Positions 1 to 64,000 of a DNA stretch of 64,000 nucleotides are shown one piece after another. The stretch covers positions 160,001 through 224,000 of the forward strand of contig CBDFMQ010000001.1 of assembly GCA_965249725.1 (NCBI GenBank). Reading direction: 5' to 3'. Below the pieces are notes generated by a model. The model worked only from the letters and a program-made list of their open reading frames with translations, was not told the DNA's origin and did not search any database. The number at the start of each line of letters is the position of its first letter. Within the stretch, counting starts at the first letter, position 1. A program made the position numbers and the translations under genes. The stretch comes from Longimicrobiales bacterium. GTDB lineage: Bacteria > Gemmatimonadota > Gemmatimonadetes > Longimicrobiales > Gaopeijiaceae.

Positions 1-1102
1 TTCGGGCCTGGCAGGGCGGGGCGGGGCCGGTTTCCCCACAGGCGTGAAATGGAAGGCCGTGGCGGATGCGGAAGGGTTCCCGAAGACCATCGTCTGCAAT
101 GCCGACGAAGGTGAGCCCGGGTGCTTCAAGGATCGTTGTCTCATGGACTATGATCCGCACGCAACAGTGGAGGGAATGGCCTTGGCGGCCTACGCCACAG
201 GGGCTACGCGAGGCTTCATCTACCTCAGATACGAGTATCCGGAGACCGAGCAAGTGCTCGCTCAGGCGCTGGCCGATGCCGGCGACGCCGGGCTCCTGGG
301 GTCGGGCATTCTGGGCACGGACTTCTCCTTCGATCTCTACCTGAGGCGAGGCGCCGGCGCGTACATCTGTGGTGAAGAGACGTCTTTGCTCAATAGCCTC
401 GAGGGCAAGCACCCGTTCCCGCGGAACCGGCCTCCGTACCCGGTCACCCACGGCTTCGAGGACCTTCCCACCGTGGTCAACAACGTGGAGACGCTGGCCT
501 CGGTTGCGCCTATCGTGAGAAACGGTGCGGACTGGTATCGAGATTTGGGTCGCGGAGAGCAAGCCGGGACCAAGGTGATCAGCCTGTCCGGCGATGTCGC
601 TCGACCGGGCAACTACGAGGTACCGCTGGGCTTTCCCCTCATGGAGCTCATCGACTGGGCGGGTGGCACATCAGGTGATGGCACGATCCAGGCGGTCACG
701 ATGGCCGGGCTCTCCGGTGGCTTCTTGGCCGGAGAGGATCTGGACGTGACCCTCGACGAGCCGAGCATCCGATCGAAGGGGTCCTTCCTCGGAGCGGGGG
801 GAATCATGGTCTTCGACGACACCCGCGACATGATCGAGGTATCCCATCAGGCCATGGAGTTCTTCGCGCACGAGTCGTGCGGCAAGTGCTTCCCGTGTCG
901 TATCGGTACGCAGAGGCTCATGGAACGACTGGCTGGGAAGGAGGGTCCCAAGGAGTTGGAGCCTTGGATCGACGAGGTGGCCGATCTGGGCAAGACGATG
1001 ATGGAGACGAGTGCGTGCGGCTTGGGCATGGCCGCTCCGCTGATAACGAACAGCCTGCTGAAGTACTTTCCCCAGCAGGTGTCCGATCACGTGACGAGGT
1101 AG
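1..1102 (+). CDS. NuoF-like NADH/FMN-binding subunit of a formate dehydrogenase (beta subunit), 5'-partial
   Basis: Frame is open from base 2 (SGLAGRGGAGFPTGVKW). Motifs NADEGEPG, GAGAYICGEETSL and SCGKCFPCRIG...C. Sits directly upstream of FDH alpha. Confidence 0.92.
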   Translation, partial: SGLAGRGGAGFPTGVKWKAVADAEGFPKTIVCNADEGEPGCFKDRCLMDYDPHATVEGMALAAYATGATRGFIYLRYEYPETEQVLAQALADAGDAGLLGSGILGTDFSFDLYLRRGAGAYICGEETSLLNSLEGKHPFPRNRPPYPVTHGFEDLPTVVNNVETLASVAPIVRNGADWYRDLGRGEQAGTKVISLSGDVARPGNYEVPLGFPLMELIDWAGGTSGDGTIQAVTMAGLSGGFLAGEDLDVTLDEPSIRSKGSFLGAGGIMVFDDTRDMIEVSHQAMEFFAHESCGKCFPCRIGTQRLMERLAGKEGPKELEPWIDEVADLGKTMMETSACGLGMAAPLITNSLLKYFPQQVSDHVTR

Positions 1103-1106
1103 CCGC

Positions 1107-3827
1107 ATGAGTGGACCCAACGGAAAGGCTCAGGAAGACCTCACGCTCTTCCTGGACGGCGAGGAAGTCCCGTTCGCCCGTGGAGAGACCATCTACGAGG
1201 TGGCGGAACGCCACCAGCGCGAGATCCCGACGCTCTGTTACGACCCGCGGCTCGATCCGTTCGGCGGATGCCGGATGTGCATCGTCGAGCTGGAGGGCGC
1301 CCGCAACCCGGTGGCCTCCTGCACCACCCAGGCCACATCAGGGATGAAGGTGAAGACGAGTGGGGGACGGCTGCAGATGCACCGTCGCGTTCTGTTGGAG
1401 ATGCTCGCTTCGGAGAACCGGGACGTATCGGTGGATCCGCTTTCCGGGTATGCCAGTCAGGAGATGGGCACCCTCCTGGACCGCTTCGACGCGCGCACGG
1501 ACCGCTTCCAGGGTAAGCAGTCCGGGACCAGCCATGCGGACGATCCCAACCCGTTCATCCTCCGGGACTACGAGAACTGTATCTCGTGCTACCGCTGCGT
1601 CCGCGTGTGTGCGGAGCAGGAGGGGGATTACGCGATCTCGATCATGAACCGGGGCTTCGACACGCAGATCACGACCGAGTTCAACGGCGTGCTCAAGGAT
1701 TCTACCTGCACGTTTTGCGGGCAGTGCGTGCAGACGTGCCCCACAGGTGCGTTGGCCGATCTCAAGGCGCTGGCCAATGTGGATGTGCCTGGCGCCACCG
1801 AGAAGACACGCACCATCTGCACGTACTGCGGGGTCGGGTGCTCGATCGACATCCTGACGCGGGGTGATGAGATCGTCGGTGTGCTGCCGGCCATGGACGG
1901 CCCGGCCAACAACGGCGCGCTGTGCATCAAGGGGCAGTACGCCTACGACTTCGTCGGACACAGGGATCGACTGACGACTCCCTTCGTGCGGGGCGAGGAC
2001 GGCCAGCTCCGGCCTTCGACGTGGGACGAGGCACTCGACCGGGCCGCGGAGGGCCTGGGCAACGTCGTTAAGGAGCACGGGCGACATAGCCTCTACGCGA
2101 TCGCTTCGGGCCGCGCTCCCAACGAAGCCGCCTACGTGATGCAGAAGTTCGTGAGGGCGGGGTTGGGTACCAATTATATCGACAACTGTAGCCGTGCCTG
2201 ACACGCTCCTACCGTCGCCGGTCTGGCGGCAAGCATTGGACGGGGCGCCATGTCGAACCCGCTCGCCGACATGGACAAGCCCGATATGATCTTCTGCATC
2301 GGGACGAACATGACGGAAGCACACCCCGTCGCGGCGACGAGCCTGAAGAAGGCCCTGGCCAAGGGGGCGAAGATGATCGTGGCCGATCCGAGGCGGATCC
2401 GGCTCGCCGAACTGGCGCATCTCTATCTCCCCATCCGGGTGGGCTCTGACACGGCGTTGCTCTTGGGTATGGCCCACGTTATCGCGCGGGACGGCTTGGT
2501 GGACGAGGGCTTCATGCGGGAGCGAACCACCGAAGGCCGAGACTTCCTCGAGCACGTAAAGAGCTTCACGCCGGAGTGGGCCGCGGAGATCTGTGAGGTG
2601 CCCGCCGAGGACATCGAGAAGGCGGCCCTTTGGTACGCAAAGGCCGAGCGCGGGGCCATCTACTACACCCTCGGGATCACGGAGCACATCTGCGGCGTCG
2701 AGAACGTCATGAGTCTCTGTAACCTCGCCCTCATGACGGGGCATATCGGCCGTGAGGGGACGGGCATCAACCCTATGCGGGGCCAGAACAACATCCAGGG
2801 TGCCGGGGACATGGGGGCGCTGCCCAACAACTACCCGGGGTTCCAACCGGTCACGGATCCAGCTAATCAGGAGAAATTCGAAAAGGCCTACGGCACCAAG
2901 GTCGACCTCGAAAAGGGCATCACCAAGGTCACGGCCTTGGAGATGTGTGGAGATCAGATCCGCGCCATGCTCATCGACGGTGAGAACACGGTCGTGACGG
3001 ACCCGGATCGCACGCACTGCGAGCACGCGCTCAAGAGCCTGGATTTCCTCGTGGTCACCGACCTCTTCATGACGGATACGGCCGAGTTGGCGGACGTGGT
3101 CTTCCCGGCGGCAGGCTGGGCCGAGGTGGACGGGACGCAGACCAACACCGAGCGGAGAATCCAGCGACTGCGGGCTGCCGTGCCTCCGCAGGGTGACGCG
3201 ATGCCCGACTGGTGGATCATCTCTCAGCTCGCCAAGCGCATGGGGTTCGAGGGATTCGAGTACGAGGGGCCGCACGACGTGTTCAACGAGCTTTGTGAGC
3301 TGTCGACCACGTACCACGGTGTGAACTGGGACATGGTGGAGGACGGTGAGTACCAGTGGCCGATTCCCTTCGAGGGACATCCCGGCACGTTCCGGCTACA
3401 CGAAGAGGAGTTCGTCAACGGCCGCGGCATCCTCCAGCTGGTCGAGTACCGTGACCCGGCCGAGACCATCGATGACGACTACCCGGTGTGGCTCACGACC
3501 GGCCGCCGGCTGGAGTCCTACCACACTCGTACACAGACGGGGCGCTCGTCCGGAATCGACTATCTGCTTCCGGAGGAGCTCCTCGAGGTCCATCCGAAGG
3601 ACGTGGAGGACTGGGGGCTAGAGGATGGTGGCTGCGCCATCGTCTCCAGCCGGCGTGGGTCGGTGCGGGTGAAGGTGCAGGCCAACAACCGGTCTCCGAA
3701 GGGCACGGTGTTCACCTCGTTCAGCTTCAGCGACGTACCGGTCAACGTGCTCACGGGATCGGGTTACGACCCGGTGACGCAGACCGCCGAGTTGAAGGTC
3801 TGCCCCGTGAAGGTGGTGCCCGAGTAG
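1107..3827 (+). CDS. fdhF: Formate dehydrogenase alpha subunit with NuoG-like N-terminal Fe-S domains; selenocysteine at UGA 2199-2201 (906 aa)
   Basis: ORFs 1107-2201 and 2250-3827 share a frame and are separated only by TGA. Read-through gives DNCSRA-U-HAPTVAGL...GAMSN, matching the FdhF active-site motif. Also CTYCGVGC, RGQNNIQG and a C-terminal molybdopterin-dinucleotide domain. Confidence 0.93.
2202..2234 (+). promoter_or_regulatory. Bacterial SECIS-like hairpin
   Basis: Stem GTCGCC (2214-2219) / GGCGGC (2225-2230) with loop GGTCT, starting 18 nt after the UGA, as in fdhF-type SECIS elements. Confidence 0.8.
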
Positions 3828-3873
3828 CGCAGAGGGTGCGGAGCGTCCACGGCCCGCCGGGCGCCGATACCGG

Positions 3874-4353
3874 CTAACCGCCGCTCGGAGCCCGGCCGTT
3901 CGACTCGTGTGACTGAACGATGGTCCACTCGCCGCCCCGCCGCTGATAAACGAACGTCCAGATCTTACCGTTCGTCCACTGTGCCACGCCGGCGGTGTCG
4001 ACGACCTCTGCGTGGAACACCCCTGTGAATGCCGCTCCGTCCGGACCGAGTACGAGCACATGCGCCGGATCCCAGGTCCCGCCAATGCTCGCTGAACGAG
4101 ACGCAAAGCCCGAAAAGGCGCTGTTGAGGGCGTCCCGGTCGGGGTAGATGCGACCACCGTCCACGTAGACGAGATCACCGGCATCGCTGAAGCGGGCGAC
4201 GAATGCGTCGCCGTCCAGGGTCGACAAGCCCATCACGAAGTCATTGGCCGCGTCCATGATCTCCTGGGCGATCACCGCGCGTTCTTCATCGGTCATCTCC
4301 GGGGCCGCGCAGGCCGCGGTCAGAACCAGCAGTACACAGGTAAGTGAGCGCAT
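3874..4353 (-). CDS. NTF2/SnoaL-like (DUF4440-type) lipoprotein
   Basis: Signal peptide with lipobox TAAC; C-terminal WTFVYQRRGGEWTIVQSHES typical of the NTF2 fold. Confidence 0.75.
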   Translation of the reverse strand: MRSLTCVLLVLTAACAAPEMTDEERAVIAQEIMDAANDFVMGLSTLDGDAFVARFSDAGDLVYVDGGRIYPDRDALNSAFSGFASRSASIGGTWDPAHVLVLGPDGAAFTGVFHAEVVDTAGVAQWTNGKIWTFVYQRRGGEWTIVQSHESNGRAPSGG

Positions 4354-4399
4354 CGTGGCACCTCTCTTCGGGAGTTTCGGCGGTCGAGACTGCTATCTG

Positions 4400-4843
4400 C
4401 TACGGAGCCTGATCCTCGTCCAGGAGCAGGTCCGGTGTCGCTACCCTCTCCGGGTCTGCGGATGCCCGGCCAGCGCTGGCCCGAATTTCATCCACGACTT
4501 CCTTGAGGCGCTTGTAGGCCCCTTCCATCTCCTCTTCGACCTCGCTCGGGCTTCGGATGCCACGCTCTAGGTCCACGGCCAGCCAATTCAAGCGGCGCAC
4601 GACGTCGAGGAGCAGCCTGACGTGGGAGCGTAGGGCCCCGTACTGCCGGTGGCGAACCTGGGTTCTCGGTAGGTCGCTGATCATGTCGGCGATCCCCAAG
4701 GCGTCCGCGGCCCAGATGATGGGAAGCAGGAAGAGCATCCCCAGCACGACCCTGAGCGTGGGATCCGTGAAAACGAAGATGACGACGGCATCCATGACGA
4801 AAGCCGCGATGAGCACAACGCTGTAGAGCAGCTTGGATCGCAT
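4400..4843 (-). CDS. Hypothetical membrane protein (2 TM plus helical tail)
   Basis: Two hydrophobic N-terminal segments followed by a charged helical region. Confidence 0.6.
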   Translation of the reverse strand: MRSKLLYSVVLIAAFVMDAVVIFVFTDPTLRVVLGMLFLLPIIWAADALGIADMISDLPRTQVRHRQYGALRSHVRLLLDVVRRLNWLAVDLERGIRSPSEVEEEMEGAYKRLKEVVDEIRASAGRASADPERVATPDLLLDEDQAP

Positions 4844-5022
4844 GCGGTTCGTGTCAGTCCCGTTTCGGGGGCTGTCGGCGCCGTGGGGTTCCGGTGGTGC
4901 GAGGCAGGTCGGCGAGACTAGTCCACCTTACCCAACCGCAGGCAAAGGCGCCAGGAGGATTTGCGCTGCGGGCCAGACCCTCGCAGGTAGCGGGCCGATC
5001 CTGCGTCTCGAGACCGTTCCCC

Positions 5023-5994
5023 TCAACGGGGGTCCGGGATCTGACCGTCCAGGATGGCGCGCAGCGCGCCCCGGGAGAGATTTCCTCCAGAAACGACGCA
5101 AACCACCTTGCCGCCCCCCGCCGATCCGGCGATCGCGGCGGCCACCGGCGCGGCGCCGGCACCTTCGGCGATAAGGCGGTTCCGGAGAGCGAGCAACCGG
5201 ATCGCCTCGACGACGGCCTCGACGCTCACGACCAGGGAGCCGTTCAAGAGTGTCCGCGCCAATGGCCACATCTCAGCGAGTACTCCCTTGCCTCCGATAC
5301 CGTCGATGAAGGTTGGGATTCGGTCGATCATGGTAGGCGTTCCCTTCTCGAGCGAGGCCTTCAAAGGCGCCGCCGTTTCGACCTCACACGCGAATACTCT
5401 CGTGCCCGGCTTGAGGGCTTTCACGGCCGAGGCGATCCCGCAGCTCAGGCCGCCGCCACCGTAGGGGACGAGCACGGTATCGACGTCGGGAAGATCCTCG
5501 ATGATCTCGATGCCCACAGTGCCGTTTCCGGCGATGACGGCAGGATCGCTCACGGGGTGGATGAAGAGTCCCGGCACTCCGGGGTGGTGATGATTCTCGA
5601 TCACCTGCCACCACTCGTCGAAGGGCAGGGGGATGGCCTCGGCTCCGAGTCGGCGGATCGCCTCCATCTTGGTGTCGGGAGCGTTGTCCGGGACCACGAC
5701 CCGGCAGGGGATGCCCAGACGTCGGGCATTCCATGCGACGCCCTGAGCCATGTTGCCGGCGCTCGCCGTGTAGACCCCCTCGGAGAGGAGGGTGGGGTCG
5801 GCCTGTGCCATGGCGTTCCCCGAGCCCCTCACCTTGAATGATCCGATGGGCTGGAGGTTCTCGAGTTTGAGGTAGATCTCGGCAGGCGCGTCGTCCACGT
5901 TGAGCGGCAGCAGCGGGGTCCGTAGCGCGACGCCCCTGATGCGTTCCCTCGCCTCTCGTATGGCTTCAAGAGGAATGGGCTCGATGGCTCTAAT
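5023..5994 (-). CDS. PLP-dependent threonine/serine dehydratase family protein (start uncertain: ATT at 5994 or GTG at 6045)
   Basis: KLENLQPIGSFKVRG (PLP lysine), SAGN, GGGGL and SGGN motifs of fold-type II dehydratases. Confidence 0.85.
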   Translation of the reverse strand: MRAIEPIPLEAIREARERIRGVALRTPLLPLNVDDAPAEIYLKLENLQPIGSFKVRGSGNAMAQADPTLLSEGVYTASAGNMAQGVAWNARRLGIPCRVVVPDNAPDTKMEAIRRLGAEAIPLPFDEWWQVIENHHHPGVPGLFIHPVSDPAVIAGNGTVGIEIIEDLPDVDTVLVPYGGGGLSCGIASAVKALKPGTRVFACEVETAAPLKASLEKGTPTMIDRIPTFIDGIGGKGVLAEMWPLARTLLNGSLVVSVEAVVEAIRLLALRNRLIAEGAGAAPVAAAIAGSAGGGKVVCVVSGGNLSRGALRAILDGQIPDPR

Positions 5995-7006
5995 GGCGTA
6001 GGCCTCCCAGCGGCACCGACACCCCGATGCCCTCGGCCCGGGCACGCTCCAGCACGTACTGGGCGGACACGAGATCTTCGACCGCGAGACCCAGCGATTT
6101 GAACAACGTGATCTCCTTGTCGCTCTCCCGACCGGTCACTTCACCGAGGAGGATCTCACCGAGTTCCCCGACGATGTGGGTATCGTCGATGGCGCCTTCG
6201 ACCTTGGGAAAGAGAAAGTCGCCGGCCTCGTTCAAGGTCGATTCCCTGCGATCGACGAACAGTCGGGAACTCACCACCGCGTCGGTGTCGAGTTCCCGCG
6301 TGAACTTCACGCTGGAGCCGGCCGCGTTGATGTGGGTGCCCAGGGAGACCCAGTCTCCCTTGAGCACCGGCTCACGCGATGACGTCACCGTGCAGATGAT
6401 GTCCGCGTCTCGTGCGGCCTCTTCGGCCGACGTCACGGCCTCAACCGCGATACCGTGGCGTTCGCTCCCCTGCTCGGCGAAGGCGGCGCGGTTGGCTTCA
6501 GTCGGACTATACACTCGGACCTGCTCGATCGGCCGTGCCTCCAACATGGCCTCGAGGTGGGTCCGAGCCTGGACCCCGGAACCCAAGATGGCGAGCTCGG
6601 TGGAGTCCTCTCTAGCCAAGAGCTCCGTGGCCACTCCACTCGCGGCGGCGGTTCGGATGGCGGTCACCTCGCTCGCATCGAGGATCGCGATGGGCAACCC
6701 GTGCTCCGTGTCGAAGAGCACGACGAGGCCCTGATGAGAATCGTACTCCGTGCCGTGGTTGCCCGGGAAGACCGTTACCACCTTGAGCCCCAACGCCTCC
6801 GGAGATCCGGACATTCCAGGCATCAACCCCAGAATGCCGCGCTCCCCCGGAAGCCGCATCGCCGTCCTCAAAGGGTTCACGCCCTCGCCCCGCCCCAGGG
6901 AGCGGAAGGCCTCGGCCATCAGGTCCATGCACGCCCGCATGGGCAGAAGGTGGCGGACTTCAGGCTGGGTGAGGATCAGCGTGTCGGGGCCGGGCTGCGC
7001 ACTCAC
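5990..7006 (-). CDS. Ornithine cyclodeaminase / mu-crystallin family imine reductase
   Basis: TAIRTAAASGVA, GSGVQA and LFKSLGLAVEDL motifs. Confidence 0.92.
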   Translation of the reverse strand: MSAQPGPDTLILTQPEVRHLLPMRACMDLMAEAFRSLGRGEGVNPLRTAMRLPGERGILGLMPGMSGSPEALGLKVVTVFPGNHGTEYDSHQGLVVLFDTEHGLPIAILDASEVTAIRTAAASGVATELLAREDSTELAILGSGVQARTHLEAMLEARPIEQVRVYSPTEANRAAFAEQGSERHGIAVEAVTSAEEAARDADIICTVTSSREPVLKGDWVSLGTHINAAGSSVKFTRELDTDAVVSSRLFVDRRESTLNEAGDFLFPKVEGAIDDTHIVGELGEILLGEVTGRESDKEITLFKSLGLAVEDLVSAQYVLERARAEGIGVSVPLGGLRH

Positions 7007-7722
7007 CGTCGCACCACTTCCACGATCCGTACCGGCTCCTCGAGGATCTGCCCGCTCGTGTACTCGCTGTCCGAGGCGGCCGGAGCCCGGAGTTGGTCGA
7101 TGGCGCGCACCACATCCATTCCGCGAACGACCTGCCCGAAGGCCGCGAATCCCTGCATGTCCGCGTTCCGGGACTGGCCGTGATCGAGTCCCGGTTGGTC
7201 ACCGATGCAGATGAAGAACTCCGACGTGGCGGTCCCGACTCCCCCACGGGCCATGGAGATCGATCCATCGACGTGCAGGAGCCCAGTGTCTTCGGTGCTC
7301 TCGTGTGCGATGGCAGGGAACGCCCCGCGGCTCTCCTGGTTCGCGCCGCCCTGGATGACTTCGATCTTCGGGTTGCCGTTGTCGTTGTCGTATCGCACTA
7401 CCCGGTAGAAGCCACCGCCGTTGTAGTGCCCGGCATCGAGGTAGGCGAGGAAGTTGGCCACGGTGACCGGCGCCCGATCGGCGTAGAGCTCGAGGTCGAT
7501 GTCGCCCATGGCCGTGCGGATGGTGACAGCCACCGAACCGGAGTCTTGAGCGGCCAACGGGCCGGCACCCACCGTTGCACCCACCGTTGCCGCCGCGACG
7601 GCGACGACGAAGCGCGCCGCCCGCAAGGCTTTCCATGCCCTCGGCCCGATTCGCCCGTTCGACCCGTTGCTACCCGCTGTCGCTCTGATCATGGTCCATC
7701 TCCTGTGTCTCGCGGGGCTCAT
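7003..7722 (-). CDS. Exported cyclophilin-type peptidyl-prolyl isomerase
   Basis: APVTVANF, IQGG, ISMAR, SEFFI and FGQVVRGMDVV motifs; signal-like segment ending LAAQ; 4-nt overlaps with both neighbours. Confidence 0.88.
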   Translation of the reverse strand: MSPARHRRWTMIRATAGSNGSNGRIGPRAWKALRAARFVVAVAAATVGATVGAGPLAAQDSGSVAVTIRTAMGDIDLELYADRAPVTVANFLAYLDAGHYNGGGFYRVVRYDNDNGNPKIEVIQGGANQESRGAFPAIAHESTEDTGLLHVDGSISMARGGVGTATSEFFICIGDQPGLDHGQSRNADMQGFAAFGQVVRGMDVVRAIDQLRAPAASDSEYTSGQILEEPVRIVEVVRR

Positions 7723-8945
7723 GCGTCGTACGCGTCGAGTAGCCCGAGAACGTGATCGATATCGGCTTCCGTATGATCTGCATTGATCTGCGTGCGAATC
7801 TCTTCGTCACCCTTCGGCACCACGGGATAGGCCAGCCCCGTTACGAGGACCCCGTTGTCGTAGAGGTAGTCCACGAGCGCTCGGGTCCGCTGCGTATCGC
7901 GGATCATGAGAGGGACCACGGGATGTTCACCGGGAATCGTCTCGATGCCCAGGCGTCCCAAACCCTCCTCGAAGCGCTTGGTGAGGCCGCGGAGCTTGTC
8001 CAAGAGGGCGAGACCCTCCGGGCTGTCCACGATCTGCAGTGACTTCAGACCCGCCATGGCTTCTCCGACCGTGATCGGGTTGGAGTAGATATAGGTCGGC
8101 GAACTCTCGCGCAGGAAGTTGATGACGGACTCGGGGCCCGTGACGTAGCCTCCGTTCACGCCGAAGGCCTTCCCTAGCGTGCCCACGAGGATGTCCACTT
8201 GTGGAGAGCCCGTGAACTCCTCGACGCCACGTCCGGTCTTGCCGAACGAGCCGACACCGTGCGAGTCGTCGACCAACACCACCGCGTTCTCCTCGAAGGC
8301 GCTGTCGTGGCGGGCGGCGACCTCCATGATCTCGTCGAGCGGCGCGTGATCCCCCCTCATGCTGAAGATCCCGTCGGTGACGATCAGCGCTCTCTTGGCC
8401 TTGCCCGCCCACTCGGAAAGAGCGCGGTCGAGGCCCGTCACTGAGTTGTGGTCGTAGACGACCTTGCCCGCGGGACGCGACAGTCGCATGGCGTTGATGA
8501 TGCAATTGTGGTTCAGGGCATCACTGATGAGGACCGTCTCTGAGGTGACCAGCGACGAGATGGTCGCGACGACGCAGCCGTAGGCGGACGAGAAGATCAT
8601 GGCCGACTCCCGCCCGTGGAAGTCCGCGAGTTTACGCTCGAGCTCCAGGTGTGCCGAGTACGACCCACTGATGAAGCGTACGGCACCGGGGCCCGCCCCG
8701 AACTCGGCGGAGCCGGCTTCCTCGGCACGGATGACTTCCGGGTTGAGCCCCAGCCCCAGGTAGGAATTGGAATTCATGCGGATGAATTCCTTGTCTCCCT
8801 CTCCCTCCAAGAGGAAGCGGGGGCCATGGTCGCCTTCGGCCCTACGGACGCCCGTGACCACGGTCTCCGCCCCCTTGGCGGTCCCGGCTTCAACGAGCCC
8901 GGCGACGTGGGCGTCCAGCACTCCTGTTATGCGATCGAGAGGCAT
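7719..8945 (-). CDS. kbl: 2-amino-3-ketobutyrate CoA ligase (glycine C-acetyltransferase)
   Basis: SNSYLGL, SDALNH, TDGIFSM, DDSHG and GTLGKAFG motifs; adjacent to threonine dehydrogenase. Confidence 0.85.
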   Translation of the reverse strand: MPLDRITGVLDAHVAGLVEAGTAKGAETVVTGVRRAEGDHGPRFLLEGEGDKEFIRMNSNSYLGLGLNPEVIRAEEAGSAEFGAGPGAVRFISGSYSAHLELERKLADFHGRESAMIFSSAYGCVVATISSLVTSETVLISDALNHNCIINAMRLSRPAGKVVYDHNSVTGLDRALSEWAGKAKRALIVTDGIFSMRGDHAPLDEIMEVAARHDSAFEENAVVLVDDSHGVGSFGKTGRGVEEFTGSPQVDILVGTLGKAFGVNGGYVTGPESVINFLRESSPTYIYSNPITVGEAMAGLKSLQIVDSPEGLALLDKLRGLTKRFEEGLGRLGIETIPGEHPVVPLMIRDTQRTRALVDYLYDNGVLVTGLAYPVVPKGDEEIRTQINADHTEADIDHVLGLLDAYDA

Positions 8946-8991
8946 CTTTGCTATCTCCGGGTGTTTGAAGGCAGCCGTCGAGCGGGCAGTC

Positions 8992-9939
8992 CTAAGCCTG
9001 CCTGCTCGAGAGCTCCTTGATCATGTCGGCGGTCATGCTCGCGATGTCGTGTTGAGGTGACCAGCCCCACTCGTCGCGAGCGGCGCTGTCGTCGATCCGA
9101 TGAGGCCAGGAGCGGGCGATCGTCTCCCGGACCGGGTCGACATCATAGTCGATCTCGAAGTCCGGGAGGTGCTTGCGGATCTCCTCCGTGAGCGTCGCGG
9201 GAGCCAGCTGCATGGCTGTGACGTTGAAGGCGTTGCGATGGGCCAGACGGCCGGGGTCCGCCTCCATGATCTCGATGGCGGCGGCGATGGCGTCCGGCAT
9301 GTACATCATGTCGAGCTGCGTATCGGGCCCGAGAAAGCACGTGTACCGGCCCTCTTGGACCGCGTGGTAGAAGATGTCTACGGCCCAATCCGTCGTTCCG
9401 CCGCCCGGTAGCGCACCATGGGAGATCAGGCCCGGATAACGCACTCCTCGCGTGTCCACGCCGTACTTGAGGTGGTAGTAGTCGCAGAGGAGCTCGGCGG
9501 CCACCTTAGTCACACCGTACATGGTCGTGGGCCGCATGATGGTATCCTGCGGTGCGGGATCGCTCGGGGTCGAAGGCCCGAAGACGCCGATGGAGCTGGG
9601 CGTGAAGACCGCACAGCCCTGGTCCCGGGCGACCTCGAGGACCGAGTGGAGCGTGCCCATGTTCACGCGGTAGGCCAGTCTGGGGTCCTTTTCACCCACC
9701 GCAGAGAGGATCGCTGCCAGATGGTAGATCGTGTCCGCACGGTGCCGGATGGTCGCGTGACCCACGGCGTGTTGATCCGTGGCATCGATGACCTCGAATG
9801 GCCCCCCGTGGATGAGTCCGCCTTTTGGGGCCCGGATGTCACTGGCCAGCACCGCCTCTTCGCCGAATCGCTCGCGTAGGGCGGGCACGAGCTCGGAGCC
9901 GATCTGCCCGCCGGCTCCCGTCACCAGGATTCTCTTCAA
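8992..9939 (-). CDS. tdh: SDR/epimerase-type L-threonine 3-dehydrogenase
   Basis: GAGGQIG, YGVTK, PGGGTTDWAVDIF and SWP motifs; upstream of kbl. Confidence 0.85.
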   Translation of the reverse strand: MKRILVTGAGGQIGSELVPALRERFGEEAVLASDIRAPKGGLIHGGPFEVIDATDQHAVGHATIRHRADTIYHLAAILSAVGEKDPRLAYRVNMGTLHSVLEVARDQGCAVFTPSSIGVFGPSTPSDPAPQDTIMRPTTMYGVTKVAAELLCDYYHLKYGVDTRGVRYPGLISHGALPGGGTTDWAVDIFYHAVQEGRYTCFLGPDTQLDMMYMPDAIAAAIEIMEADPGRLAHRNAFNVTAMQLAPATLTEEIRKHLPDFEIDYDVDPVRETIARSWPHRIDDSAARDEWGWSPQHDIASMTADMIKELSSRQA

Positions 9940-9981
9940 GTGGGCTCTCTATCGTCTAGGGTGTGCGTGTGGGTGTTCACC

Positions 9982-11355
9982 TTAATCGTCCCATCCCATC
10001 CCGGGCAGGATGTCCGATTGTAGCTCGAACATACGGTCGATGAGATGGACGGACTGCCTGTAGGAATGGCAGGTGGGGTCCAGGAGCAGCGCCTGCAACA
10101 GTTTGCTGCGGGAACTCTCCTCGTAGGCCTCCACCAGCAACTTGTTGATACTGACTTGGGTGCGGAGGAGCGCCAGGACGGCCTCGGGCAGGGGACCCAT
10201 CGTCCGGGGTATCAGCCCGTCCGGCCCCACCGTGGCGGGCACCTCAACCACGGCCCCGTCGGGGAGTCCCGGAATCCAGCCCTGGTTGGGCACGTTCACC
10301 GCAGCCAGCTCTCGTTCCACGTCGCAAGCAAGTCCTTCGATGATCGGGATCGCGAGCTCGCCGGACGGCTTGATTTCGCCTCCACTGGTTTCTCGGTCCT
10401 CGCGGGACGGCTTCAGGCGGGCCAGGGGACCGTCGGGGAAGAGGGGAGCGTCGGTCGGATGGTCGGAGAGGTTGTAGAGCCAGGTCGGTACTTCGCCCGT
10501 CTCCCAGGGATCGCCCTCTCTCGGGTCGTAGAAGAACTGAAGTAGGCTACTACCCAGGAAGTTGTCTGCCCAACGGACGTACTCACCGATGTGGTTGGCC
10601 CCGGGAGAGGGGAAGAGCCCGAAGCTGCGAAGCAGGATGCGGCTCAGCGCGATCTCGTCCCAGTCGGAGAGCCAGTGGGCTTCCTTCTCTCGCTGCTTGA
10701 GCCGGGGGTAGAGGTCTTCCCCCGTGCCATGTGAACGCAGTTCCTGAAACCACGTGAAGTGGTTCAGCCCGCAAGCGTACCCGCACAGGTCCTCCTGGGG
10801 ATGCTCCAGGAGACGGCAGACCTGCTCCTTGCCATGGCAAATGCCATGACAGAGCCCCACCACTTTCGTCGAGGTCAAACGGGTTTGACCCTCGCACAAC
10901 TTCGTCAGAGGGTTCGTGTAGTTCAGCAGCCAGGCGTCTGGGCAACGGGCCTCCATCTCTCGAGCGATCTCGATCGAAGGCCCCATGTTCCTGAGTGCAT
11001 GGAAGAGCCCACCGGGGCCGCCGTTCTCCCCGTAGATCTGCTTGAAGCCGAAGGTCCGAGGGACGTGGAAGTCTTGAGCCCAGTAGAAGTAGCGATTCAC
11101 TTCGATGGCCATGACCACGAAGTCCGCGCCGTCGAGTGCTTTTGCCAGGTCCGTGGTGCTGGATACCGCGTGGCTTCGATCCGTCCGGCTCGACAACGAC
11201 TCGGCATACGCCTGAGTGGTGGCCAGCTCTTCGGCGTCCAGGTCCATGAGTGTCACTTCGACGTCTCGCTCGGCGAGAGCTTCACTCAGGTATATGTCCC
11301 GCAGGGTGGCCGGTCCGAACTCTCGGCTGCCCGCGCCCACCAGTACGATCTTCAA
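9982..11355 (-). CDS. Glycoside hydrolase family 4 (NAD+/Mn2+-dependent, alpha-galactosidase-like)
   Basis: KIVLVGAGS, GENGGPGGLFHALRN, NYTNP, GLCHG and GLNHF motifs. Confidence 0.9.
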   Translation of the reverse strand: MKIVLVGAGSREFGPATLRDIYLSEALAERDVEVTLMDLDAEELATTQAYAESLSSRTDRSHAVSSTTDLAKALDGADFVVMAIEVNRYFYWAQDFHVPRTFGFKQIYGENGGPGGLFHALRNMGPSIEIAREMEARCPDAWLLNYTNPLTKLCEGQTRLTSTKVVGLCHGICHGKEQVCRLLEHPQEDLCGYACGLNHFTWFQELRSHGTGEDLYPRLKQREKEAHWLSDWDEIALSRILLRSFGLFPSPGANHIGEYVRWADNFLGSSLLQFFYDPREGDPWETGEVPTWLYNLSDHPTDAPLFPDGPLARLKPSREDRETSGGEIKPSGELAIPIIEGLACDVERELAAVNVPNQGWIPGLPDGAVVEVPATVGPDGLIPRTMGPLPEAVLALLRTQVSINKLLVEAYEESSRSKLLQALLLDPTCHSYRQSVHLIDRMFELQSDILPGMGWDD

Positions 11356-11383
11356 GCCGTGTCTCTCTCGGTCGTTTCAGTAG

Positions 11384-13213
11384 TCAGCCGCCCACCGGAG
11401 CGGTGGTCGGCTCGGGCCCCGCGTCGTCCGCTACCTGAGCCGTGGCGACGCTCAAAGTAACGAATCCCGTCAAGACGCCCAGCAGCAGCAAAGCACTCCC
11501 GGAGCCGGTGCGTCCCGTGAGCAGATGTCCGATCCCCACGAGGGAAGCGTACAGGAACACCATGCCGGCGGCAAAGCCGATCCAGCGTCGGCCAGCCGGC
11601 AGTCCCCCCACCACGACATCGTCGCACCGCGCGGCCACTGGCCCCCACCATCCGCCGGGTCGGACGGTCCGGTAGAAGTGGTCCAGGTGCCCGTCGGCAT
11701 CGGGCCGTGTGACGTGGGCGACGACGACCCAGACGACGGTGCACACCACCAGGATCAACAGCGCGCGGACGAAGTCGTAATCGGCTGAGTAGAACCGCTC
11801 GACCGAGCCGATGGATGCTTCCCCGAGCAGGCCGAATCGTGCGGCCGCGCGTGTCCAGATCGCGCCGTTGGCCAGCACCACGGAGCCGGCCATGGCCGCG
11901 ATCTCGGCCCACGCGTTCACCCGCCACCAATACCACCGGAGGAGCCACACGAGTGCGACCCCCGCGGTCAACTCGATCACATAGATCCAGGCGCCCTCGA
12001 TGGTCTCCATCTGCCAGGCGGCGAAGGCGGCCGCGACGGCCAAGAGCCCGACGGAGACCCGGGCCGCCAGGACGTAGTGCCCGGCATCGGCGTCCGTCCG
12101 AATGAACCGACGGTACACGTCGTTCACCAGATACGACGCGCCCCAGCAAAGGTGCGTGTCCATGGTGCTCATGAAGGCAGCCAGGAACGACGCCACCATG
12201 AGTCCCCGGAGACCGGTGGGCATGAGTTCCACGATCATCATCGGGTACGCGAGCTCGGGATCGGCGGCCAACTCCGGAATCGCGGTCGCCACCGGGAGCA
12301 CGAGAAGCGATCCCAACCCGACCACGACCCAGGGCCAGGTCATGAGGATCGTTCCCGCCAGCGCGAACCAAAGGGCCGAGAGGGCCGATTGCCTCTCGTT
12401 GCGGGTCGCGAAGAGCCGCTGGGCTAGATAGCCGTCTCCCTGTCCGCTCCGCGTCCATAGGAACAGGATGAGACAGAGAAAAGAGGCGAACTCCAGCGGG
12501 CTCAGGTGCGCGGCGTTGGGGAGAACGTCCAGCGTGCCGGGGGGTGCATCAGGGAGTGCGCGGATGCCGTCGGCCATGGCACGGGGACCCCCTAGCCGGA
12601 CCAGCACGAGTCCCGCCAAGACCAATGAGCCCGTCATGCCCGCCACGAACTGCAGCAAGTCGGTCACTACGACTCCCCAGAGCCCCGACGCGACCGTGTA
12701 GACGAGTGCGAGCGACACGCACACAACCAGCGTAAACGTGGCATCCCAACCCAACAGGACTTGGCTGAACTTCACCATGGCGAGCATCACCCAGCCCATG
12801 ACGACACAGTTCTTGAGGAGCCCCTGGTAGAGGGCGGAGAATCCTCGAAGGAACGACGCCGGACGACCCGAGTAGCGGAGCTCGATGAACTCGGCGTCGG
12901 TAAGGACGGCAGCCCGTCGCCAGAGGCGAGCGTAGAAAAAGACCAAGAGCATGATGCCCGCTGCCTCGTACCACCACAGCCAATTGGCGTAGATACCGCG
13001 TTGGCGGACCAGGGATGCCGTGGCCAGGGGTGCGTCGGTCGCGAACCAGGTCGCCGCGATGGAAGTGCCGGCGACCCACCAGGGGAGGGTGCGGCCTGCT
13101 ACGAAGTATTCCTCTATGCTCTGGCCGGCCCTTCGAGTGAACCAAAAGCCGATGGTGAGGGTGATGGCTCCGTAGACCGCCACCACCACCCAGTCCGCCG
13201 CGACCAGCTGCAT
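11384..13213 (-). CDS. Sodium:solute symporter (SSS family)
   Basis: YFVAGRTLPWW, GLWGVVVTD, LAQRLFA and AAFMST motifs; many TM segments. Confidence 0.92.
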   Translation of the reverse strand: MQLVAADWVVVAVYGAITLTIGFWFTRRAGQSIEEYFVAGRTLPWWVAGTSIAATWFATDAPLATASLVRQRGIYANWLWWYEAAGIMLLVFFYARLWRRAAVLTDAEFIELRYSGRPASFLRGFSALYQGLLKNCVVMGWVMLAMVKFSQVLLGWDATFTLVVCVSLALVYTVASGLWGVVVTDLLQFVAGMTGSLVLAGLVLVRLGGPRAMADGIRALPDAPPGTLDVLPNAAHLSPLEFASFLCLILFLWTRSGQGDGYLAQRLFATRNERQSALSALWFALAGTILMTWPWVVVGLGSLLVLPVATAIPELAADPELAYPMMIVELMPTGLRGLMVASFLAAFMSTMDTHLCWGASYLVNDVYRRFIRTDADAGHYVLAARVSVGLLAVAAAFAAWQMETIEGAWIYVIELTAGVALVWLLRWYWWRVNAWAEIAAMAGSVVLANGAIWTRAAARFGLLGEASIGSVERFYSADYDFVRALLILVVCTVVWVVVAHVTRPDADGHLDHFYRTVRPGGWWGPVAARCDDVVVGGLPAGRRWIGFAAGMVFLYASLVGIGHLLTGRTGSGSALLLLGVLTGFVTLSVATAQVADDAGPEPTTAPVGG

Positions 13214-13224
13214 CTGCTGCCGCT

Positions 13225-13981
13225 CTACACCATGAGATCGCCGCCGGCGATGTCATAAGCCGAGCCGGTGATGTAGCCCGCGGCGTCCGACGCGAGGAAG
13301 CAGACCAGGTCGGCGACTTCCTCCGGCTTTCCGAGGCGGTTGATCGGAAAGCCGGTACGATAGTCCTCCAGTCTCTCGGGCGTGGTGTTCTCGTGGGCCA
13401 TTTCTGTATCGATCAGGCCCGGGCACACGGCGTTCACCGTGATGCCGTGAGGCGCCAGCTCGAGGGCACACGCTCGAGTCAGACCGAGCACGCCGTGCTT
13501 GGAGGCCGTGTAGTGTGCTCCCCCCAGAGTGCTCACGGTTTTCCCGGCGGTAGAAGCCAGGTTGACGATGCGCCCGTACCCCTTGTCCGATCATCGAACT
13601 GATCGCGGCCTGGGTGCAAAAGAAGGCCCCTGTGAGGTTCACATCGAGGGTCTTTCGCCACTCCTCTTCGGAGATGTCCTCGAGGCGCGTGGGGAAGAGG
13701 ATCCCTGCGTTGTTCACGAGGATGTCTAGGTGTCCGAAGTGCTCCAGGATGTCCCGGACCATCCGACGGACCGAGTCCGACGAGGTCACGTCGGCGGGCA
13801 CGGCCAGCACGTTCGAATCGGTCTCCATGGCCGCACGCGTCGTGGCTTCTGCATCGAGGTCGTTCAGAGCGACGGACGTTCCCAGTTCGTGGAGGCGCCC
13901 GGCGATCGCTCTGCCCATGCCTCGGGCGGCTCCGGTGACCAACGCTACGCGACCGTCCAATCGACTGACTACGCCCTCCAT
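13225..13981 (-). pseudogene. SDR oxidoreductase (FabG-like) split by a 1-nt insertion near 13580 (pseudogene or sequencing error)
   Basis: TGAARGMG and NNAG are in one frame; YGRIVNLAS, YTASK and the C-terminus are in another. Removing one G from the G4 run (plus strand 13579-13582) restores a 251-aa SDR. Confidence 0.85.
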
Positions 13982-14276
13982 CCGGCCTCCGGTTCCGTGA
14001 TCGACCCTGGGAAGATCGAGCCTGCTGGTGTGTTACTCGTCCGGGACCGCACCCGGGACGAAAGTGGCCCTCATCATGTCCGTGGCTCGCATCACGCGCC
14101 ACCCCATCGACGGCGGGAGATGGGCCGGGATCGTCGGACCTGGCCAATTCGGCTGCGGGTGTGCTGGGCGTCTGGCCACCAAGGCTGGAGAGCCGCATTA
14201 TTGAGACCCTTTTTCCGGGTCCGCCCGCCTATGATCGGACCCGACGCATGGCTGCTTCACGGATGGGAGGACGGCA

Positions 14277-15062
14277 ATGGCTTCTTCACCGCATGGACGC
14301 TTCGTCTGGTACGAGATGATGACGGTAGACAAGGACCCCACGACGGACTTCTACAAGAACGTCGTCGGGTGGGACTCACAGGACTGGGAAGGCTCGGATC
14401 CGGCGTACACCATGTTCACGGTTGGAGAGTCCATGAGGGCAGGCATCATGGATCTTCCGGAGGAGGCCCGAGCCGGCGGCGCTCCGCCCCATTGGCTCGG
14501 CTACGTCTCTTGTCCCGACACGGATGCGACCGTGGAGCAGGCGAAAGGCCTTGGCGGTCAGGTCCTGGTCGAGCCCATGTCGATTCCGGAGGTGGGGCGT
14601 ATGGCCGTGCTGTGTGACCCCCAGGGCGCAGTCTTCGCGGTCTTCACGGCCGAGACCGAGTCCCCTGGGCGTGAGGGCGCTCCAGAGGTCGGTGAGTTCT
14701 CGTGGCACGAGCTCACTACTTCTGACCACGAGGCCGCCTTCGAGTTCTACTCGGCGCTGTTCGGGTGGGAGAAGACCACCGCGATGGAGATGGGGGAGCA
14801 GGGCACGTATCAGATGTACGGGACCGGCGAGCGCGAGCTCGGGGGCATGTACAACCTGCACTCCGACATTCCAGCCCCACCGCACTGGCTGCTGTACGTC
14901 AGGGTTGCCGACCTGGACACGTCCATCGAAACCCTGAAGTCGTTGGGTGGCCAGGTGCTCAACGGGCCCATGGACGTACCCGACGGTGATCGGGTCGCAC
15001 AGTGCATGGACCCACAAGGCGCGGCCTTCGCGCTGCACGAGCGGGCTGGAGGCGCAGGGTAG
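14277..15062 (+). CDS. VOC/glyoxalase family protein (tandem domains)
   Basis: Two GxFxWxE...FY...GW...DPQGA repeats; GGGAGG RBS. Confidence 0.9.
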   Translation: MASSPHGRFVWYEMMTVDKDPTTDFYKNVVGWDSQDWEGSDPAYTMFTVGESMRAGIMDLPEEARAGGAPPHWLGYVSCPDTDATVEQAKGLGGQVLVEPMSIPEVGRMAVLCDPQGAVFAVFTAETESPGREGAPEVGEFSWHELTTSDHEAAFEFYSALFGWEKTTAMEMGEQGTYQMYGTGERELGGMYNLHSDIPAPPHWLLYVRVADLDTSIETLKSLGGQVLNGPMDVPDGDRVAQCMDPQGAAFALHERAGGAG

Positions 15063-15167
15063 GCCCCCAACCGCTCGGCACGACCGGCCGACCCGTTGGC
15101 GAGGGCAACCTTTTCGGCGGTCGCGACCCCGGCCTGGTGGGCAGCCACCAGGCCGGGGAGCCGGGCA

Positions 15168-15884
15168 TCAGCCTCCGAAGGTGAACTCGAGTGCCACGGG
15201 CTGATCCGCCAGTACAGTGACCCGCTGTGTCTGGGTGCCCAACGTCGGATGCCGAGCTTCGACCACGTAGTCACCCGGCGGTAGGTCCGCTAGAGAGAAT
15301 CCCCCGTCCTCGCCGGTGGTTGCCCAGAAGGGATGGTCGAGCACCAGGACTGTGGTCTCCATCCATCCATGGATGTCGCAGGCGACTCTGATCGGAAGCT
15401 CGGGATCGGCGAAGACCTTTCGGCTCTCGAGGCCCTTCAGAGGCTGACCGATATTGAAGCCCCGATTCACCTCGGGGAATGCATGAACGTTGTGCAGCGT
15501 GGCATCGCTGTTCCGGATGACCAACGTCTGGCCCGCTTGAAGCGGCAGGACCAGAGGGTCGTACATGCACCCGCTCTGATCCAGCAACACCTCTTCCCCC
15601 GGGGTCTCGTACTCTCCGCGGACGCCCTCTGTGACGTAGACGGCGACGTCGGCCAAGCCTCCGCTCGCGCCGACGCGTACGGATGACACGCTCGGAGACT
15701 CCCCACCATGCGCTTCCACGCAATAGTCGTCGCCCGTCATGTCCACCACCTCCGCCGCAGGAGGCATCCCCTCGAACCGCACCGTACCCGTCACCGCTAT
15801 CGATGACGGGGAGGCGACGCTCTGCGACCACGCGAGGCCGAGCGCTGCACCCGATATGGCCATTCCGGCCAGTAACCCTTTCAT
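15168..15884 (-). CDS. Secreted cupredoxin-like (MauL-like) protein with carboxypeptidase-regulatory-like domain
   Basis: Signal peptide MKGLLAG...; LHNVH and CDIHGWM motifs; HPFWATTGEDGGFSLADLPPGDY. Alternative start at 15893. Confidence 0.78.
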   Translation of the reverse strand: MKGLLAGMAISGAALGLAWSQSVASPSSIAVTGTVRFEGMPPAAEVVDMTGDDYCVEAHGGESPSVSSVRVGASGGLADVAVYVTEGVRGEYETPGEEVLLDQSGCMYDPLVLPLQAGQTLVIRNSDATLHNVHAFPEVNRGFNIGQPLKGLESRKVFADPELPIRVACDIHGWMETTVLVLDHPFWATTGEDGGFSLADLPPGDYVVEARHPTLGTQTQRVTVLADQPVALEFTFGG

Positions 15885-15886
15885 CT

Positions 15887-17014
15887 CTACCATCCTTCGA
15901 AGAATCCGCCGTCGAACCAATCCCACAGGATGTACACGATCAACTGACTGGACCGAAGGTCGGCGTCGGTCACCGGCACCCTCAGCCCGATGTTGGCGAG
16001 GACATGCTGCCGGGTGTTGAGACTCACCTGGATCTGAGGCACGATATCCCAATCCACGGGAGTGGCGTCATCCTCGAATTCCGCCGTACCGAGAACCTCG
16101 ACCATCGGGCTCCAGCTCCGCCCGAATGCTCCCTGAGTAAGGGTCCACCCGAAGGCTCCGCGCCACTTTGCTTCACGTGCCGCCTGTCCGTCGGCCGGTA
16201 GCTCGCCGATGGCCTGCAGCTGGAAGAATCCGTCTCCGGCAACGATCTGACCGTAGGCCAAGTAGCCCTCGAAGACGGTCGTACCTTTCCCCAAGCCCGT
16301 GTCTTCGTCACCCAGCGGCAACTTCACCTCGGCACCCGCGCTCACGATCGAACCGGACGAGAGGCTCGAGAAGAGATTCTGCTTGACGCCCAAGGTCACG
16401 TCCCGGATTCCGGCGTCCCAGTCGTCGCCCGCGCTCTGCTCTACCGCACCGACCGGAAGCTTGATTTCGATCTGCGTTCTAGGACCGAAGCGTTTCTCGT
16501 ATAGGAACTCGACGGTGGCGGCACCCGGATTCTCGGTGTTCATGGTGAACGTGCTGACCGCCTCGTCCTCCGGGAATGCCTTCTCGGTTACCAGCGCACG
16601 GGGAAGGTTGAGTTCGCCTCTGGGCCAGCGATCATCCGTGCACATCGTTCGGATGTAGTCCATGGCGAGCTGGATCAGGTCCTCGGAGAGGGCATCTCCG
16701 AACGCCGGCATCGTCTCCGAGAAGCCGCGGACCGGGCCTCCTTGGTGGGCCACGGCGATCCAATCTCCATCGGGTTCGCGAGACGCGAAGCTGCAATCGG
16801 TGAAGTCCGGCACTGGATCGTCGAACGATATCTCTTCCGGGTTGGGGCCGGCGCCATCCGATCCATGGCACTTGGCGCAAGCCGCCTCGTAGAGTTCTTC
16901 GGGCGTGAATTCCTGGGCCACGGCTGAGCGCGCGAAGACACCTCCCGCAAGGCAGACAACCAGGATTGCGGACCACTGAATCAACATCTTGTGCGGGCCT
17001 CCCACGTCACGCAT
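15887..17014 (-). CDS. Monoheme cytochrome c fused to a predicted outer-membrane beta-barrel
   Basis: Signal peptide, CAKCH and distal MPAF, followed by about 240 aa of alternating amphipathic strands ending in aromatic-rich WDWFDGGFFEGW. Confidence 0.75.
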   Translation of the reverse strand: MRDVGGPHKMLIQWSAILVVCLAGGVFARSAVAQEFTPEELYEAACAKCHGSDGAGPNPEEISFDDPVPDFTDCSFASREPDGDWIAVAHQGGPVRGFSETMPAFGDALSEDLIQLAMDYIRTMCTDDRWPRGELNLPRALVTEKAFPEDEAVSTFTMNTENPGAATVEFLYEKRFGPRTQIEIKLPVGAVEQSAGDDWDAGIRDVTLGVKQNLFSSLSSGSIVSAGAEVKLPLGDEDTGLGKGTTVFEGYLAYGQIVAGDGFFQLQAIGELPADGQAAREAKWRGAFGWTLTQGAFGRSWSPMVEVLGTAEFEDDATPVDWDIVPQIQVSLNTRQHVLANIGLRVPVTDADLRSSQLIVYILWDWFDGGFFEGW

Positions 17015-17208
17015 GTGCAGGCTCCTTAGAAGCTCGGGTGCTCTGGGTCGAGTTCCCGCTTGGTGTCGGTTTGGCTGCTATGTTGGTTCTGTAAAGATGA
17101 CACGGTAACCGAGCCCCGTGTTAGATCGAGAGGCGCCTGTTTCGGACGTACCCGGTGCCCGGCGAAGTCGGCCGGGCGGAGCCTCCTTAACGCTACCGGG
17201 GTCTTGGT

Positions 17209-17221
17209 TGTCCATTGGACA
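17209..17221. promoter_or_regulatory. Perfect palindrome TGTCCA-T-TGGACA in a divergent intergenic region (possible operator)
   Basis: Inverted repeat between the divergent genes at 17014(-) and 17320(+). Confidence 0.35.
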
Positions 17222-17319
17222 CGGTATCGCGAGCTTCAGCTTCCTCAGCGGAATGCGGCCCGAGTCTCGGGGAGCCGCACGATGAGATAGCAGTGGACCG
17301 ATATGGATGACACCGCTCG

Positions 17320-17832
17320 ATGAGCACGACTCCCTCCAATAGCGATGCCGGCCCGGCACGACCGGCTCTGCCCGCCGTGGAACCATGGCGCCGCCTCGCG
17401 TTGTATCTACTCCTAGTCGGCACCGCCGGAGTGGCCGTCGAGTTGGTCTTGATGGAGCACTATGAAGATGTTTGGCAGTGGACGCCGATCGCTCTACTCG
17501 GGGGTGGACTCGTGCTTGGAGCATTGATCGTCTTTCGCCCACGCCGTATCGCTGTGCGGATGTTCCGAGGACTGATGGCCGTCTACGTGTTCTCGGCCGG
17601 CCTGGGCATCTACTTCCACCTGAAAGCGAACGTGGAGTTCGAGTTGGAACTCCGGCCGACGATGGGTGGATCCGAGTTGATCATTGAGACCCTGAAGGGA
17701 GCCATGCCCGCTTTGGCGCCCGGAGCGATGCTCCAATTGGGACTGCTCGGCTTGCTGATAGGATTCCGGCACCCGGCGTTCGCTGCGGTCGAGCCTGATA
17801 TGAAGACACCAAACACAGTGGAGAATCGATAA
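17320..17832 (+). CDS. Hypothetical 4-TM membrane protein
   Basis: Four hydrophobic segments; His at helix ends (MEHYE, YFHLK); stop overlaps the next ATG. Confidence 0.75.
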   Translation: MSTTPSNSDAGPARPALPAVEPWRRLALYLLLVGTAGVAVELVLMEHYEDVWQWTPIALLGGGLVLGALIVFRPRRIAVRMFRGLMAVYVFSAGLGIYFHLKANVEFELELRPTMGGSELIIETLKGAMPALAPGAMLQLGLLGLLIGFRHPAFAAVEPDMKTPNTVENR

Positions 17833-18470
17833 TGTACTCACCACCTCGCACACTGATGGCCCTCGTGGTCGGAAGCCTGACCATCGTCGCGCCGGCGGCG
17901 GCCCAGGTCGGACCAAACCTGGGTCTCTTGAACCCCAACCTTGCGAGTGCCGACGAGCTCGGGACAGTCCCGGGGCTGAACGGGGAGGCCGTCGAGGCGA
18001 TCATGGACTCACGCCCGTTCCTTCGGATGAGCGACCTGCACGCCGTTGTGGCCCGATTTGCAGGGGAGGGTCAGCATGACGCCGTGTACGGCGCCATGTG
18101 GCTACCGATCGATCTCAACGACGTCACGAACGAAGAGATCTTGCTCATTCCGGGAGTCGGAGAGCGGATGCTACACGAGTTCGAGGAATACCGCCCGTAT
18201 GAGGCGCTCCTCCGATTTGACCGCGAGATCGACAAGTATGTCGATGATGCAGAACTGGCCCGCTTGGAGCAGTACGTCTACGTCCGCATTGACCTCAATT
18301 CGGCGTCCGAAGAGGACATTCTGAGCATCCCGGGCATCGGGAGCCGGATGCTACACGAGTTCGAGGAATATCGGCCTTATGTGGCGATGGCCCAGTTCCG
18401 TCGCGAGATGGCCAAGTACGTGGACGACGACGAGGTCGAGCGGATGGCACGGTATGTAGAGGTCCGTTAG
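17832..18470 (+). CDS. Secreted protein with three helix-hairpin-helix (ComEA/PsbU-like) repeats
   Basis: Signal peptide ending AAAQ; repeats (L/I)(N/D)xNxAS..E...(V/I)PG, two of them containing RMLHEFEEYRPY 60 aa apart. Confidence 0.8.
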   Translation: MYSPPRTLMALVVGSLTIVAPAAAQVGPNLGLLNPNLASADELGTVPGLNGEAVEAIMDSRPFLRMSDLHAVVARFAGEGQHDAVYGAMWLPIDLNDVTNEEILLIPGVGERMLHEFEEYRPYEALLRFDREIDKYVDDAELARLEQYVYVRIDLNSASEEDILSIPGIGSRMLHEFEEYRPYVAMAQFRREMAKYVDDDEVERMARYVEVR

Positions 18471-18548
18471 CTACCCGGTCTACTCCAGGCTTTGCTCCGC
18501 GCCGTTGGCTGAAGTAGCCTTGTGCGGCGCACTTGTCAGGAGGTCGCA

Positions 18549-19544
18549 TTGCCAAGCATCACGCTCGTCATCGCCGTCGTCAGCTTCGTCATATCCATCT
18601 ACGCATTCATTGCCACCCGAGTGGGGCGTCGTGCCAAGCTCGAGATCTTCCGCTTCGCACCCGAGGGATTAGTGGTCGACGACGACTTCGACACCCTTCA
18701 TGTGTACACGGACGCCGACTTCATCGTCACCAACCTCAGCGACAAGCCCAACACCGTCATTCGGTTGGAGGCTTCGGCCAATCTCGGGAATGGCTGGATC
18801 GACGGAGTCGTCCACGGCAAGCGGCTCGCGGAGCGGATGCGAACGCGAACCGACCATGGCGGTGCGGACGGTCAACCGAGTCATCACAACGAGATCGTGC
18901 ACGAATGGGTCGGCGCCGACGTGTGCCCCATCATGCTATCGCCGCAGGCCTCCGGCATTCCGAACCAGGGTGTCTCCCTCAGGTGGGACTTCCAGAGCAC
19001 GGTCCCGGTCGAGGCGTTTCCGAGCATTCGACTCCGCCTCGCGCTGCACGATCAGTACGGGGAGAAGCACGAGTTCGACGTGGGCAAGCGAGAGCTTCCT
19101 GACATCGAAGTGAAACGGTATCCGAAGTTCTTCGACGACGAGAGTGAGATCGGACGTCTCAAGGATCGGATTCCGGGAGAGGACATGGCGGCCCTGGTTC
19201 GAGTGGTGCACCGGCGCTACGGGGAGAACCCCTCCCAATCGACGCTCTCGGTTCGGCGTTACTATCCGTTGAAAGGGGGGAGGCAGGCCGCCGGTGTGGC
19301 TCACATGGGGCGGGACGGCTATGCGTACGACAGCTACCGGCCACGCGACTTCAAGAAACGGCTCGATGGGGGCACGGACGGCCCCTGGGAGCTAGGGACG
19401 ACAGACGGGTTCGTCATCTCCTTCAGTGCGAGGGACGGATTGCCCGACGTGCTTCACGTCAAGCTTCCGGACAGTTGGTCGCAAGACAAGATGGACGTGC
19501 CCATCCCTGAGGACTTCGCGCGGCTGTGTGCCGCGGAGGGTTAG
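18549..19544 (+). CDS. Hypothetical protein with N-terminal membrane anchor
   Basis: TTG start at 18549 behind AGGAGG; one N-terminal TM; no recognisable motif. Confidence 0.65.
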   Translation: MPSITLVIAVVSFVISIYAFIATRVGRRAKLEIFRFAPEGLVVDDDFDTLHVYTDADFIVTNLSDKPNTVIRLEASANLGNGWIDGVVHGKRLAERMRTRTDHGGADGQPSHHNEIVHEWVGADVCPIMLSPQASGIPNQGVSLRWDFQSTVPVEAFPSIRLRLALHDQYGEKHEFDVGKRELPDIEVKRYPKFFDDESEIGRLKDRIPGEDMAALVRVVHRRYGENPSQSTLSVRRYYPLKGGRQAAGVAHMGRDGYAYDSYRPRDFKKRLDGGTDGPWELGTTDGFVISFSARDGLPDVLHVKLPDSWSQDKMDVPIPEDFARLCAAEG

Positions 19545-19565
19545 CCTGGGCCGGGCCGGTGATGA

Positions 19566-20729
19566 TCACCGCGCGCCGGCCGGCTCCATCCGATAGACCG
19601 CAGTCGGCGCACCGTCCCGATCCTCGACCGCCAGATAGATGTATCCGTCCGGTCCCTGACGGACGTCGCGGATGCGGCCCAGGCCGCTGAGCAACGTCTC
19701 CTCGACCGCGACGACCTGGCCGTTCATGGTCAGGCGAGCGAGCTGCTCACCGGCCATGCCTCCCACGAAGATGCTGCCGCGCCATGCAGGGAACTTGTCC
19801 CCCGTATAGGCCATCATGCCGGCGGTCGCGATGGACGGCACCCAGAAGTGGATCGGCGGCTGGATACCGTCGCGGTGTGTCCCCTCATGGATCCTCTCGC
19901 CGCTGCCGTAGTTCACCCCGTAGCCCACTACAGGCCATCCGTAGTTGACTCCCGGACGGATGAGGTTGAGCTCATCGCCTCCTTGCGGGCCGTGCTCGGT
20001 GGCCCAGATGTCCCCGGTCTCCGGGTGGATGATCAGCCCCTGCGGGTTGCGGTGCCCGTAGCTCCAGATCTCCGGGCGGACATTGGCCTCGCCCACGAAC
20101 GGGTTGTCGTCCGGGATGCTGCCGTCGTCGTTGATCCGGTTGATGGTCCCGTGGTTGTTCGATCGATCCTGCGCGGGATGGGCCTCGAGATCGCCCGTGG
20201 ACGGCGCTTGACGGTCTCCGACACTGATGAACAGGTGCCCTTGTCCGTCGAAGGCGAGCCGGGACCCGTAGTGTCCGCGACCTCTCGAAGCAGCCTCGAA
20301 GACTTCCTCCACGTTGCTGAGGCGGTCGTTCTCGAACGTGCCCCGAACCACGGCGGTCGTCGCACTCGAGCCGTCACCGATGGGCTTCGAATAGCTCAGG
20401 TAGAGAAGGTGGTTGGAAGCGAAGTTGGGGTGCGGCATGACATCGAGGAGTCCACCCTGGCCCTGTGCCAAGACCTCGGGCACACCGGCCACCGGCTCGA
20501 AGAGCAAGGTCCCGTTCCGGACGATGCGGAGTCGTCCGGGTCTTTCTGTCACCAGCACGTCGCCGCCGGGGAGAAACGCCATGGACCAGGGGTTCATGAA
20601 TCCATCCGCTACGGTCACGAGTTGAAAGTCGTGGAGAGCGGACCGGTGGACCGGTGACTGGCCGTGTGCGGCTGTCGAGGCCGACAGGAAAAGACCGGCA
20701 GAGACGAATGCCAACGTGATACGGGACAT
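19566..20729 (-). CDS. PQQ-dependent soluble aldose sugar dehydrogenase (YliI/Asd family)
   Basis: PWSMAFLP, GQGGLLDV, HYGSRL, SYGHRNPQG, EHGPQGGDELN and GRIRDVRQGPDG motifs. Confidence 0.92.
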   Translation of the reverse strand: MSRITLAFVSAGLFLSASTAAHGQSPVHRSALHDFQLVTVADGFMNPWSMAFLPGGDVLVTERPGRLRIVRNGTLLFEPVAGVPEVLAQGQGGLLDVMPHPNFASNHLLYLSYSKPIGDGSSATTAVVRGTFENDRLSNVEEVFEAASRGRGHYGSRLAFDGQGHLFISVGDRQAPSTGDLEAHPAQDRSNNHGTINRINDDGSIPDDNPFVGEANVRPEIWSYGHRNPQGLIIHPETGDIWATEHGPQGGDELNLIRPGVNYGWPVVGYGVNYGSGERIHEGTHRDGIQPPIHFWVPSIATAGMMAYTGDKFPAWRGSIFVGGMAGEQLARLTMNGQVVAVEETLLSGLGRIRDVRQGPDGYIYLAVEDRDGAPTAVYRMEPAGAR

Positions 20730-20939
20730 CTGAATTCTCCTGATTCAACTGAGGTTCCGGGCGAGTCGCTACATGTCATCTACTCGGATTCTCGTCGCCA
20801 CGAAAGTCCCGGGAAGTCGAGAGTGCATCGGTGATCGCCCCCAAAAGGGGAGTTTCCCCTACAGAATCCACCGCGAACGCCACGTAGCTTCCCTATATCT
20901 AGGTTTGTGGCTGAACACGATACCGAGCCGGGGCCCCGA

Positions 20940-21089
20940 CAGCACCCTGGGAGCATGACCCACGCAGATGTGCCCAAGGACGATCAGGTGGCGATGGGAA
21001 TCACTCCGTCCATGGTCCGCCTATCCGTGGGGATCGAACACCCGGAAGACCTCATCGCGGACCTCGAGCAAGCGCTCGATAAGGTCTGA
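20940..21089 (+). pseudogene. C-terminal remnant of a Cys/Met metabolism PLP enzyme (MetB/methionine gamma-lyase family)
   Basis: HPGSMTH...[27 protein letters not shown] is the family C-terminus; no upstream gene body. Confidence 0.85.
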
Positions 21090-21188
21090 GCCCGCCTCCC
21101 GGCGGCTTGCGTAGCGAACCGGGGTGCACAACGATGCCGAGTCAGGAACACCGGTTGCGTCCCGGCTCGAATTGATGAGGGATCCCCA

Positions 21189-22316
21189 ATGCTGAATCAT
21201 CCACAGTTCTCTCCGGCCTATCTGGGTCGTCTCCTACTGGTTGTACTCTCAGCCGCGGTACTCCTGGGCCCGACCTCTCTCGCAGGTCAGGATCGGGGCG
21301 CCGGACAGCAGGCCCGTCCTGACGATCGAAGAGTGAATCGAGTACTCGGGGGCGTCGAGATGACGGCCGCCGACAGCGCGGTCCAAGCGGTGGTCGCACG
21401 GCTCGACTTCGACAGCTACAAGGAGATCCTTCGGGGTCTGACCGAGTTCGGCGACCGAGAGCAGGGAACCGAGCGGAACCGTCGAGCCATAGATTGGATC
21501 GAAGCGCAACTCCGGGGTTGGGGATACGAGACTGAGCGTATCCACTACCAGTTCACACCTCGGGGAAGCACCGAAGCCGAGCCGCGCGAGGAGGTCTACG
21601 CCACCAAGGTCGGTAGTGACGTGCCCGGCGAGATGTACATCATCGGTGGTCACATGGACGGGCGCGGAGGTGGTGAGGCGGCCAACGACGACGGATCCGG
21701 AACCGCCCTCGTCATGGAGATCGCGCGTGCGCTGGCCGACGTGAGGACCGCACGGTCGGTCCGCTTCGCGCTCTGGAACAACGAAGAGACGGGGCTGAAC
21801 GGGGCCAGAGCGTATGTCGAACAGCGCGCTCCGCTCCAGGGCACCGAGGAGCCGGCGGGCTCCGGTCTGTATCCCGAGCCGAAGTGGCTCGGCATGATCC
21901 AGCACGACATGATGCTGTGGGATCACGGCAACCCGGTGACCTTCAACCAGGCGTTGGACGCCGACGTGGATATCGAGTTTCAGCTCGCCTCGGAGAAGGC
22001 GGGCGACTCCGCCGCTCTCGCGCTGAAGCTCCTGAACGCCAACCGGATGTTCGCAACCGACTATCCGGCGGTCATGAGTAACGCGATGAGCAATACCGAT
22101 TCGGGGCCGTTCCAGGACTTGGTCGCGGCCGTCAGCCTTCGAGAGAACCGGCGCTTGTACGAGACAGGCAATCGGGCCAACCCCCACTGGCACCAGCCCA
22201 CCGATCTCTTCGTGACCTTCTCGGACGCCGATTTCCGCCTCGGCTTCAATGCGGCTCAGACCACACTTGGGGCGGTGGCGCGACTGGTCGAGGCACGGGT
22301 AGTGGACGGCCGCTAG
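21189..22316 (+). CDS. Secreted M28 family metallopeptidase
   Basis: GGHMD, AANDDGSG, NNEETGL, QHDM and HWHQ metal-ligand motifs; signal peptide. Confidence 0.88.
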   Translation: MLNHPQFSPAYLGRLLLVVLSAAVLLGPTSLAGQDRGAGQQARPDDRRVNRVLGGVEMTAADSAVQAVVARLDFDSYKEILRGLTEFGDREQGTERNRRAIDWIEAQLRGWGYETERIHYQFTPRGSTEAEPREEVYATKVGSDVPGEMYIIGGHMDGRGGGEAANDDGSGTALVMEIARALADVRTARSVRFALWNNEETGLNGARAYVEQRAPLQGTEEPAGSGLYPEPKWLGMIQHDMMLWDHGNPVTFNQALDADVDIEFQLASEKAGDSAALALKLLNANRMFATDYPAVMSNAMSNTDSGPFQDLVAAVSLRENRRLYETGNRANPHWHQPTDLFVTFSDADFRLGFNAAQTTLGAVARLVEARVVDGR

Positions 22317-22346
22317 CCCGGGCCTCACAACCCGGAGGGTGAGCCA

Positions 22347-22895
22347 ATGGAAGACGACCGTGGGCCGGATTCCGGGTCTGGAGAGTCCGACTTTACTCTC
22401 GAGACCGATCGTCTGTCCCTGGCGCCGCTGACGAGCGAGGAGCAGACACCTCTTCACGCCCTTTTCACGGACCCTGACGTGCGCCGGTACCTGTTGGACG
22501 ACCAGATCGTGCCCGAGGAGTGGGTGGGCGGCGAGATCGAGCGGAGTTATGCCCTCTTCGCCGAGCTCGGCTGCGGTCTGTGGTCGATCCGTCGGAGGTC
22601 CGACGCGGAGATCGTCGGATTCGTCGGATTCCGGCACTTCTTCGAACCGCCCGAACTCCAACTCGTCTACGGTCTCCATCCTGCCTGCTGGGGTGCCGGA
22701 CTCGCAACCGAGGCGGCCCGTGCCGTTCTCCGGTACGTGTTCGGACGTCTCGGCTTCGAACGGGTCGTCGCGGCGACGGACATACCCAATGAGGCCTCTG
22801 TCCGTGTGATGAATAGACTCGGCATGGTGAAGGACAAGGAGACCGACGATGGCGAGGCCGGCACCGTCTTCTATACGTTGGACCATATGATCTAG
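22347..22895 (+). CDS. GNAT acetyltransferase (RimJ/RimL family)
   Basis: LETDRL, WGAGLATEAA and NEASVRVMNRLGM motifs. Confidence 0.88.
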   Translation: MEDDRGPDSGSGESDFTLETDRLSLAPLTSEEQTPLHALFTDPDVRRYLLDDQIVPEEWVGGEIERSYALFAELGCGLWSIRRRSDAEIVGFVGFRHFFEPPELQLVYGLHPACWGAGLATEAARAVLRYVFGRLGFERVVAATDIPNEASVRVMNRLGMVKDKETDDGEAGTVFYTLDHMI

Positions 22896-22943
22896 ATCGG
22901 AACGAGGCGCGGTCGGGCCCGGAATCCGGAGGGGAGGCGCAGT

Positions 22944-23357
22944 TTGAGGCGAGTCATCGTTGGGGCGTCGATCCTCGTGGGTGTGGCAGTGGTGTTCTTG
23001 CCGAGAGTGTCGGACGACGCCGAGGTGTCATCGGGGGGAGAGGTCGAGGACCGGCGTGCATCAGGCGACATCGATCGGCCGGACATCCGCCTCGACGCTG
23101 ACAACATCCCTCCGGATTTGCGCGACCTGATCCCGTTTGCCGAGGAGTGGGGGATCGGTGACGACGTCATTCGGTCCGACGTCGAGGAGGCCGCCTCTGA
23201 CGAGGAGAAACGGCGATTCAGCCAGGCTCTCAGGGGTCGCACCGACAGGGTCACGGAGTGGCTCGACTCCTTTGGTATGGAACTCATGTCGGACGAGGCG
23301 GCCGCGTTCATGTACATGCTGTCTGCTCTGGACGAGATGGGAGTCTGGCCCGACTGA
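22944..23357 (+). CDS. Hypothetical exported/anchored acidic protein
   Basis: TTG start behind GGAGG; hydrophobic N-terminus; acidic helical domain. Confidence 0.6.
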   Translation: MRRVIVGASILVGVAVVFLPRVSDDAEVSSGGEVEDRRASGDIDRPDIRLDADNIPPDLRDLIPFAEEWGIGDDVIRSDVEEAASDEEKRRFSQALRGRTDRVTEWLDSFGMELMSDEAAAFMYMLSALDEMGVWPD

Positions 23358-23589
23358 TGACGACCCTACAGGGTGGACCGGCGGTTCATCCTCCGCACCC
23401 TGCGCGAGGCGGCCGAGCCCGCGGGATTCCGCGAGTCGAAGATGGACAGCTAGGCACGACAGCGCCGAGGGCGCTCGTACTTTTTTGCATCGTGAGGGCC
23501 ACCCCGGTTGCATATTGTTAGTACGGGTGAGTGGTGTTCAAAGGCGAAAACATGAGGCGCGTACGAAATTGGGTTCGGAATCAACTCTG

Positions 23590-24036
23590 ATGTCCATCTT
23601 GGGCGACCTTTGGGCTTGTCCCGAGTGCGGGGCCAAGTTCGTTACCAAAGACCAGTGGCATTCCTGTGGGGAAGCGACCCTGGGACACTGGGTGGACGAT
23701 CTGGGCCCTCGTGGGACGGCCCTGTACAACCAGTTCGAGCAGATGATCGCCGCCTGCGGGGAGTACCATGTTGCTCCCGCCAAGACTCGCATCGCCTTCA
23801 TGGGACGTGTCCGCTTCGCGACCATCACCCGCATTTCCGAACGAGGGATGACCTGGTCGTTCGCCCTGCCTTACGCCATCGAGTCTCCACGCATCGATCG
23901 AGTCGAAGAGGTGGTAGCGGGTTGGTACGTCCACTGGGTCCGGGTCGTCGACGCCACTCAGCTCGATGCCGAGGTCCAGAAGTGGATCGACAAGAGCTAT
24001 CGGCTCATGGGCATGCAGGAACGTCTGGACTTGTAG
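23590..24036 (+). CDS. DUF5655-like protein with N-terminal CxxC...HxC motif
   Basis: WACPECGAKF...WHSC, PAKTRIAF and LDAEVQKWIDKSY. Confidence 0.7.
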   Translation: MSILGDLWACPECGAKFVTKDQWHSCGEATLGHWVDDLGPRGTALYNQFEQMIAACGEYHVAPAKTRIAFMGRVRFATITRISERGMTWSFALPYAIESPRIDRVEEVVAGWYVHWVRVVDATQLDAEVQKWIDKSYRLMGMQERLDL

Positions 24037-24101
24037 AGTCGCTGGCAGACACTCGTGGAGTCGCGGCCGACGCCACGGGGAGTGTCCTCGGAGGAACCAA
24101 G

Positions 24102-24881
24102 ATGGACGACAAGCGCCTCATGCTCCGTCATCTTCTCGCGTCGCTCGCCTATCGCACCCAAAAGGCGCTCCGCGAAGCACCACCCGAGTTCGCTCACTTC
24201 TCCGCCGGCAACCAGGTGCGATCTCCCATAGATCTCCTACGGCACATGACCGGGGTGCTCGGCGACGCCCGGGCCAAGTACCGCGGCGGGACGTACCGGC
24301 CCGAGCCCCTCGAGGACTTCTCGCAGGAGATCGAGCGTTTCCACACGATGTTGGAGGATCTCTCGGATCATCTCCTGCGGGGTGAGCCCCTCGTGGATTC
24401 AACCCCGGAACGGCTTCTTCAGGGGCCGCTGTCCGACGCCATGACCCATGTGGGACAGTTGGCGATGCTACGGCCTCTAGCCTTGATGGACTCACTGCGC
24501 GGCGTGGGAGTCGTGGCACGCTCCTTGGCCTTGATCTCGACTCCCGTCTTCCTGCTGTCCTGTGCTGGAGGCGAAGCGGACACGGGGTTGGGCCCGGCCA
24601 CCTCGCTCACCATCAGCCTGTCTCCCACGACGGTTACCGTAGGGGTGGGTGAGTCGTTTGCGATCACCCCAACCGTTCGGGACGGGACCGGTCGCGTGGT
24701 GTCAGGTCGGCCGACCGCGTGGACCTCGAGCGACGCGTCCGTGGCTACCGTGGGCGATTCTGGTACGGTCCACGGCCAAGCCCCGGGCCAGACGACGATC
24801 ACGGCGACGGTCACGGTCAACGGAACGCCCAGCTCTGCCACTGCGACCGTCACCGTGGTCCAGGGAGCGACGTCCGAGTAG
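24102..24881 (+). CDS. Apparent in-frame chimera: DinB-like four-helix protein (24102 to about 24473) joined to an Ig-like (Big_2) lipoprotein (from ATG 24486)
   Basis: LRHLLASLAYR...RHM...DAMTHVGQLAMLR, then an internal signal peptide with lipobox LLSC and the WTSSDASVATV Ig motif. Confidence 0.6.
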   Translation: MDDKRLMLRHLLASLAYRTQKALREAPPEFAHFSAGNQVRSPIDLLRHMTGVLGDARAKYRGGTYRPEPLEDFSQEIERFHTMLEDLSDHLLRGEPLVDSTPERLLQGPLSDAMTHVGQLAMLRPLALMDSLRGVGVVARSLALISTPVFLLSCAGGEADTGLGPATSLTISLSPTTVTVGVGESFAITPTVRDGTGRVVSGRPTAWTSSDASVATVGDSGTVHGQAPGQTTITATVTVNGTPSSATATVTVVQGATSE

Positions 24882-24886
24882 GAGGG

Positions 24887-25564
24887 CTACCCGTTCGCTT
24901 CCTTCCGTGCCCACATCTTGTCGATGTAGGGTACGGCGGCCGGCGTGGTGCAGTTCGTCTCCCCGTGGTCGACCTCGATGGTACCGATTCGGTTCGCGGC
25001 GGCCGTGGCTCTCTGACGTAAGGTGGCGTTCCGCGCCCCGATGCTGATGATCGCCCCGTTCATCGAGTGGCGGACCCGATTGGCTCGGTCGTGGATGTCG
25101 GCTTCGATCGCCTTCAATTGATCTATGAAGAAGGCGTTGTTGAGGTCTTCCACCTGCCCGGCCAGGTAGGAGAGGAGGCCCCACCCAATCTGTCCCACGA
25201 ACTCCGACTTCGAGCGAGACCATCTTTCGAACTTCTTGAATGCGAAGGGTGTTCGGGCGACCAGATCTCTGAGCGCGTCTGCCAGGACATAGGAGTCCAC
25301 GTCCCTTACCCAGGCGTCGAGGGTCCCCGACTTGGCCTGACCGGGGTCGGCCACCATGGTCGCGAGTACGCGTGCATCGTGGTTACGCGAGGCCCAGAGT
25401 TGTTCAGCGAGTGCCTGATCCGTGCCGATTTGCTTCTTGAGCTTGTTGAGGTTGGCGTAGCTGACGCCATACATCTTCTTCCCGACGCCGTGTCGAGCGT
25501 AGACCTTGCGGTTCTGCTCGGTGCCCATCGTTCTCAGCCCTGCCATGATCACGCGGAACGACAT
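24887..25564 (-). CDS. DNA alkylation repair protein (AlkD-like HEAT-repeat family)
   Basis: YGVS...L...IGTDQALAEQLWAS.NHDARVLA and IEVDHGETNCTTP motifs; GGAGG RBS before ATG 25564. Confidence 0.82.
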   Translation of the reverse strand: MSFRVIMAGLRTMGTEQNRKVYARHGVGKKMYGVSYANLNKLKKQIGTDQALAEQLWASRNHDARVLATMVADPGQAKSGTLDAWVRDVDSYVLADALRDLVARTPFAFKKFERWSRSKSEFVGQIGWGLLSYLAGQVEDLNNAFFIDQLKAIEADIHDRANRVRHSMNGAIISIGARNATLRQRATAAANRIGTIEVDHGETNCTTPAAVPYIDKMWARKEANG

Positions 25565-25756
25565 CGATCCCTCCTGATCGGCCCGGTTTGGCCCATTGAT
25601 ACCGAAGCGGCCGTCCGAGGTTGAAGACCTACGGATGATGGCCTTGATGGGAAGGATAGCCACCCGGCAGCCCAAGAGCAGCCCCGACCCGCCGATCCGG
25701 GCTCGCGATCCCGAACTGATTGACACCACCTCGACCCCGTGCGTACGCTCTCGCCA

Positions 25757-26067
25757 TGACAGACCACCGCACCGAGATCGTCAAGCGGGTCATGCGCTCC
25801 CTCGAAGAGACCACCGACCCCGAAGAGTTGGTTGCGGCGTACTTCGATGCCGAGCGGGACATCGTCGTGCAGGCGACCCAGCAGACGCTCGAGGCCACGG
25901 GTGAGTCGGTCTCGCAGGCTGTGATCGCCGAGCGAGTCGAGACGGAGCTCTCTCCGAGCTCGCGGCGGCGTTCGCCGGACCGGGACCCGAGCCTCTGGAG
26001 CCGGACGAACACACGGTCGTCTCACTACTCTTCCGTGACGCCGAGGGGAAGGTCTCCCGCCGCGTGA
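25757..26067 (+). CDS. Hypothetical protein, possibly a remnant or frameshifted near 25950
   Basis: Helical acidic N-terminal part (MTDHRTEIVKRVM...); low-complexity tail. Confidence 0.35.
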
Positions 26068-26115
26068 CCCGGCGACGCTCCGGTACGGTACGTGGCCGAG
26101 ATCGATAGTGTAGTG

Positions 26116-27084
26116 ATGCCGAGTGAACTACGCGTTTCCGGGATTCACCATGTGACGGCCATCTCGGGGCCGGCCCAGGCCAACCTCGACTTCTATGCAG
26201 GAGTGCTGGGCCTCAGACTCGTGAAGCGCACCGTCAACTTCGATGACCCTGATACGTACCACCTCTACTACGGTGATCGCGTCGGCACACCGGGAACGAT
26301 CATGACGTTCTTTCCCTGGGAGCGAGCGGCTCCGGGCTGGCGGGGTTCGGGATTCACCGATGCCACCTCCTTCAGTGTCCCGGAGGGGTCGGCCGACTTC
26401 TGGGTGGCCCGCCTCGAGGCTACGGGGATCGACGAGGTCGGGAGGGACGCGCGCTTCGGCGAAGAAGTCATCCAAGTAGCGGATGGTGACGGGTTGGCGC
26501 TGGAGTTGGTGGCCGGACCCGGCACGGTGGAGACGCCGGCTGGACCGTCGCCGTATCCCGCCGTTCCCTCCGAGCATGCCATCCGGTCTTGCCACGGAGT
26601 CGTGCTCGACGTGGCCGATCCGCAGGCAACCGGGCGCTTCCTCACCGATGTGCTGGGCTATGAGCCGCTGGGCGAGGACGGCGGTCGGCTTCGCTTTCGA
26701 GCGACGGCAGCGGGGGTCGGTGCGGTGGTAGATCTCCTGGTGACCGGGTCGGCTCGAGACGGACGCATGGGGAGGGGGAGCGTACATCACGTCGCGTTTC
26801 GGGCCAGGGACGACGACGAGCAACTGGCGTGGCGGGAGGCGATCGCCACGGCGGGGGTTCCCGTTACGACCGTGCAGGACCGGCACTACTTCCGGTCGAT
26901 CTACTTTCATGAGCCGGGGGGCGTGCTCTTCGAAATCGCGACCGATGCTCCCGGCTTCACCGTCGATGAGACGGAAGAGGCGCTCGGCACCGTGCTCAAG
27001 CTCCCGGATTGGCTCGAGGCCCGACGGGCGGAGCTGGCGGGCTTGTTGGCGCCCTTGACCGTCCCTGACGGGGCGGCGGAATGA
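26116..27084 (+). CDS. Ring-cleaving extradiol dioxygenase (MhqO/MhqA-like VOC family)
   Basis: GIHHVTAI, KRTVNFDDPDTYHLYYG, VHHVAFR and DRHYFRSIYFHEPGGVLFEIATD motifs. Confidence 0.92.
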   Translation: MPSELRVSGIHHVTAISGPAQANLDFYAGVLGLRLVKRTVNFDDPDTYHLYYGDRVGTPGTIMTFFPWERAAPGWRGSGFTDATSFSVPEGSADFWVARLEATGIDEVGRDARFGEEVIQVADGDGLALELVAGPGTVETPAGPSPYPAVPSEHAIRSCHGVVLDVADPQATGRFLTDVLGYEPLGEDGGRLRFRATAAGVGAVVDLLVTGSARDGRMGRGSVHHVAFRARDDDEQLAWREAIATAGVPVTTVQDRHYFRSIYFHEPGGVLFEIATDAPGFTVDETEEALGTVLKLPDWLEARRAELAGLLAPLTVPDGAAE

Positions 27085-27743
27085 ACGGCCCGGACCCCGC
27101 GAATCCGCATCGAGACACACCGTCGGTGCGCTTCGGTCCTGAGCTGGAGGACGCCCAGGGGGCAGTGGTCCTGGTTCATGGCCGAGGCGATAGCCCCCGG
27201 GGCATTCTCACTCTCGCGTATGAGCTCGAGGCGCCCGGAGTGACATTCATCGCACCGCAGGCCGCGGGTTTCTCATGGTATCCGCACAGCTTTCTGGCTC
27301 CGACGGATGCCAACGAGCCGTGGCTTACGTCGGCACTCCAGCGAGTGGACGCCGCCCACCGCGAGGCGATGTCGACGGGACTGCCACCCGAAAAGACCGT
27401 GGTGATGCGATTCTCTCAGGGGGCTTGCTTGTCCCTTGAATTTGCCGCCCGCAATGCAGGTCGCTACGGAGGCGTCGTGGCCTTCTCCGGCGGGCTCGTC
27501 GGTCCGGAGGGTACCGTCTTCAACCACGAGGGTTCGCTGCGTGACACACCTGTGTTCTTAGGCTGTAGCGACGTTGATCCTCACATCCCCCGAGCTCGGG
27601 TGGATGAGTCCGCGACAGTGATGGATGCGCTCGGAGGGGCGGTGGAGGAGCGCATCTATCCTGGCATGGGGCACACCGTGAACACAGACGAGCTCGCGTG
27701 GGCCCGGAAGCTCCTGCTCGATCTCTCTGCGGGAAGCGACTAG
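27081..27743 (+). CDS. Phospholipase/carboxylesterase (MhqD-like alpha/beta hydrolase)
   Basis: HGRG, FSQG, DPHIP and GMGH motifs; ATGA overlap with the dioxygenase. Confidence 0.88.
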   Translation: MNGPDPANPHRDTPSVRFGPELEDAQGAVVLVHGRGDSPRGILTLAYELEAPGVTFIAPQAAGFSWYPHSFLAPTDANEPWLTSALQRVDAAHREAMSTGLPPEKTVVMRFSQGACLSLEFAARNAGRYGGVVAFSGGLVGPEGTVFNHEGSLRDTPVFLGCSDVDPHIPRARVDESATVMDALGGAVEERIYPGMGHTVNTDELAWARKLLLDLSAGSD

Positions 27744-27790
27744 ACCACACCGGGCGTTACGGCCGAATGTGGTAGCCTGCCCGCCGAGGT

Positions 27791-28384
27791 TCAGCCCGCG
27801 GCCAGGTCGCTCCGGAATCGATGTGCCGCACGCTCCAGTGACACCTGTAGGTAGAGGGCTTCCTCCGCCGGGCTTCGGCTGATCGGGCCCTCGCCGCCCG
27901 GTTCGACCCGCAGCGAGACCAGCACTGGACCTGAGGTCGTCATGATCCCCGGCAGCGCGGCTTCGTATGCGCCGGCGTCATCGTAGAAGAAGGCCTCGGG
28001 GAACCCTGCTGCTCGGGCCAAGGCTGCGTAGTCCACACCGCCACGGCCCGGCACCGATTGGTTTCCCGTGATCTCGTACGTCCCGTTGTCGATCACGAAA
28101 AGCACCAGGTTCGTCGCCTCGGCCGCCGCCGCCGTCACGAGCGTGCCGAGTGTCATGAGCATGCTCCCGTCTCCGTTCAGGCAGAGTACCCGACGGTCCG
28201 GCCGAGCGATGGCGATGCCCAGGGCGAGGTCGGCCGCGTGTCCCATCGCGCTGTCGGCCGAGGCGAAGTCCAGTGCGTGACTCGGCAGGCGCCCCCACGG
28301 TCGTACGACGCTCATGGTGGTCACCACGACCTCGTCGGTGCGCAACCGGGCGAGCGGAGCCAGCACCTCACCGGTGGTCAGCAC
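27791..28384 (-). CDS. ThDP-dependent decarboxylase beta subunit (ComE/phosphonopyruvate decarboxylase-like)
   Basis: ThDP motif GDGSMLM...DNGTYEITG; AMG. Confidence 0.85.
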   Translation of the reverse strand: MLTTGEVLAPLARLRTDEVVVTTMSVVRPWGRLPSHALDFASADSAMGHAADLALGIAIARPDRRVLCLNGDGSMLMTLGTLVTAAAAEATNLVLFVIDNGTYEITGNQSVPGRGGVDYAALARAAGFPEAFFYDDAGAYEAALPGIMTTSGPVLVSLRVEPGGEGPISRSPAEEALYLQVSLERAAHRFRSDLAAG

Positions 28385-28923
28385 TATTCGAGCCTTTCCC
28401 TGAGCAGGGCGACGACCGGCCTCGACTCTCGTCGAGCCTCGGACCAGAGACCGATCACGCCTTCGACATCATCGTCGGAAGTCATGACCCGGCTGGGTAT
28501 CCCCCAGGTGCGGAGGGTCGGCTCTGTGAGGAGCGGGGTCGAGTCCACGTCGGGCCGGACGAGCGCGGCACGGTCCGGGGGATCGTACGCCGGACTCAAA
28601 CCTGCCTCGGTCATCTTTCGGTATCCGCGATAGGTCACCAGACACAGTACGGGGGCCCCCATGCGAGACACTGTCCCTCGCAGGCTGTCGCCGCTCTCGA
28701 GAAGACCCGTGTTCTGCACGACGACAACGGGCTCACGACCACCCATCCACAGACCGGCAGCCAAGGCGAAGGCCTCGCCCTCTCTGGTTACCGGCACGTA
28801 GCGCGTGTCTGGGCTGGTCTCCGCCGCGTCGACGAGGGCGGAGGAGATGGTATCGGGAAGCCCCACGAGGTGGGTCATGCCGTGTCCGACGAGGGCCTGC
28901 AGCAGATGTGAGGCAGAGGGCAT
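28384..28923 (-). CDS. ThDP-dependent decarboxylase alpha subunit (ComD-like)
   Basis: GLPD, VTREGEAFALAAG, QNTG and YRG motifs. Confidence 0.85.
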   Translation of the reverse strand: MPSASHLLQALVGHGMTHLVGLPDTISSALVDAAETSPDTRYVPVTREGEAFALAAGLWMGGREPVVVVQNTGLLESGDSLRGTVSRMGAPVLCLVTYRGYRKMTEAGLSPAYDPPDRAALVRPDVDSTPLLTEPTLRTWGIPSRVMTSDDDVEGVIGLWSEARRESRPVVALLRERLE

Positions 28924-29046
28924 GGTCGACCATCATGGATGGTAATTCCTGGGGAAGCCTGATGCGTGATGTACCATCCGGCCGTCGTTGGTTCAAGCGG
29001 CAGGCCGATCACCAGAGAATGAATGCCTTGTCTTGGTCCTTAAGTG

Positions 29047-29060
29047 TTGACTAATGTTAA
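29047..29060. promoter_or_regulatory. FNR/Anr-like box TTGAC-taat-GTTAA
   Basis: Near-palindrome resembling TTGAT-N4-ATCAA, in an AT-rich patch upstream of the response regulator and arc genes. Confidence 0.45.
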
Positions 29061-29107
29061 AGTTACGCTGATGCCCCAGGATCACACGCCCTTTGGGGGA
29101 AGTTTCC

Positions 29108-29554
29108 ATGGACCAGACGACCATTCTTGTCGTCGAAGACAACGAAGATCACGCCGCGTTGATCAAGGCGGTCTTCGCTCGCGGGTATCAGCAGGCGCGT
29201 GTGCATGTTGCCGTCCGGGGCGAAGGTGCGAAACGCTACCTACGCGGCGAGTGGCCCTCGTACGAGGACGACGAAGAGTACTGCCCGTTGCCGACCCTCA
29301 TGGTCCTGGACCTTTGGCTGCCCGACATGACCGGTCTCGACATTCTTGAGTGGATGCGTGATCACGAGCAGCTCAGCAAGATTCCGGTCATCATGTTCAC
29401 GGCCTCGACCAACCCGGAGCACGCCCGCAGAGCTCTTGCGCTGGGCGTGCGTCGCTGCCTCCAGAAGCCGGCCCACTTCGGCGACCTGGTGGAGGCGGTC
29501 AAGCAGGAGATCGCGGAGTTGGGCGAGAAGCGGACCAACACGGCCACCGGCTGA
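29108..29554 (+). CDS. Single-domain response regulator
   Basis: ILVVEDN, LDLWLPDMTG, FTAS and KP receiver motifs; no output domain. Confidence 0.9.
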   Translation: MDQTTILVVEDNEDHAALIKAVFARGYQQARVHVAVRGEGAKRYLRGEWPSYEDDEEYCPLPTLMVLDLWLPDMTGLDILEWMRDHEQLSKIPVIMFTASTNPEHARRALALGVRRCLQKPAHFGDLVEAVKQEIAELGEKRTNTATG

Positions 29555-29699
29555 CCCGATCCGGCTGGAGCGGACGGATGCGCCGCTCCACGCTCCAGTA
29601 GGTCTGTTCGCGTTGCGCCCCCCTCATACCCCCCGTAGCCTGCCTCCTAGTCTCTCCTCCTCGGATGGCAGGACGCTTCGCCATGACGCCGACCCGCCC

Positions 29700-30010
29700 A
29701 CTACACCCGCGGCTTGGTGGGCATGTTCACCTTCATCATCTTGCTGGCGACACTGAACACGCTGATGCCCTACACATTCTGCTCTTTGGCCCACTTCTTG
29801 GCTCCCCGAAAACCCGGAGACGGAGGCAGGAAAGGTCCGCGAGGCCACTCGGTGGTGTCGGCTTTGGCGTTTGGTTATGCGGCCTGGGCGATCATGGGAG
29901 CAGGCAGGGAAGCGGTCTACTGGGGCAGCCTATTGCTCCTGGCCGGGATTCCCGTTTTCGTTTGGTTGAAGAGGCGCTCTTCTGGAGGATTCGACACCGC
30001 CCACCCCTGA
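29700..30010 (+). pseudogene. C-terminal remnant of an APC amino-acid permease (arcD-like position)
   Basis: YTRGLVGMFTFIILLATL...PY...YAAWAIMGAG...WGSLLLLAGIPVFVW corresponds to the last TM helices only; lies directly upstream of arcA. Confidence 0.7.
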
Positions 30011-30026
30011 TCCTGGAGCACCTGCC

Positions 30027-31388
30027 TTGGCCGCTGGGAACCCAGATGAGCTGACGACCACCCCCGAGCAAGAGTCGAAGCTCGGGGTGCCGCCGAACGA
30101 GGACCCGGGATCCGAGGCTGCGGCGTTCGGAGTCGCTTCCGAGGTCGGCCGGCTTCGCAAGGTCTTGGTCCACCGCCCCGATTTGAGCCTCCAGCGACTC
30201 ACCCCCTCGAACGCCCGGGATCTCCTCTTCGACGACGTTCTGTGGGTCCGTAAGGCGAGGGAGCAGCACGACGTCTTCGTGGACCACCTTCGGGAACGCG
30301 GAGTCGAAGTGTACCTGCTTCGAGATCTCCTTTCGGAGACGCTGACGCTGAACCCTCAGGCTCGTCAGGCCGCTGTCGAACAGGTCGTGACGGCGTTGAC
30401 GGTCGGCGTCTCGCTGGTCGACGAGATCCGCGCCTACCTGCTCGAAATGGACCCCGACACGCTTGCAACGCATCTCATCGGAGGGCTGACCCACCGAGAG
30501 GTAGAAGGGCTGGACCTGGGCAGTTCGCTCACCGCCCGGGCCGAAGAGCATACCCCGTTCATTCTGCCGCCGCTCCCGAACTCACTCTTCACTCGAGACT
30601 CGTCCTGCTGGATCTACAACGGTGTGACCTTGAACCCGATGTACTACCGGGCCCGACGTCTGGAGACGGTCAACGTGGGCCTCATCTACACGGGTCACCC
30701 TCTGTTCGTCGGAGCCGACTTCGAGTTCTGGTATCCTCGCGACGACGGTGGCGGTGGCCGTAACGGCGACGGTGGCCGAAGTGCCGAAGACTTCGGTCGA
30801 GCCTCCCTCGAGGGTGGCGACGTCATGCCCATCGGCAACAAGACGGTCCTCATGGGCCTGAGCGAGCGGACAACGGCCCGGATGGTCGAGTTGCTCGCCA
30901 AGACGCTGTTCGAAGCGGGGGCCGCAGAGCGCGTGATCGCCTGTGAAGTGGGTCGAGACCGGGCCCACATGCATCTAGACACCGTATTCACCATGGTGGA
31001 TGTGGACGCCGTTACGGTCTACCCGAAGGTGGTAGACGCTATCAAGGCGTATAGTCTGCGTCCTTCCGACCAGGAGGATGGTCGGCTGTCCGTGCGGGAA
31101 GAGACGAGCTTACTCGACGCCGTGCAGGATGCACTGGGCGTAGGGAAGCTGCGCGTCATCGGAACGGGGGGTGACGAATTCCAGGCCGAGCGAGAACAGT
31201 GGGACGACGGCAACAACCTGCTCGCGATCGAGCCGGGGGTCGTGGTGGCATACTCGCGAAACGAATACACCAACACGCGGCTTCGAAAAGCCGGAGTCGA
31301 GGTCATCACGGTGGACGGGGCCGAGCTGGGGCGGGGTCGTGGTGGCGGACACTGCATGACTTGCCCGCTCCTGCGCGATGCGGTTTGA
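30027..31388 (+). CDS. arcA: Arginine deiminase
   Basis: [32 protein letters not shown] and [11 protein letters not shown] motifs. Confidence 0.96.
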
Positions 31389-31504
31389 GGCCGTCGGTGT
31401 CCCGCCCGCGATCGGCTGGACTTCTATAACAGGCTTCTAGGCCCGATCATTAGGTGACGTCCCGCTACGCTCTGGCAACAGATCTACTCTATCGGAGAAC
31501 CTGC

Positions 31505-32506
31505 ATGACCGTGGACCTCAGGGGGCGGCACTTCCTGAAGCTCGAGGACTTCGCGCCGACGGAGATCCGCCACCTCCTAGACCTCGCCGCGGAACTGAAG
31601 CGGGCGAAGACAGAGGGCTTCGAGGAGCCGCAGCTCGGCGGCAAGAACGTCGCCCTGATCTTCGAGAAGACCTCGACCCGCACGCGGTGCGCCTTCGAGG
31701 TCGCAGCTTACGACCAAGGGGCTCGTGTGACCTATCTGGGGCCCACGGGCTCGCAGATCGGAAACAAGGAGTCGATGAAGGACGTCGCGAGGGTGCTTGG
31801 CCGCATGTATGACGGCATCGAGTACCGCGGCTTCGCTCAGGAGACCGTCGAGGAGCTAGGCGCCTTCGCGGGCGTTCCGGTGTGGAACGGCCTGACCGAC
31901 GAGTTCCATCCGACCCAGATTCTCGCAGACTTTCTCACCATGGAGGAACACGCGGGCAAGCCTCTGTCGGAGATCTCGTACTGCTACCTCGGGGATGCTC
32001 GGAACAACATGGGGAATTCGCTCATGGTGGGCGGTGCGAAGATGGGGATGGACGTTCGACTCGCGGCGCCTGACGTATGCTGGCCCGAGGCCGGGCTGGT
32101 GACCCGCAGCGAGGGGTTCGCGGGCGAGAGCGGCGGGAGCGTCACGATAACCGAGAGTGTCGAGGAGGCGGTCCGCGACGCGGATTTCCTCTACACCGAC
32201 GTGTGGGTCTCCATGGGTGAACCCGCCTCGATGTGGGCGGAGCGTATCGAGCTTCTCCGCCCGTATCAGGTCAACTCGCAGGTCGTGGCGATGACCGGGG
32301 AGCCTCGGGCGAAGTTCCTGCACTGCCTCCCGGCCTTCCATGACCGTCAGACCGCCGTCGGCGAGGACATCTTTCAGCAGTTCGGTCTCGACGGCATGGA
32401 GGTGACAGACGAGGTGTTCGAGGGAGAGCACTCCATCGTCTTCGACCAGGCCGAGAACCGTATGCACACCATCAAGGCCGTGATGGTGGCTACGTTGGCC
32501 GGGTAA
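31505..32506 (+). CDS. arcB: Ornithine carbamoyltransferase (catabolic context)
   Basis: STRTR, HPTQ, HCLP and DQAENR motifs; between arcA and arcC. Confidence 0.95.
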
Positions 32507-32518
32507 GCGCGGACGCTC

Positions 32519-33424
32519 GTGCGCGTCGTCGTCGCCCTGGGGGGAAATGCTCTTCTACGGCGAGGAGAGCCTCCCACGGCAGCTGCGCAACGGAGGAACG
32601 TGCGGATCGCGGCTGATGCCCTCGCCCCGGTCGCACAGGATCACGAGCTCGTCATCACCCACGGGAACGGACCTCAGGTGGGCCTATTGGCTCTGCAGGC
32701 CGCGGCGTACAAAGGCGTGCGCCCGCCCCCGCTCGACGTGCTGGGGGCCGAAAGCGAAGGCATGATCGGCTACATGATCGAGCAGGAGCTCGGCAATCGG
32801 CTCCCGGTCGAGCGACCCTTCGCGACCATTCTCACGATGGTCGAGGTCGATCCCGCGGACCCCGCCTTCGACAACCCCACCAAACCCATCGGTCCGCTTT
32901 ACCTGGAGGAAGAGGCCCGTGCGCTGGCGTCGGAACACGGCTGGACCGTTGCGCCCGACGGGGACGGGTGGCGACGTGTGGTGCCGTCTCCCCTCCCACG
33001 GCGAGTTTTCGAGATCCGCCCGGTGCGTTGGCTGCTGGAACACAACGTGATCGTCATCTGCTCGGGTGGCGGTGGCATCCCCACCATGTACGACGATCAG
33101 GGAAAGCTCCACGGTGTGGAGGCGGTCATCGACAAGGATCGGGCGAGCGCGTTGTTGGCGGAACAGGTCGAGGCCGACTGTCTGATTCTTGCCACCGATG
33201 CGGACGCGGTATACCTGGATTGGGGCACGCCGGAGCAGAGCCCGATTCGCGCGGCGACACCCGAAGAGCTGAGACGGCACGAGTTTCCGGCCGGTTCCAT
33301 GGGCCCCAAGGTCGAGGCGGCCTGTACGTTCGTGGAGCGCACGGGGGGCCGCGCGTCCATCGGCGCGTTGGGAGAGATCGAGGCGATCCTCAACGCGAGG
33401 GCCGGAACCGTCGTGGAGCGCTGA
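32519..33424 (+). CDS. arcC: Carbamate kinase
   Basis: [28 protein letters not shown] and GSMGPK motifs. Confidence 0.96.
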
Positions 33425-33530
33425 TCGAAACAGAAGCGGCGGAATCTACGTCGGGTCGAGGAGACGTTTCGGTCGGCCTGTCGCATGGGGCCGATGGTCC
33501 CGCCTGACTCACACTTGAGGCGACGCTGGT

Positions 33531-33968
33531 ATGGAGCCGGAGATCATTGTCGGGATCCTCGCGATCTTCGTGAGTGGGGGAGCGATGGGGGCGGCCGGGA
33601 CGCTACTGGGGCAGTGGGTGCTCAAGAAGATCTCCGTGACGCCGCAGCGACAGGTGGGCTCCGCTGGTTCGAGGGAGGTCGAGATGCTCAAGGCCGAGAT
33701 GGCCGACATGGCGACACGGCTTCATTCGGTGGACACCCGCCTCGACTTTACGGAACAGCTCCTTGGCGGCGCCCTGTTAGGGGGGCCTGCCCCCGAGAGC
33801 CTGCCGGCTAAGGAGTCTCACCCGGAGTCGCCCTCGATGGCTGAGGGCGATCAGTCCCCTGAAGCGGGCGAGGGCTCCGGCTCGGCCGGCACGGTCCATC
33901 CGTCCACACCGAGCGACCCGGCGGGCGACCCGGCGGGCGACCCGGCGGGCGACCCAGCGGGCCGTTAG
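33531..33968 (+). CDS. Hypothetical membrane-anchored coiled-coil protein
   Basis: N-terminal TM, heptad-like region ending RLDFTEQLL, and a disordered tail with DPAG repeats. Confidence 0.65.
   Translation: MEPEIIVGILAIFVSGGAMGAAGTLLGQWVLKKISVTPQRQVGSAGSREVEMLKAEMADMATRLHSVDTRLDFTEQLLGGALLGGPAPESLPAKESHPESPSMAEGDQSPEAGEGSGSAGTVHPSTPSDPAGDPAGDPAGDPAGR
33915..33962 (+). repeat. 12-bp tandem repeat GACCCGGCGGGC x4 (last copy has 1 mismatch)
   Basis: Read directly; encodes DPAG x4. Confidence 0.9.
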
Positions 33969-34064
33969 CGGCAGCTCGAGACCACCCGCCGGTTTCATCG
34001 GTGGCTCCGGGTCTGTCAGAGTGGGGGACGGGCCGAGTGCGGTGTCAGGCGATACTATATCGCC

Positions 34065-35006
34065 ATGTCCACCCCCACGCTGCGTATCGGAGTCGATCTG
34101 GGCGGCACCAAGATAGAGGCTTTGGCCCTCGGTCCGGATGGCGTAGAGCTGGCCCGGCGTCGGGTCGCGACCCCGGGGAGCTATGACCAGACTCTGGGGC
34201 TCCTCCGCGGCCTGGTGTCGTCTCTGGAAGCCGACGCGGCCACCACGACCGGTTCGGTGACGCCGGCGAGTGTGGGCGTCGGCATTCCCGGGGCCATCTC
34301 GCCGACGACCGGGCTCGTCAAAAACTCCAACTCCACGTGGCTCAACGGTCGTCCCTTCGACGACGACCTGGGGCGGATTCTGGGACGGCCCGTTCGAGTC
34401 CTGAATGACGCGAACTGCTTCGCCTTCTCCGAGGCTACCGATGGGGCGGGGGCAGGCGCGGACGTCGTCTTCGGCATCATCATCGGGACCGGGGTGGGCG
34501 GCGGCGTGGTCGTCCACAAGCAGGTTCTGGAAGGGCCGCAGCGGATCGGGGGTGAGTGGGGCCACAACCCGTTGCCATGGCCCAACGACGCTGAGCGACC
34601 TGGGCCGGAGTGTGCCTGCGGTAAGCGAGGCTGTCTCGAGACTTATGTCTCCGGGCCGGGATTTGCCCGCGATCACGAAGCGACCACAGGCGAGGCACTG
34701 TCCACCCATGAGATCGCATCGAGGGCTGCAGAGGGTGATGCCGGAGCCAGTGCGTCCTACGACCGCTACGTGGATCGGTTGGCCCGTGGCTTGGCCACCG
34801 TCGTCAATGTCGTCGATCCCGATGTCGTCGTGTTGGGAGGGGGCATGTCCAATCTCGCCGACCTGCCGGAGGATCTGAAGCACGCCCTGGCACCCTATGT
34901 GTTCACCGACACGTGCTCGACTCGGGTGGTGCGGAACGTTCACGGGGACTCGAGCGGCGTGCGCGGCGCGGCCTGGCTCTGGCCGGCGGAGTCCACTCGC
35001 AGGTAG
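34065..35006 (+). CDS. ROK family sugar kinase (fructokinase Mak-like)
   Basis: GVDLGGTKIE, NDANC, GEWGH, CACGKRGCLE and GDSSGVRGAAWL motifs. Confidence 0.9.
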   Translation: MSTPTLRIGVDLGGTKIEALALGPDGVELARRRVATPGSYDQTLGLLRGLVSSLEADAATTTGSVTPASVGVGIPGAISPTTGLVKNSNSTWLNGRPFDDDLGRILGRPVRVLNDANCFAFSEATDGAGAGADVVFGIIIGTGVGGGVVVHKQVLEGPQRIGGEWGHNPLPWPNDAERPGPECACGKRGCLETYVSGPGFARDHEATTGEALSTHEIASRAAEGDAGASASYDRYVDRLARGLATVVNVVDPDVVVLGGGMSNLADLPEDLKHALAPYVFTDTCSTRVVRNVHGDSSGVRGAAWLWPAESTRR

Positions 35007-35015
35007 GCCGATCCC

Positions 35016-36353
35016 ATGTGGCTTCTTCCCGTGCTCTCCGCGTCGTGCTGGTTGGTCAGCCGAGTCTTCTACCGACTCTCCGTGGACGGCCCAGAGGTCC
35101 CACCCGGCGGCCCGGTCCTGCTCGTTGCCAACCATCCGAACTCTCTCGTGGACCCCGTCATCGTCGCGGGTGTTACGGGCCGCCGCGTGCGGTTCTTGGC
35201 GAAGGCGCCACTGTTCACCGATGCCAAGATCGGGTGGATGGTCAGGGCGGCCGGAGCGATTCCGGTCTATCGAACGCAAGACGACCCGTCCGCAATGGGC
35301 CAAAACCGTGACGTCTTCGAGGCGGTCATCGGGGAGTTGGCGCACGGAGCGGCGATCGGGATCTTCCCGGAGGGCGTCAGCCACTCGGAGCCGTCTCTGG
35401 CCGAGCTGCGCACAGGTACCGCGCGCATGGCACTGGGCGCCTATGAGCAGACTGCCCGGACATTCCCCATCGTCCCGGTCGGAATCGTGCCGGCCCGGAA
35501 GGAGCGTTTTCGCTCAGAGATGCGGGTGGTTCTGGGAGAGCCCGTGCAATGGGACGATCTGGCCGAGCGAGGCCGTAAGGACCGTGATGCGGTACGGGAG
35601 CTCACGGCCCGGATCGATCAGGGGCTGAGGGGAGTCACCCTCAACCTGGAGAAATGGGAGGACCGGCCACTCGTGGAAACCGCCGAGGCGATATGGAGCC
35701 TCGAGGTGGAGGAGGCCGAGGGCCCGGCCCACCAGTTGCGCCGTTACGAGATCACCGCGCGGATCCTGTCCGCCGTCCGGCAGGGCTCGGACGACCGCTG
35801 GAAGGCCCTGCAGCGCGACCTTTCCAATCATTATCGTCGCCTGGCCCTGTTCGGGTTCGGACCAGGCGACCTGCACGCCGACGTGGGGATCCCGTCCAGC
35901 GTGCGTTGGTCGGCCCGTCGCCTCTACCTGGTCGGGATTCCCGTCATCGCTCTGGCCCTCGTGGGCCACATCACGTTCTGGGCCCCGTTCTGGCTCACGC
36001 GTTTTCTCACGGCGAGGGCGAGGCCGGCGCTCGATCGGATATCCACCTACAAGCTCCTGTTCGGGCTCCTGAACTACTCCGCCTGGGTGGCCCTGGTCGC
36101 CGCGGCGGGCCTGTGGGTATGGGGCTGGGGGGTGGGGCTGGCTCTGCTGCTGCTCATGCCTCCTCTAGGTATCACGGGGCTTTGGATCCGTGAGCGGTGG
36201 CGCTGGGGGTTCCGTGATGCCCGGCGGTTCCTGATCCTCCGTACCCGCAGGCACGTGATCGCCGAGTTGTTCGCCGAGCAGAAGCGCCTGGGCTCGGAGC
36301 TCCGGGCCCTATTCGGGGCTTGGGAATCGGGAGACCCCGGCCTGGGTCACTGA
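35016..36353 (+). CDS. Lysophospholipid acyltransferase (PlsC family) with C-terminal TM region
   Basis: NHPNSLVD, FLAK and FPEG motifs. Confidence 0.88.
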   Translation: MWLLPVLSASCWLVSRVFYRLSVDGPEVPPGGPVLLVANHPNSLVDPVIVAGVTGRRVRFLAKAPLFTDAKIGWMVRAAGAIPVYRTQDDPSAMGQNRDVFEAVIGELAHGAAIGIFPEGVSHSEPSLAELRTGTARMALGAYEQTARTFPIVPVGIVPARKERFRSEMRVVLGEPVQWDDLAERGRKDRDAVRELTARIDQGLRGVTLNLEKWEDRPLVETAEAIWSLEVEEAEGPAHQLRRYEITARILSAVRQGSDDRWKALQRDLSNHYRRLALFGFGPGDLHADVGIPSSVRWSARRLYLVGIPVIALALVGHITFWAPFWLTRFLTARARPALDRISTYKLLFGLLNYSAWVALVAAAGLWVWGWGVGLALLLLMPPLGITGLWIRERWRWGFRDARRFLILRTRRHVIAELFAEQKRLGSELRALFGAWESGDPGLGH

Positions 36354-37696
36354 AGCCCGATAGCGATCGCCAGGATGACCACGGCGGCGCCTAGGCCCAT
36401 GAGCACCAGATACCACTTCACGGTGAACTTGAGCCACTCCTGATACTCGACTCCCCCGGCGGCCAGTATGGCCATGAGGGCCCCGTTCGTCGGCGTGATG
36501 AGATCACAGAGTCCGGCTCCGTATTGGTACGCCAACACCGTGACCTGACGCGAGAGGCCCAGGAGGTCGGACAGGGGGATGAGCACCGGCATCGTCAGCA
36601 CGGCCTGCCCGCTCACGCTGGGCACCGGTACGTGGACGAAGACGTGAGAGACCATCATTCCCAGGGCCGAGAGGGCCACCGGAAGGTTGGCCACGGGGGT
36701 GAACATGCCGTGGACGATCGTGTCCACGATGCGACCCTGATCGAGCACCACGAAGATGGCTCTGGCGAAGCCGATGAGCAGGGCGGCATACGCCATCGAG
36801 CGGAATCCCTTCACGTATGCCTCCGCCGTGCCCATCACCCGGAGTCCACCCACGACACCGGCCACGATGCCCATGATGAAGAAGAGTGCCGACATCTCGT
36901 CGAAGCCCCATCCCATGCTCAGGATGCCCCAGATGAGGACAGCGAAGGTCGCCACGACCATGGCCAGAATCGACAGATCGTGGGGGCTCATGACTCCGTC
37001 CTCTTCATCTAAGTCTTCGGGAGCCTCGGGAGCCGTGCGGGTGCGCTCTGCGTGGCGCATGGTGGCGAAGATCCAGATGCCGAGGGCCACGGCGAGGAAC
37101 ACGATGCGGAAGAGGCCACCCGAAAGCAGTGGTAGCTCAGCCAGTTTCTGGGCGATGCCCACCTGGAACGGGTTGATGGGACTGAAGGCCGATCCCACGA
37201 AGGCGGCGCCGGCGCTCATCGACACTGCGGTGAGAGGCGCGAAACCCAGGCGCTTCGTCAGGATGAGCAGGACCGGCACGAGCGCGATGATCTCTTCCTG
37301 CATGTTCTCCAGGACGCCGCCGGTGGCGAAGGCGAGGCTCACCACCGGGATGACGAGGACCTCGCGGTTCTGTAGCCTCTTCACGAGCCAACCCACCGCG
37401 CTGCGCAGTGCGCCGGTCTCGTCTACCACGGTGAACGCCCCGCCGATGAGGAACACCAGAAAGACGACGTCTGCCGCGTCGGCCATGCCCTTCGGGATGG
37501 CGACAATGGCCTGGAAGAACCCGACCGGGGCAGGCTCCACCTCATGGTACGTGCCGGCCACGACGACGCTGCGACCCGTTATCGGGTCGTCCCGACGCTC
37601 GTACTGACCGGCGGGAAGCACGTAACTCAAGGCTGCCGCGATCAGAATGCAGCCGGTGAGCAGTGTGAGCGGATGCGGGAAGCGCGGCTTCGTCAT
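36347..37696 (-). CDS. YfcC family transporter (basic amino acid antiporter-like)
   Basis: PH...PAGQYER, SPINPFQVGIAQ, VPSVSGQA and PTNG motifs. Confidence 0.88.
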   Translation of the reverse strand: MTKPRFPHPLTLLTGCILIAAALSYVLPAGQYERRDDPITGRSVVVAGTYHEVEPAPVGFFQAIVAIPKGMADAADVVFLVFLIGGAFTVVDETGALRSAVGWLVKRLQNREVLVIPVVSLAFATGGVLENMQEEIIALVPVLLILTKRLGFAPLTAVSMSAGAAFVGSAFSPINPFQVGIAQKLAELPLLSGGLFRIVFLAVALGIWIFATMRHAERTRTAPEAPEDLDEEDGVMSPHDLSILAMVVATFAVLIWGILSMGWGFDEMSALFFIMGIVAGVVGGLRVMGTAEAYVKGFRSMAYAALLIGFARAIFVVLDQGRIVDTIVHGMFTPVANLPVALSALGMMVSHVFVHVPVPSVSGQAVLTMPVLIPLSDLLGLSRQVTVLAYQYGAGLCDLITPTNGALMAILAAGGVEYQEWLKFTVKWYLVLMGLGAAVVILAIAIGLQ

Positions 37697-37699
37697 CTG

Positions 37700-37978
37700 C
37701 TACTCCAGGTCGATTTCTGACTCGTAGTCATCCAGCCGGGCGATCCGCTCGAGAAAGAACCCGATGGCGTAGACGCCGGCGCCGCCGACCAGCATGTAGA
37801 CCGTTTCCACTCCCGACACAAACAGGAAGGCCGCGGCCATGATGATGAGGCCGAAGGTGGAGATCAGGCTGGCAAAGGGAGATACGCGGTGCTGGCGACC
37901 CCTGCGCACGACGGCGGAGATGCCGAGTGCCGCCGCCGAGGTAACCATGAACTTGAGGACGGTAGGCAAAGTGATCAC
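37700..37978 (-). CDS. Small hypothetical 3-TM membrane protein
   Basis: GTG start overlaps the upstream TGA (GTGA); three hydrophobic segments. Confidence 0.6.
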   Translation of the reverse strand: MITLPTVLKFMVTSAAALGISAVVRRGRQHRVSPFASLISTFGLIIMAAAFLFVSGVETVYMLVGGAGVYAIGFFLERIARLDDYESEIDLE

Positions 37979-39005
37979 GGCTTGGACTCCGTCGCGCTGA
38001 GGATCTCGGGGCCGTAGGCGAAGAGGGCCGGGGTACCGCCGGTATGCATGAATATGACCGGCTCGGGTCCTACCCGGCCCTTTCGGACCAGGTCCAAGAA
38101 TCCCGCAAAGGCCTTGCCTGTGTAGACCGGGTCCACGAGCAGGGCTTCTGTGCGGGCCGCAATGAGCATGGCCTCGGTGGCGGAGTCGGTCAGGCACCCA
38201 TAGGCCGGTCCGAGGAAGTCGTCCGTGACCAGGACGTCGTCCTCCTGCACGATCCCCACACAATCCAAGAGGGATTCCGTTCTGCGCACCACCCGTGTGA
38301 CCCGTCCCCTCTGCGCGTCCTGCCCGCGGCGGACGCAGATTCCGTGTACCGTAACGTCTCTCCGGCCCTGAGCCCTGAGTCCGACGAGCATGCCTGCATG
38401 CGTAGCAGCGCTGCCGCTGGCCAGCACGATGGTGCTCAACGGCACGTTCATCTCATCGGTCTGCTGAATGAGTTCTGCCGCTGCTTCTACGTACCCGAGG
38501 GCCCCGAGGGGCTCGTGTTCCTCCGATAGATAAATCAAGTAAGGGCGTTCCCCGCCTCTTCCAGACCTTGCGCGATTTCAGAGAGGGCTCGGTCGGCCCC
38601 TGCTTCATCCTCACCCTCGGGGTACGTGTGGAGGTGGGCACCCAGCAGCCGATTCAAGAGCACATTGCCCGATCCGTGATACACCTCGCCCATCCCCGGT
38701 ACGCGATCCTCCAGTTGGATGTGGCAGCCTAGCCCTAGCTTGGATGCGGCCGCAGCCACCGTCCGCACGAAGTTGGACTGAACCGCGCCGGTAACGAGGA
38801 CCGTGGTCGCACCGCGCTCGACGGCGTCTCCGAAGTAGAACTCGAGTTGGCGGGCCTTGTTGCCTCCTAGGGCGAGTCCGGTGCAGTCGTCTCGTTTCAC
38901 GAGCAGACTCGGCCCGCCCACGAGCTCCGAGAGGTTGGGCATGGGTTCCAGCGGAGTCGGGAGGTGGGCCAGCTCGACCCGGGGAAAGTCGGTCAGAGGA
39001 CGCAT
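37975..39005 (-). pseudogene. D-cysteine desulfhydrase / ACC deaminase / cysteate sulfo-lyase family PLP enzyme, split by a 1-nt deletion near 38550
   Basis: KRDDCTG.ALGGNK and QSN are in one frame; GALGY, DPVYTGKA and HTGG are in another. Adding one G to the G4 run (plus strand 38550-38553) restores AGERPYLIY and a 343-aa ORF. Confidence 0.85.
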
Positions 39006-39009
39006 GAGG

Positions 39010-39783
39010 CTATCGGAGGAGGGTGGTCAGCAGCATGTAGGATCCGGTGGCGGCGAGTAGAAGAAGGACGAAGCGCCGGAACATGGTTTCATTGATGTGC
39101 CGGGCGGCCGCGTGCCCAAGGGCCGCACCGGCCCAAGCCAGCGGGAGCAGGGTGGCCGCCGTGATCCAAACACGAGGGGAGATGCCTACCGTCGCCGACT
39201 GGAGCAATATCGCTCCTATATATAGAGCGGTGAACAGTGTGAGGGAGACCGCTCTGAAGGTGGCCTTGTCCACACCTATGGCGGTCAGGTAGAGGACCAG
39301 GACAGGGCCTGGCATACTGAGGGACGCCGTCATCGCACCTGCGACCACCCCGACAGCGAGGACCGAAGGGGTGCGGTATGGCATGGCTGTGTCTGTCGAC
39401 GCGGCCGATTGCCCCGATTCTCCAGCGACCTTGGTGGGGGCCTTTTGCCTGGCGAGAACCGCGGTGAAAGCCAGAATGACCACGGCCACCGCCGCGTAGA
39501 TGGCGCCCAAGCTGGCATACGCGAAGGCTATCACCCCCACCGGTACCCCCAGAAGGGCCCCGGTCAGGAGTAGCCGCCACAGGCCCACCGGCACATCTCT
39601 CCATAGGCGCCGGCACAACGAGCCGCAGATCACCAGGTTCAGCACCAGGGTCACCTGCACGGCTTCGGTGGACTCGAGGATCAAGAGGAAGAAGGAGACG
39701 GCCAGCAGAGTGAACGCGAATCCGATGGTGCCCTGTACCGCGGCGGCGAATAAGGTTACCAGGCCCAACAGGACCCAGTCCAT
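39010..39783 (-). CDS. TauE/SafE family (sulfite exporter-type) membrane protein
   Basis: AAAVQGTIGFAF, SMPGP and FRA motifs; about 8 TM. Confidence 0.85.
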   Translation of the reverse strand: MDWVLLGLVTLFAAAVQGTIGFAFTLLAVSFFLLILESTEAVQVTLVLNLVICGSLCRRLWRDVPVGLWRLLLTGALLGVPVGVIAFAYASLGAIYAAVAVVILAFTAVLARQKAPTKVAGESGQSAASTDTAMPYRTPSVLAVGVVAGAMTASLSMPGPVLVLYLTAIGVDKATFRAVSLTLFTALYIGAILLQSATVGISPRVWITAATLLPLAWAGAALGHAAARHINETMFRRFVLLLLAATGSYMLLTTLLR

Positions 39784-39797
39784 CAGCGCGATGGCTT

Positions 39798-40601
39798 CTA
39801 TGAACCGCTCCCTTCATGTCGCTCGACCCATCGCGGTATGACTTCCTGGATCCGGGCCACCCCATCGGTGAGCGCCGCCGGGCCCGGCTGCAGGATGAGG
39901 GGAGACTTGATCTCGTGCACTTCGTCATTACGAACGGCGGGAATCTCAGACCATCCGGGTCGAGCCACCAGCCTGTCCTTCTGGAACTTCCTACCGCACC
40001 ACGAACCGAGAATGATGTCAGGGGACCGTCGAATGACCTCGGCCGGGTCGGCGATGATCCGGCCTTTCGCCAGCGAAGATGCTGCCAGCTCCGGGAAGCA
40101 GTCCTCGCCTCCCGCGATCTCGACCAGCTCCGAGACCCATCGGATTCCCGAGATCAGGGGGTCGTACCATTCCTCGAAGTAGACGCGCGGACGGCGGAGG
40201 AACTCCGCAGCATGCGCGCGCACATCGGCGAGCCCGTCTTCCAGCTCCTCCGCCAGCCGAGCACCCTTCTGTTCACAACCGATCATGGATCCCAAGGTCC
40301 GAATCATCCGCAGAATCCCTGGCACGCTGCGGTGATTGAAGACATGCACCTCGACTCCTTGCCGGATCAACTCGGCGGCGATGTCGGCCTGGATGTCCGA
40401 AAAGCCGAGGACCAGGTCGGGTTCCAGGTCTAGAATCTGGTCGATCTTCGCGCTCGTGAAGGCCGAGACTTTGGGTTTTTCCCTTCTGGCCCGGGGTGGT
40501 CGAACGGTGAAGCCGGAGATGCCGACGATGCGCCAGTCTTCTTCCATCAGGTAGAGGGCTTCCGTGGTCTCCTCGGTGAGACAGACGAGGCGTTCGTACA
40601 T
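39798..40601 (-). CDS. BtuF-like cobalamin/siderophore-binding fold protein, no signal peptide
   Basis: RLVCLTEETTE, IVGISGFTVRP, PDLVLGFSD, YFEEW and ILQPGP motifs. Confidence 0.82.
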   Translation of the reverse strand: MYERLVCLTEETTEALYLMEEDWRIVGISGFTVRPPRARREKPKVSAFTSAKIDQILDLEPDLVLGFSDIQADIAAELIRQGVEVHVFNHRSVPGILRMIRTLGSMIGCEQKGARLAEELEDGLADVRAHAAEFLRRPRVYFEEWYDPLISGIRWVSELVEIAGGEDCFPELAASSLAKGRIIADPAEVIRRSPDIILGSWCGRKFQKDRLVARPGWSEIPAVRNDEVHEIKSPLILQPGPAALTDGVARIQEVIPRWVERHEGSGS

Positions 40602-40736
40602 CGAGAGGGTCGGGGCTCCGGGTGCGGTCGGTTGTTCTTTTCGTCGGTGAGGTCGTAACATGCCTCCCCACATAAGCCTTTCGCCATGTGGAAGATCCGA
40701 CACGCTCCCGACAAGCAGAATCAGACGAGGTGTATG

Positions 40737-42077
40737 ATGAGGACGAAGAGTGCTATGACCCTTGCCGCGACCCTGGCCGCCGTGGCTCTTCTCTCCACGG
40801 CCACGACCGTAGCCGCGCAAGACAATGCCGAGTCGCGTGGTAGCGACAACATCGAGGTGGTGTCCCACCTGCCCCTCGGCGCTCCGGGGAGTGTGTCCGA
40901 CATCGAGGTCGAACAGGACATGAACCGTCCTTTCGCGTACGTCGGCCGTGAAGTCCTTGGACAATCGGCCGGTGGCGATCGCGGGATCGATGTCATCGAC
41001 ATTGCGGACCCGGCAGATCCCAAGGTCATCCACCGTTGGCGGATCGAGGACAACGATCTACACGTCGGGGCGGGCGGCAAGGACATCAAGGCCTTCTCGT
41101 GGGACGGCCGTCACTACGTGATTCTGTCGGTCCAGTTCCGCCAGGGTGGGCCGGACTATGACCTGGGCGCCATCATCTTCGACGTGACGGGGCTCCCGGA
41201 TCCATCGAGTTTCCGGGAGGTCGCTCGAATCCAGGGCCCTGAGGAGCTGGGCGGCTTCCATAACATCTTCACATACATGCACAGCAACGGGCGCCCGCTG
41301 CTCTTTGCCACCACGACCACTCCGGCGGCTCACGTCTATGACTTGGGTCACGTCCTGGACGGGAGAAGCGACGAAGCCCTCGTTGCGCGCGTGCCGGTTC
41401 CGGGCGAGAACGCCCAGAGCTACCACGACTTCTACACGGGATACCACGCGGATAGCCAGCAGGACCGATTCTATGGTGGAGGCACCGGCGGATACTATGT
41501 GTTCGACGTGACCGACCTGGAGAATCCCGAACTGTTGGTGACGCTGACGGGAATCAGCGGAATCTCGTGGGGACACACGTTTACTCCGTCGCCGGACGGC
41601 CGGTACGTCATTTCCGAGGCCGAGTACCAGTATGCCCCACTGAGGATGTTCGACCTGAAGCCGGCGCTCGAGGGCGAGGTCTCGAACATCCGGCAGCCGA
41701 TCTCGGCGTGGACCGCCGACTGGGAGCACCTGGTGCACAACCATGAGGTCCGCTGGCCGTTCGTATTCGTGTCCGGATACCTGGACGGCCTCCAGATCTT
41801 CAGCATGCAGGATCCAAAGAAACCCAGGACGATCGCCCACTACGACACCTACCTGGAAGGTGAGGAGGACGGCGTCATGAACGGGGCGTGGGGCACGGAC
41901 GTGAGGAACGCCGACGGCCTGATCGTGGTGTCGGACATGGTAACCGGCTTCTGGGCTTTTCGTATGGAAGGCTTCAAGGGCTGGAACGGCCTCGACTGGG
42001 GGCAGCCGAACATTTCGAGCGTGCAGGATTGGGAGAACGGGCCCGAGTACCAGGCGCGGACTCGCTACCAGAACTAG
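40737..42077 (+). CDS. Secreted LVIVD-repeat beta-propeller, paralog 1
   Basis: Signal peptide ending AAQ; IDVIDIADPADP, IIFDVT and YVFDVTDLENP repeats; FHN/YHD/GHT/HNHE motifs. Confidence 0.85.
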   Translation: MRTKSAMTLAATLAAVALLSTATTVAAQDNAESRGSDNIEVVSHLPLGAPGSVSDIEVEQDMNRPFAYVGREVLGQSAGGDRGIDVIDIADPADPKVIHRWRIEDNDLHVGAGGKDIKAFSWDGRHYVILSVQFRQGGPDYDLGAIIFDVTGLPDPSSFREVARIQGPEELGGFHNIFTYMHSNGRPLLFATTTTPAAHVYDLGHVLDGRSDEALVARVPVPGENAQSYHDFYTGYHADSQQDRFYGGGTGGYYVFDVTDLENPELLVTLTGISGISWGHTFTPSPDGRYVISEAEYQYAPLRMFDLKPALEGEVSNIRQPISAWTADWEHLVHNHEVRWPFVFVSGYLDGLQIFSMQDPKKPRTIAHYDTYLEGEEDGVMNGAWGTDVRNADGLIVVSDMVTGFWAFRMEGFKGWNGLDWGQPNISSVQDWENGPEYQARTRYQN

Positions 42078-42121
42078 GCAGGAATCTCCCGTCGGAGATA
42101 GCCGTTTCAACGAGGTGACAG

Positions 42122-43456
42122 ATGAATACGAGCAAAAAGACGACACTCACGGCAGCTTTGGCCGGACTGGCCCTGGTTGTGGCGAGTGCCGCTCTCGGTG
42201 CGCAGGAGAACGCCGAGAAGCGTGGTAGCGACAACATCGAGGTCGTGGCTCACGTCCCCATGGGGGCCGAGGGCAGCGTATCGGACATCGAGATCTCTCA
42301 GGACATGGATCGCCCTTATGTCTTCCTCGGACGAGAGGTGTTCGGGGATATAAGCGGCATGGATCGTGGTATCGACGTGATCGACATCCATGATCCGGAG
42401 AATCCCGAAGTCTTGGTGCAGTGGAGGATCGAGGACTCCGAGCTCCATATGGGGGCCGGCGGGAAGGACCTGAAGGAGTTCAAGTGGAACGACCGTTATT
42501 ACGTGGTCCTCTCCACTCAGTTCTCGCAGGGGGGGCCCGATTACGATCTCGGCGCCATCATCTTCGACGTCACGGGGCTTCCGGATGCCTCGACGTTCCG
42601 TGAAGTGGCTCGCATCCAGGGTCCCCAGGAACTCGGCGGATTCCACAACATCTTCGTCTACAAGCACAGCAATGGCCGGGTCCTGCTCTTCACGACCACG
42701 AGCACGCCGTTTTCTCACGTGTACGACTTGGGCTACGTCGTAGAGGGACGGGGCGACGAGGCGCTGGTGGCGCGCGTGCCCGTTCCGGGGCCGGACGCCC
42801 GTAGTTACCACGACTTCTACACGGGCTTCCACGCTGACACCGAGCAGGATCGCTTCTATGGTGGCGGCACGGGCGGCTATTACGTCTATAACGTTACGGA
42901 CCTGGAGAATCCCGAGCTTCTGGTGAGCCTCACGGGGATCAACGGCGTTACGGGCGGCCATACCTTTACGCCTTCGGCCGACGGACGGTACGTCGTGGCC
43001 GAGACCGAGTACCAGTACGCGCCGCTGCGGATCTTCGACCTGAAGCCTGGGCTGGACGGAGAGGTGGCGAACATCAACCGACCCATCTCGGCCTGGACTG
43101 CCAATTGGGAGCACCTGGTGCACAACCATGAGGTGCGTTGGCCTTTCGTGTTCGTCTCGGGATACTGGGATGGCCTGCAGGTGTTCAGCCTCCAGGATCC
43201 CAAGAATCCCAAGACGATCGCCCACTACGATACCTTCCTCGAGCACAGTGAGAGCTCGATCATGAACGGCGCGTGGGGAGTGGACGTGCGCAATGCCGAC
43301 GGCCTGATCGTGATTTCCGACATGGCCACGGGCTTTTGGGCCTTCAGAATGCAGGGGTTCAGCGGCTGGAATGGCCTGGATTGGGGACAGCCGAACATCT
43401 CGAGCCAGCAGGACTGGGAGAATGGGCCTGCGGTTCAGGCACGCTCCCGTAACTAG
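42122..43456 (+). CDS. Secreted LVIVD-repeat beta-propeller, paralog 2
   Basis: Colinear with and highly similar to paralog 1; signal peptide ending GAQ. Confidence 0.85.
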   Translation: MNTSKKTTLTAALAGLALVVASAALGAQENAEKRGSDNIEVVAHVPMGAEGSVSDIEISQDMDRPYVFLGREVFGDISGMDRGIDVIDIHDPENPEVLVQWRIEDSELHMGAGGKDLKEFKWNDRYYVVLSTQFSQGGPDYDLGAIIFDVTGLPDASTFREVARIQGPQELGGFHNIFVYKHSNGRVLLFTTTSTPFSHVYDLGYVVEGRGDEALVARVPVPGPDARSYHDFYTGFHADTEQDRFYGGGTGGYYVYNVTDLENPELLVSLTGINGVTGGHTFTPSADGRYVVAETEYQYAPLRIFDLKPGLDGEVANINRPISAWTANWEHLVHNHEVRWPFVFVSGYWDGLQVFSLQDPKNPKTIAHYDTFLEHSESSIMNGAWGVDVRNADGLIVISDMATGFWAFRMQGFSGWNGLDWGQPNISSQQDWENGPAVQARSRN

Positions 43457-43487
43457 GCAGGCCCGTTCGCGTAACTAGTATCAGCGA

Positions 43488-43534
43488 TGCCCTTGGAGGA
43501 CCGGCGTGAGACTGCACCGGCCCTCCATCGGGCA
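43488..43534 (+). other. GC-rich stem-loop after paralog 2
   Basis: Imperfect inverted repeat TGCCC..GGAGG.CCGG / CCGG.CCTCC..GGGCA; no clear U tract. Confidence 0.45.
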
Positions 43535-43575
43535 ACTTGTGAGGATCTTAGCGCGAAAACTGTGAAATCCTTTAC

Positions 43576-43605
43576 TTGACAGACCAGACGAGGCTGTTCT
43601 ATATA
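43576..43605 (+). promoter_or_regulatory. Sigma70-type promoter for the OMP-susC-susD unit
   Basis: Perfect TTGACA (43576-43581), 18-nt spacer, imperfect TATATA; AT-rich patch. Confidence 0.5.
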
Positions 43606-43692
43606 CCCGTTACGATTATTTTCACCGAAGGCTGCATCGAGGATCGGCGCGTCCTACGTCCGACCCGTGGTCAGCCATTGAACGCGAGGGCG

Positions 43693-44346
43693 ATGTCCAT
43701 GATACAACTTCGTTCGCTTTTCTTCACGGCCTTGCTCGGCTTTATGCTGGCCACGCCGGCATCGTCGCAGTCTACTGACGTGGTCGGGCAGCTGTCGCTG
43801 CACTTGCAGGGAGGACTTACGTCCGACCCGGTTGGGTTTGATGCCTTCCGGGAGACCACGTTTGGGTCCGCTACCGCCATCGGCGGCGGATTCACCTACG
43901 TGATCTACGAGAACGTTGCCGTACGCGGCGACTTCCATTACGCACCGAAGACCGGGCGCGAAGAGTGCTGCTCGGCTCGGGCTCTCGGCGACGGACTGGG
44001 CGTCACGGTGCCTGCCAACCCGGGGGCTGTCTCTGAGGACGTCGACTTCAACCGAAAGTACTTCGGCGCGAGTGTCCTCATCCGATTCCCGATGTCCGCA
44101 GCCGTTCCGTACCTCAAGCTCGGCGGTGGTTTCATCGACATCAAGCGCGATGCGCCGACGTATCAGTATGACTTCGCGGAGTTCGGTGCCCAGCTCGGCG
44201 CCGGCGTCTCGTTGCCGCTCGGTGACTCGGGTGCGGCGTTCTTTGCCGACGTTGTCGAGTGGATCTATGCGCGCACCGGTACGGGCGAGGGCAATCAGTA
44301 TGACACCCTCGTCAGCGCTGGGCTCTCGTACGCGTTCATCCGCTAG
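43693..44346 (+). CDS. Small outer-membrane beta-barrel protein (OmpA/OmpW-like)
   Basis: Signal peptide; strands such as VPYLKLGGG and GAQLGAGV; terminal AGLSYAF. Confidence 0.75.
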   Translation: MSMIQLRSLFFTALLGFMLATPASSQSTDVVGQLSLHLQGGLTSDPVGFDAFRETTFGSATAIGGGFTYVIYENVAVRGDFHYAPKTGREECCSARALGDGLGVTVPANPGAVSEDVDFNRKYFGASVLIRFPMSAAVPYLKLGGGFIDIKRDAPTYQYDFAEFGAQLGAGVSLPLGDSGAAFFADVVEWIYARTGTGEGNQYDTLVSAGLSYAFIR

Positions 44347-44362
44347 ACGGATCTCCGAATGG

Positions 44363-44395
44363 TCGGACCTGGACGCTCGGCGCGTCCGGGTCCGA
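44363..44395 (+). other. 14-bp intercistronic hairpin before susC
   Basis: TCGGACCTGGACGC-tcggc-GCGTCCGGGTCCGA. Confidence 0.6.
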
Positions 44396-44445
44396 GCAGT
44401 ACATTCAGCTTCTCGCCGATTACCTTTTTTAGGGGGGTAAGTACG

Positions 44446-47400
44446 ATGGACCGATTGCTACGGAAGACGTACTCTATCGTTCTGGTCGCACTGTTGTTGG
44501 GGCCCTTGGGCTTCAGCGCGGCGGCACAGACGAACGTAGCGGGGACAGTGGTCTCCGGTACAGGGCAGCCGCTCGCGGGCGTGCAGATCTCGATTCCCAA
44601 TCTACAGATGGGAACGCTGACCAACTCCGACGGGCGTTTCGTGATTCAGAACGTACCCAACGGTGCGCAGATCATGCGTGCGGAGTTGATCGGGTATGAG
44701 GCTCAGCAGCGTCGTGTAGACGTTCAGGGCACGACGGTCACGGAAAACTACACACTCATCGAGACGGCCGTTGAGCTCGAGGGCCTGGTTGTAACGGCTC
44801 TCGGCATCAGCCGTGACGAGCGAGCGTTGGGTTACGCGGTGCAGGACATTCAGGGCGACGACATTGCCGATTCGGGCGTGTCGACGAACCTGGTGACCGC
44901 ACTGTCCGGTAAGGTTTCCGGCGTGTTGATCAAGAACCAGGGCGCCATGGGCGGCCGTTCAGACATCACGATCCGCGGGCTCGCGTCGATCGCCGGTAAC
45001 AACCAGCCACTGTTCGTAGTGGACGGTGTGCCGATCGACAACGGGACCGACTTCTACGAGTCGAGTATCAACCGTGTGGACTACGGCAACGCGGCACAGG
45101 ACCTGAACCCTGACGACATCGAGTCGATCTCGGTGCTCAAGGGTGCGAACGCTGCGGCGCTTTATGGTTCCCGAGCCTCGAACGGCGTGATCCTGATCAC
45201 GACGAAGAAGGGCGCGGGGGCCGACGGCCGGTTGGAGATCACGGCGAGTGCTGAAGCGTCGTTCGCCACGTCTACGATCTCGCCTCGCTGGCAGAACGTG
45301 TACGGCGGCGGCGACCGTGAAGAGAACTTCGAGTTCAAGGACGGAGCCGGTGGTGGCGTCGGTGACTACATCGACGAGAGCTGGGGCCCGCCGATGAACG
45401 GGCAGCTGTACAACCAGTGGACCGCCGATCCGACGGATGCGGACGGTATCGCGCTGCGTCCTTGGCTGCCGGTCGCATACTCGACGCGTGACCTGTTCGA
45501 GACGGGCATCAACATGACCGAGCACTTCTCGGTAGCGGGAAGCTCTGGCGAGGCGAACGGCCGTCTGTCGGCCACGCAGGTCAACGCGGACGGACAATCG
45601 CCCGGACACGAGATTGACCGCACGCAGTTGTCGATCGCCGCGGGCGTGACGCCGATTCCGAGCCTTCGGGTTCAGGGTTCTGCGAGCTACGTGAAGAGCG
45701 GTGGTACGAACCGTCCTCTGAACGATGGTGGGTCGCTGAACTCGGCGACGTACCAGTATCTGTGGTGGCAGCGCACGAATGAGACGCAGATGCTCAAGCG
45801 TGCGTACGACCTGTGGCTGGAAAAGGGCAGTGAGTTCGGCCCGGATCACCCCGGAAGCGGCCTGCCGCGCAACTGGAACCACAACTATTGGGACAACATC
45901 TACTACGTGCTGGCCGAAGCCGGGAACAGGGACACGCGTGACCGCTTCATCGGCAACGTCGATTTGGACTACTCGTTCAGCGACGCAGTCTCGATCTCGG
46001 CCCGTGTAGGTACGGACTGGTACGAGCACCGTCGTAAGAACGTGTTCCCGATGTTCAGTCACGACTACAAGTTCGGCGCGTTCATCGACCAGTCGATCTT
46101 CCGTCAGGAGACGAACTTTGACGTCGTGCTGACCGCCCAGGGTGACCTGAGCGACGACTTCAACGTGGCGGTGCGTGGTGGCGTGAACCGTCGTGCGAAC
46201 GACACGAACCGTCACTCGGTCGAGACAGAGCGTCTGATCGTACCCGGGCTCTACACGCCGCAGAACTCCGCGGTACCGCCCACGGTCGACAACTGGATCA
46301 CCGAGAAGCGCGTATACAGCGCCTATGGCCTGGGCTCGCTCTCGTTCCGCAACTACGCCTTCGTCGACGTGACGGCCCGCAACGACTGGTCGTCGAGTCT
46401 TCCCGAGGGCAACAACTCCTACTTCTACCCGTCGGTGTCGGCCAGCTTGGTTCTGTCTGACGCGTTCCAGTGGGACGGCGGCGTCTTCGACTACGCGAAG
46501 GTCCGTGCTAGCTGGGCCGAGGTCGGCAGTGACGCCGATCCTTATCAGACCAGCGCCGTGATGACTCAGCTGCAGACCTTCCAGGGTTCGCCTGGGTTCA
46601 TCCCGAGCAACGATCTTCCGGCTCTCGCCTTGAGGCCTGAGATCACGACGTCGTGGGAAGTCGGAGCCGACGTACGGTTCGCGGACAACCGGGCGACGAT
46701 GGACCTGACGTACTACAACACGAAGACGCGGGACCAGATCTTGTCGGTCCCGATCTCGACCACGAGTGGGTTCGCGAACCAGATCATCAACGCGGGCGAG
46801 GTGAAGAACGCCGGTATCGAGGCTCTTCTCACGACCGAGATCATGAGGGGCACTGGCCTGCAGTGGGACATGACGCTGAACTGGGCGCGCAACCGCAGTG
46901 AGGTGCTCGCACTTCACGAGTCGCTCGACCGCATCGTGCTGGGCAACTACGCGGTCACGTACGAGGCTCGTATCGGTGAGCCCTACGGCGTGCTCTACGG
47001 TGACGACTTCAAGCGCGATGCGAACGGCACGCCGGTCGTGACCAGCAACGGCTACCCGGCGCGTTCAGCGACGAAGCAGCCGCTGTGTCCTGGTGGGTCG
47101 GACGGCGCCGTGTGTAAGGACGGCGAACGTGCGACGAGTGAGCCGGACTGGATCGGCGGAGTCCGCAACGATTTCCGCTTCGGTCTGATGCAGCTCAGCT
47201 TCCTGCTGGACGTCCGCTGGGGCGGCGTCTTCTACTGCGGTACCTGCAGCTTGGGCCACCGCGATGGTCTCACGTACGAGAGCGCACACTACGGTGGGCG
47301 TCTGGACGGCGTGACGGTCGACGAGCACTGGAACTTCAGTGGCCGTCGGACGGACGTGGTGGGTGTGAACCTGCTGGGCGTGAAGGAAGACGGATCGGCC

Positions 47401-47730
47401 AACGACATCTACGTCGACGGCAAGATCTTCTGGAATCAGTTCCGTGGTGCGGAGTCTCCGCATGTTCAGCGGGCGACGTTCGGCAAGCTGCGCGAGGTCA
47501 AGCTGAGCTTCGACCTCACGCCGAACGTGCTTGAGAAGCTTCCATTCTCGACGGGCCGGATCACGTTGGTGGGTCGCAACCTGAAGACCTTCTGTGGCTC
47601 GCTGGCTTGCAAGAACATCGACCCCGAGTCTGATGGTGTGGCGTTCGCCGACAACCACGCACGTGGCGTGGAGTACCTGTCGGCTCCGTCGGACCGGACG
47701 TTCGGCATCAACTTCACCGTGACCAGGTAA
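44446..47730 (+). CDS. susC: SusC/RagA family TonB-dependent outer-membrane transporter
   Basis: N-terminal carboxypeptidase-like domain; VVTALGI, PLFVVDGVP and DIESISVLKGANAAALYGSRASNGVILITTKKG; RNDWSS and YFYPSVS. Confidence 0.95.
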   Translation: MDRLLRKTYSIVLVALLLGPLGFSAAAQTNVAGTVVSGTGQPLAGVQISIPNLQMGTLTNSDGRFVIQNVPNGAQIMRAELIGYEAQQRRVDVQGTTVTENYTLIETAVELEGLVVTALGISRDERALGYAVQDIQGDDIADSGVSTNLVTALSGKVSGVLIKNQGAMGGRSDITIRGLASIAGNNQPLFVVDGVPIDNGTDFYESSINRVDYGNAAQDLNPDDIESISVLKGANAAALYGSRASNGVILITTKKGAGADGRLEITASAEASFATSTISPRWQNVYGGGDREENFEFKDGAGGGVGDYIDESWGPPMNGQLYNQWTADPTDADGIALRPWLPVAYSTRDLFETGINMTEHFSVAGSSGEANGRLSATQVNADGQSPGHEIDRTQLSIAAGVTPIPSLRVQGSASYVKSGGTNRPLNDGGSLNSATYQYLWWQRTNETQMLKRAYDLWLEKGSEFGPDHPGSGLPRNWNHNYWDNIYYVLAEAGNRDTRDRFIGNVDLDYSFSDAVSISARVGTDWYEHRRKNVFPMFSHDYKFGAFIDQSIFRQETNFDVVLTAQGDLSDDFNVAVRGGVNRRANDTNRHSVETERLIVPGLYTPQNSAVPPTVDNWITEKRVYSAYGLGSLSFRNYAFVDVTARNDWSSSLPEGNNSYFYPSVSASLVLSDAFQWDGGVFDYAKVRASWAEVGSDADPYQTSAVMTQLQTFQGSPGFIPSNDLPALALRPEITTSWEVGADVRFADNRATMDLTYYNTKTRDQILSVPISTTSGFANQIINAGEVKNAGIEALLTTEIMRGTGLQWDMTLNWARNRSEVLALHESLDRIVLGNYAVTYEARIGEPYGVLYGDDFKRDANGTPVVTSNGYPARSATKQPLCPGGSDGAVCKDGERATSEPDWIGGVRNDFRFGLMQLSFLLDVRWGGVFYCGTCSLGHRDGLTYESAHYGGRLDGVTVDEHWNFSGRRTDVVGVNLLGVKEDGSANDIYVDGKIFWNQFRGAESPHVQRATFGKLREVKLSFDLTPNVLEKLPFSTGRITLVGRNLKTFCGSLACKNIDPESDGVAFADNHARGVEYLSAPSDRTFGINFTVTR

Positions 47731-47746
47731 GGGAAAGGAGACCAAG

Positions 47747-49339
47747 ATGCGAAACTTGAAGATGAGATCGCTTATCGTCCTCCTGACCGTTGCCATTCTT
47801 GGCACGGCGGGGTGTGACGAACTGAGTAACCTGACGGATATCAATGAAAACCCTAACGCCCCGACGTCACTGTCGCCGGAGTTCCTACTCCCGTCATTGA
47901 TCCGGGGTCTGGCGGACAAGCTGGTCGGTGAGAACAACATCGACCTGCCTCGGGTCTCCCTGTTCGTGCAGCACTTCGCTCGCATCCAGTACGCGAGCAC
48001 GGATCGTTACGATCTGGGCACGGACTTCGGATCCTGCTGCTGGAACGATTTCTTCACGCTGAGTGGCGATCCGCCGAACGGCGTGTTCGTCCTGGCCCAA
48101 AACGTGCTGAATGGTGCCATTGAGGTGGGTGATGCGAATCAAACGGCGGTGGCCAAGATCCTGAAGGCCTACGCCGTCCACAACCTGGTCGACCTGTACG
48201 GCGACGCGCCCTATTTCGACGCCGTCAAGGGCGGCGCGGAAGAGGCCATCATCAGGCCGGCCTACGATGCGCAGAGCGCGATCTACGACGACATGTTAGC
48301 AGAGCTCACCGCAGCGTCCAGCATGATCAACACGGGCGCTTCCGGGTTCCCCGGCGGTGACCTGATGTACAGCGGCGACATGGACAAGTGGCGCCGGTTC
48401 GCCAACTCGCTCAGGCTGCGGTTGGCCATGCGCATGTCCGAGGCAAACCCGGGCAAGGCTCAGACCGAGGCAGCGGCTGCGGTAGCGGCCGGGGTCATGG
48501 AAGATGCCTCGCACTCGGCGGCCCTCTGGTACTCGGCGGCAGCGCCGGACCAGAACCCCATGTGGGTCGGGTTCGTCGAGCGTCCGGGTGACTATCGCCC
48601 GGCGAAGTACTTCATCGACGAGATGCTCGTTCGTGACGATCCGCGTGTCCGCCTCCATGCGGACGCGGCCGTCGACGCATTGCCCGAATTGGTTTACCGT
48701 GGCATGCCGAACGGACTTAACGACGACCGTGGCTTCGACGATGCCGACGAGCGGGACTTCGACTTCGTCTCGGTGGTCGGTGCCTGGCACTTGAGGCCCG
48801 ACGCTCCTGCGTTCTTCATGGAGTACGCGGAGACGCTGCTTCTGCAGGCCGAGGCGGCTGATCGCGGTTGGATCGGCGGAAGCGCCCAGGACCTCTACGA
48901 GGCAGGCATCACCGCTGCGATGATGGTCTACGCCGACGGTACGGCTGCGGACGCGGGTGCGTTCGTTACGCCTGCCGTGCCTGGCATCACTCAGGCCGAG
49001 ATCGACGCGTATCTGGCCGGGCCGATGGTGGCCTGGGACGGCGGTGGTATTGGCGGCGAGAGCAACCGGTCGCTGATCTACCGGGCGTACTGGTTCCAGC
49101 TCTGGGATCAGGGCATCGAGGCGTACAGCAAGTATCGGCGCACCAACGTGCCGCACCTCATTCCTGGCACCGATGCGTTCAACGCGTTAGTGCCCGTGCG
49201 CTTTCCGTATCCGCGGAGTGAGCAGACGTTCAACGAGACCAACGTTCTCTCAGCCATCTCCGCCAATGGCGGAGACGATGCGTGGGACAGTAGAGTCTGG
49301 TGGGACGTTTCGGACCAAGCTTCCGGTCCGGGTAACTAG
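47747..49339 (+). CDS. susD: SusD/RagB family lipoprotein
   Basis: Lipobox TAGC; NENPN, DLYGDAPY, KWRRFANSLRLR, DPR, PVRFPYP and RVWWD motifs. Confidence 0.93.
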   Translation: MRNLKMRSLIVLLTVAILGTAGCDELSNLTDINENPNAPTSLSPEFLLPSLIRGLADKLVGENNIDLPRVSLFVQHFARIQYASTDRYDLGTDFGSCCWNDFFTLSGDPPNGVFVLAQNVLNGAIEVGDANQTAVAKILKAYAVHNLVDLYGDAPYFDAVKGGAEEAIIRPAYDAQSAIYDDMLAELTAASSMINTGASGFPGGDLMYSGDMDKWRRFANSLRLRLAMRMSEANPGKAQTEAAAAVAAGVMEDASHSAALWYSAAAPDQNPMWVGFVERPGDYRPAKYFIDEMLVRDDPRVRLHADAAVDALPELVYRGMPNGLNDDRGFDDADERDFDFVSVVGAWHLRPDAPAFFMEYAETLLLQAEAADRGWIGGSAQDLYEAGITAAMMVYADGTAADAGAFVTPAVPGITQAEIDAYLAGPMVAWDGGGIGGESNRSLIYRAYWFQLWDQGIEAYSKYRRTNVPHLIPGTDAFNALVPVRFPYPRSEQTFNETNVLSAISANGGDDAWDSRVWWDVSDQASGPGN

Positions 49340-49357
49340 ACTCTAGTCTAGAGCTTT

Positions 49358-49399
49358 ACCCCGCGCCTCCTGCCTCACGGCAGGGGGCGCGGGTTTTTT
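49358..49399 (+). terminator. Rho-independent terminator after susD
   Basis: CCCGCGCCTCCTGCC-tcac-GGCAGGGGGCGCGGG followed by T6. Confidence 0.9.
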
Positions 49400-49528
49400 G
49401 TGGGTACACGCCAGAGGCGTTGGTCTTTCATGGAGTGGGACGTTAAGATGCCCCGCGGCCTTTCAGAGGCTCGAGCGCTTTCAACCGGCGGACACTCCCG
49501 CCCACGTCCGCATCCTATGAGGTGATCC

Positions 49529-50848
49529 ATGAGAATCCACACAGCTGGACTGCTTGCCGCTACGCTGGCAGGTGCGAACCTCCTTCTAGTGAGTCCCGCC
49601 ACGGCTCAGGAGGACAGTGAGAGTCGTGGGAGCGACAACATCGAGGTGGTGGCTCACCTCCCGTTGGGCGAGAGGGTGTCGGACATCGAGGTCGAGCAGG
49701 ACATGAACCGTCCTTACGTCTATGTGGCCCGCGAGGGGCGCGGACTCGACATCATCGACATCGCCGATCCCTATGACGCCAAGGTCATTCTTCGGTGGAG
49801 TTTCGAAGACATGGACGTGCACATCGGGTCCGCGGGCAAGGACATCAAGATCTTCGAGTACAACGGGCGTAACTACGTCGTCCACTCCGTACAGTTCCGC
49901 CAGGGTGGCCCGGACAATGATCTGGGCGCCGTCATCTTCGACGCCACCGATCTTCCGGACGTTTCGACGTTCAGGGAAGTGGGTCGGATCCAGGGGCCCG
50001 GTGAGGTCGGTGGATTCCACAACATCTTCGTCTACCGGCACAGCAATGGCCGTCCCCTCCTCTTCACCACGGTGGGTGGGCCTTTTGCCAACGTCTACGA
50101 CCTGGGATACGTGGTCGATGGGCGTACCGACGATGCATTGGTGGCTCAGGTCCCTGTGCCCCAAGGCCAGACACCGGGCCGGGTCGGCGCCGCCGGCTAT
50201 CATGACTTCTATACCGGCTACGACGCTGACAGCGAGCAGGACCGCTTCTACGGCGGTGGCACCGGTGGCTACTACGTGTACAACGTCACCGATCTGGAGA
50301 ACCCCGAGCTGCTGGTCAGCTTGACCGGGATCAACGGCGTCCGGCGTGGACACACCTTCACGCCGTCCCCTGATGGCCGCTACGTCATCGCGGAGACCGA
50401 GTACCAGTACGCTCCGCTTCGGATCTTCGACCTGAAGCCGGGTCTGGATGGCGAGGTGGCGAACATCAACCGGCCCATCTCGGCGTGGACGGCGAACTGG
50501 GAGCATCTGTCGCACAACCATGAGGTGCGCTGGCCGTACGTGTTCGTATCGGGCTATGTGGACGGACTGCAGATCTTCACGTTGTCCGATCCCGCGCATC
50601 CGAAGACGATCGCGCATTACGACACGTACCTCGAGCCAGAAGACGCCGGTGTCATGAACGGCTCCTGGGGCGTAGACGTGCGCAACGAAGACGGGCTGAT
50701 CGTGATGTCCGACATCCAGACGGGTTTCTGGGCCTTCAAGATGGAGGGCTTCGCCGGCTGGAACGGACTGGATTGGGGCGTGCCGAACATCTCCAGCGTT
50801 CAGGACTGGGAGAACGGACCGGCCGTGCAGGCGCGGACGCGCAACTAG
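49529..50848 (+). CDS. Secreted LVIVD-repeat beta-propeller, paralog 3
   Basis: Colinear with paralogs 1 and 2; same four His motifs and GWNGLDWG.PNISS.QDWENGP tail. Confidence 0.85.
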   Translation: MRIHTAGLLAATLAGANLLLVSPATAQEDSESRGSDNIEVVAHLPLGERVSDIEVEQDMNRPYVYVAREGRGLDIIDIADPYDAKVILRWSFEDMDVHIGSAGKDIKIFEYNGRNYVVHSVQFRQGGPDNDLGAVIFDATDLPDVSTFREVGRIQGPGEVGGFHNIFVYRHSNGRPLLFTTVGGPFANVYDLGYVVDGRTDDALVAQVPVPQGQTPGRVGAAGYHDFYTGYDADSEQDRFYGGGTGGYYVYNVTDLENPELLVSLTGINGVRRGHTFTPSPDGRYVIAETEYQYAPLRIFDLKPGLDGEVANINRPISAWTANWEHLSHNHEVRWPYVFVSGYVDGLQIFTLSDPAHPKTIAHYDTYLEPEDAGVMNGSWGVDVRNEDGLIVMSDIQTGFWAFKMEGFAGWNGLDWGVPNISSVQDWENGPAVQARTRN

Positions 50849-50880
50849 AAGCACCGTCTATGCGTTCCTCCGGTTGATTG

Positions 50881-50914
50881 GAAGGGCTGGTGGGGTTTTC
50901 CTCACCAGCCCTTC
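50881..50914. terminator. Strong hairpin between paralog 3 and pnuC
   Basis: GAAGGGCTGGTGGGG-tttt-CCTCACCAGCCCTTC; no U tract, so it may attenuate or stabilise rather than terminate. Confidence 0.55.
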
Positions 50915-50927
50915 GACTTCCCAGCCC

Positions 50928-51641
50928 ATGAACTCATCGGCCCTCAGCTTTCTCGGAACCCCCGCCCACCGCCGTGAGGCGGGAAGGGTTTTCCTCGCCG
51001 CCCTGGTCATAACGGCTGCCTTGGCGTTGCTGACGGCCAGGCTCGCGCGCGGTCCATCCTGGCTCGAATTGGTCGGGACCTCCACCGGGCTCTGCAATGT
51101 GTGGCTGCTTCGCAAACAGAACATCGTGGCTTGGCCGTTCGGGATCGTGAGTGTCACCGCGGTGGGCCTGGTCTTCTACCGCCTGGGCCTCATGGGCCAG
51201 GCCTGGCTGCACCTATTCTACTTTCTTCCCATCAACTGGTGGGCCTGGTATCACTGGGTGCGCGGAGGGGAGCATCGGACGGAGCTGCACGTCAGTTGGA
51301 CGCACTGGAAGGAGTGGCTCTTCTACGTGCCATTGTTCCTGGTTGCCACCTACCTCGTGGCGAGCTTCTTCGATCGCGTCTACGACCGGGCCGTCTTCGT
51401 CTATTGGGATGCGACGATCGTGGCTGCGAGCGTGATCGCACAGTGGCTCTTGAGCCGCAAGAAGATCGAGAGCTGGGTCCTTTGGGTCGGGCCGGTGGAC
51501 GCGTCGGCGATCCTCCTTTTCTCGCTTACCGGAGCGTATATGTTCAGCGCCCTGTACATTGTGTTCCTCTTGAATGCGTCCGCGGCGATATACGAATGGC
51601 GAGCGGATTGGAATCGGAGGGCGGCGCCTTCCACGGCCTGA
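50928..51641 (+). CDS. pnuC: PnuC family vitamin/nicotinamide riboside transporter
   Basis: WL..KQNIVAWPFG, WYHW and D...V.AQWLLSRKKIESWVLW...D motifs. Confidence 0.85.
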   Translation: MNSSALSFLGTPAHRREAGRVFLAALVITAALALLTARLARGPSWLELVGTSTGLCNVWLLRKQNIVAWPFGIVSVTAVGLVFYRLGLMGQAWLHLFYFLPINWWAWYHWVRGGEHRTELHVSWTHWKEWLFYVPLFLVATYLVASFFDRVYDRAVFVYWDATIVAASVIAQWLLSRKKIESWVLWVGPVDASAILLFSLTGAYMFSALYIVFLLNASAAIYEWRADWNRRAAPSTA

Positions 51642-51688
51642 TCCCACACCAAGATCCCGCACCATCTACCCGGTCTCACGGAGTATGC

Positions 51689-52048
51689 ATGCAACACAAA
51701 CACGCAGGGGACATCCCGTCCGAGCCCGTGGGTGCGGGTTCCGGGACGGTCCGCCAGGTTCTCATCGGCCCCGACGAGGGCCCCAATTTTGCCATGCGCC
51801 GTTTCATCATGGAGCCCGGCGGGGGCATGCCCAAGCACACGAACACGGTCGAGCATGAGCAGTACGTACTCGGCGGGAACGCTCGCGTCGGCATCGGGGA
51901 TCGGGTGATCGAGGTGAAGCGGGACGACGTGGTCTTCATACCGGCCGGTGTACCGCACTGGTACGAGTCCCTCGGGCCCGAGGCGTTCGAGTTCCTGTGC
52001 GTCGTGCCCAACGGTCCGGACGAGATTCGGCTCATCGAGGACGAATAG
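51689..52048 (+). CDS. Cupin_2 domain protein
   Basis: NFAMRRF, PKHTNTVEHEQYVL and FIPAGVPHWY motifs. Confidence 0.88.
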   Translation: MQHKHAGDIPSEPVGAGSGTVRQVLIGPDEGPNFAMRRFIMEPGGGMPKHTNTVEHEQYVLGGNARVGIGDRVIEVKRDDVVFIPAGVPHWYESLGPEAFEFLCVVPNGPDEIRLIEDE

Positions 52049-52298
52049 CGGCGTCCGCTCGCCTCCCTTGTTGGCCTAGAGGGCGCTCGGGGGCGTAGAA
52101 GGCAATCTGGGGTCTCAGGCGAGGTTCTGCCGTCTCACAGGCCCGTTCAGGGCCCTTAGCGGGCTCCATGAGCCCGTTCCTGGCTTGTTTTCTCCCGAAT
52201 ACGGCGGATGAACCCTTGTGTGTGCCGGGGCTTCGCCCGCAGGTTGGTCCTTTCATGGATCCCTTCCCGTGATCCGATAACCCCGAAACCGAGGCGAT

Positions 52299-53714
52299 AT
52301 GGAGACCATCGGATGGCTCTCGATTCTTCCACCCATTGTGGCCATCGCTTTGGCCATCAAGACCCGAGAGGTCTACATCTCGCTCGCGTTGTTCGTGTGG
52401 TTGGGCTGGACCATCCTCAATTCGTGGAATCCGATCCTGGGGCTCGTGCAGGGTGTGAACGTCTTTCTCGACGCCATCACCAGCCCAGGGAATGCCCGTA
52501 CGTTGCTCTTCTCCGCCTTGATCGGTGGGATCATCACCCTGACGCAGGCATCAGGTGGCATGGAGGGGTTCATCCAATGGGTCGAAGACAAGCGATTGGG
52601 GAAGAGCCCGCGCACGGTTCGCATGTTCGGCATCGGCACCAGCATGGTGCTCTTCCTCGAGTCGAACTTCGGGCTTCTGGTGGCAGGGTCGGTCTCTCGA
52701 CCGCTCTTCGATCGGGCCAAGATCTCACGTGAAAAGCTGGCCTACATCCTGGACGCGACCTGCGCGCCCAAACAGCTCCTGATCCCCATCAATGCCTGGG
52801 GTGCGTACATCGTCACCCTCCTGGCGGCACAGTCCGTACCCGAGCCCAACCGTGTCCTTCTTTCCGCGTTGACGCTCAACTTCTACGCGATCCTCGCGAT
52901 ACTCATGGTGTTTTTCGTGGGCCTTACCGACTGGAACATCGGACCCATGCGCGAGGCCGAGCGTCGCGTTCGGGAGGAGGGCAAGCTGCTCAGGGACGGC
53001 GCCTCGCCGATGATGTCGTCGGATGTCAGCATGCTCGAAGCGAAACCGGGCGTGCCGAAGAGGGCGGTCAACATGCTCCTCCCCATTTTCGCCATGGTCG
53101 CGACGGTACCGTACGTCCTGTGGCTGACCGGGGACGGGGTGATTCTGAACGGCAGCGGGTCCGACGCGGTGCTCTGGGGTGTCATCGTGGGGATTCTGCT
53201 CGGCGCCTTCATGTATCGGCTCCAGGGCATCATGACGTTCCGCGAGGTGACGAGCTACACCATCAAGGGCATCCAGGGGCTGACACCGGTGGTCATCGTT
53301 CTGGCCCTCGCCTTTGCGATCGCCGGGACGCAACAGGCTCTCGGCACTGGTGTGTGGTTGGCCCAAGTAGCGCAGGCGAACGTCAATCCGGGCTTCGTGC
53401 CGGCCATAGTGTTCATTCTGGCCTGCATCATGGCCTTTTCCACGGGGACTTCGTGGGGGACGTTCGCTATCATGATCCCTATCGTGGTGCCCATGGCCGC
53501 GCTCCTGGATCTACACCTGGGGCTGACGCTCGCGGCGGCTCTGGGGGGTGGGATCTTCGGGGATCACTGCTCACCGATCTCGGACAGCACGATCGTAGCG
53601 TCGATGGCGTCGGCTACGGACCACATCGACCACGTGCGGACCCAGCTGCCCTACGCGGTCATAGCGGCGGTTGGGGCGCTGGTGCTCTTCCTGGTTGTGG
53701 GCTTCATCCTCTAG
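52299..53714 (+). CDS. NhaC family Na+/H+ antiporter-like transporter
   Basis: SREKLAYILD, TGTSWGTFAI, FGDHCSPISD and DHVRTQLPYA motifs. Confidence 0.9.
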   Translation: METIGWLSILPPIVAIALAIKTREVYISLALFVWLGWTILNSWNPILGLVQGVNVFLDAITSPGNARTLLFSALIGGIITLTQASGGMEGFIQWVEDKRLGKSPRTVRMFGIGTSMVLFLESNFGLLVAGSVSRPLFDRAKISREKLAYILDATCAPKQLLIPINAWGAYIVTLLAAQSVPEPNRVLLSALTLNFYAILAILMVFFVGLTDWNIGPMREAERRVREEGKLLRDGASPMMSSDVSMLEAKPGVPKRAVNMLLPIFAMVATVPYVLWLTGDGVILNGSGSDAVLWGVIVGILLGAFMYRLQGIMTFREVTSYTIKGIQGLTPVVIVLALAFAIAGTQQALGTGVWLAQVAQANVNPGFVPAIVFILACIMAFSTGTSWGTFAIMIPIVVPMAALLDLHLGLTLAAALGGGIFGDHCSPISDSTIVASMASATDHIDHVRTQLPYAVIAAVGALVLFLVVGFIL

Positions 53715-53738
53715 AGCTTCATCCCGGAGGTCCGTCGT

Positions 53739-55610
53739 CTACCGGGTTCGGTTCTCCATCATCACCAAGCCGCCGCCGAGGCTCCCGGAGAAGACGTCGA
53801 GATCTCCGTCCCCGTCGATGTCCACAACCGAAGGCGTGGAGTAGTTGGGAAGCGTAAGGGTGAACGTCGAGTCCTGAACGAATACGGGATCGGCCGTCCC
53901 TCCCTCGCGGCGGTAGAGCAGTAACCCTCCGGCCTCCCGACCGAGAAGCAGGTCCTCATCTCCGTCCCCGTCCATGTCGGCGAAGGTTGGGAAGCTCCGG
54001 CGACCGGCGTCCATCCCTTGGAAATTGTCGCTCACTAGCTCGAATGTGGGAGCCTGTGGCGTCCCTACATTGCGGTAGAAGTTGAGCTCTCCCGACGACT
54101 CCCCGATGAAGAGGTCCAGATCGCCGTCTCCATCCACATCCGTCAGTGCCGGGGTGCTGTTGCTGCCCCGCGTGAGCTTGATGAGCGTCGTGTCGGCGAG
54201 CACGAAGTCGGGCCTTTCGCTCGAGCCCTCGTTCACGTAGAAGGACACGCCCTTGTTCCAGGTACCCATCAGCATGTCCAGGTCACCGTCGCTGTCCAGG
54301 TCACCCATCGCCGGCGCGTAGTGGTACATGGTGAAGAGCTCGATCCGCTCTCGCTCTTCGAAGGAGGGCTCCTGTGTGGATCCCACATTCTCGAAGCGGT
54401 ACATGCGAGAGGTGCGGGTGTCGCTCGGATCGATCTTGTTGGAAAGGAGCAGGTCCAGGTCGCCGTCCCCGTCCAGATCGGTGAACGTTGGAATGCTCTC
54501 GCTCCCCACATCGATCGTGTAGATGAAGCGCTCGGTCTGTCGGCTGAAGCGGCCGTCGACCTGCTCGTAGAAGAGGAAGTTCCGGATCGTGGTCAGGTTG
54601 GGGTTGAAGGCTCCCCCGAGGACTCCGACGTAGAGGTCCAGGTCCCCGTCGTTGTCCACGTCGGCCAGCGCCGGGACGTTGTATCCACTCGTCGTCAGGG
54701 AGTCCTCGACCTCGAAGGGCAGGGGCTCACCGAGCAGAATCGGTTCGCTACACGATCCCGTGTTCTCCAGGTAGAGCACGCTGGCCTCGAAGAAGTCGCC
54801 CCAGAAGAAGTCGAGATCGTCGTCGTCGTCCATGTCGGCGAACGCCATCGAGTTCGCGCCGTGTAGGCTGCCCGCCATGGCGGCGACGATCTCGATGCCC
54901 TGGAAGCGATCCTCTACGAATCGGAAGAGCGGCGCCCCGTCGGCGGACGTCGTCGACGTCTCGTAGCGGCTGATCGTCCCATCCACGCGCCCCAAGAAGA
55001 GATCCCAATTGCCGTCGCAGTCGATGTCGTTGAGGCTCGGGATGTTCTGCCGGTCTGCGAAGAGGGGCTCCCCGTCGACGTCGCGGGCCGAGTCATCGAC
55101 TGCCAAGAACGCCGCCCCCTGAGGTGTGCCCTCGTTGCGGAAGTAACGCACATAGCTGAACGGGTTTTCCGCCAGTAGGTCCAGATCGCCATCTCGGTCG
55201 AAGTCGAGGAAGCGGCTCCACTCCCCGATCTCCAGATCCTGATACGTGTCGGTACGCCAGACGAAGCGTGGCTCACTTGGAGATCCCACGTTCTCGAAGT
55301 GCATGAGTTCGCCCGTGCGCTCCTGGAGGAACAGGTCCAAGTCGCCGTCGCCATCGAGATCGGCGAACTGCGGACGCGGCACGTTCAGCCCGCCCAGAAG
55401 GGGCGACTCGTAAGGCCGCCCCGCCTCATCCAGAAACGAGAGAGCATCCACGACACGCACGAAGCCACTGGCCTCTTGGCCCTCTCCGGTAGCATCGACC
55501 GGCGCTGTGGCCGCGGGCATGCCGTAGCCGCCGCAGCTCGTGATCGCCAAGGAGCTCAGGGCCCACAAGGCCACTCCGCGACCGGCCAATGTCACCGAAA
55601 CTTCCGTCAT
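53739..55610 (-). CDS. FG-GAP/VCBS repeat lipoprotein (Ca-binding beta-propeller)
   Basis: Lipobox ITSC; about 10 DxDGDGDxD-type repeats. Confidence 0.88.
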   Translation of the reverse strand: MTEVSVTLAGRGVALWALSSLAITSCGGYGMPAATAPVDATGEGQEASGFVRVVDALSFLDEAGRPYESPLLGGLNVPRPQFADLDGDGDLDLFLQERTGELMHFENVGSPSEPRFVWRTDTYQDLEIGEWSRFLDFDRDGDLDLLAENPFSYVRYFRNEGTPQGAAFLAVDDSARDVDGEPLFADRQNIPSLNDIDCDGNWDLFLGRVDGTISRYETSTTSADGAPLFRFVEDRFQGIEIVAAMAGSLHGANSMAFADMDDDDDLDFFWGDFFEASVLYLENTGSCSEPILLGEPLPFEVEDSLTTSGYNVPALADVDNDGDLDLYVGVLGGAFNPNLTTIRNFLFYEQVDGRFSRQTERFIYTIDVGSESIPTFTDLDGDGDLDLLLSNKIDPSDTRTSRMYRFENVGSTQEPSFEERERIELFTMYHYAPAMGDLDSDGDLDMLMGTWNKGVSFYVNEGSSERPDFVLADTTLIKLTRGSNSTPALTDVDGDGDLDLFIGESSGELNFYRNVGTPQAPTFELVSDNFQGMDAGRRSFPTFADMDGDGDEDLLLGREAGGLLLYRREGGTADPVFVQDSTFTLTLPNYSTPSVVDIDGDGDLDVFSGSLGGGLVMMENRTR

Positions 55611-55822
55611 CGTCCTCTTGACTCCCTCTCAGGATCGAATGCCCCGCGGGGCCGAACCGGACTCAGTATAACGAGGGGGAGAACTACGCCACTATCGAAG
55701 TAGGGGTAGTTGCTCCAGGAGCCGCCCATACCGGCCGAGTTGTCGCCGTACGGCACAGTGTCGAAGTAGCCGATTTCCACCGGATTCTCCGGATCACTGA
55801 TGTCGAGCACTCGCAGTCCGCT
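55607..55822 (-). pseudogene. C-terminal remnant of a choice-of-anchor-B/LVIVD propeller gene
   Basis: SGLRVLDISDPENPVEIGYFDT...GSWSNYPYFDSG with no upstream body; an AT-richer stretch follows. Confidence 0.75.
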
Positions 55823-56046
55823 CTGCGGAGAGAATCACCAAAGAGCTATAACCAAGACGTTTCATATCATGCCTCACACAACGGACTGAACGAAAATGTA
55901 GTCCAACAATTTAGTCGATTTCACCATCGGTAGAGAGGGCAGGGACGAGGTATGTGTGGAACTTTCTTCCCGGGTCGTCCCGTATGGTATAGGTAGGTCG
56001 CCCACAGAGGAGCAGATTGGCCGATGACTAGACACGGGGGAGTCCA

Positions 56047-57108
56047 GTGACGAGGTGGGGACGTCGGTCGAGAATCACGTTCTTGGCGGCCTTATTGGCG
56101 GAGCTGTTCCTGCCCAGCCCTGCGATTCACGACGACCTATGGATCTTCGGGCCGTCTCGGGGGCCTGCTTCCTATGACCTGTCGGCTGCCATTGCAGCTC
56201 AGGATCTCCACAGCCCGGATCTGTTTGCGATCCACGGCGTCGTTGGAACGGCCGTCGGGATCGGACTGGGTGGCATCCCTGTTGTGATGGTGTATACCGC
56301 TCGTTTGGGCGTGTTCGGCGTGCCGGCCAGCCTCGAGGGCATCCCGGTACTCCCCGAGGTGACCGGTGAGTTCTGGGCACTGGGGGACGGTCCGAGGGCG
56401 AAGGAGTCCGAAGACGCCCTCGATCCCAAGCAGCGCTTCCCGAGACCCGTCCCGATCGGGGTCTCTGGTGGCCAGCCCGATGTGACCGCAGGGACGATCG
56501 GAGCCCGGGTGAGTGACGGCGGCAAGACCTTCGCCTTGAGCAACAACCACGTATTCGCGAACCGGAACGATGCCAACAAGGGGGATGACATCCTCCAGCC
56601 CGGTCGAGTGGACGGCGGGACGGATCCCACGAATTCGATCGGTACGCTGCATGATTACGAGCCGCTTCGGTTCTGCAGCGCGCTCAACTGTCCCGACAAC
56701 CGGATCGATGCGGCGATCGCGCTGACGTCGGCGGAGAACCTCGGGACGAGCACGCCGGAAAATGGCTACGGTGAGCCGCGCTCCAAGACGGATGCCGCGG
56801 CTCTGAGTCAGCGTGTTCAGAAGTACGGTCGGACCACGGGACTCACGACGGGCACGGTGACGGGGGTCAACGCCACGATCAACGTGAACTACAACATCGG
56901 GACCGTCCGATTCGTGGATCAGATTCTGATCAGCGACGGCAACTTCAGTCAGGGCGGAGACTCGGGATCGCTCGTGGTCACCAAGGGCAGCGGTGGTGAT
57001 GACCGCAGGCCTGTCGGACTGCTCTTTGCCGGAAGCAACACGCACACCATCGCCAACCCCATCGATCTCGTTCTCGAGCGGTTCGGGGTGAGCGTCGATG
57101 GGAGTTAG
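56047..57108 (+). CDS. Secreted trypsin-like (PA clan) serine protease with N-terminal pro-domain-like region
   Basis: Triad motifs SNNHV, IDAAI and GDSGS; also GTIG, KYGRTTG.T.G and VGLLFAG. Confidence 0.85.
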   Translation: MTRWGRRSRITFLAALLAELFLPSPAIHDDLWIFGPSRGPASYDLSAAIAAQDLHSPDLFAIHGVVGTAVGIGLGGIPVVMVYTARLGVFGVPASLEGIPVLPEVTGEFWALGDGPRAKESEDALDPKQRFPRPVPIGVSGGQPDVTAGTIGARVSDGGKTFALSNNHVFANRNDANKGDDILQPGRVDGGTDPTNSIGTLHDYEPLRFCSALNCPDNRIDAAIALTSAENLGTSTPENGYGEPRSKTDAAALSQRVQKYGRTTGLTTGTVTGVNATINVNYNIGTVRFVDQILISDGNFSQGGDSGSLVVTKGSGGDDRRPVGLLFAGSNTHTIANPIDLVLERFGVSVDGS

Positions 57109-57144
57109 CGGGCCCGCGTGTCGGCGCATAGCTTGACGGACGAC

Positions 57145-57342
57145 ATGAAGCGCGCGCTCGCGAAGCTCACGAAGAAGGTCATCGACCTCCCCGGAGTGTC
57201 TGGGACCGCGATCGGGCTGTCGGGCGGGAAGCCGTGCTTGAAGGTCTTCGTGTCCGGGAACGACGGGTCGGGGAAGATCCCGTCTTCGGTGGATGGCCAT
57301 CGGGTCGTGGTCGAGAAGACAGGGACGTTCGAGCGGTATTGA
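57145..57342 (+). CDS. Small protein homologous to the protease N-terminal domain
   Basis: Pattern GV.GTA.G..GG.P...V...P.S..G..V..E.TG.F is shared with protease residues ~64-109; start could be 57118, 57133 or 57145. Confidence 0.75.
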   Translation: MKRALAKLTKKVIDLPGVSGTAIGLSGGKPCLKVFVSGNDGSGKIPSSVDGHRVVVEKTGTFERY

Positions 57343-57362
57343 GAGCGATTGCGGCCGAGGGT

Positions 57363-57399
57363 GGGGCGTCGGTGTTGGGGCGTCGGTGTTGGGGCGTCG
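57363..57399. repeat. 14-bp intergenic tandem repeat GGGGCGTCGGTGTT x2.6
   Basis: Read directly. Confidence 0.8.
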
Positions 57400-57506
57400 C
57401 TGGGCAACCATCCGGACACCCTCGGCGTCATATCAATAGACGGGACGCCTCGGAGCGGGATTCGCCGGCCGAGGATGGGGGTTGATTTCAGCGAATGGAG
57501 CGTGCG

Positions 57507-58178
57507 ATGGGTGTGCGAAAGTCAGACCTCATGGCCGTCACGGCCATACTAGTCGGTGCCGGTGCCGGGTTCGGACTTACCAACCTGTATGCGCACGGTC
57601 AGCGCAACGCGGTGCAGGATGAGTTGATCACGATCATGGAGTCTGACGCTCCGCATTACGTCACCACGATGCGCGTGCGCGGATCCGATCACGATCATGC
57701 TCGCGTCCAGGTCATGGAGATCCGTCGTGAGGCGCGGAGCAAAGCCCGTGAGGCTCGGGGCCAGGCGCGTGAGGCCCGCGAGAGAGCCCGCGAGATCCGG
57801 ACCGAGGTGCGGGTCGGGAAGGCCTTCGCCCTTCAGGAGGCACTCGAGGGACTCGAGGGTCTCAAGTCCTTGGAATCGCTCGAGTCCTTGGAGTCGCTGG
57901 GATCGCTCGAGATTCTCGAGAGTCTCGATGGCGAAGTCATGAATCTCGAGGCGCTCGAGGAAGCCATGGAGGAGTTGCAGTTGGAACTCCAAGCGGAGTT
58001 CGACGGTGAAGCGTTCAGCGGTGAAGCGTTCAGCGGTGAAGCGTTCAGCGGTGAAGCGTTCAGCGGTGACGTGACCATCGATATCCAGGTGGATGATGCC
58101 GATGATCAGCACAAGAAGAAGAAGCGGAAGCGCCGCGTCGTGGTGAAACGGCCCGGCAACGACGGTCCGGGCAACTAG
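57507..58178 (+). CDS. Hypothetical membrane-anchored low-complexity protein
   Basis: N-terminal TM, REAR repeats, LES repeats, GEAFS x4 and a KKKKRKRR tail. Confidence 0.7.
   Translation: MGVRKSDLMAVTAILVGAGAGFGLTNLYAHGQRNAVQDELITIMESDAPHYVTTMRVRGSDHDHARVQVMEIRREARSKAREARGQAREARERAREIRTEVRVGKAFALQEALEGLEGLKSLESLESLESLGSLEILESLDGEVMNLEALEEAMEELQLELQAEFDGEAFSGEAFSGEAFSGEAFSGDVTIDIQVDDADDQHKKKKRKRRVVVKRPGNDGPGN
58005..58064 (+). repeat. 15-bp perfect tandem repeat GGTGAAGCGTTCAGC x4
   Basis: Read directly; encodes GEAFS x4. Confidence 0.92.
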
Positions 58179-58204
58179 ACCCGAGACGTCTCGCTTCGGC
58201 TCCG

Positions 58205-58236
58205 AGAGCCTCGCCCCACCGGGGCGGGGCTCTTTT
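58205..58236 (+). terminator. Rho-independent terminator
   Basis: AGAGCCTCGCCCC-acc-GGGGCGGGGCTCT followed by TTT. Confidence 0.8.
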
Positions 58237-58358
58237 GCTTGTCGGGGGCGTGCAATTTGGCCAGACACCACCTATACATCAGAGTCGATGACGACGCCCC
58301 TTCCTTTGGACGACGTCATCCTTCTGTTCAACGTCACCACCGCTGTGTGAGGTAACCC

Positions 58359-60707
58359 ATGCATTCCGCTCTCGAATCACCGCCCCGTGCGGTTTTCTCA
58401 CTGTTCCTGCTGACGGCCGCGACCGCGTTTATGACCGTGTCGGGAGCGATGGCTCCGGCCGCCGCGCAGAGCGCCCAGGACCTGGTGCCCATGACGTTCA
58501 TGGACGTCCAGAGGATGGCAAGGGGAGGGTCCTGGACTCCGAGTCCCGAGGGCGAGTGGATGCTCTACACCGTCACGACGCCGAACTGGGAGGAGGAGGA
58601 ATCCCAGGCCGACATACACCTCGTTTCGATGGACCAAGGTGTCGCGTCGAGCCGGCAGATGACCTATACGGACGACAAGAACGAGCGGTCGCCCGCCTGG
58701 TCGAGGGATGGGAGCTTCTTCGTGTTCGCCTCGGATCGGGACAGCATTGCCAGTCGAAGCAGCGACACCGACGATGGAGAGGCCCAGGGTGGAGATCAAC
58801 TCTACATGATGCGTCCCGACGGCGGTGAGGCTCAGCGCGTCACCGACGCGGACGAGGGCGTGTCCGACTTCTCCTTCAGCGACGACGGCCGTTGGCTCGT
58901 GTATCGCAGCGGGAAGTCGGGCCAGGAGCAGCTGTACAGCTTGCCGGCAAACGGCCTCGTGACGGCCCAACCCGAGCAGATCACCGACGGTGACGCGGGG
59001 GTGGAGCGCTGGGAGTGGTCTCCCGACAGCCGGCGTATCTACTTCGCCAGGCCCGACTCGTGGAACGTGGACAACGAGCTGCGTCTCGAAGAGGGGTTCA
59101 GCGTGGACGTCAAGAACATGGTGACGCCCCTGTCCAACTTGTGGGCGGTGGACTTGTCTCCGAGGGACACACGGCAACTGACGGACGACCCGGCCGTGAG
59201 CGTGGGTGCCTTCGACGTCTCGGACGATGGACGGTGGGTCACATACAGCGGGGGCTCTGCCGAGCGCTACGAGCGCAACATCACGGGTGCGCGGTTGTAC
59301 GCCGACCAGTTCCTGCTCGAGACAGCCACGGGGCACACCGAGCGCCTCACGGACAACTACGAGGTGGGGGAGAGCCTGCCGAGCGTTTCGCCTGATGGCC
59401 GCTTGATCGCGTTTTCGGCGCCGGATGACAGGACGCGTTACACGATGACCGACAACCGGGTGTACATCCGCGACGTGGCCGATCGAGGCGGCTCTTTCCG
59501 GAAGATCGGTACCGGGTTCGATCAGAGCTCGAGCGTCGGTTTCTGGTCTGAGGACGGCAATACGATCTACTTCAACGCGGGTGTCCGGGTAACGACACAA
59601 CTCCACGCGCTCGACGTGCGGAGCGGTGAGGTCACTCAGCTCACCGAAGAGCGGGCGGCGCTTGCTGTGAGCCGCGACGAAGATTCGGGCGTCGTGCTCA
59701 TCGGCTACCAGGATCCGAAGACGCCGGCCACGGTCTTCACTGTCGAGAGCGTCGATGACGTGACGAACCGCTGGGCTTGGACACAGCTGGTCGATGTGGT
59801 CCCCGAGGTACGGGGGATGGCGCTCGGCGAAGAGGTCGAGGTGAACTGGCGTTCGACGGACGGCAAGCTGGTCGGCGGCGTGCTCGTGAAGCCTGTCGGT
59901 TACCAGGAGGGCCAGCGGTATCCGCTCATCGTGGCGATCCACGGAGGCCCGGCGTCGGCCGACGTTCTGCGCTTCAACGGTGGATACAGCGCCCAGGTCT
60001 ACGCGGGTGCAGGATATGCCGTGCTCAAGCCGAACTACCGCGGCTCCCGCAACTACGGCAACGCCCACAGGACCGACATCGTCGGGGACTACTTCACGTT
60101 GGGTTACGACGACATCATGACCGGAGTGGACTACCTGATCGGCGAGGGCATCGTCGACGGGGACCGCATGGGAGCGCTGGGGTGGAGCGCCGGTGGGCAC
60201 TGGTCGAACTGGATCGTGACCCACACCGACCGGTTCAAGGCGATCAGTTCGGGGGCCGGGACCATGAACTGGATCTCGATGTACGCGCAGAGCGACGTTC
60301 AGAGGAACCGGCAGTTCTACATCGGTGACGAGTTCATGTACGAGAACTTCGATACGTACTGGAATCAATCGCCCCTCAAGTACGTCGCAAATGCCAAGAC
60401 TCCGACCATGATCCACGTGGTGGAAGGTGACCCGCGGGTACCGAGCCCGCAGTCAGTGGAGCTCCACATGGCGCTCAAGAAGCTCGGCGTGCCTACGGAG
60501 TTGTTCATGTATCCCGGGAGGACCCACGGGATATCTCAGCCCCGCAACCGGCTCGTGAAGGCGGTGAGTGAGATGGCGTGGATGGACCACTACGTGCGTG
60601 GGATCGGAGACAAGTTCGAGTGGCGCGCCGTGCTCGAGACACTCGAGAAGAAGAAAGAGAAGCCCAAGGCCACCACGGACAGCGAACAGGACATGGGCCT
60701 TCGGTGA
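58359..60707 (+). CDS. Secreted S9 family peptidase (prolyl oligopeptidase/acylaminoacyl peptidase-like)
   Basis: PD40-like propeller repeats; IHGGP, PNYRGS, GWSAGG, GDPRVP and THG triad motifs. Confidence 0.93.
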   Translation: MHSALESPPRAVFSLFLLTAATAFMTVSGAMAPAAAQSAQDLVPMTFMDVQRMARGGSWTPSPEGEWMLYTVTTPNWEEEESQADIHLVSMDQGVASSRQMTYTDDKNERSPAWSRDGSFFVFASDRDSIASRSSDTDDGEAQGGDQLYMMRPDGGEAQRVTDADEGVSDFSFSDDGRWLVYRSGKSGQEQLYSLPANGLVTAQPEQITDGDAGVERWEWSPDSRRIYFARPDSWNVDNELRLEEGFSVDVKNMVTPLSNLWAVDLSPRDTRQLTDDPAVSVGAFDVSDDGRWVTYSGGSAERYERNITGARLYADQFLLETATGHTERLTDNYEVGESLPSVSPDGRLIAFSAPDDRTRYTMTDNRVYIRDVADRGGSFRKIGTGFDQSSSVGFWSEDGNTIYFNAGVRVTTQLHALDVRSGEVTQLTEERAALAVSRDEDSGVVLIGYQDPKTPATVFTVESVDDVTNRWAWTQLVDVVPEVRGMALGEEVEVNWRSTDGKLVGGVLVKPVGYQEGQRYPLIVAIHGGPASADVLRFNGGYSAQVYAGAGYAVLKPNYRGSRNYGNAHRTDIVGDYFTLGYDDIMTGVDYLIGEGIVDGDRMGALGWSAGGHWSNWIVTHTDRFKAISSGAGTMNWISMYAQSDVQRNRQFYIGDEFMYENFDTYWNQSPLKYVANAKTPTMIHVVEGDPRVPSPQSVELHMALKKLGVPTELFMYPGRTHGISQPRNRLVKAVSEMAWMDHYVRGIGDKFEWRAVLETLEKKKEKPKATTDSEQDMGLR

Positions 60708-61372
60708 GGCCTGCGGCCCGATTCCTTGCGATTGCCCTACTCGTAGGGTGTGGCGGGGAAGCCGTCGAGGAACCTGTAGATCCGCGACTTCAGAACCCCC
60801 TACTACGGGCGAGCCAGTTCAACGAGACGTCGCCCCGGACCTTTAGCGCGCGATTCGAGACCACCAACGGGGACTTCGTCATCGAGGTGCACCGGGAGTG
60901 GGCCCCGCTGGGAGCCGACCGATTCTACAATCTTGTGAAGCGGGGATGGTACGACGGAGTACGCTTCCACAGGGTCCTTAAGGGCTTCATGGTGCAGTGG
61001 GGCGTACACGATGAGCCGTATGTGAACGCCATCTGGCAGGACGAGTTCCTGACCGATGATCCGCCGACGCAGTCGAACACGCGCGGGCGGGTGTCTTTCG
61101 CCAAGGGCGGGGCCAACAGCCGCACGGTCCAAGTCTTCGTCAACTACAAGGACAACGCGAGTCTCGACGAGCGCGGATTCTCACCGATCGGTGAGGTTGT
61201 GGAGGGTATGGACGTGGTGGACGGCCTCTACGCCGAGTACGGAGAGGGCCCTCCGCGGGGCGAAGGCGTCTATCAGGCCATGGCGATGGCCAGAGGAGCG
61301 GAGTACTACGACGCGGAGTTTCCGGAGCTGGACCGGATTCTGCGAGCCACCGTCGAGGACGGTGGCTCGTGA
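60704..61372 (+). CDS. Cyclophilin-type PPIase lipoprotein
   Basis: GTGA overlap with the S9 gene; lipobox LVGC; WAPLGADRFY, FHRVLKGFMVQWG and SFA motifs. Confidence 0.88.
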   Translation: MRPAARFLAIALLVGCGGEAVEEPVDPRLQNPLLRASQFNETSPRTFSARFETTNGDFVIEVHREWAPLGADRFYNLVKRGWYDGVRFHRVLKGFMVQWGVHDEPYVNAIWQDEFLTDDPPTQSNTRGRVSFAKGGANSRTVQVFVNYKDNASLDERGFSPIGEVVEGMDVVDGLYAEYGEGPPRGEGVYQAMAMARGAEYYDAEFPELDRILRATVEDGGS

Positions 61373-61422
61373 GTTGCGCCCACCGGAGGTGATCCTGGAG
61401 CGGGGAGGGATTGTCCCCTGAC

Positions 61423-64000
61423 CTACTCCGCCCTGAGCGCCTCCACTGGATCGGTCCGGCTGGCGCGAATCCCGGGAATGGCCGCTGCCACGACCCCCGT
61501 CGCCAGCAGCACCAGGCTGGCCACGCCGAAACTACCAAGGTCCATGGGCTCGACCCCGAACAGGAAGCTCGACAACACGCCGGAGAGAAGCGCCGAGGCC
61601 GCGATACCCCCGATGATGCCCCCCACCACGGGCACCATTCCGCTCCGCAGGACCGATCGTAGCAGGGCGTTCGGCTCCGCGCCGAGGGCCATGCGGATCC
61701 CGAATTCCGCCTTTCGCCGCGCTACTGAGTACGAAACGACGCCGTAGACGCCTACCGTCCCGAGCGCTAAGCCCAACAGGGCGAACAGCCCGAGGAAGAA
61801 GCGGAGACGAAGCGGTTCTGCCATGGCATCGTCCACAACGTCTTGCATCGTGACGACACGAGCGATCGCGACGTTGGGATTGAGACGTCGTACGAGAGCG
61901 CGGAAGGGGGCGGTCAGTGATGTCGACTCGAGGTCGGTCTTGAGGGTTATGACCATCCCTAACCCGGCCGAGCGGGCCTGTGCTTGCGGTTGGTACATGA
62001 CGAGTGTGTTTTCGCCCACGAGGCTCTGCATCCGCACTTCCTCCGCGACCCCTACAACGGTGAGCCAATCGCCCGAGCCCTCGACGCCCGTCCGGACGCG
62101 CCTTCCCAGTGGATCGTCCCCTGGCCAAAGGCGCTCCGCGAACGCCTCGCTGACGACGACCACCTTCGAAGCCCCGGCCATGTCGCCCGCGTTGAAGCTC
62201 CTGCCCTGGACGATCTCGATTCCCATCGTGGCGAAGAAGCCCGGAGTCACTGGCCTCCACATGCTGTTGGGGCGTCTCGCGCCCTCCAGGTCCGGCCGGT
62301 CCTCTACGCTGACCGTGCCTTGCCAACCGCCGTCTCGGATCGGGAGTCGGGCCACGAGTCCCGTCGAGCTGACCCCGGGTAGCGCGGCCGCCTCGTCGAC
62401 GACCACCTCGAAGAACGCGTGCAGCTCGGCTTCGGTCATGGTCTCCTCTCCCACGAGGTCCACGGCCAATACGCCGGTGGGGTCCACTCCCGTGTCGAGC
62501 GATTGGAGGTGCGCAACGCTCCTGCTCAACAGCGTGGCACCCGTCACCAGCATTACGGCCAGCAACACCTCCGAGAGGACCAACGCCCCGTGCATGCCGC
62601 CGCCGGCGGTAATACCTCCACGCTGGCTGCGCTCGCCGACGACCTCACCCTCGAGCCGACCGCGGAGCAGTCCTCGGATAGGGATCACCGAGATGAGCGT
62701 CCCCACGGTCAGCGAAAGAACCAGGGCGCCCGCCAGGGCGGTCCAGTCCAGGGTCAGAGTGTCCTCGAATCCGCCTTGGAGAGGCAGGCCGGACACCATG
62801 ATGTCGAAGAGACCGACGGCCAGCACCATGCCTAGTGCTCCCGCCACGACTCCGAGGGTGACGGATTCCGTGAGAATCTGCCGGGCAAGACGCCCGCGGC
62901 CAGCACCCAACGCTGTGCGAACTGCCAATTCGCCTCTTCGATCCGAGGTCCGAGTGAGTATGAGAGCGGTGACGTTGGCGCACGCCATGAGGAGGAGAAG
63001 GCTCACGGAGCCCAGGAGTAGCAGCAGGGCAGGGGTGATGTCACCAAGCAGGTATGCCCGGATCGGAGTGAACGAGGCGTTCTTGGTCTTGTCCCAGGCG
63101 TCGGGGTAGGTGAACCTCTCTCCCAGGGCCGTGGTGAAGCGCGCCAGCTCCTCGTCCAGTTGGGCGGCGTGCGCGTCGGGCCTCGAGCGACCGATGAGGG
63201 CGAGCCAGCCGTTTCCCCTGTACGCCCCGTAGGCCGGATTCAGATCGAGGGGGCGCCACATGCGGAACTCGGGCGTGGGGAAGTAGAAGCCGCGGGGCAT
63301 CACTCCGATGACGGTAGTGGGGGCCCCACCCAAGGTGAGACGCTTCCCGATCACGTCCGGATCGCCTCCCAGATCCTGCTGCCACAATCCGTAGCTCAGC
63401 ACGACCGTCGGCTCGGCTCCGGGCCGGTCCTCTCCGGCGACGAACGTGCGACCCATGAACGCTCCCGTGCCGAGAACGTCGAACAGCTCGGCCGAGGCCT
63501 GGACGACGTTCACCAGACTCGTCGCGTCTCCGTCCCGGAAGGTCACGCCGTCCTGTCCGTAGGCGGCGATACCCTCGAGGACCCGTGTGCGTTCCGAGAG
63601 GTAATCGAACTCCGAGCCGCGCCAGTCGTGAGGCATCCAGAAGGTCAGGAGCCCGTCTTCCTGGGCGTAGGGAAGAGGCTTCAGCATGAGGCCGTTCACG
63701 ACGCTGAAGAGCGCCACGGTGCCTCCGATTCCCAGGGCCAGCGTGAGGGCGGCCAGAGCGGTGAAGGCCGGGCGGCGACGAAGCTGGCGGAGAGAATGGC
63801 GGAAGTCACGCATACCGTCGTCCACGAAGCCGACACCCCACGAGGAGTGGGTCGCTTCCTTCTGGCGGTCCACTCCACCGAAGCGGGCATAGGCCACCCG
63901 TCTGGCCTCCGCCGGGTCCATCCCCCGATCGAGATTCTTCTTCACCTCCATCTCCAAGTGGAAGATCATCTCTTCGTCCAACTCCCGATCCATCCGCTTC
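61423..64000 (-). CDS. ADOP-type duplicated MacB/FtsX ABC permease, 5'-partial
   Basis: ELDEEM.FHLE, LALGIG, LLMACANV, ELAVRTALGA, EFGIRMALGA and DPVEALRAE; the frame stays open past the window end. Confidence 0.93.
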   Translation of the reverse strand, partial: KRMDRELDEEMIFHLEMEVKKNLDRGMDPAEARRVAYARFGGVDRQKEATHSSWGVGFVDDGMRDFRHSLRQLRRRPAFTALAALTLALGIGGTVALFSVVNGLMLKPLPYAQEDGLLTFWMPHDWRGSEFDYLSERTRVLEGIAAYGQDGVTFRDGDATSLVNVVQASAELFDVLGTGAFMGRTFVAGEDRPGAEPTVVLSYGLWQQDLGGDPDVIGKRLTLGGAPTTVIGVMPRGFYFPTPEFRMWRPLDLNPAYGAYRGNGWLALIGRSRPDAHAAQLDEELARFTTALGERFTYPDAWDKTKNASFTPIRAYLLGDITPALLLLLGSVSLLLLMACANVTALILTRTSDRRGELAVRTALGAGRGRLARQILTESVTLGVVAGALGMVLAVGLFDIMVSGLPLQGGFEDTLTLDWTALAGALVLSLTVGTLISVIPIRGLLRGRLEGEVVGERSQRGGITAGGGMHGALVLSEVLLAVMLVTGATLLSRSVAHLQSLDTGVDPTGVLAVDLVGEETMTEAELHAFFEVVVDEAAALPGVSSTGLVARLPIRDGGWQGTVSVEDRPDLEGARRPNSMWRPVTPGFFATMGIEIVQGRSFNAGDMAGASKVVVVSEAFAERLWPGDDPLGRRVRTGVEGSGDWLTVVGVAEEVRMQSLVGENTLVMYQPQAQARSAGLGMVITLKTDLESTSLTAPFRALVRRLNPNVAIARVVTMQDVVDDAMAEPLRLRFFLGLFALLGLALGTVGVYGVVSYSVARRKAEFGIRMALGAEPNALLRSVLRSGMVPVVGGIIGGIAASALLSGVLSSFLFGVEPMDLGSFGVASLVLLATGVVAAAIPGIRASRTDPVEALRAE

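Follow-up and report, generated by a model that had tools for sequence, protein, structure and literature searches.

Six genes lie in a row on the + strand between positions 40737 and 50848 of the window, the 64,000-nucleotide stretch of DNA analysed here. Two propeller genes, P1 (40737..42077, 446 aa) and P2 (42122..43456, 444 aa), are followed by a small outer-membrane beta-barrel gene (OMP; 43699..44346, 215 aa, PF13505), by susC, encoding a SusC/RagA TonB-dependent transporter (44446..47730, 1094 aa), by susD, encoding a lipoprotein of the SusD-like_2 family (47747..49339, 530 aa), and by a third propeller gene, P3 (49529..50848, 439 aa). The tandem susC and susD exceed their family cut-offs (TIGR04056 514 bits for SusC, TIGR04057 64 bits, PF12771 293 bits), and a TAGC lipobox is visible at the N-terminus of SusD. 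An earlier sequence-only reading had given the order and strand of all six genes and the bounds of the locus correctly, and the GAGGTG that it placed 5' of the propeller starts is seen for P1, P2 and P3.

Alignment of the intergenic regions revealed a motif upstream of OMP, TTGACA-N18-TATATA (43576..43605, + strand; consensus TTGACA-N18-TAwATA), in which TTGACA is invariant in 6/6 aligned regions; a generic promoter scan did not return it. We regard it as a promoter-like motif of OMP-susC-susD. It is followed by a candidate conserved leader hairpin (43630..43676, + strand; consensus fold of −31.9 kcal/mol over 5 sequences, with compensatory change in 0/26 pairs), and 3' of susD lies a predicted intrinsic terminator (49360..49400, + strand) with a 15-pair stem and a T run, a hairpin that recurs in 4/4 sequences folded. 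Rfam gave no family at gathering score and no riboswitch, and its two sub-threshold matches fall on hairpins. By these sequence signs OMP-susC-susD is a unit with a conserved promoter-like motif at one end and a terminator at the other. Because the conserved motif precedes OMP and the strong terminator follows susD, leaving P3 downstream of it, the six genes would not be one transcript. The locus is not self-contained, though its genes are present as first described.

SusCD systems have been studied almost only in Bacteroidota, mostly as glycan importers. The present host belongs to Longimicrobiales (Gemmatimonadota), and the sequence-only reading, which had proposed a non-polysaccharide locus in a non-Bacteroidota host, is borne out on the host and supported on the cargo by the absence of glycan enzymes. 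As it had stated, no CAZyme, peptidase or regulator is found from the start of P1 to the end of P3 (40737-50848), and no sensor-regulator between 39798 and 55610. A GH4 protein 29 kb away is the only glycosidase-family match that the scanned window proteins gave, and neither CAZymes nor sulfatases occur among the proteins scanned at the genome's five susCD loci. Genes near susCD-propeller loci encode peptidases, amidohydrolases, amino-acid permeases and enzymes of amino-acid metabolism. These loci lack glycosidases and carry peptide and amide enzymes, and a non-glycan importer is the best reading. The closest solved relative of SusC is BT2264 (E 1.7e-99; the next has 4e-36), described as a peptide-binding SusC in PMC7782687; the best solved relatives of SusD are mixed, glycan binders standing beside proteins of unassigned ligand. 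All four copies of the small OMP barrel in this genome sit at susCD-propeller loci, and the barrel appears to mark susCD loci of this type.

The locus is flanked by a gene for a BtuF-like binding protein upstream, which is divergent and persists in relatives where the cassette is missing, and by one for a PnuC-family transporter downstream, which is absent at this spot in four relatives (L022, L023, L031, L122). Vitamin uptake was ruled out as the core of the locus because pnuC is patchy. Two of the genome's five susCD loci have a CBM9-like/DUF5916 protein nearby.

P1, P2 and P3 are pairwise 74-75% identical and share the C-terminal tail GWNGLDWG.PNISS.QDWENGP, as first reported; the tail was rejected as a locus-specific tag, being family-wide and present even in degenerate copies. 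The signal peptides claimed for all three are supported by eye, each N-terminus having a basic start, a hydrophobic stretch and a small-residue cleavage site before Gln, with no Cys and neither a twin-Arg motif nor a lipobox. Two descriptions by the sequence-only reading hold in part. "His-rich" is true only modestly (3.0-3.4% His, compared with 2.0% over the whole proteome, which ranks them at the 81st-90th percentile among 898 proteins of comparable size), and what matters is the position of the His, not their content. "LVIVD propeller" is backed by a Pfam match for P3 (PF08309, 23.4 bits, threshold 20.2), whereas Pfam gave nothing for P1 and P2. The three belong to a family of 45 paralogues in this genome, about 1% of roughly 3,700 called genes, and another lineage has 91 copies. 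Against orthologues, dN/dS is 0.024-0.048 for P1, 0.018-0.067 for P2 and 0.03-0.055 for P3. We rejected both a young array and recent gene conversion, since synonymous sites are close to saturated between paralogues throughout.

The AlphaFold model of P2 is a seven-bladed propeller (pLDDT 95.6). Six His are near-invariant, each conserved in 94-98 of the 98 intact rows. The 5 degenerate rows lack them, save one with H in the H82 column, but retain the structural H155 and the Trp residues. Four of the six (H148, H203, H253 and H307) occupy the same position on blades 3-6, and E267 and E269, each conserved in 84/98 rows, lie nearby. We conclude that P1-P3, which we predict to be Sec-exported, have a probable metal site.

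The usual partner of the propeller family is a multicopper oxidase with a small His-motif (MHTxAGHG) protein, not SusCD. Across Gemmatimonadota, Acidobacteriota and Rhodothermota, the oxidase is in the stored flank of 51/80 propeller loci, the small protein in 51/80 and the two together in 50/80, whereas susCD stands beside a propeller in 1/80. Propeller, oxidase and small protein occur in several gene orders, and 15/20 further hand-picked loci agree with the oxidase context. The oxidases have Met/His-rich N-termini, and the small domain is fused to an oxidase once in this genome; in the Atlas the small protein falls in unnamed clusters only, YoqH and RskA_C being weak leads. The three oxidases of this genome are missing three of the eight cluster His, and are therefore probably unable to carry out normal oxygen reduction.

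The reading that we prefer, to which we give a probability of roughly 0.36, is that a SusC/SusD operon set among three secreted, predicted metal-enzyme propellers imports a non-glycan nutrient, probably of peptide or amine type, that is acted on at a likely copper site. Given the conserved His set and the copper-oxidase neighbours, the propellers are likely metal enzymes processing the imported nutrient. SusCD would capture the cargo and bring it into the periplasm, where P1-P3 would be soluble and would bind metal within the central channel by way of H148, H203, H253 and H307, assisted by H82, H309 and acidic residues. The multicopper oxidase and the small MHTxAGHG protein, encoded elsewhere in the genome, would supply copper or take electrons, and each paralogue may be retained because its loops confer a different specificity. 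This reading has to accommodate the glycan binders among the relatives of SusD.

It must also accommodate the solved structures. A profile of 103 propeller rows matched only 5hrm and 5ioj in the PDB at E below 0.001; both are Sb-PTE, the haloalkylphosphorus hydrolase/phosphotriesterase of Sphingobium sp. TCM1 (E 7e-5). A three-row profile had no PDB match under E 0.2. Foldseek with the propeller model also placed 5hrm first (E 1.7e-9, TM 0.63, 14% identity), but this structure does not reach the top 50 of VIA-align, whose lists, filled with generic WD40 propellers at Z 29-32, give no ranking by kinship. The copper propeller enzymes (TcDH, MTO, NosZ) are absent from the profile matches and from the top fold matches, the fold lists again being filled by generic WD40 propellers. 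Sb-PTE thus appears to be the only solved relative found by sequence, and a remote one. It reportedly has a binuclear centre, according to the title of its study; its metal ligands are four His and a bridging Glu. The propellers present four His at equivalent blade positions together with E267/E269, as possible counterparts of these ligands. The same importer link can also be read with the propellers as two-metal (Mn/Zn/Fe) hydrolases resembling Sb-PTE, which would split amide, ester or phosphoester linkages in the cargo, the oxidase helping in metal supply only. Besides the structural match, the neighbours are mostly hydrolases, and a SusCD for organophosphorus, PusCD, is described (bioRxiv 10.64898/2026.09.03.749221). 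Hydrolysis, however, leaves unexplained the oxidase in 51/80 loci and two further near-invariant His, an 11-copy propeller clade lacks E267, and the match itself is remote; we consider this account doubtful, and give copper redox chemistry slightly more weight than hydrolysis. On whether the family maps to a characterised enzyme with a known SusCD role, the remote kinship to Sb-PTE stands, but we found no report tying Sb-PTE to SusCD loci.

Both accounts presuppose that the importer and the propellers belong together. In this genome, a propeller lies within 5 kb of 4/5 susCD loci (null 0.42, P 2.5e-4), and two genomes of one other family give 4/6 (G277, P 0.009) and 7/18 (G206, P 4e-4), under a null that places loci uniformly, so that shared flexible regions could inflate these P values. 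Adjacency to SusCD is above chance where the propeller family is expanded, in three genomes of two families, and turns up again in a third; across the phyla, co-occurrence of homologues with susCD is 1/80. In G277, small protein, oxidase, susC, susD and 8 propellers follow one another on one strand; in G023, small protein-oxidase-OMP-susC ends one contig and susC-susD-propeller another, with complementary SusC pieces. In both genomes a single stretch of genes thus holds the small protein, the oxidase, susCD and propeller, in G023 presumably across the contig break.

The same arrangement could also be incidental, a mobile OMP-susCD unit having landed between tandem propellers, with both gene types gathering in flexible regions. 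The unit comes with a promoter-like motif and a terminator of its own; relative L031 has the propeller at the same spot but shows nothing of the cassette, in L022 and L023 P2 persists and a C-terminal remnant of susD is all that is left of it, in ten genomes of one genus (g6) OMP-susCD is present but the propeller is distant, and G002 has this susCD a second time, broken and with no propellers beside it. Counting against the preferred reading, only 12/45 paralogues here touch a susCD locus (leaving out an opposite-strand copy), propellers next to SusCD are spread over at least four clades, just one of 32 other genomes in the order that carry a propeller as well as a SusD-like_2 gene places the two no more than 10 kb apart, and 31/63 propeller-bearing genomes lack SusD-like_2. 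The claim that the propellers are dedicated parts of the locus is not supported by these data, P1-P3 being three of 45 paralogues whose family partner is the oxidase. Against mere coincidence, however, two SusCD types that are unrelated (26% identity) both show the adjacency, as do several propeller clades and three families; the order P-OMP-susC(-susD) is kept in 4/72 metagenome loci (78-95% identity), with susD-OMP-P in a fifth; and five other long TonB-receptor-like proteins of this genome have no propeller within 17 kb. We judge a functional SusCD-propeller link to be on balance probable, and an incidental neighbourhood unlikely.

That the propellers are non-enzymatic periplasmic proteins binding a SusCD-imported metal chelate or cofactor would suit the copper-oxidase context, the BtuF-like and PnuC-family flanks and the very high copy number (45, 91, as in a binding repertoire), but is highly improbable given the patchy pnuC, the divergent BtuF-like gene that persists without the cassette, and the catalytic look of a buried His/Asp/Glu set that is invariant and has degenerate sister copies.

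Extended to the whole family, the preferred copper reading becomes a tentative picture, one possibility among several, of a periplasmic copper-redox utilisation locus in which SusCD would import non-glycan organic nitrogen, up to 45-91 His-ring propellers per genome would oxidise it, and a dedicated oxidase and its small partner would load copper or drain electrons, built independently in several Gemmatimonadota lineages. Among the matches listed in literature searches on LVIVD propellers, choice-of-anchor B, SusCD in Gemmatimonadota and Longimicrobiales/sponge multicopper oxidases, which left subscription papers outside, there was no description of this system. The N-Zinclopedia database may contain family members. 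An uncultured Gemmatimonadota lineage here links SusCD to an enzyme-like family without a characterised close member, and in the operons joining oxidase, small protein, SusCD and propeller the ligand trapped by SusCD should name the propeller substrate. If true, this would reveal the diet of these marine heterotrophs and possibly a new class of metal enzyme.

It is instructive to compare these components with known systems. The choice-of-anchor B model (TIGR04312) matches P1-P3 weakly over most of their length (54-66 bits), the LVIVD repeat (PF08309) matches P3, and Atlas neighbours of the propellers bear the automatic name LVIVD. P1-P3, however, are single-domain and score under the TIGR04312 cut-off of 100 (54.5, 63.6 and 66 bits), and the genome's more typical choice-of-anchor-B-like proteins reach only 16-30 bits on the propeller profile. 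Sb-PTE is a seven-bladed propeller, as predicted here, but at 14% identity; the present family differs in its six conserved His, its Trp-rich family-specific tail and its oxidase and SusCD context. Methanethiol oxidase and nitrous oxide reductase are seven-bladed copper propellers with a His-rich tunnel site and accessory copper or electron-transfer partners. Thiocyanate dehydrogenase, as outlined in PMC9456337, is likewise seven-bladed with three coppers in a tunnel, and resembles the propellers here in its blades, His-rich tunnel site and accessory copper/electron-transfer partners. None of these three copper enzymes is among the sequence matches or the top fold matches, and the likeness is one of analogy only. 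Finally, BT2263/BT2264, RagAB and the organophosphorus PusCD are SusC/SusD pairs without CAZymes, as in this locus, and SusC is closest to the peptide importer BT2264, of the BT2263/4 and RagAB type; the present locus differs from all of them in its Gemmatimonadota host, its extra small barrel and the uncharacterised, predicted metal-site propellers alongside.

The window contains all six genes that the sequence-only reading had placed on the + strand: the secreted propeller paralogues P1 (40737-42077) and P2 (42122-43456), a small outer-membrane beta-barrel (OMP, 43699-44346), susC (44446-47730), susD (47747-49339) and the propeller P3 (49529-50848). The three propellers (pairwise identity 74-75%) share the C-terminal tail and the GAGGTG site claimed for them, and their signal peptides, judged by eye, also held up; the description "His-rich" fits only loosely, since the His content is raised but modestly so. 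P1-P3 have no Cys, twin-Arg or lipobox, and from their sequences look Sec-exported and soluble. TTGACA-N18-TAwATA lies upstream of OMP in 6/6 aligned sequences, and a terminator lies 3' of susD in 4/4; because OMP-susC-susD thus has its own upstream motif and terminator, the six genes probably form three transcription units: P1 with P2, the importer genes, and P3 by itself.

Upstream of the locus are amino-acid catabolism genes (arginine deiminase, ornithine carbamoyltransferase, carbamate kinase-like, DcuC-family transporter; 30027-33424, +, and 36347-37696, -), a PLP enzyme (D-cysteine desulfhydrase/ACC deaminase-like; 37975-39005, -) in two overlapping frames, and, divergent from P1, a BtuF-like periplasmic binding protein (39798-40601, -) syntenic in 5/5 close relatives compared. 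The PLP enzyme is a single 345-aa gene in compared locus L122, and its split is either a frameshift or an assembly error. Directly after P3 comes a PnuC-family vitamin transporter (50928-51641, +), present in L021 and absent from L022, L023, L031 and L122. It is followed by an FG-GAP repeat lipoprotein (53739-55610, -), adjoined in L022 and L023 by a choice-of-anchor-B-like propeller protein; a Nal1/S64-like serine protease domain gene (56047-57342, +) and then a 74-aa ORF, syntenic in L022, L023 and L031; and a protein containing low-complexity repeats (GEAFS x4, LESL repeats; 57507-58178, +) but no Pfam match. In L021 an inserted ORF of 481 aa (L021:17517-18960), which is probably a mobile element, separates P3 from the susD terminator, and the orthologous locus L115 (genome G001) is fragmented, with susC, susD, P1 and P3 in pieces through decay or assembly errors.

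The link between SusCD and propellers is real and repeated, but not obligatory. In the host genome, which among titled records matches Longimicrobiales (Gemmatimonadota) best, at 90-97% identity, a propeller lies within 2 kb of 4/5 susCD loci, and the small barrel occurs at all four of these and nowhere else. Two genomes of another family, chosen for high copy number before their SusC positions were known, carry an unrelated SusCD type (PF07980 SusD; SusC ~26% identical): a propeller lies <5 kb from 4/6 susCD loci in G277 (P 0.009) and from 7/18 in G206 (P 4e-4), under a uniform null with G206 treated as one pseudo-chromosome. A single run in G277 comprises a secreted small protein, a multicopper oxidase, susC, susD and eight propellers, and a second locus there also has all parts. 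In G023, small protein-oxidase-OMP-susC ends one contig and susC-susD-propeller another; the SusC pieces (reference residues 1-827 and 967-1074) are likely one gene, and the propeller is sister to the host's susCD-linked copy on C1 (SH-aLRT 99; quick tree, 119 rows). Metagenome relatives with identity as low as 78% retain the gene order seen in the window. Beside the OMP-susCD unit, DUF3179 and DUF5916 genes recur (L002, L279, L280, L288).

The linkage proposed earlier stands as an adjacency that recurs in the host, G277, G206 and G023, but not as a rule, with one susCD pair among the 80 best loci and one linked genome among 32 of the order. Those 32, out of 150, contain both a propeller and SusD-like_2, within 10 kb only in G023, in a comparison made by eye with PF12771, which misses other SusD types. 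L031 has a propeller at the same spot and no cassette; L022 and L023 retain P2 and C-terminal susD remnants (L022:11308 onward; L023:11401-11583), which mark cassette deletion in close relatives. OMP-susCD occurs away from the propeller in 10/11 genomes of genus g6, adjacency per SusD match is 3/5 and 1/3 in the same-genus genomes G002 and G001, and G392 and G437 show little.

The general context of the propeller family is the copper oxidase. Among the best 80 of 599 confirmed genome loci, those closest to P2, 51 have the oxidase, 51 the small protein (secreted, 170-200 aa, C-terminal end GxSRSGxMHTxAGHGP..E.C) and 50 both; several of the others are short contigs. Of 72 metagenome loci, 18 have the oxidase, 24 the small protein and five OMP or susCD. 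All three host oxidases lie beside propellers, and 16 of the 45 host propellers (21 clusters; one copy with an internal stop) are in clusters touching either partner. Two same-genus genomes have 15 and 36 matches and the other 28 relatives 0-3; the phylum sample has matches in 120/401 genomes, with separate expansions in G277 (91), G206 (27) and G392 (16), these being match counts rather than exact copy numbers. The family is compact: 237 representatives matched at E <1e-30 vs 11,399 at 0.001. A ten-copy array (L003/L004, G000:C1:682960-701453) ends with small protein and oxidase, and similar arrays of 6-10 propellers occur in L099, L157, L163, L169 and L173.

The AlphaFold model (103 rows, pLDDT 95.6) is a seven-bladed propeller in which H148, H203, H253 and H307 (mature P2 numbering) start the first strand of blades 3-6. 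At H82, H309, D28, E32, D89, D204, E310 and D361, too, 94-98 of the 98 intact rows agree. Five degenerate Rhodothermales copies, excluded from this count and from the tree, lack these His (one has H at the H82 column) and retain H155 and the Trp tail, so functional and structural residues can be separated. From the propeller geometry, the conserved His are predicted to ring the channel. The paralogues are under strong purifying selection (dN/dS 0.02-0.07 against their own orthologues); given this, the higher values between paralogues (0.12-0.16) and 58 fixed differences, their sequences indicate maintenance as distinct proteins. In L038, L052, L055, L061 and L072 (Rhodothermales) a degenerate His-less propeller opens the locus, before the intact copies, and is possibly a non-catalytic subunit. 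An 11-copy clade on a long branch (L009, L020, L015, L019, L006:9598) has Cys at 87, Met at 267 and, in most copies, a CFGDPTC-like N-terminal motif, features that may signal a change in chemistry; four copies of this clade sit beside a susCD. By sequence, the Sphingobium phosphotriesterase Sb-PTE (PDB 5hrm, 5ioj) is the family's one solved relative (E 7e-5); it is also the top Foldseek match but is absent from the VIA-align top 50.

We propose that SusCD would import cargo on which periplasmic propellers act at a predicted multi-His metal site, with oxidase and small protein serving them in trans. Hydrolysis is a close rival for the chemistry, because the sole solved relative is a hydrolase. 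Copper redox is slightly preferred: a plain hydrolase would hardly call for a dedicated oxidase whose N-terminus is Met/His-rich, together with a partner carrying a His/Met motif, and the family has six conserved His against the four of Sb-PTE. Most oxidases compared have all copper ligands; in the host lineage three cluster His are replaced by Arg, Asn and Gln and the type 1 site is retained (RWHG for HWHG and NCQ for HCH in L004:9814-11451, L008:8601-10748 and L014:4902-6674), and this retention of the electron-transfer copper with loss of oxygen-site ligands also favors copper redox. The same change occurs in L097, L099, L120, L163, L171 and L175.

No glycosidase was found at the susCD-propeller loci examined. 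Recurrent neighbors, noted at these loci alone, are S9, M19, M20, M24, M28 and M1 peptidases, amidohydrolases, CN hydrolases, gamma-glutamyltranspeptidase, amino-acid permeases and aminotransferases. By far the closest solved SusC is BT2264, which was seen with a bound peptide (PMC7782687). Together these make a peptide- or amine-type cargo likely. An organophosphorus cargo is possible by analogy with Sb-PTE and with PusCD, presented as an organophosphorus SusCD in bioRxiv 10.64898/2026.09.03.749221. The window locus is real and its propeller family uncharacterised; among known systems the locus is a variant within SusCD utilisation loci, and the module of propeller and oxidase may represent a novel enzyme system.
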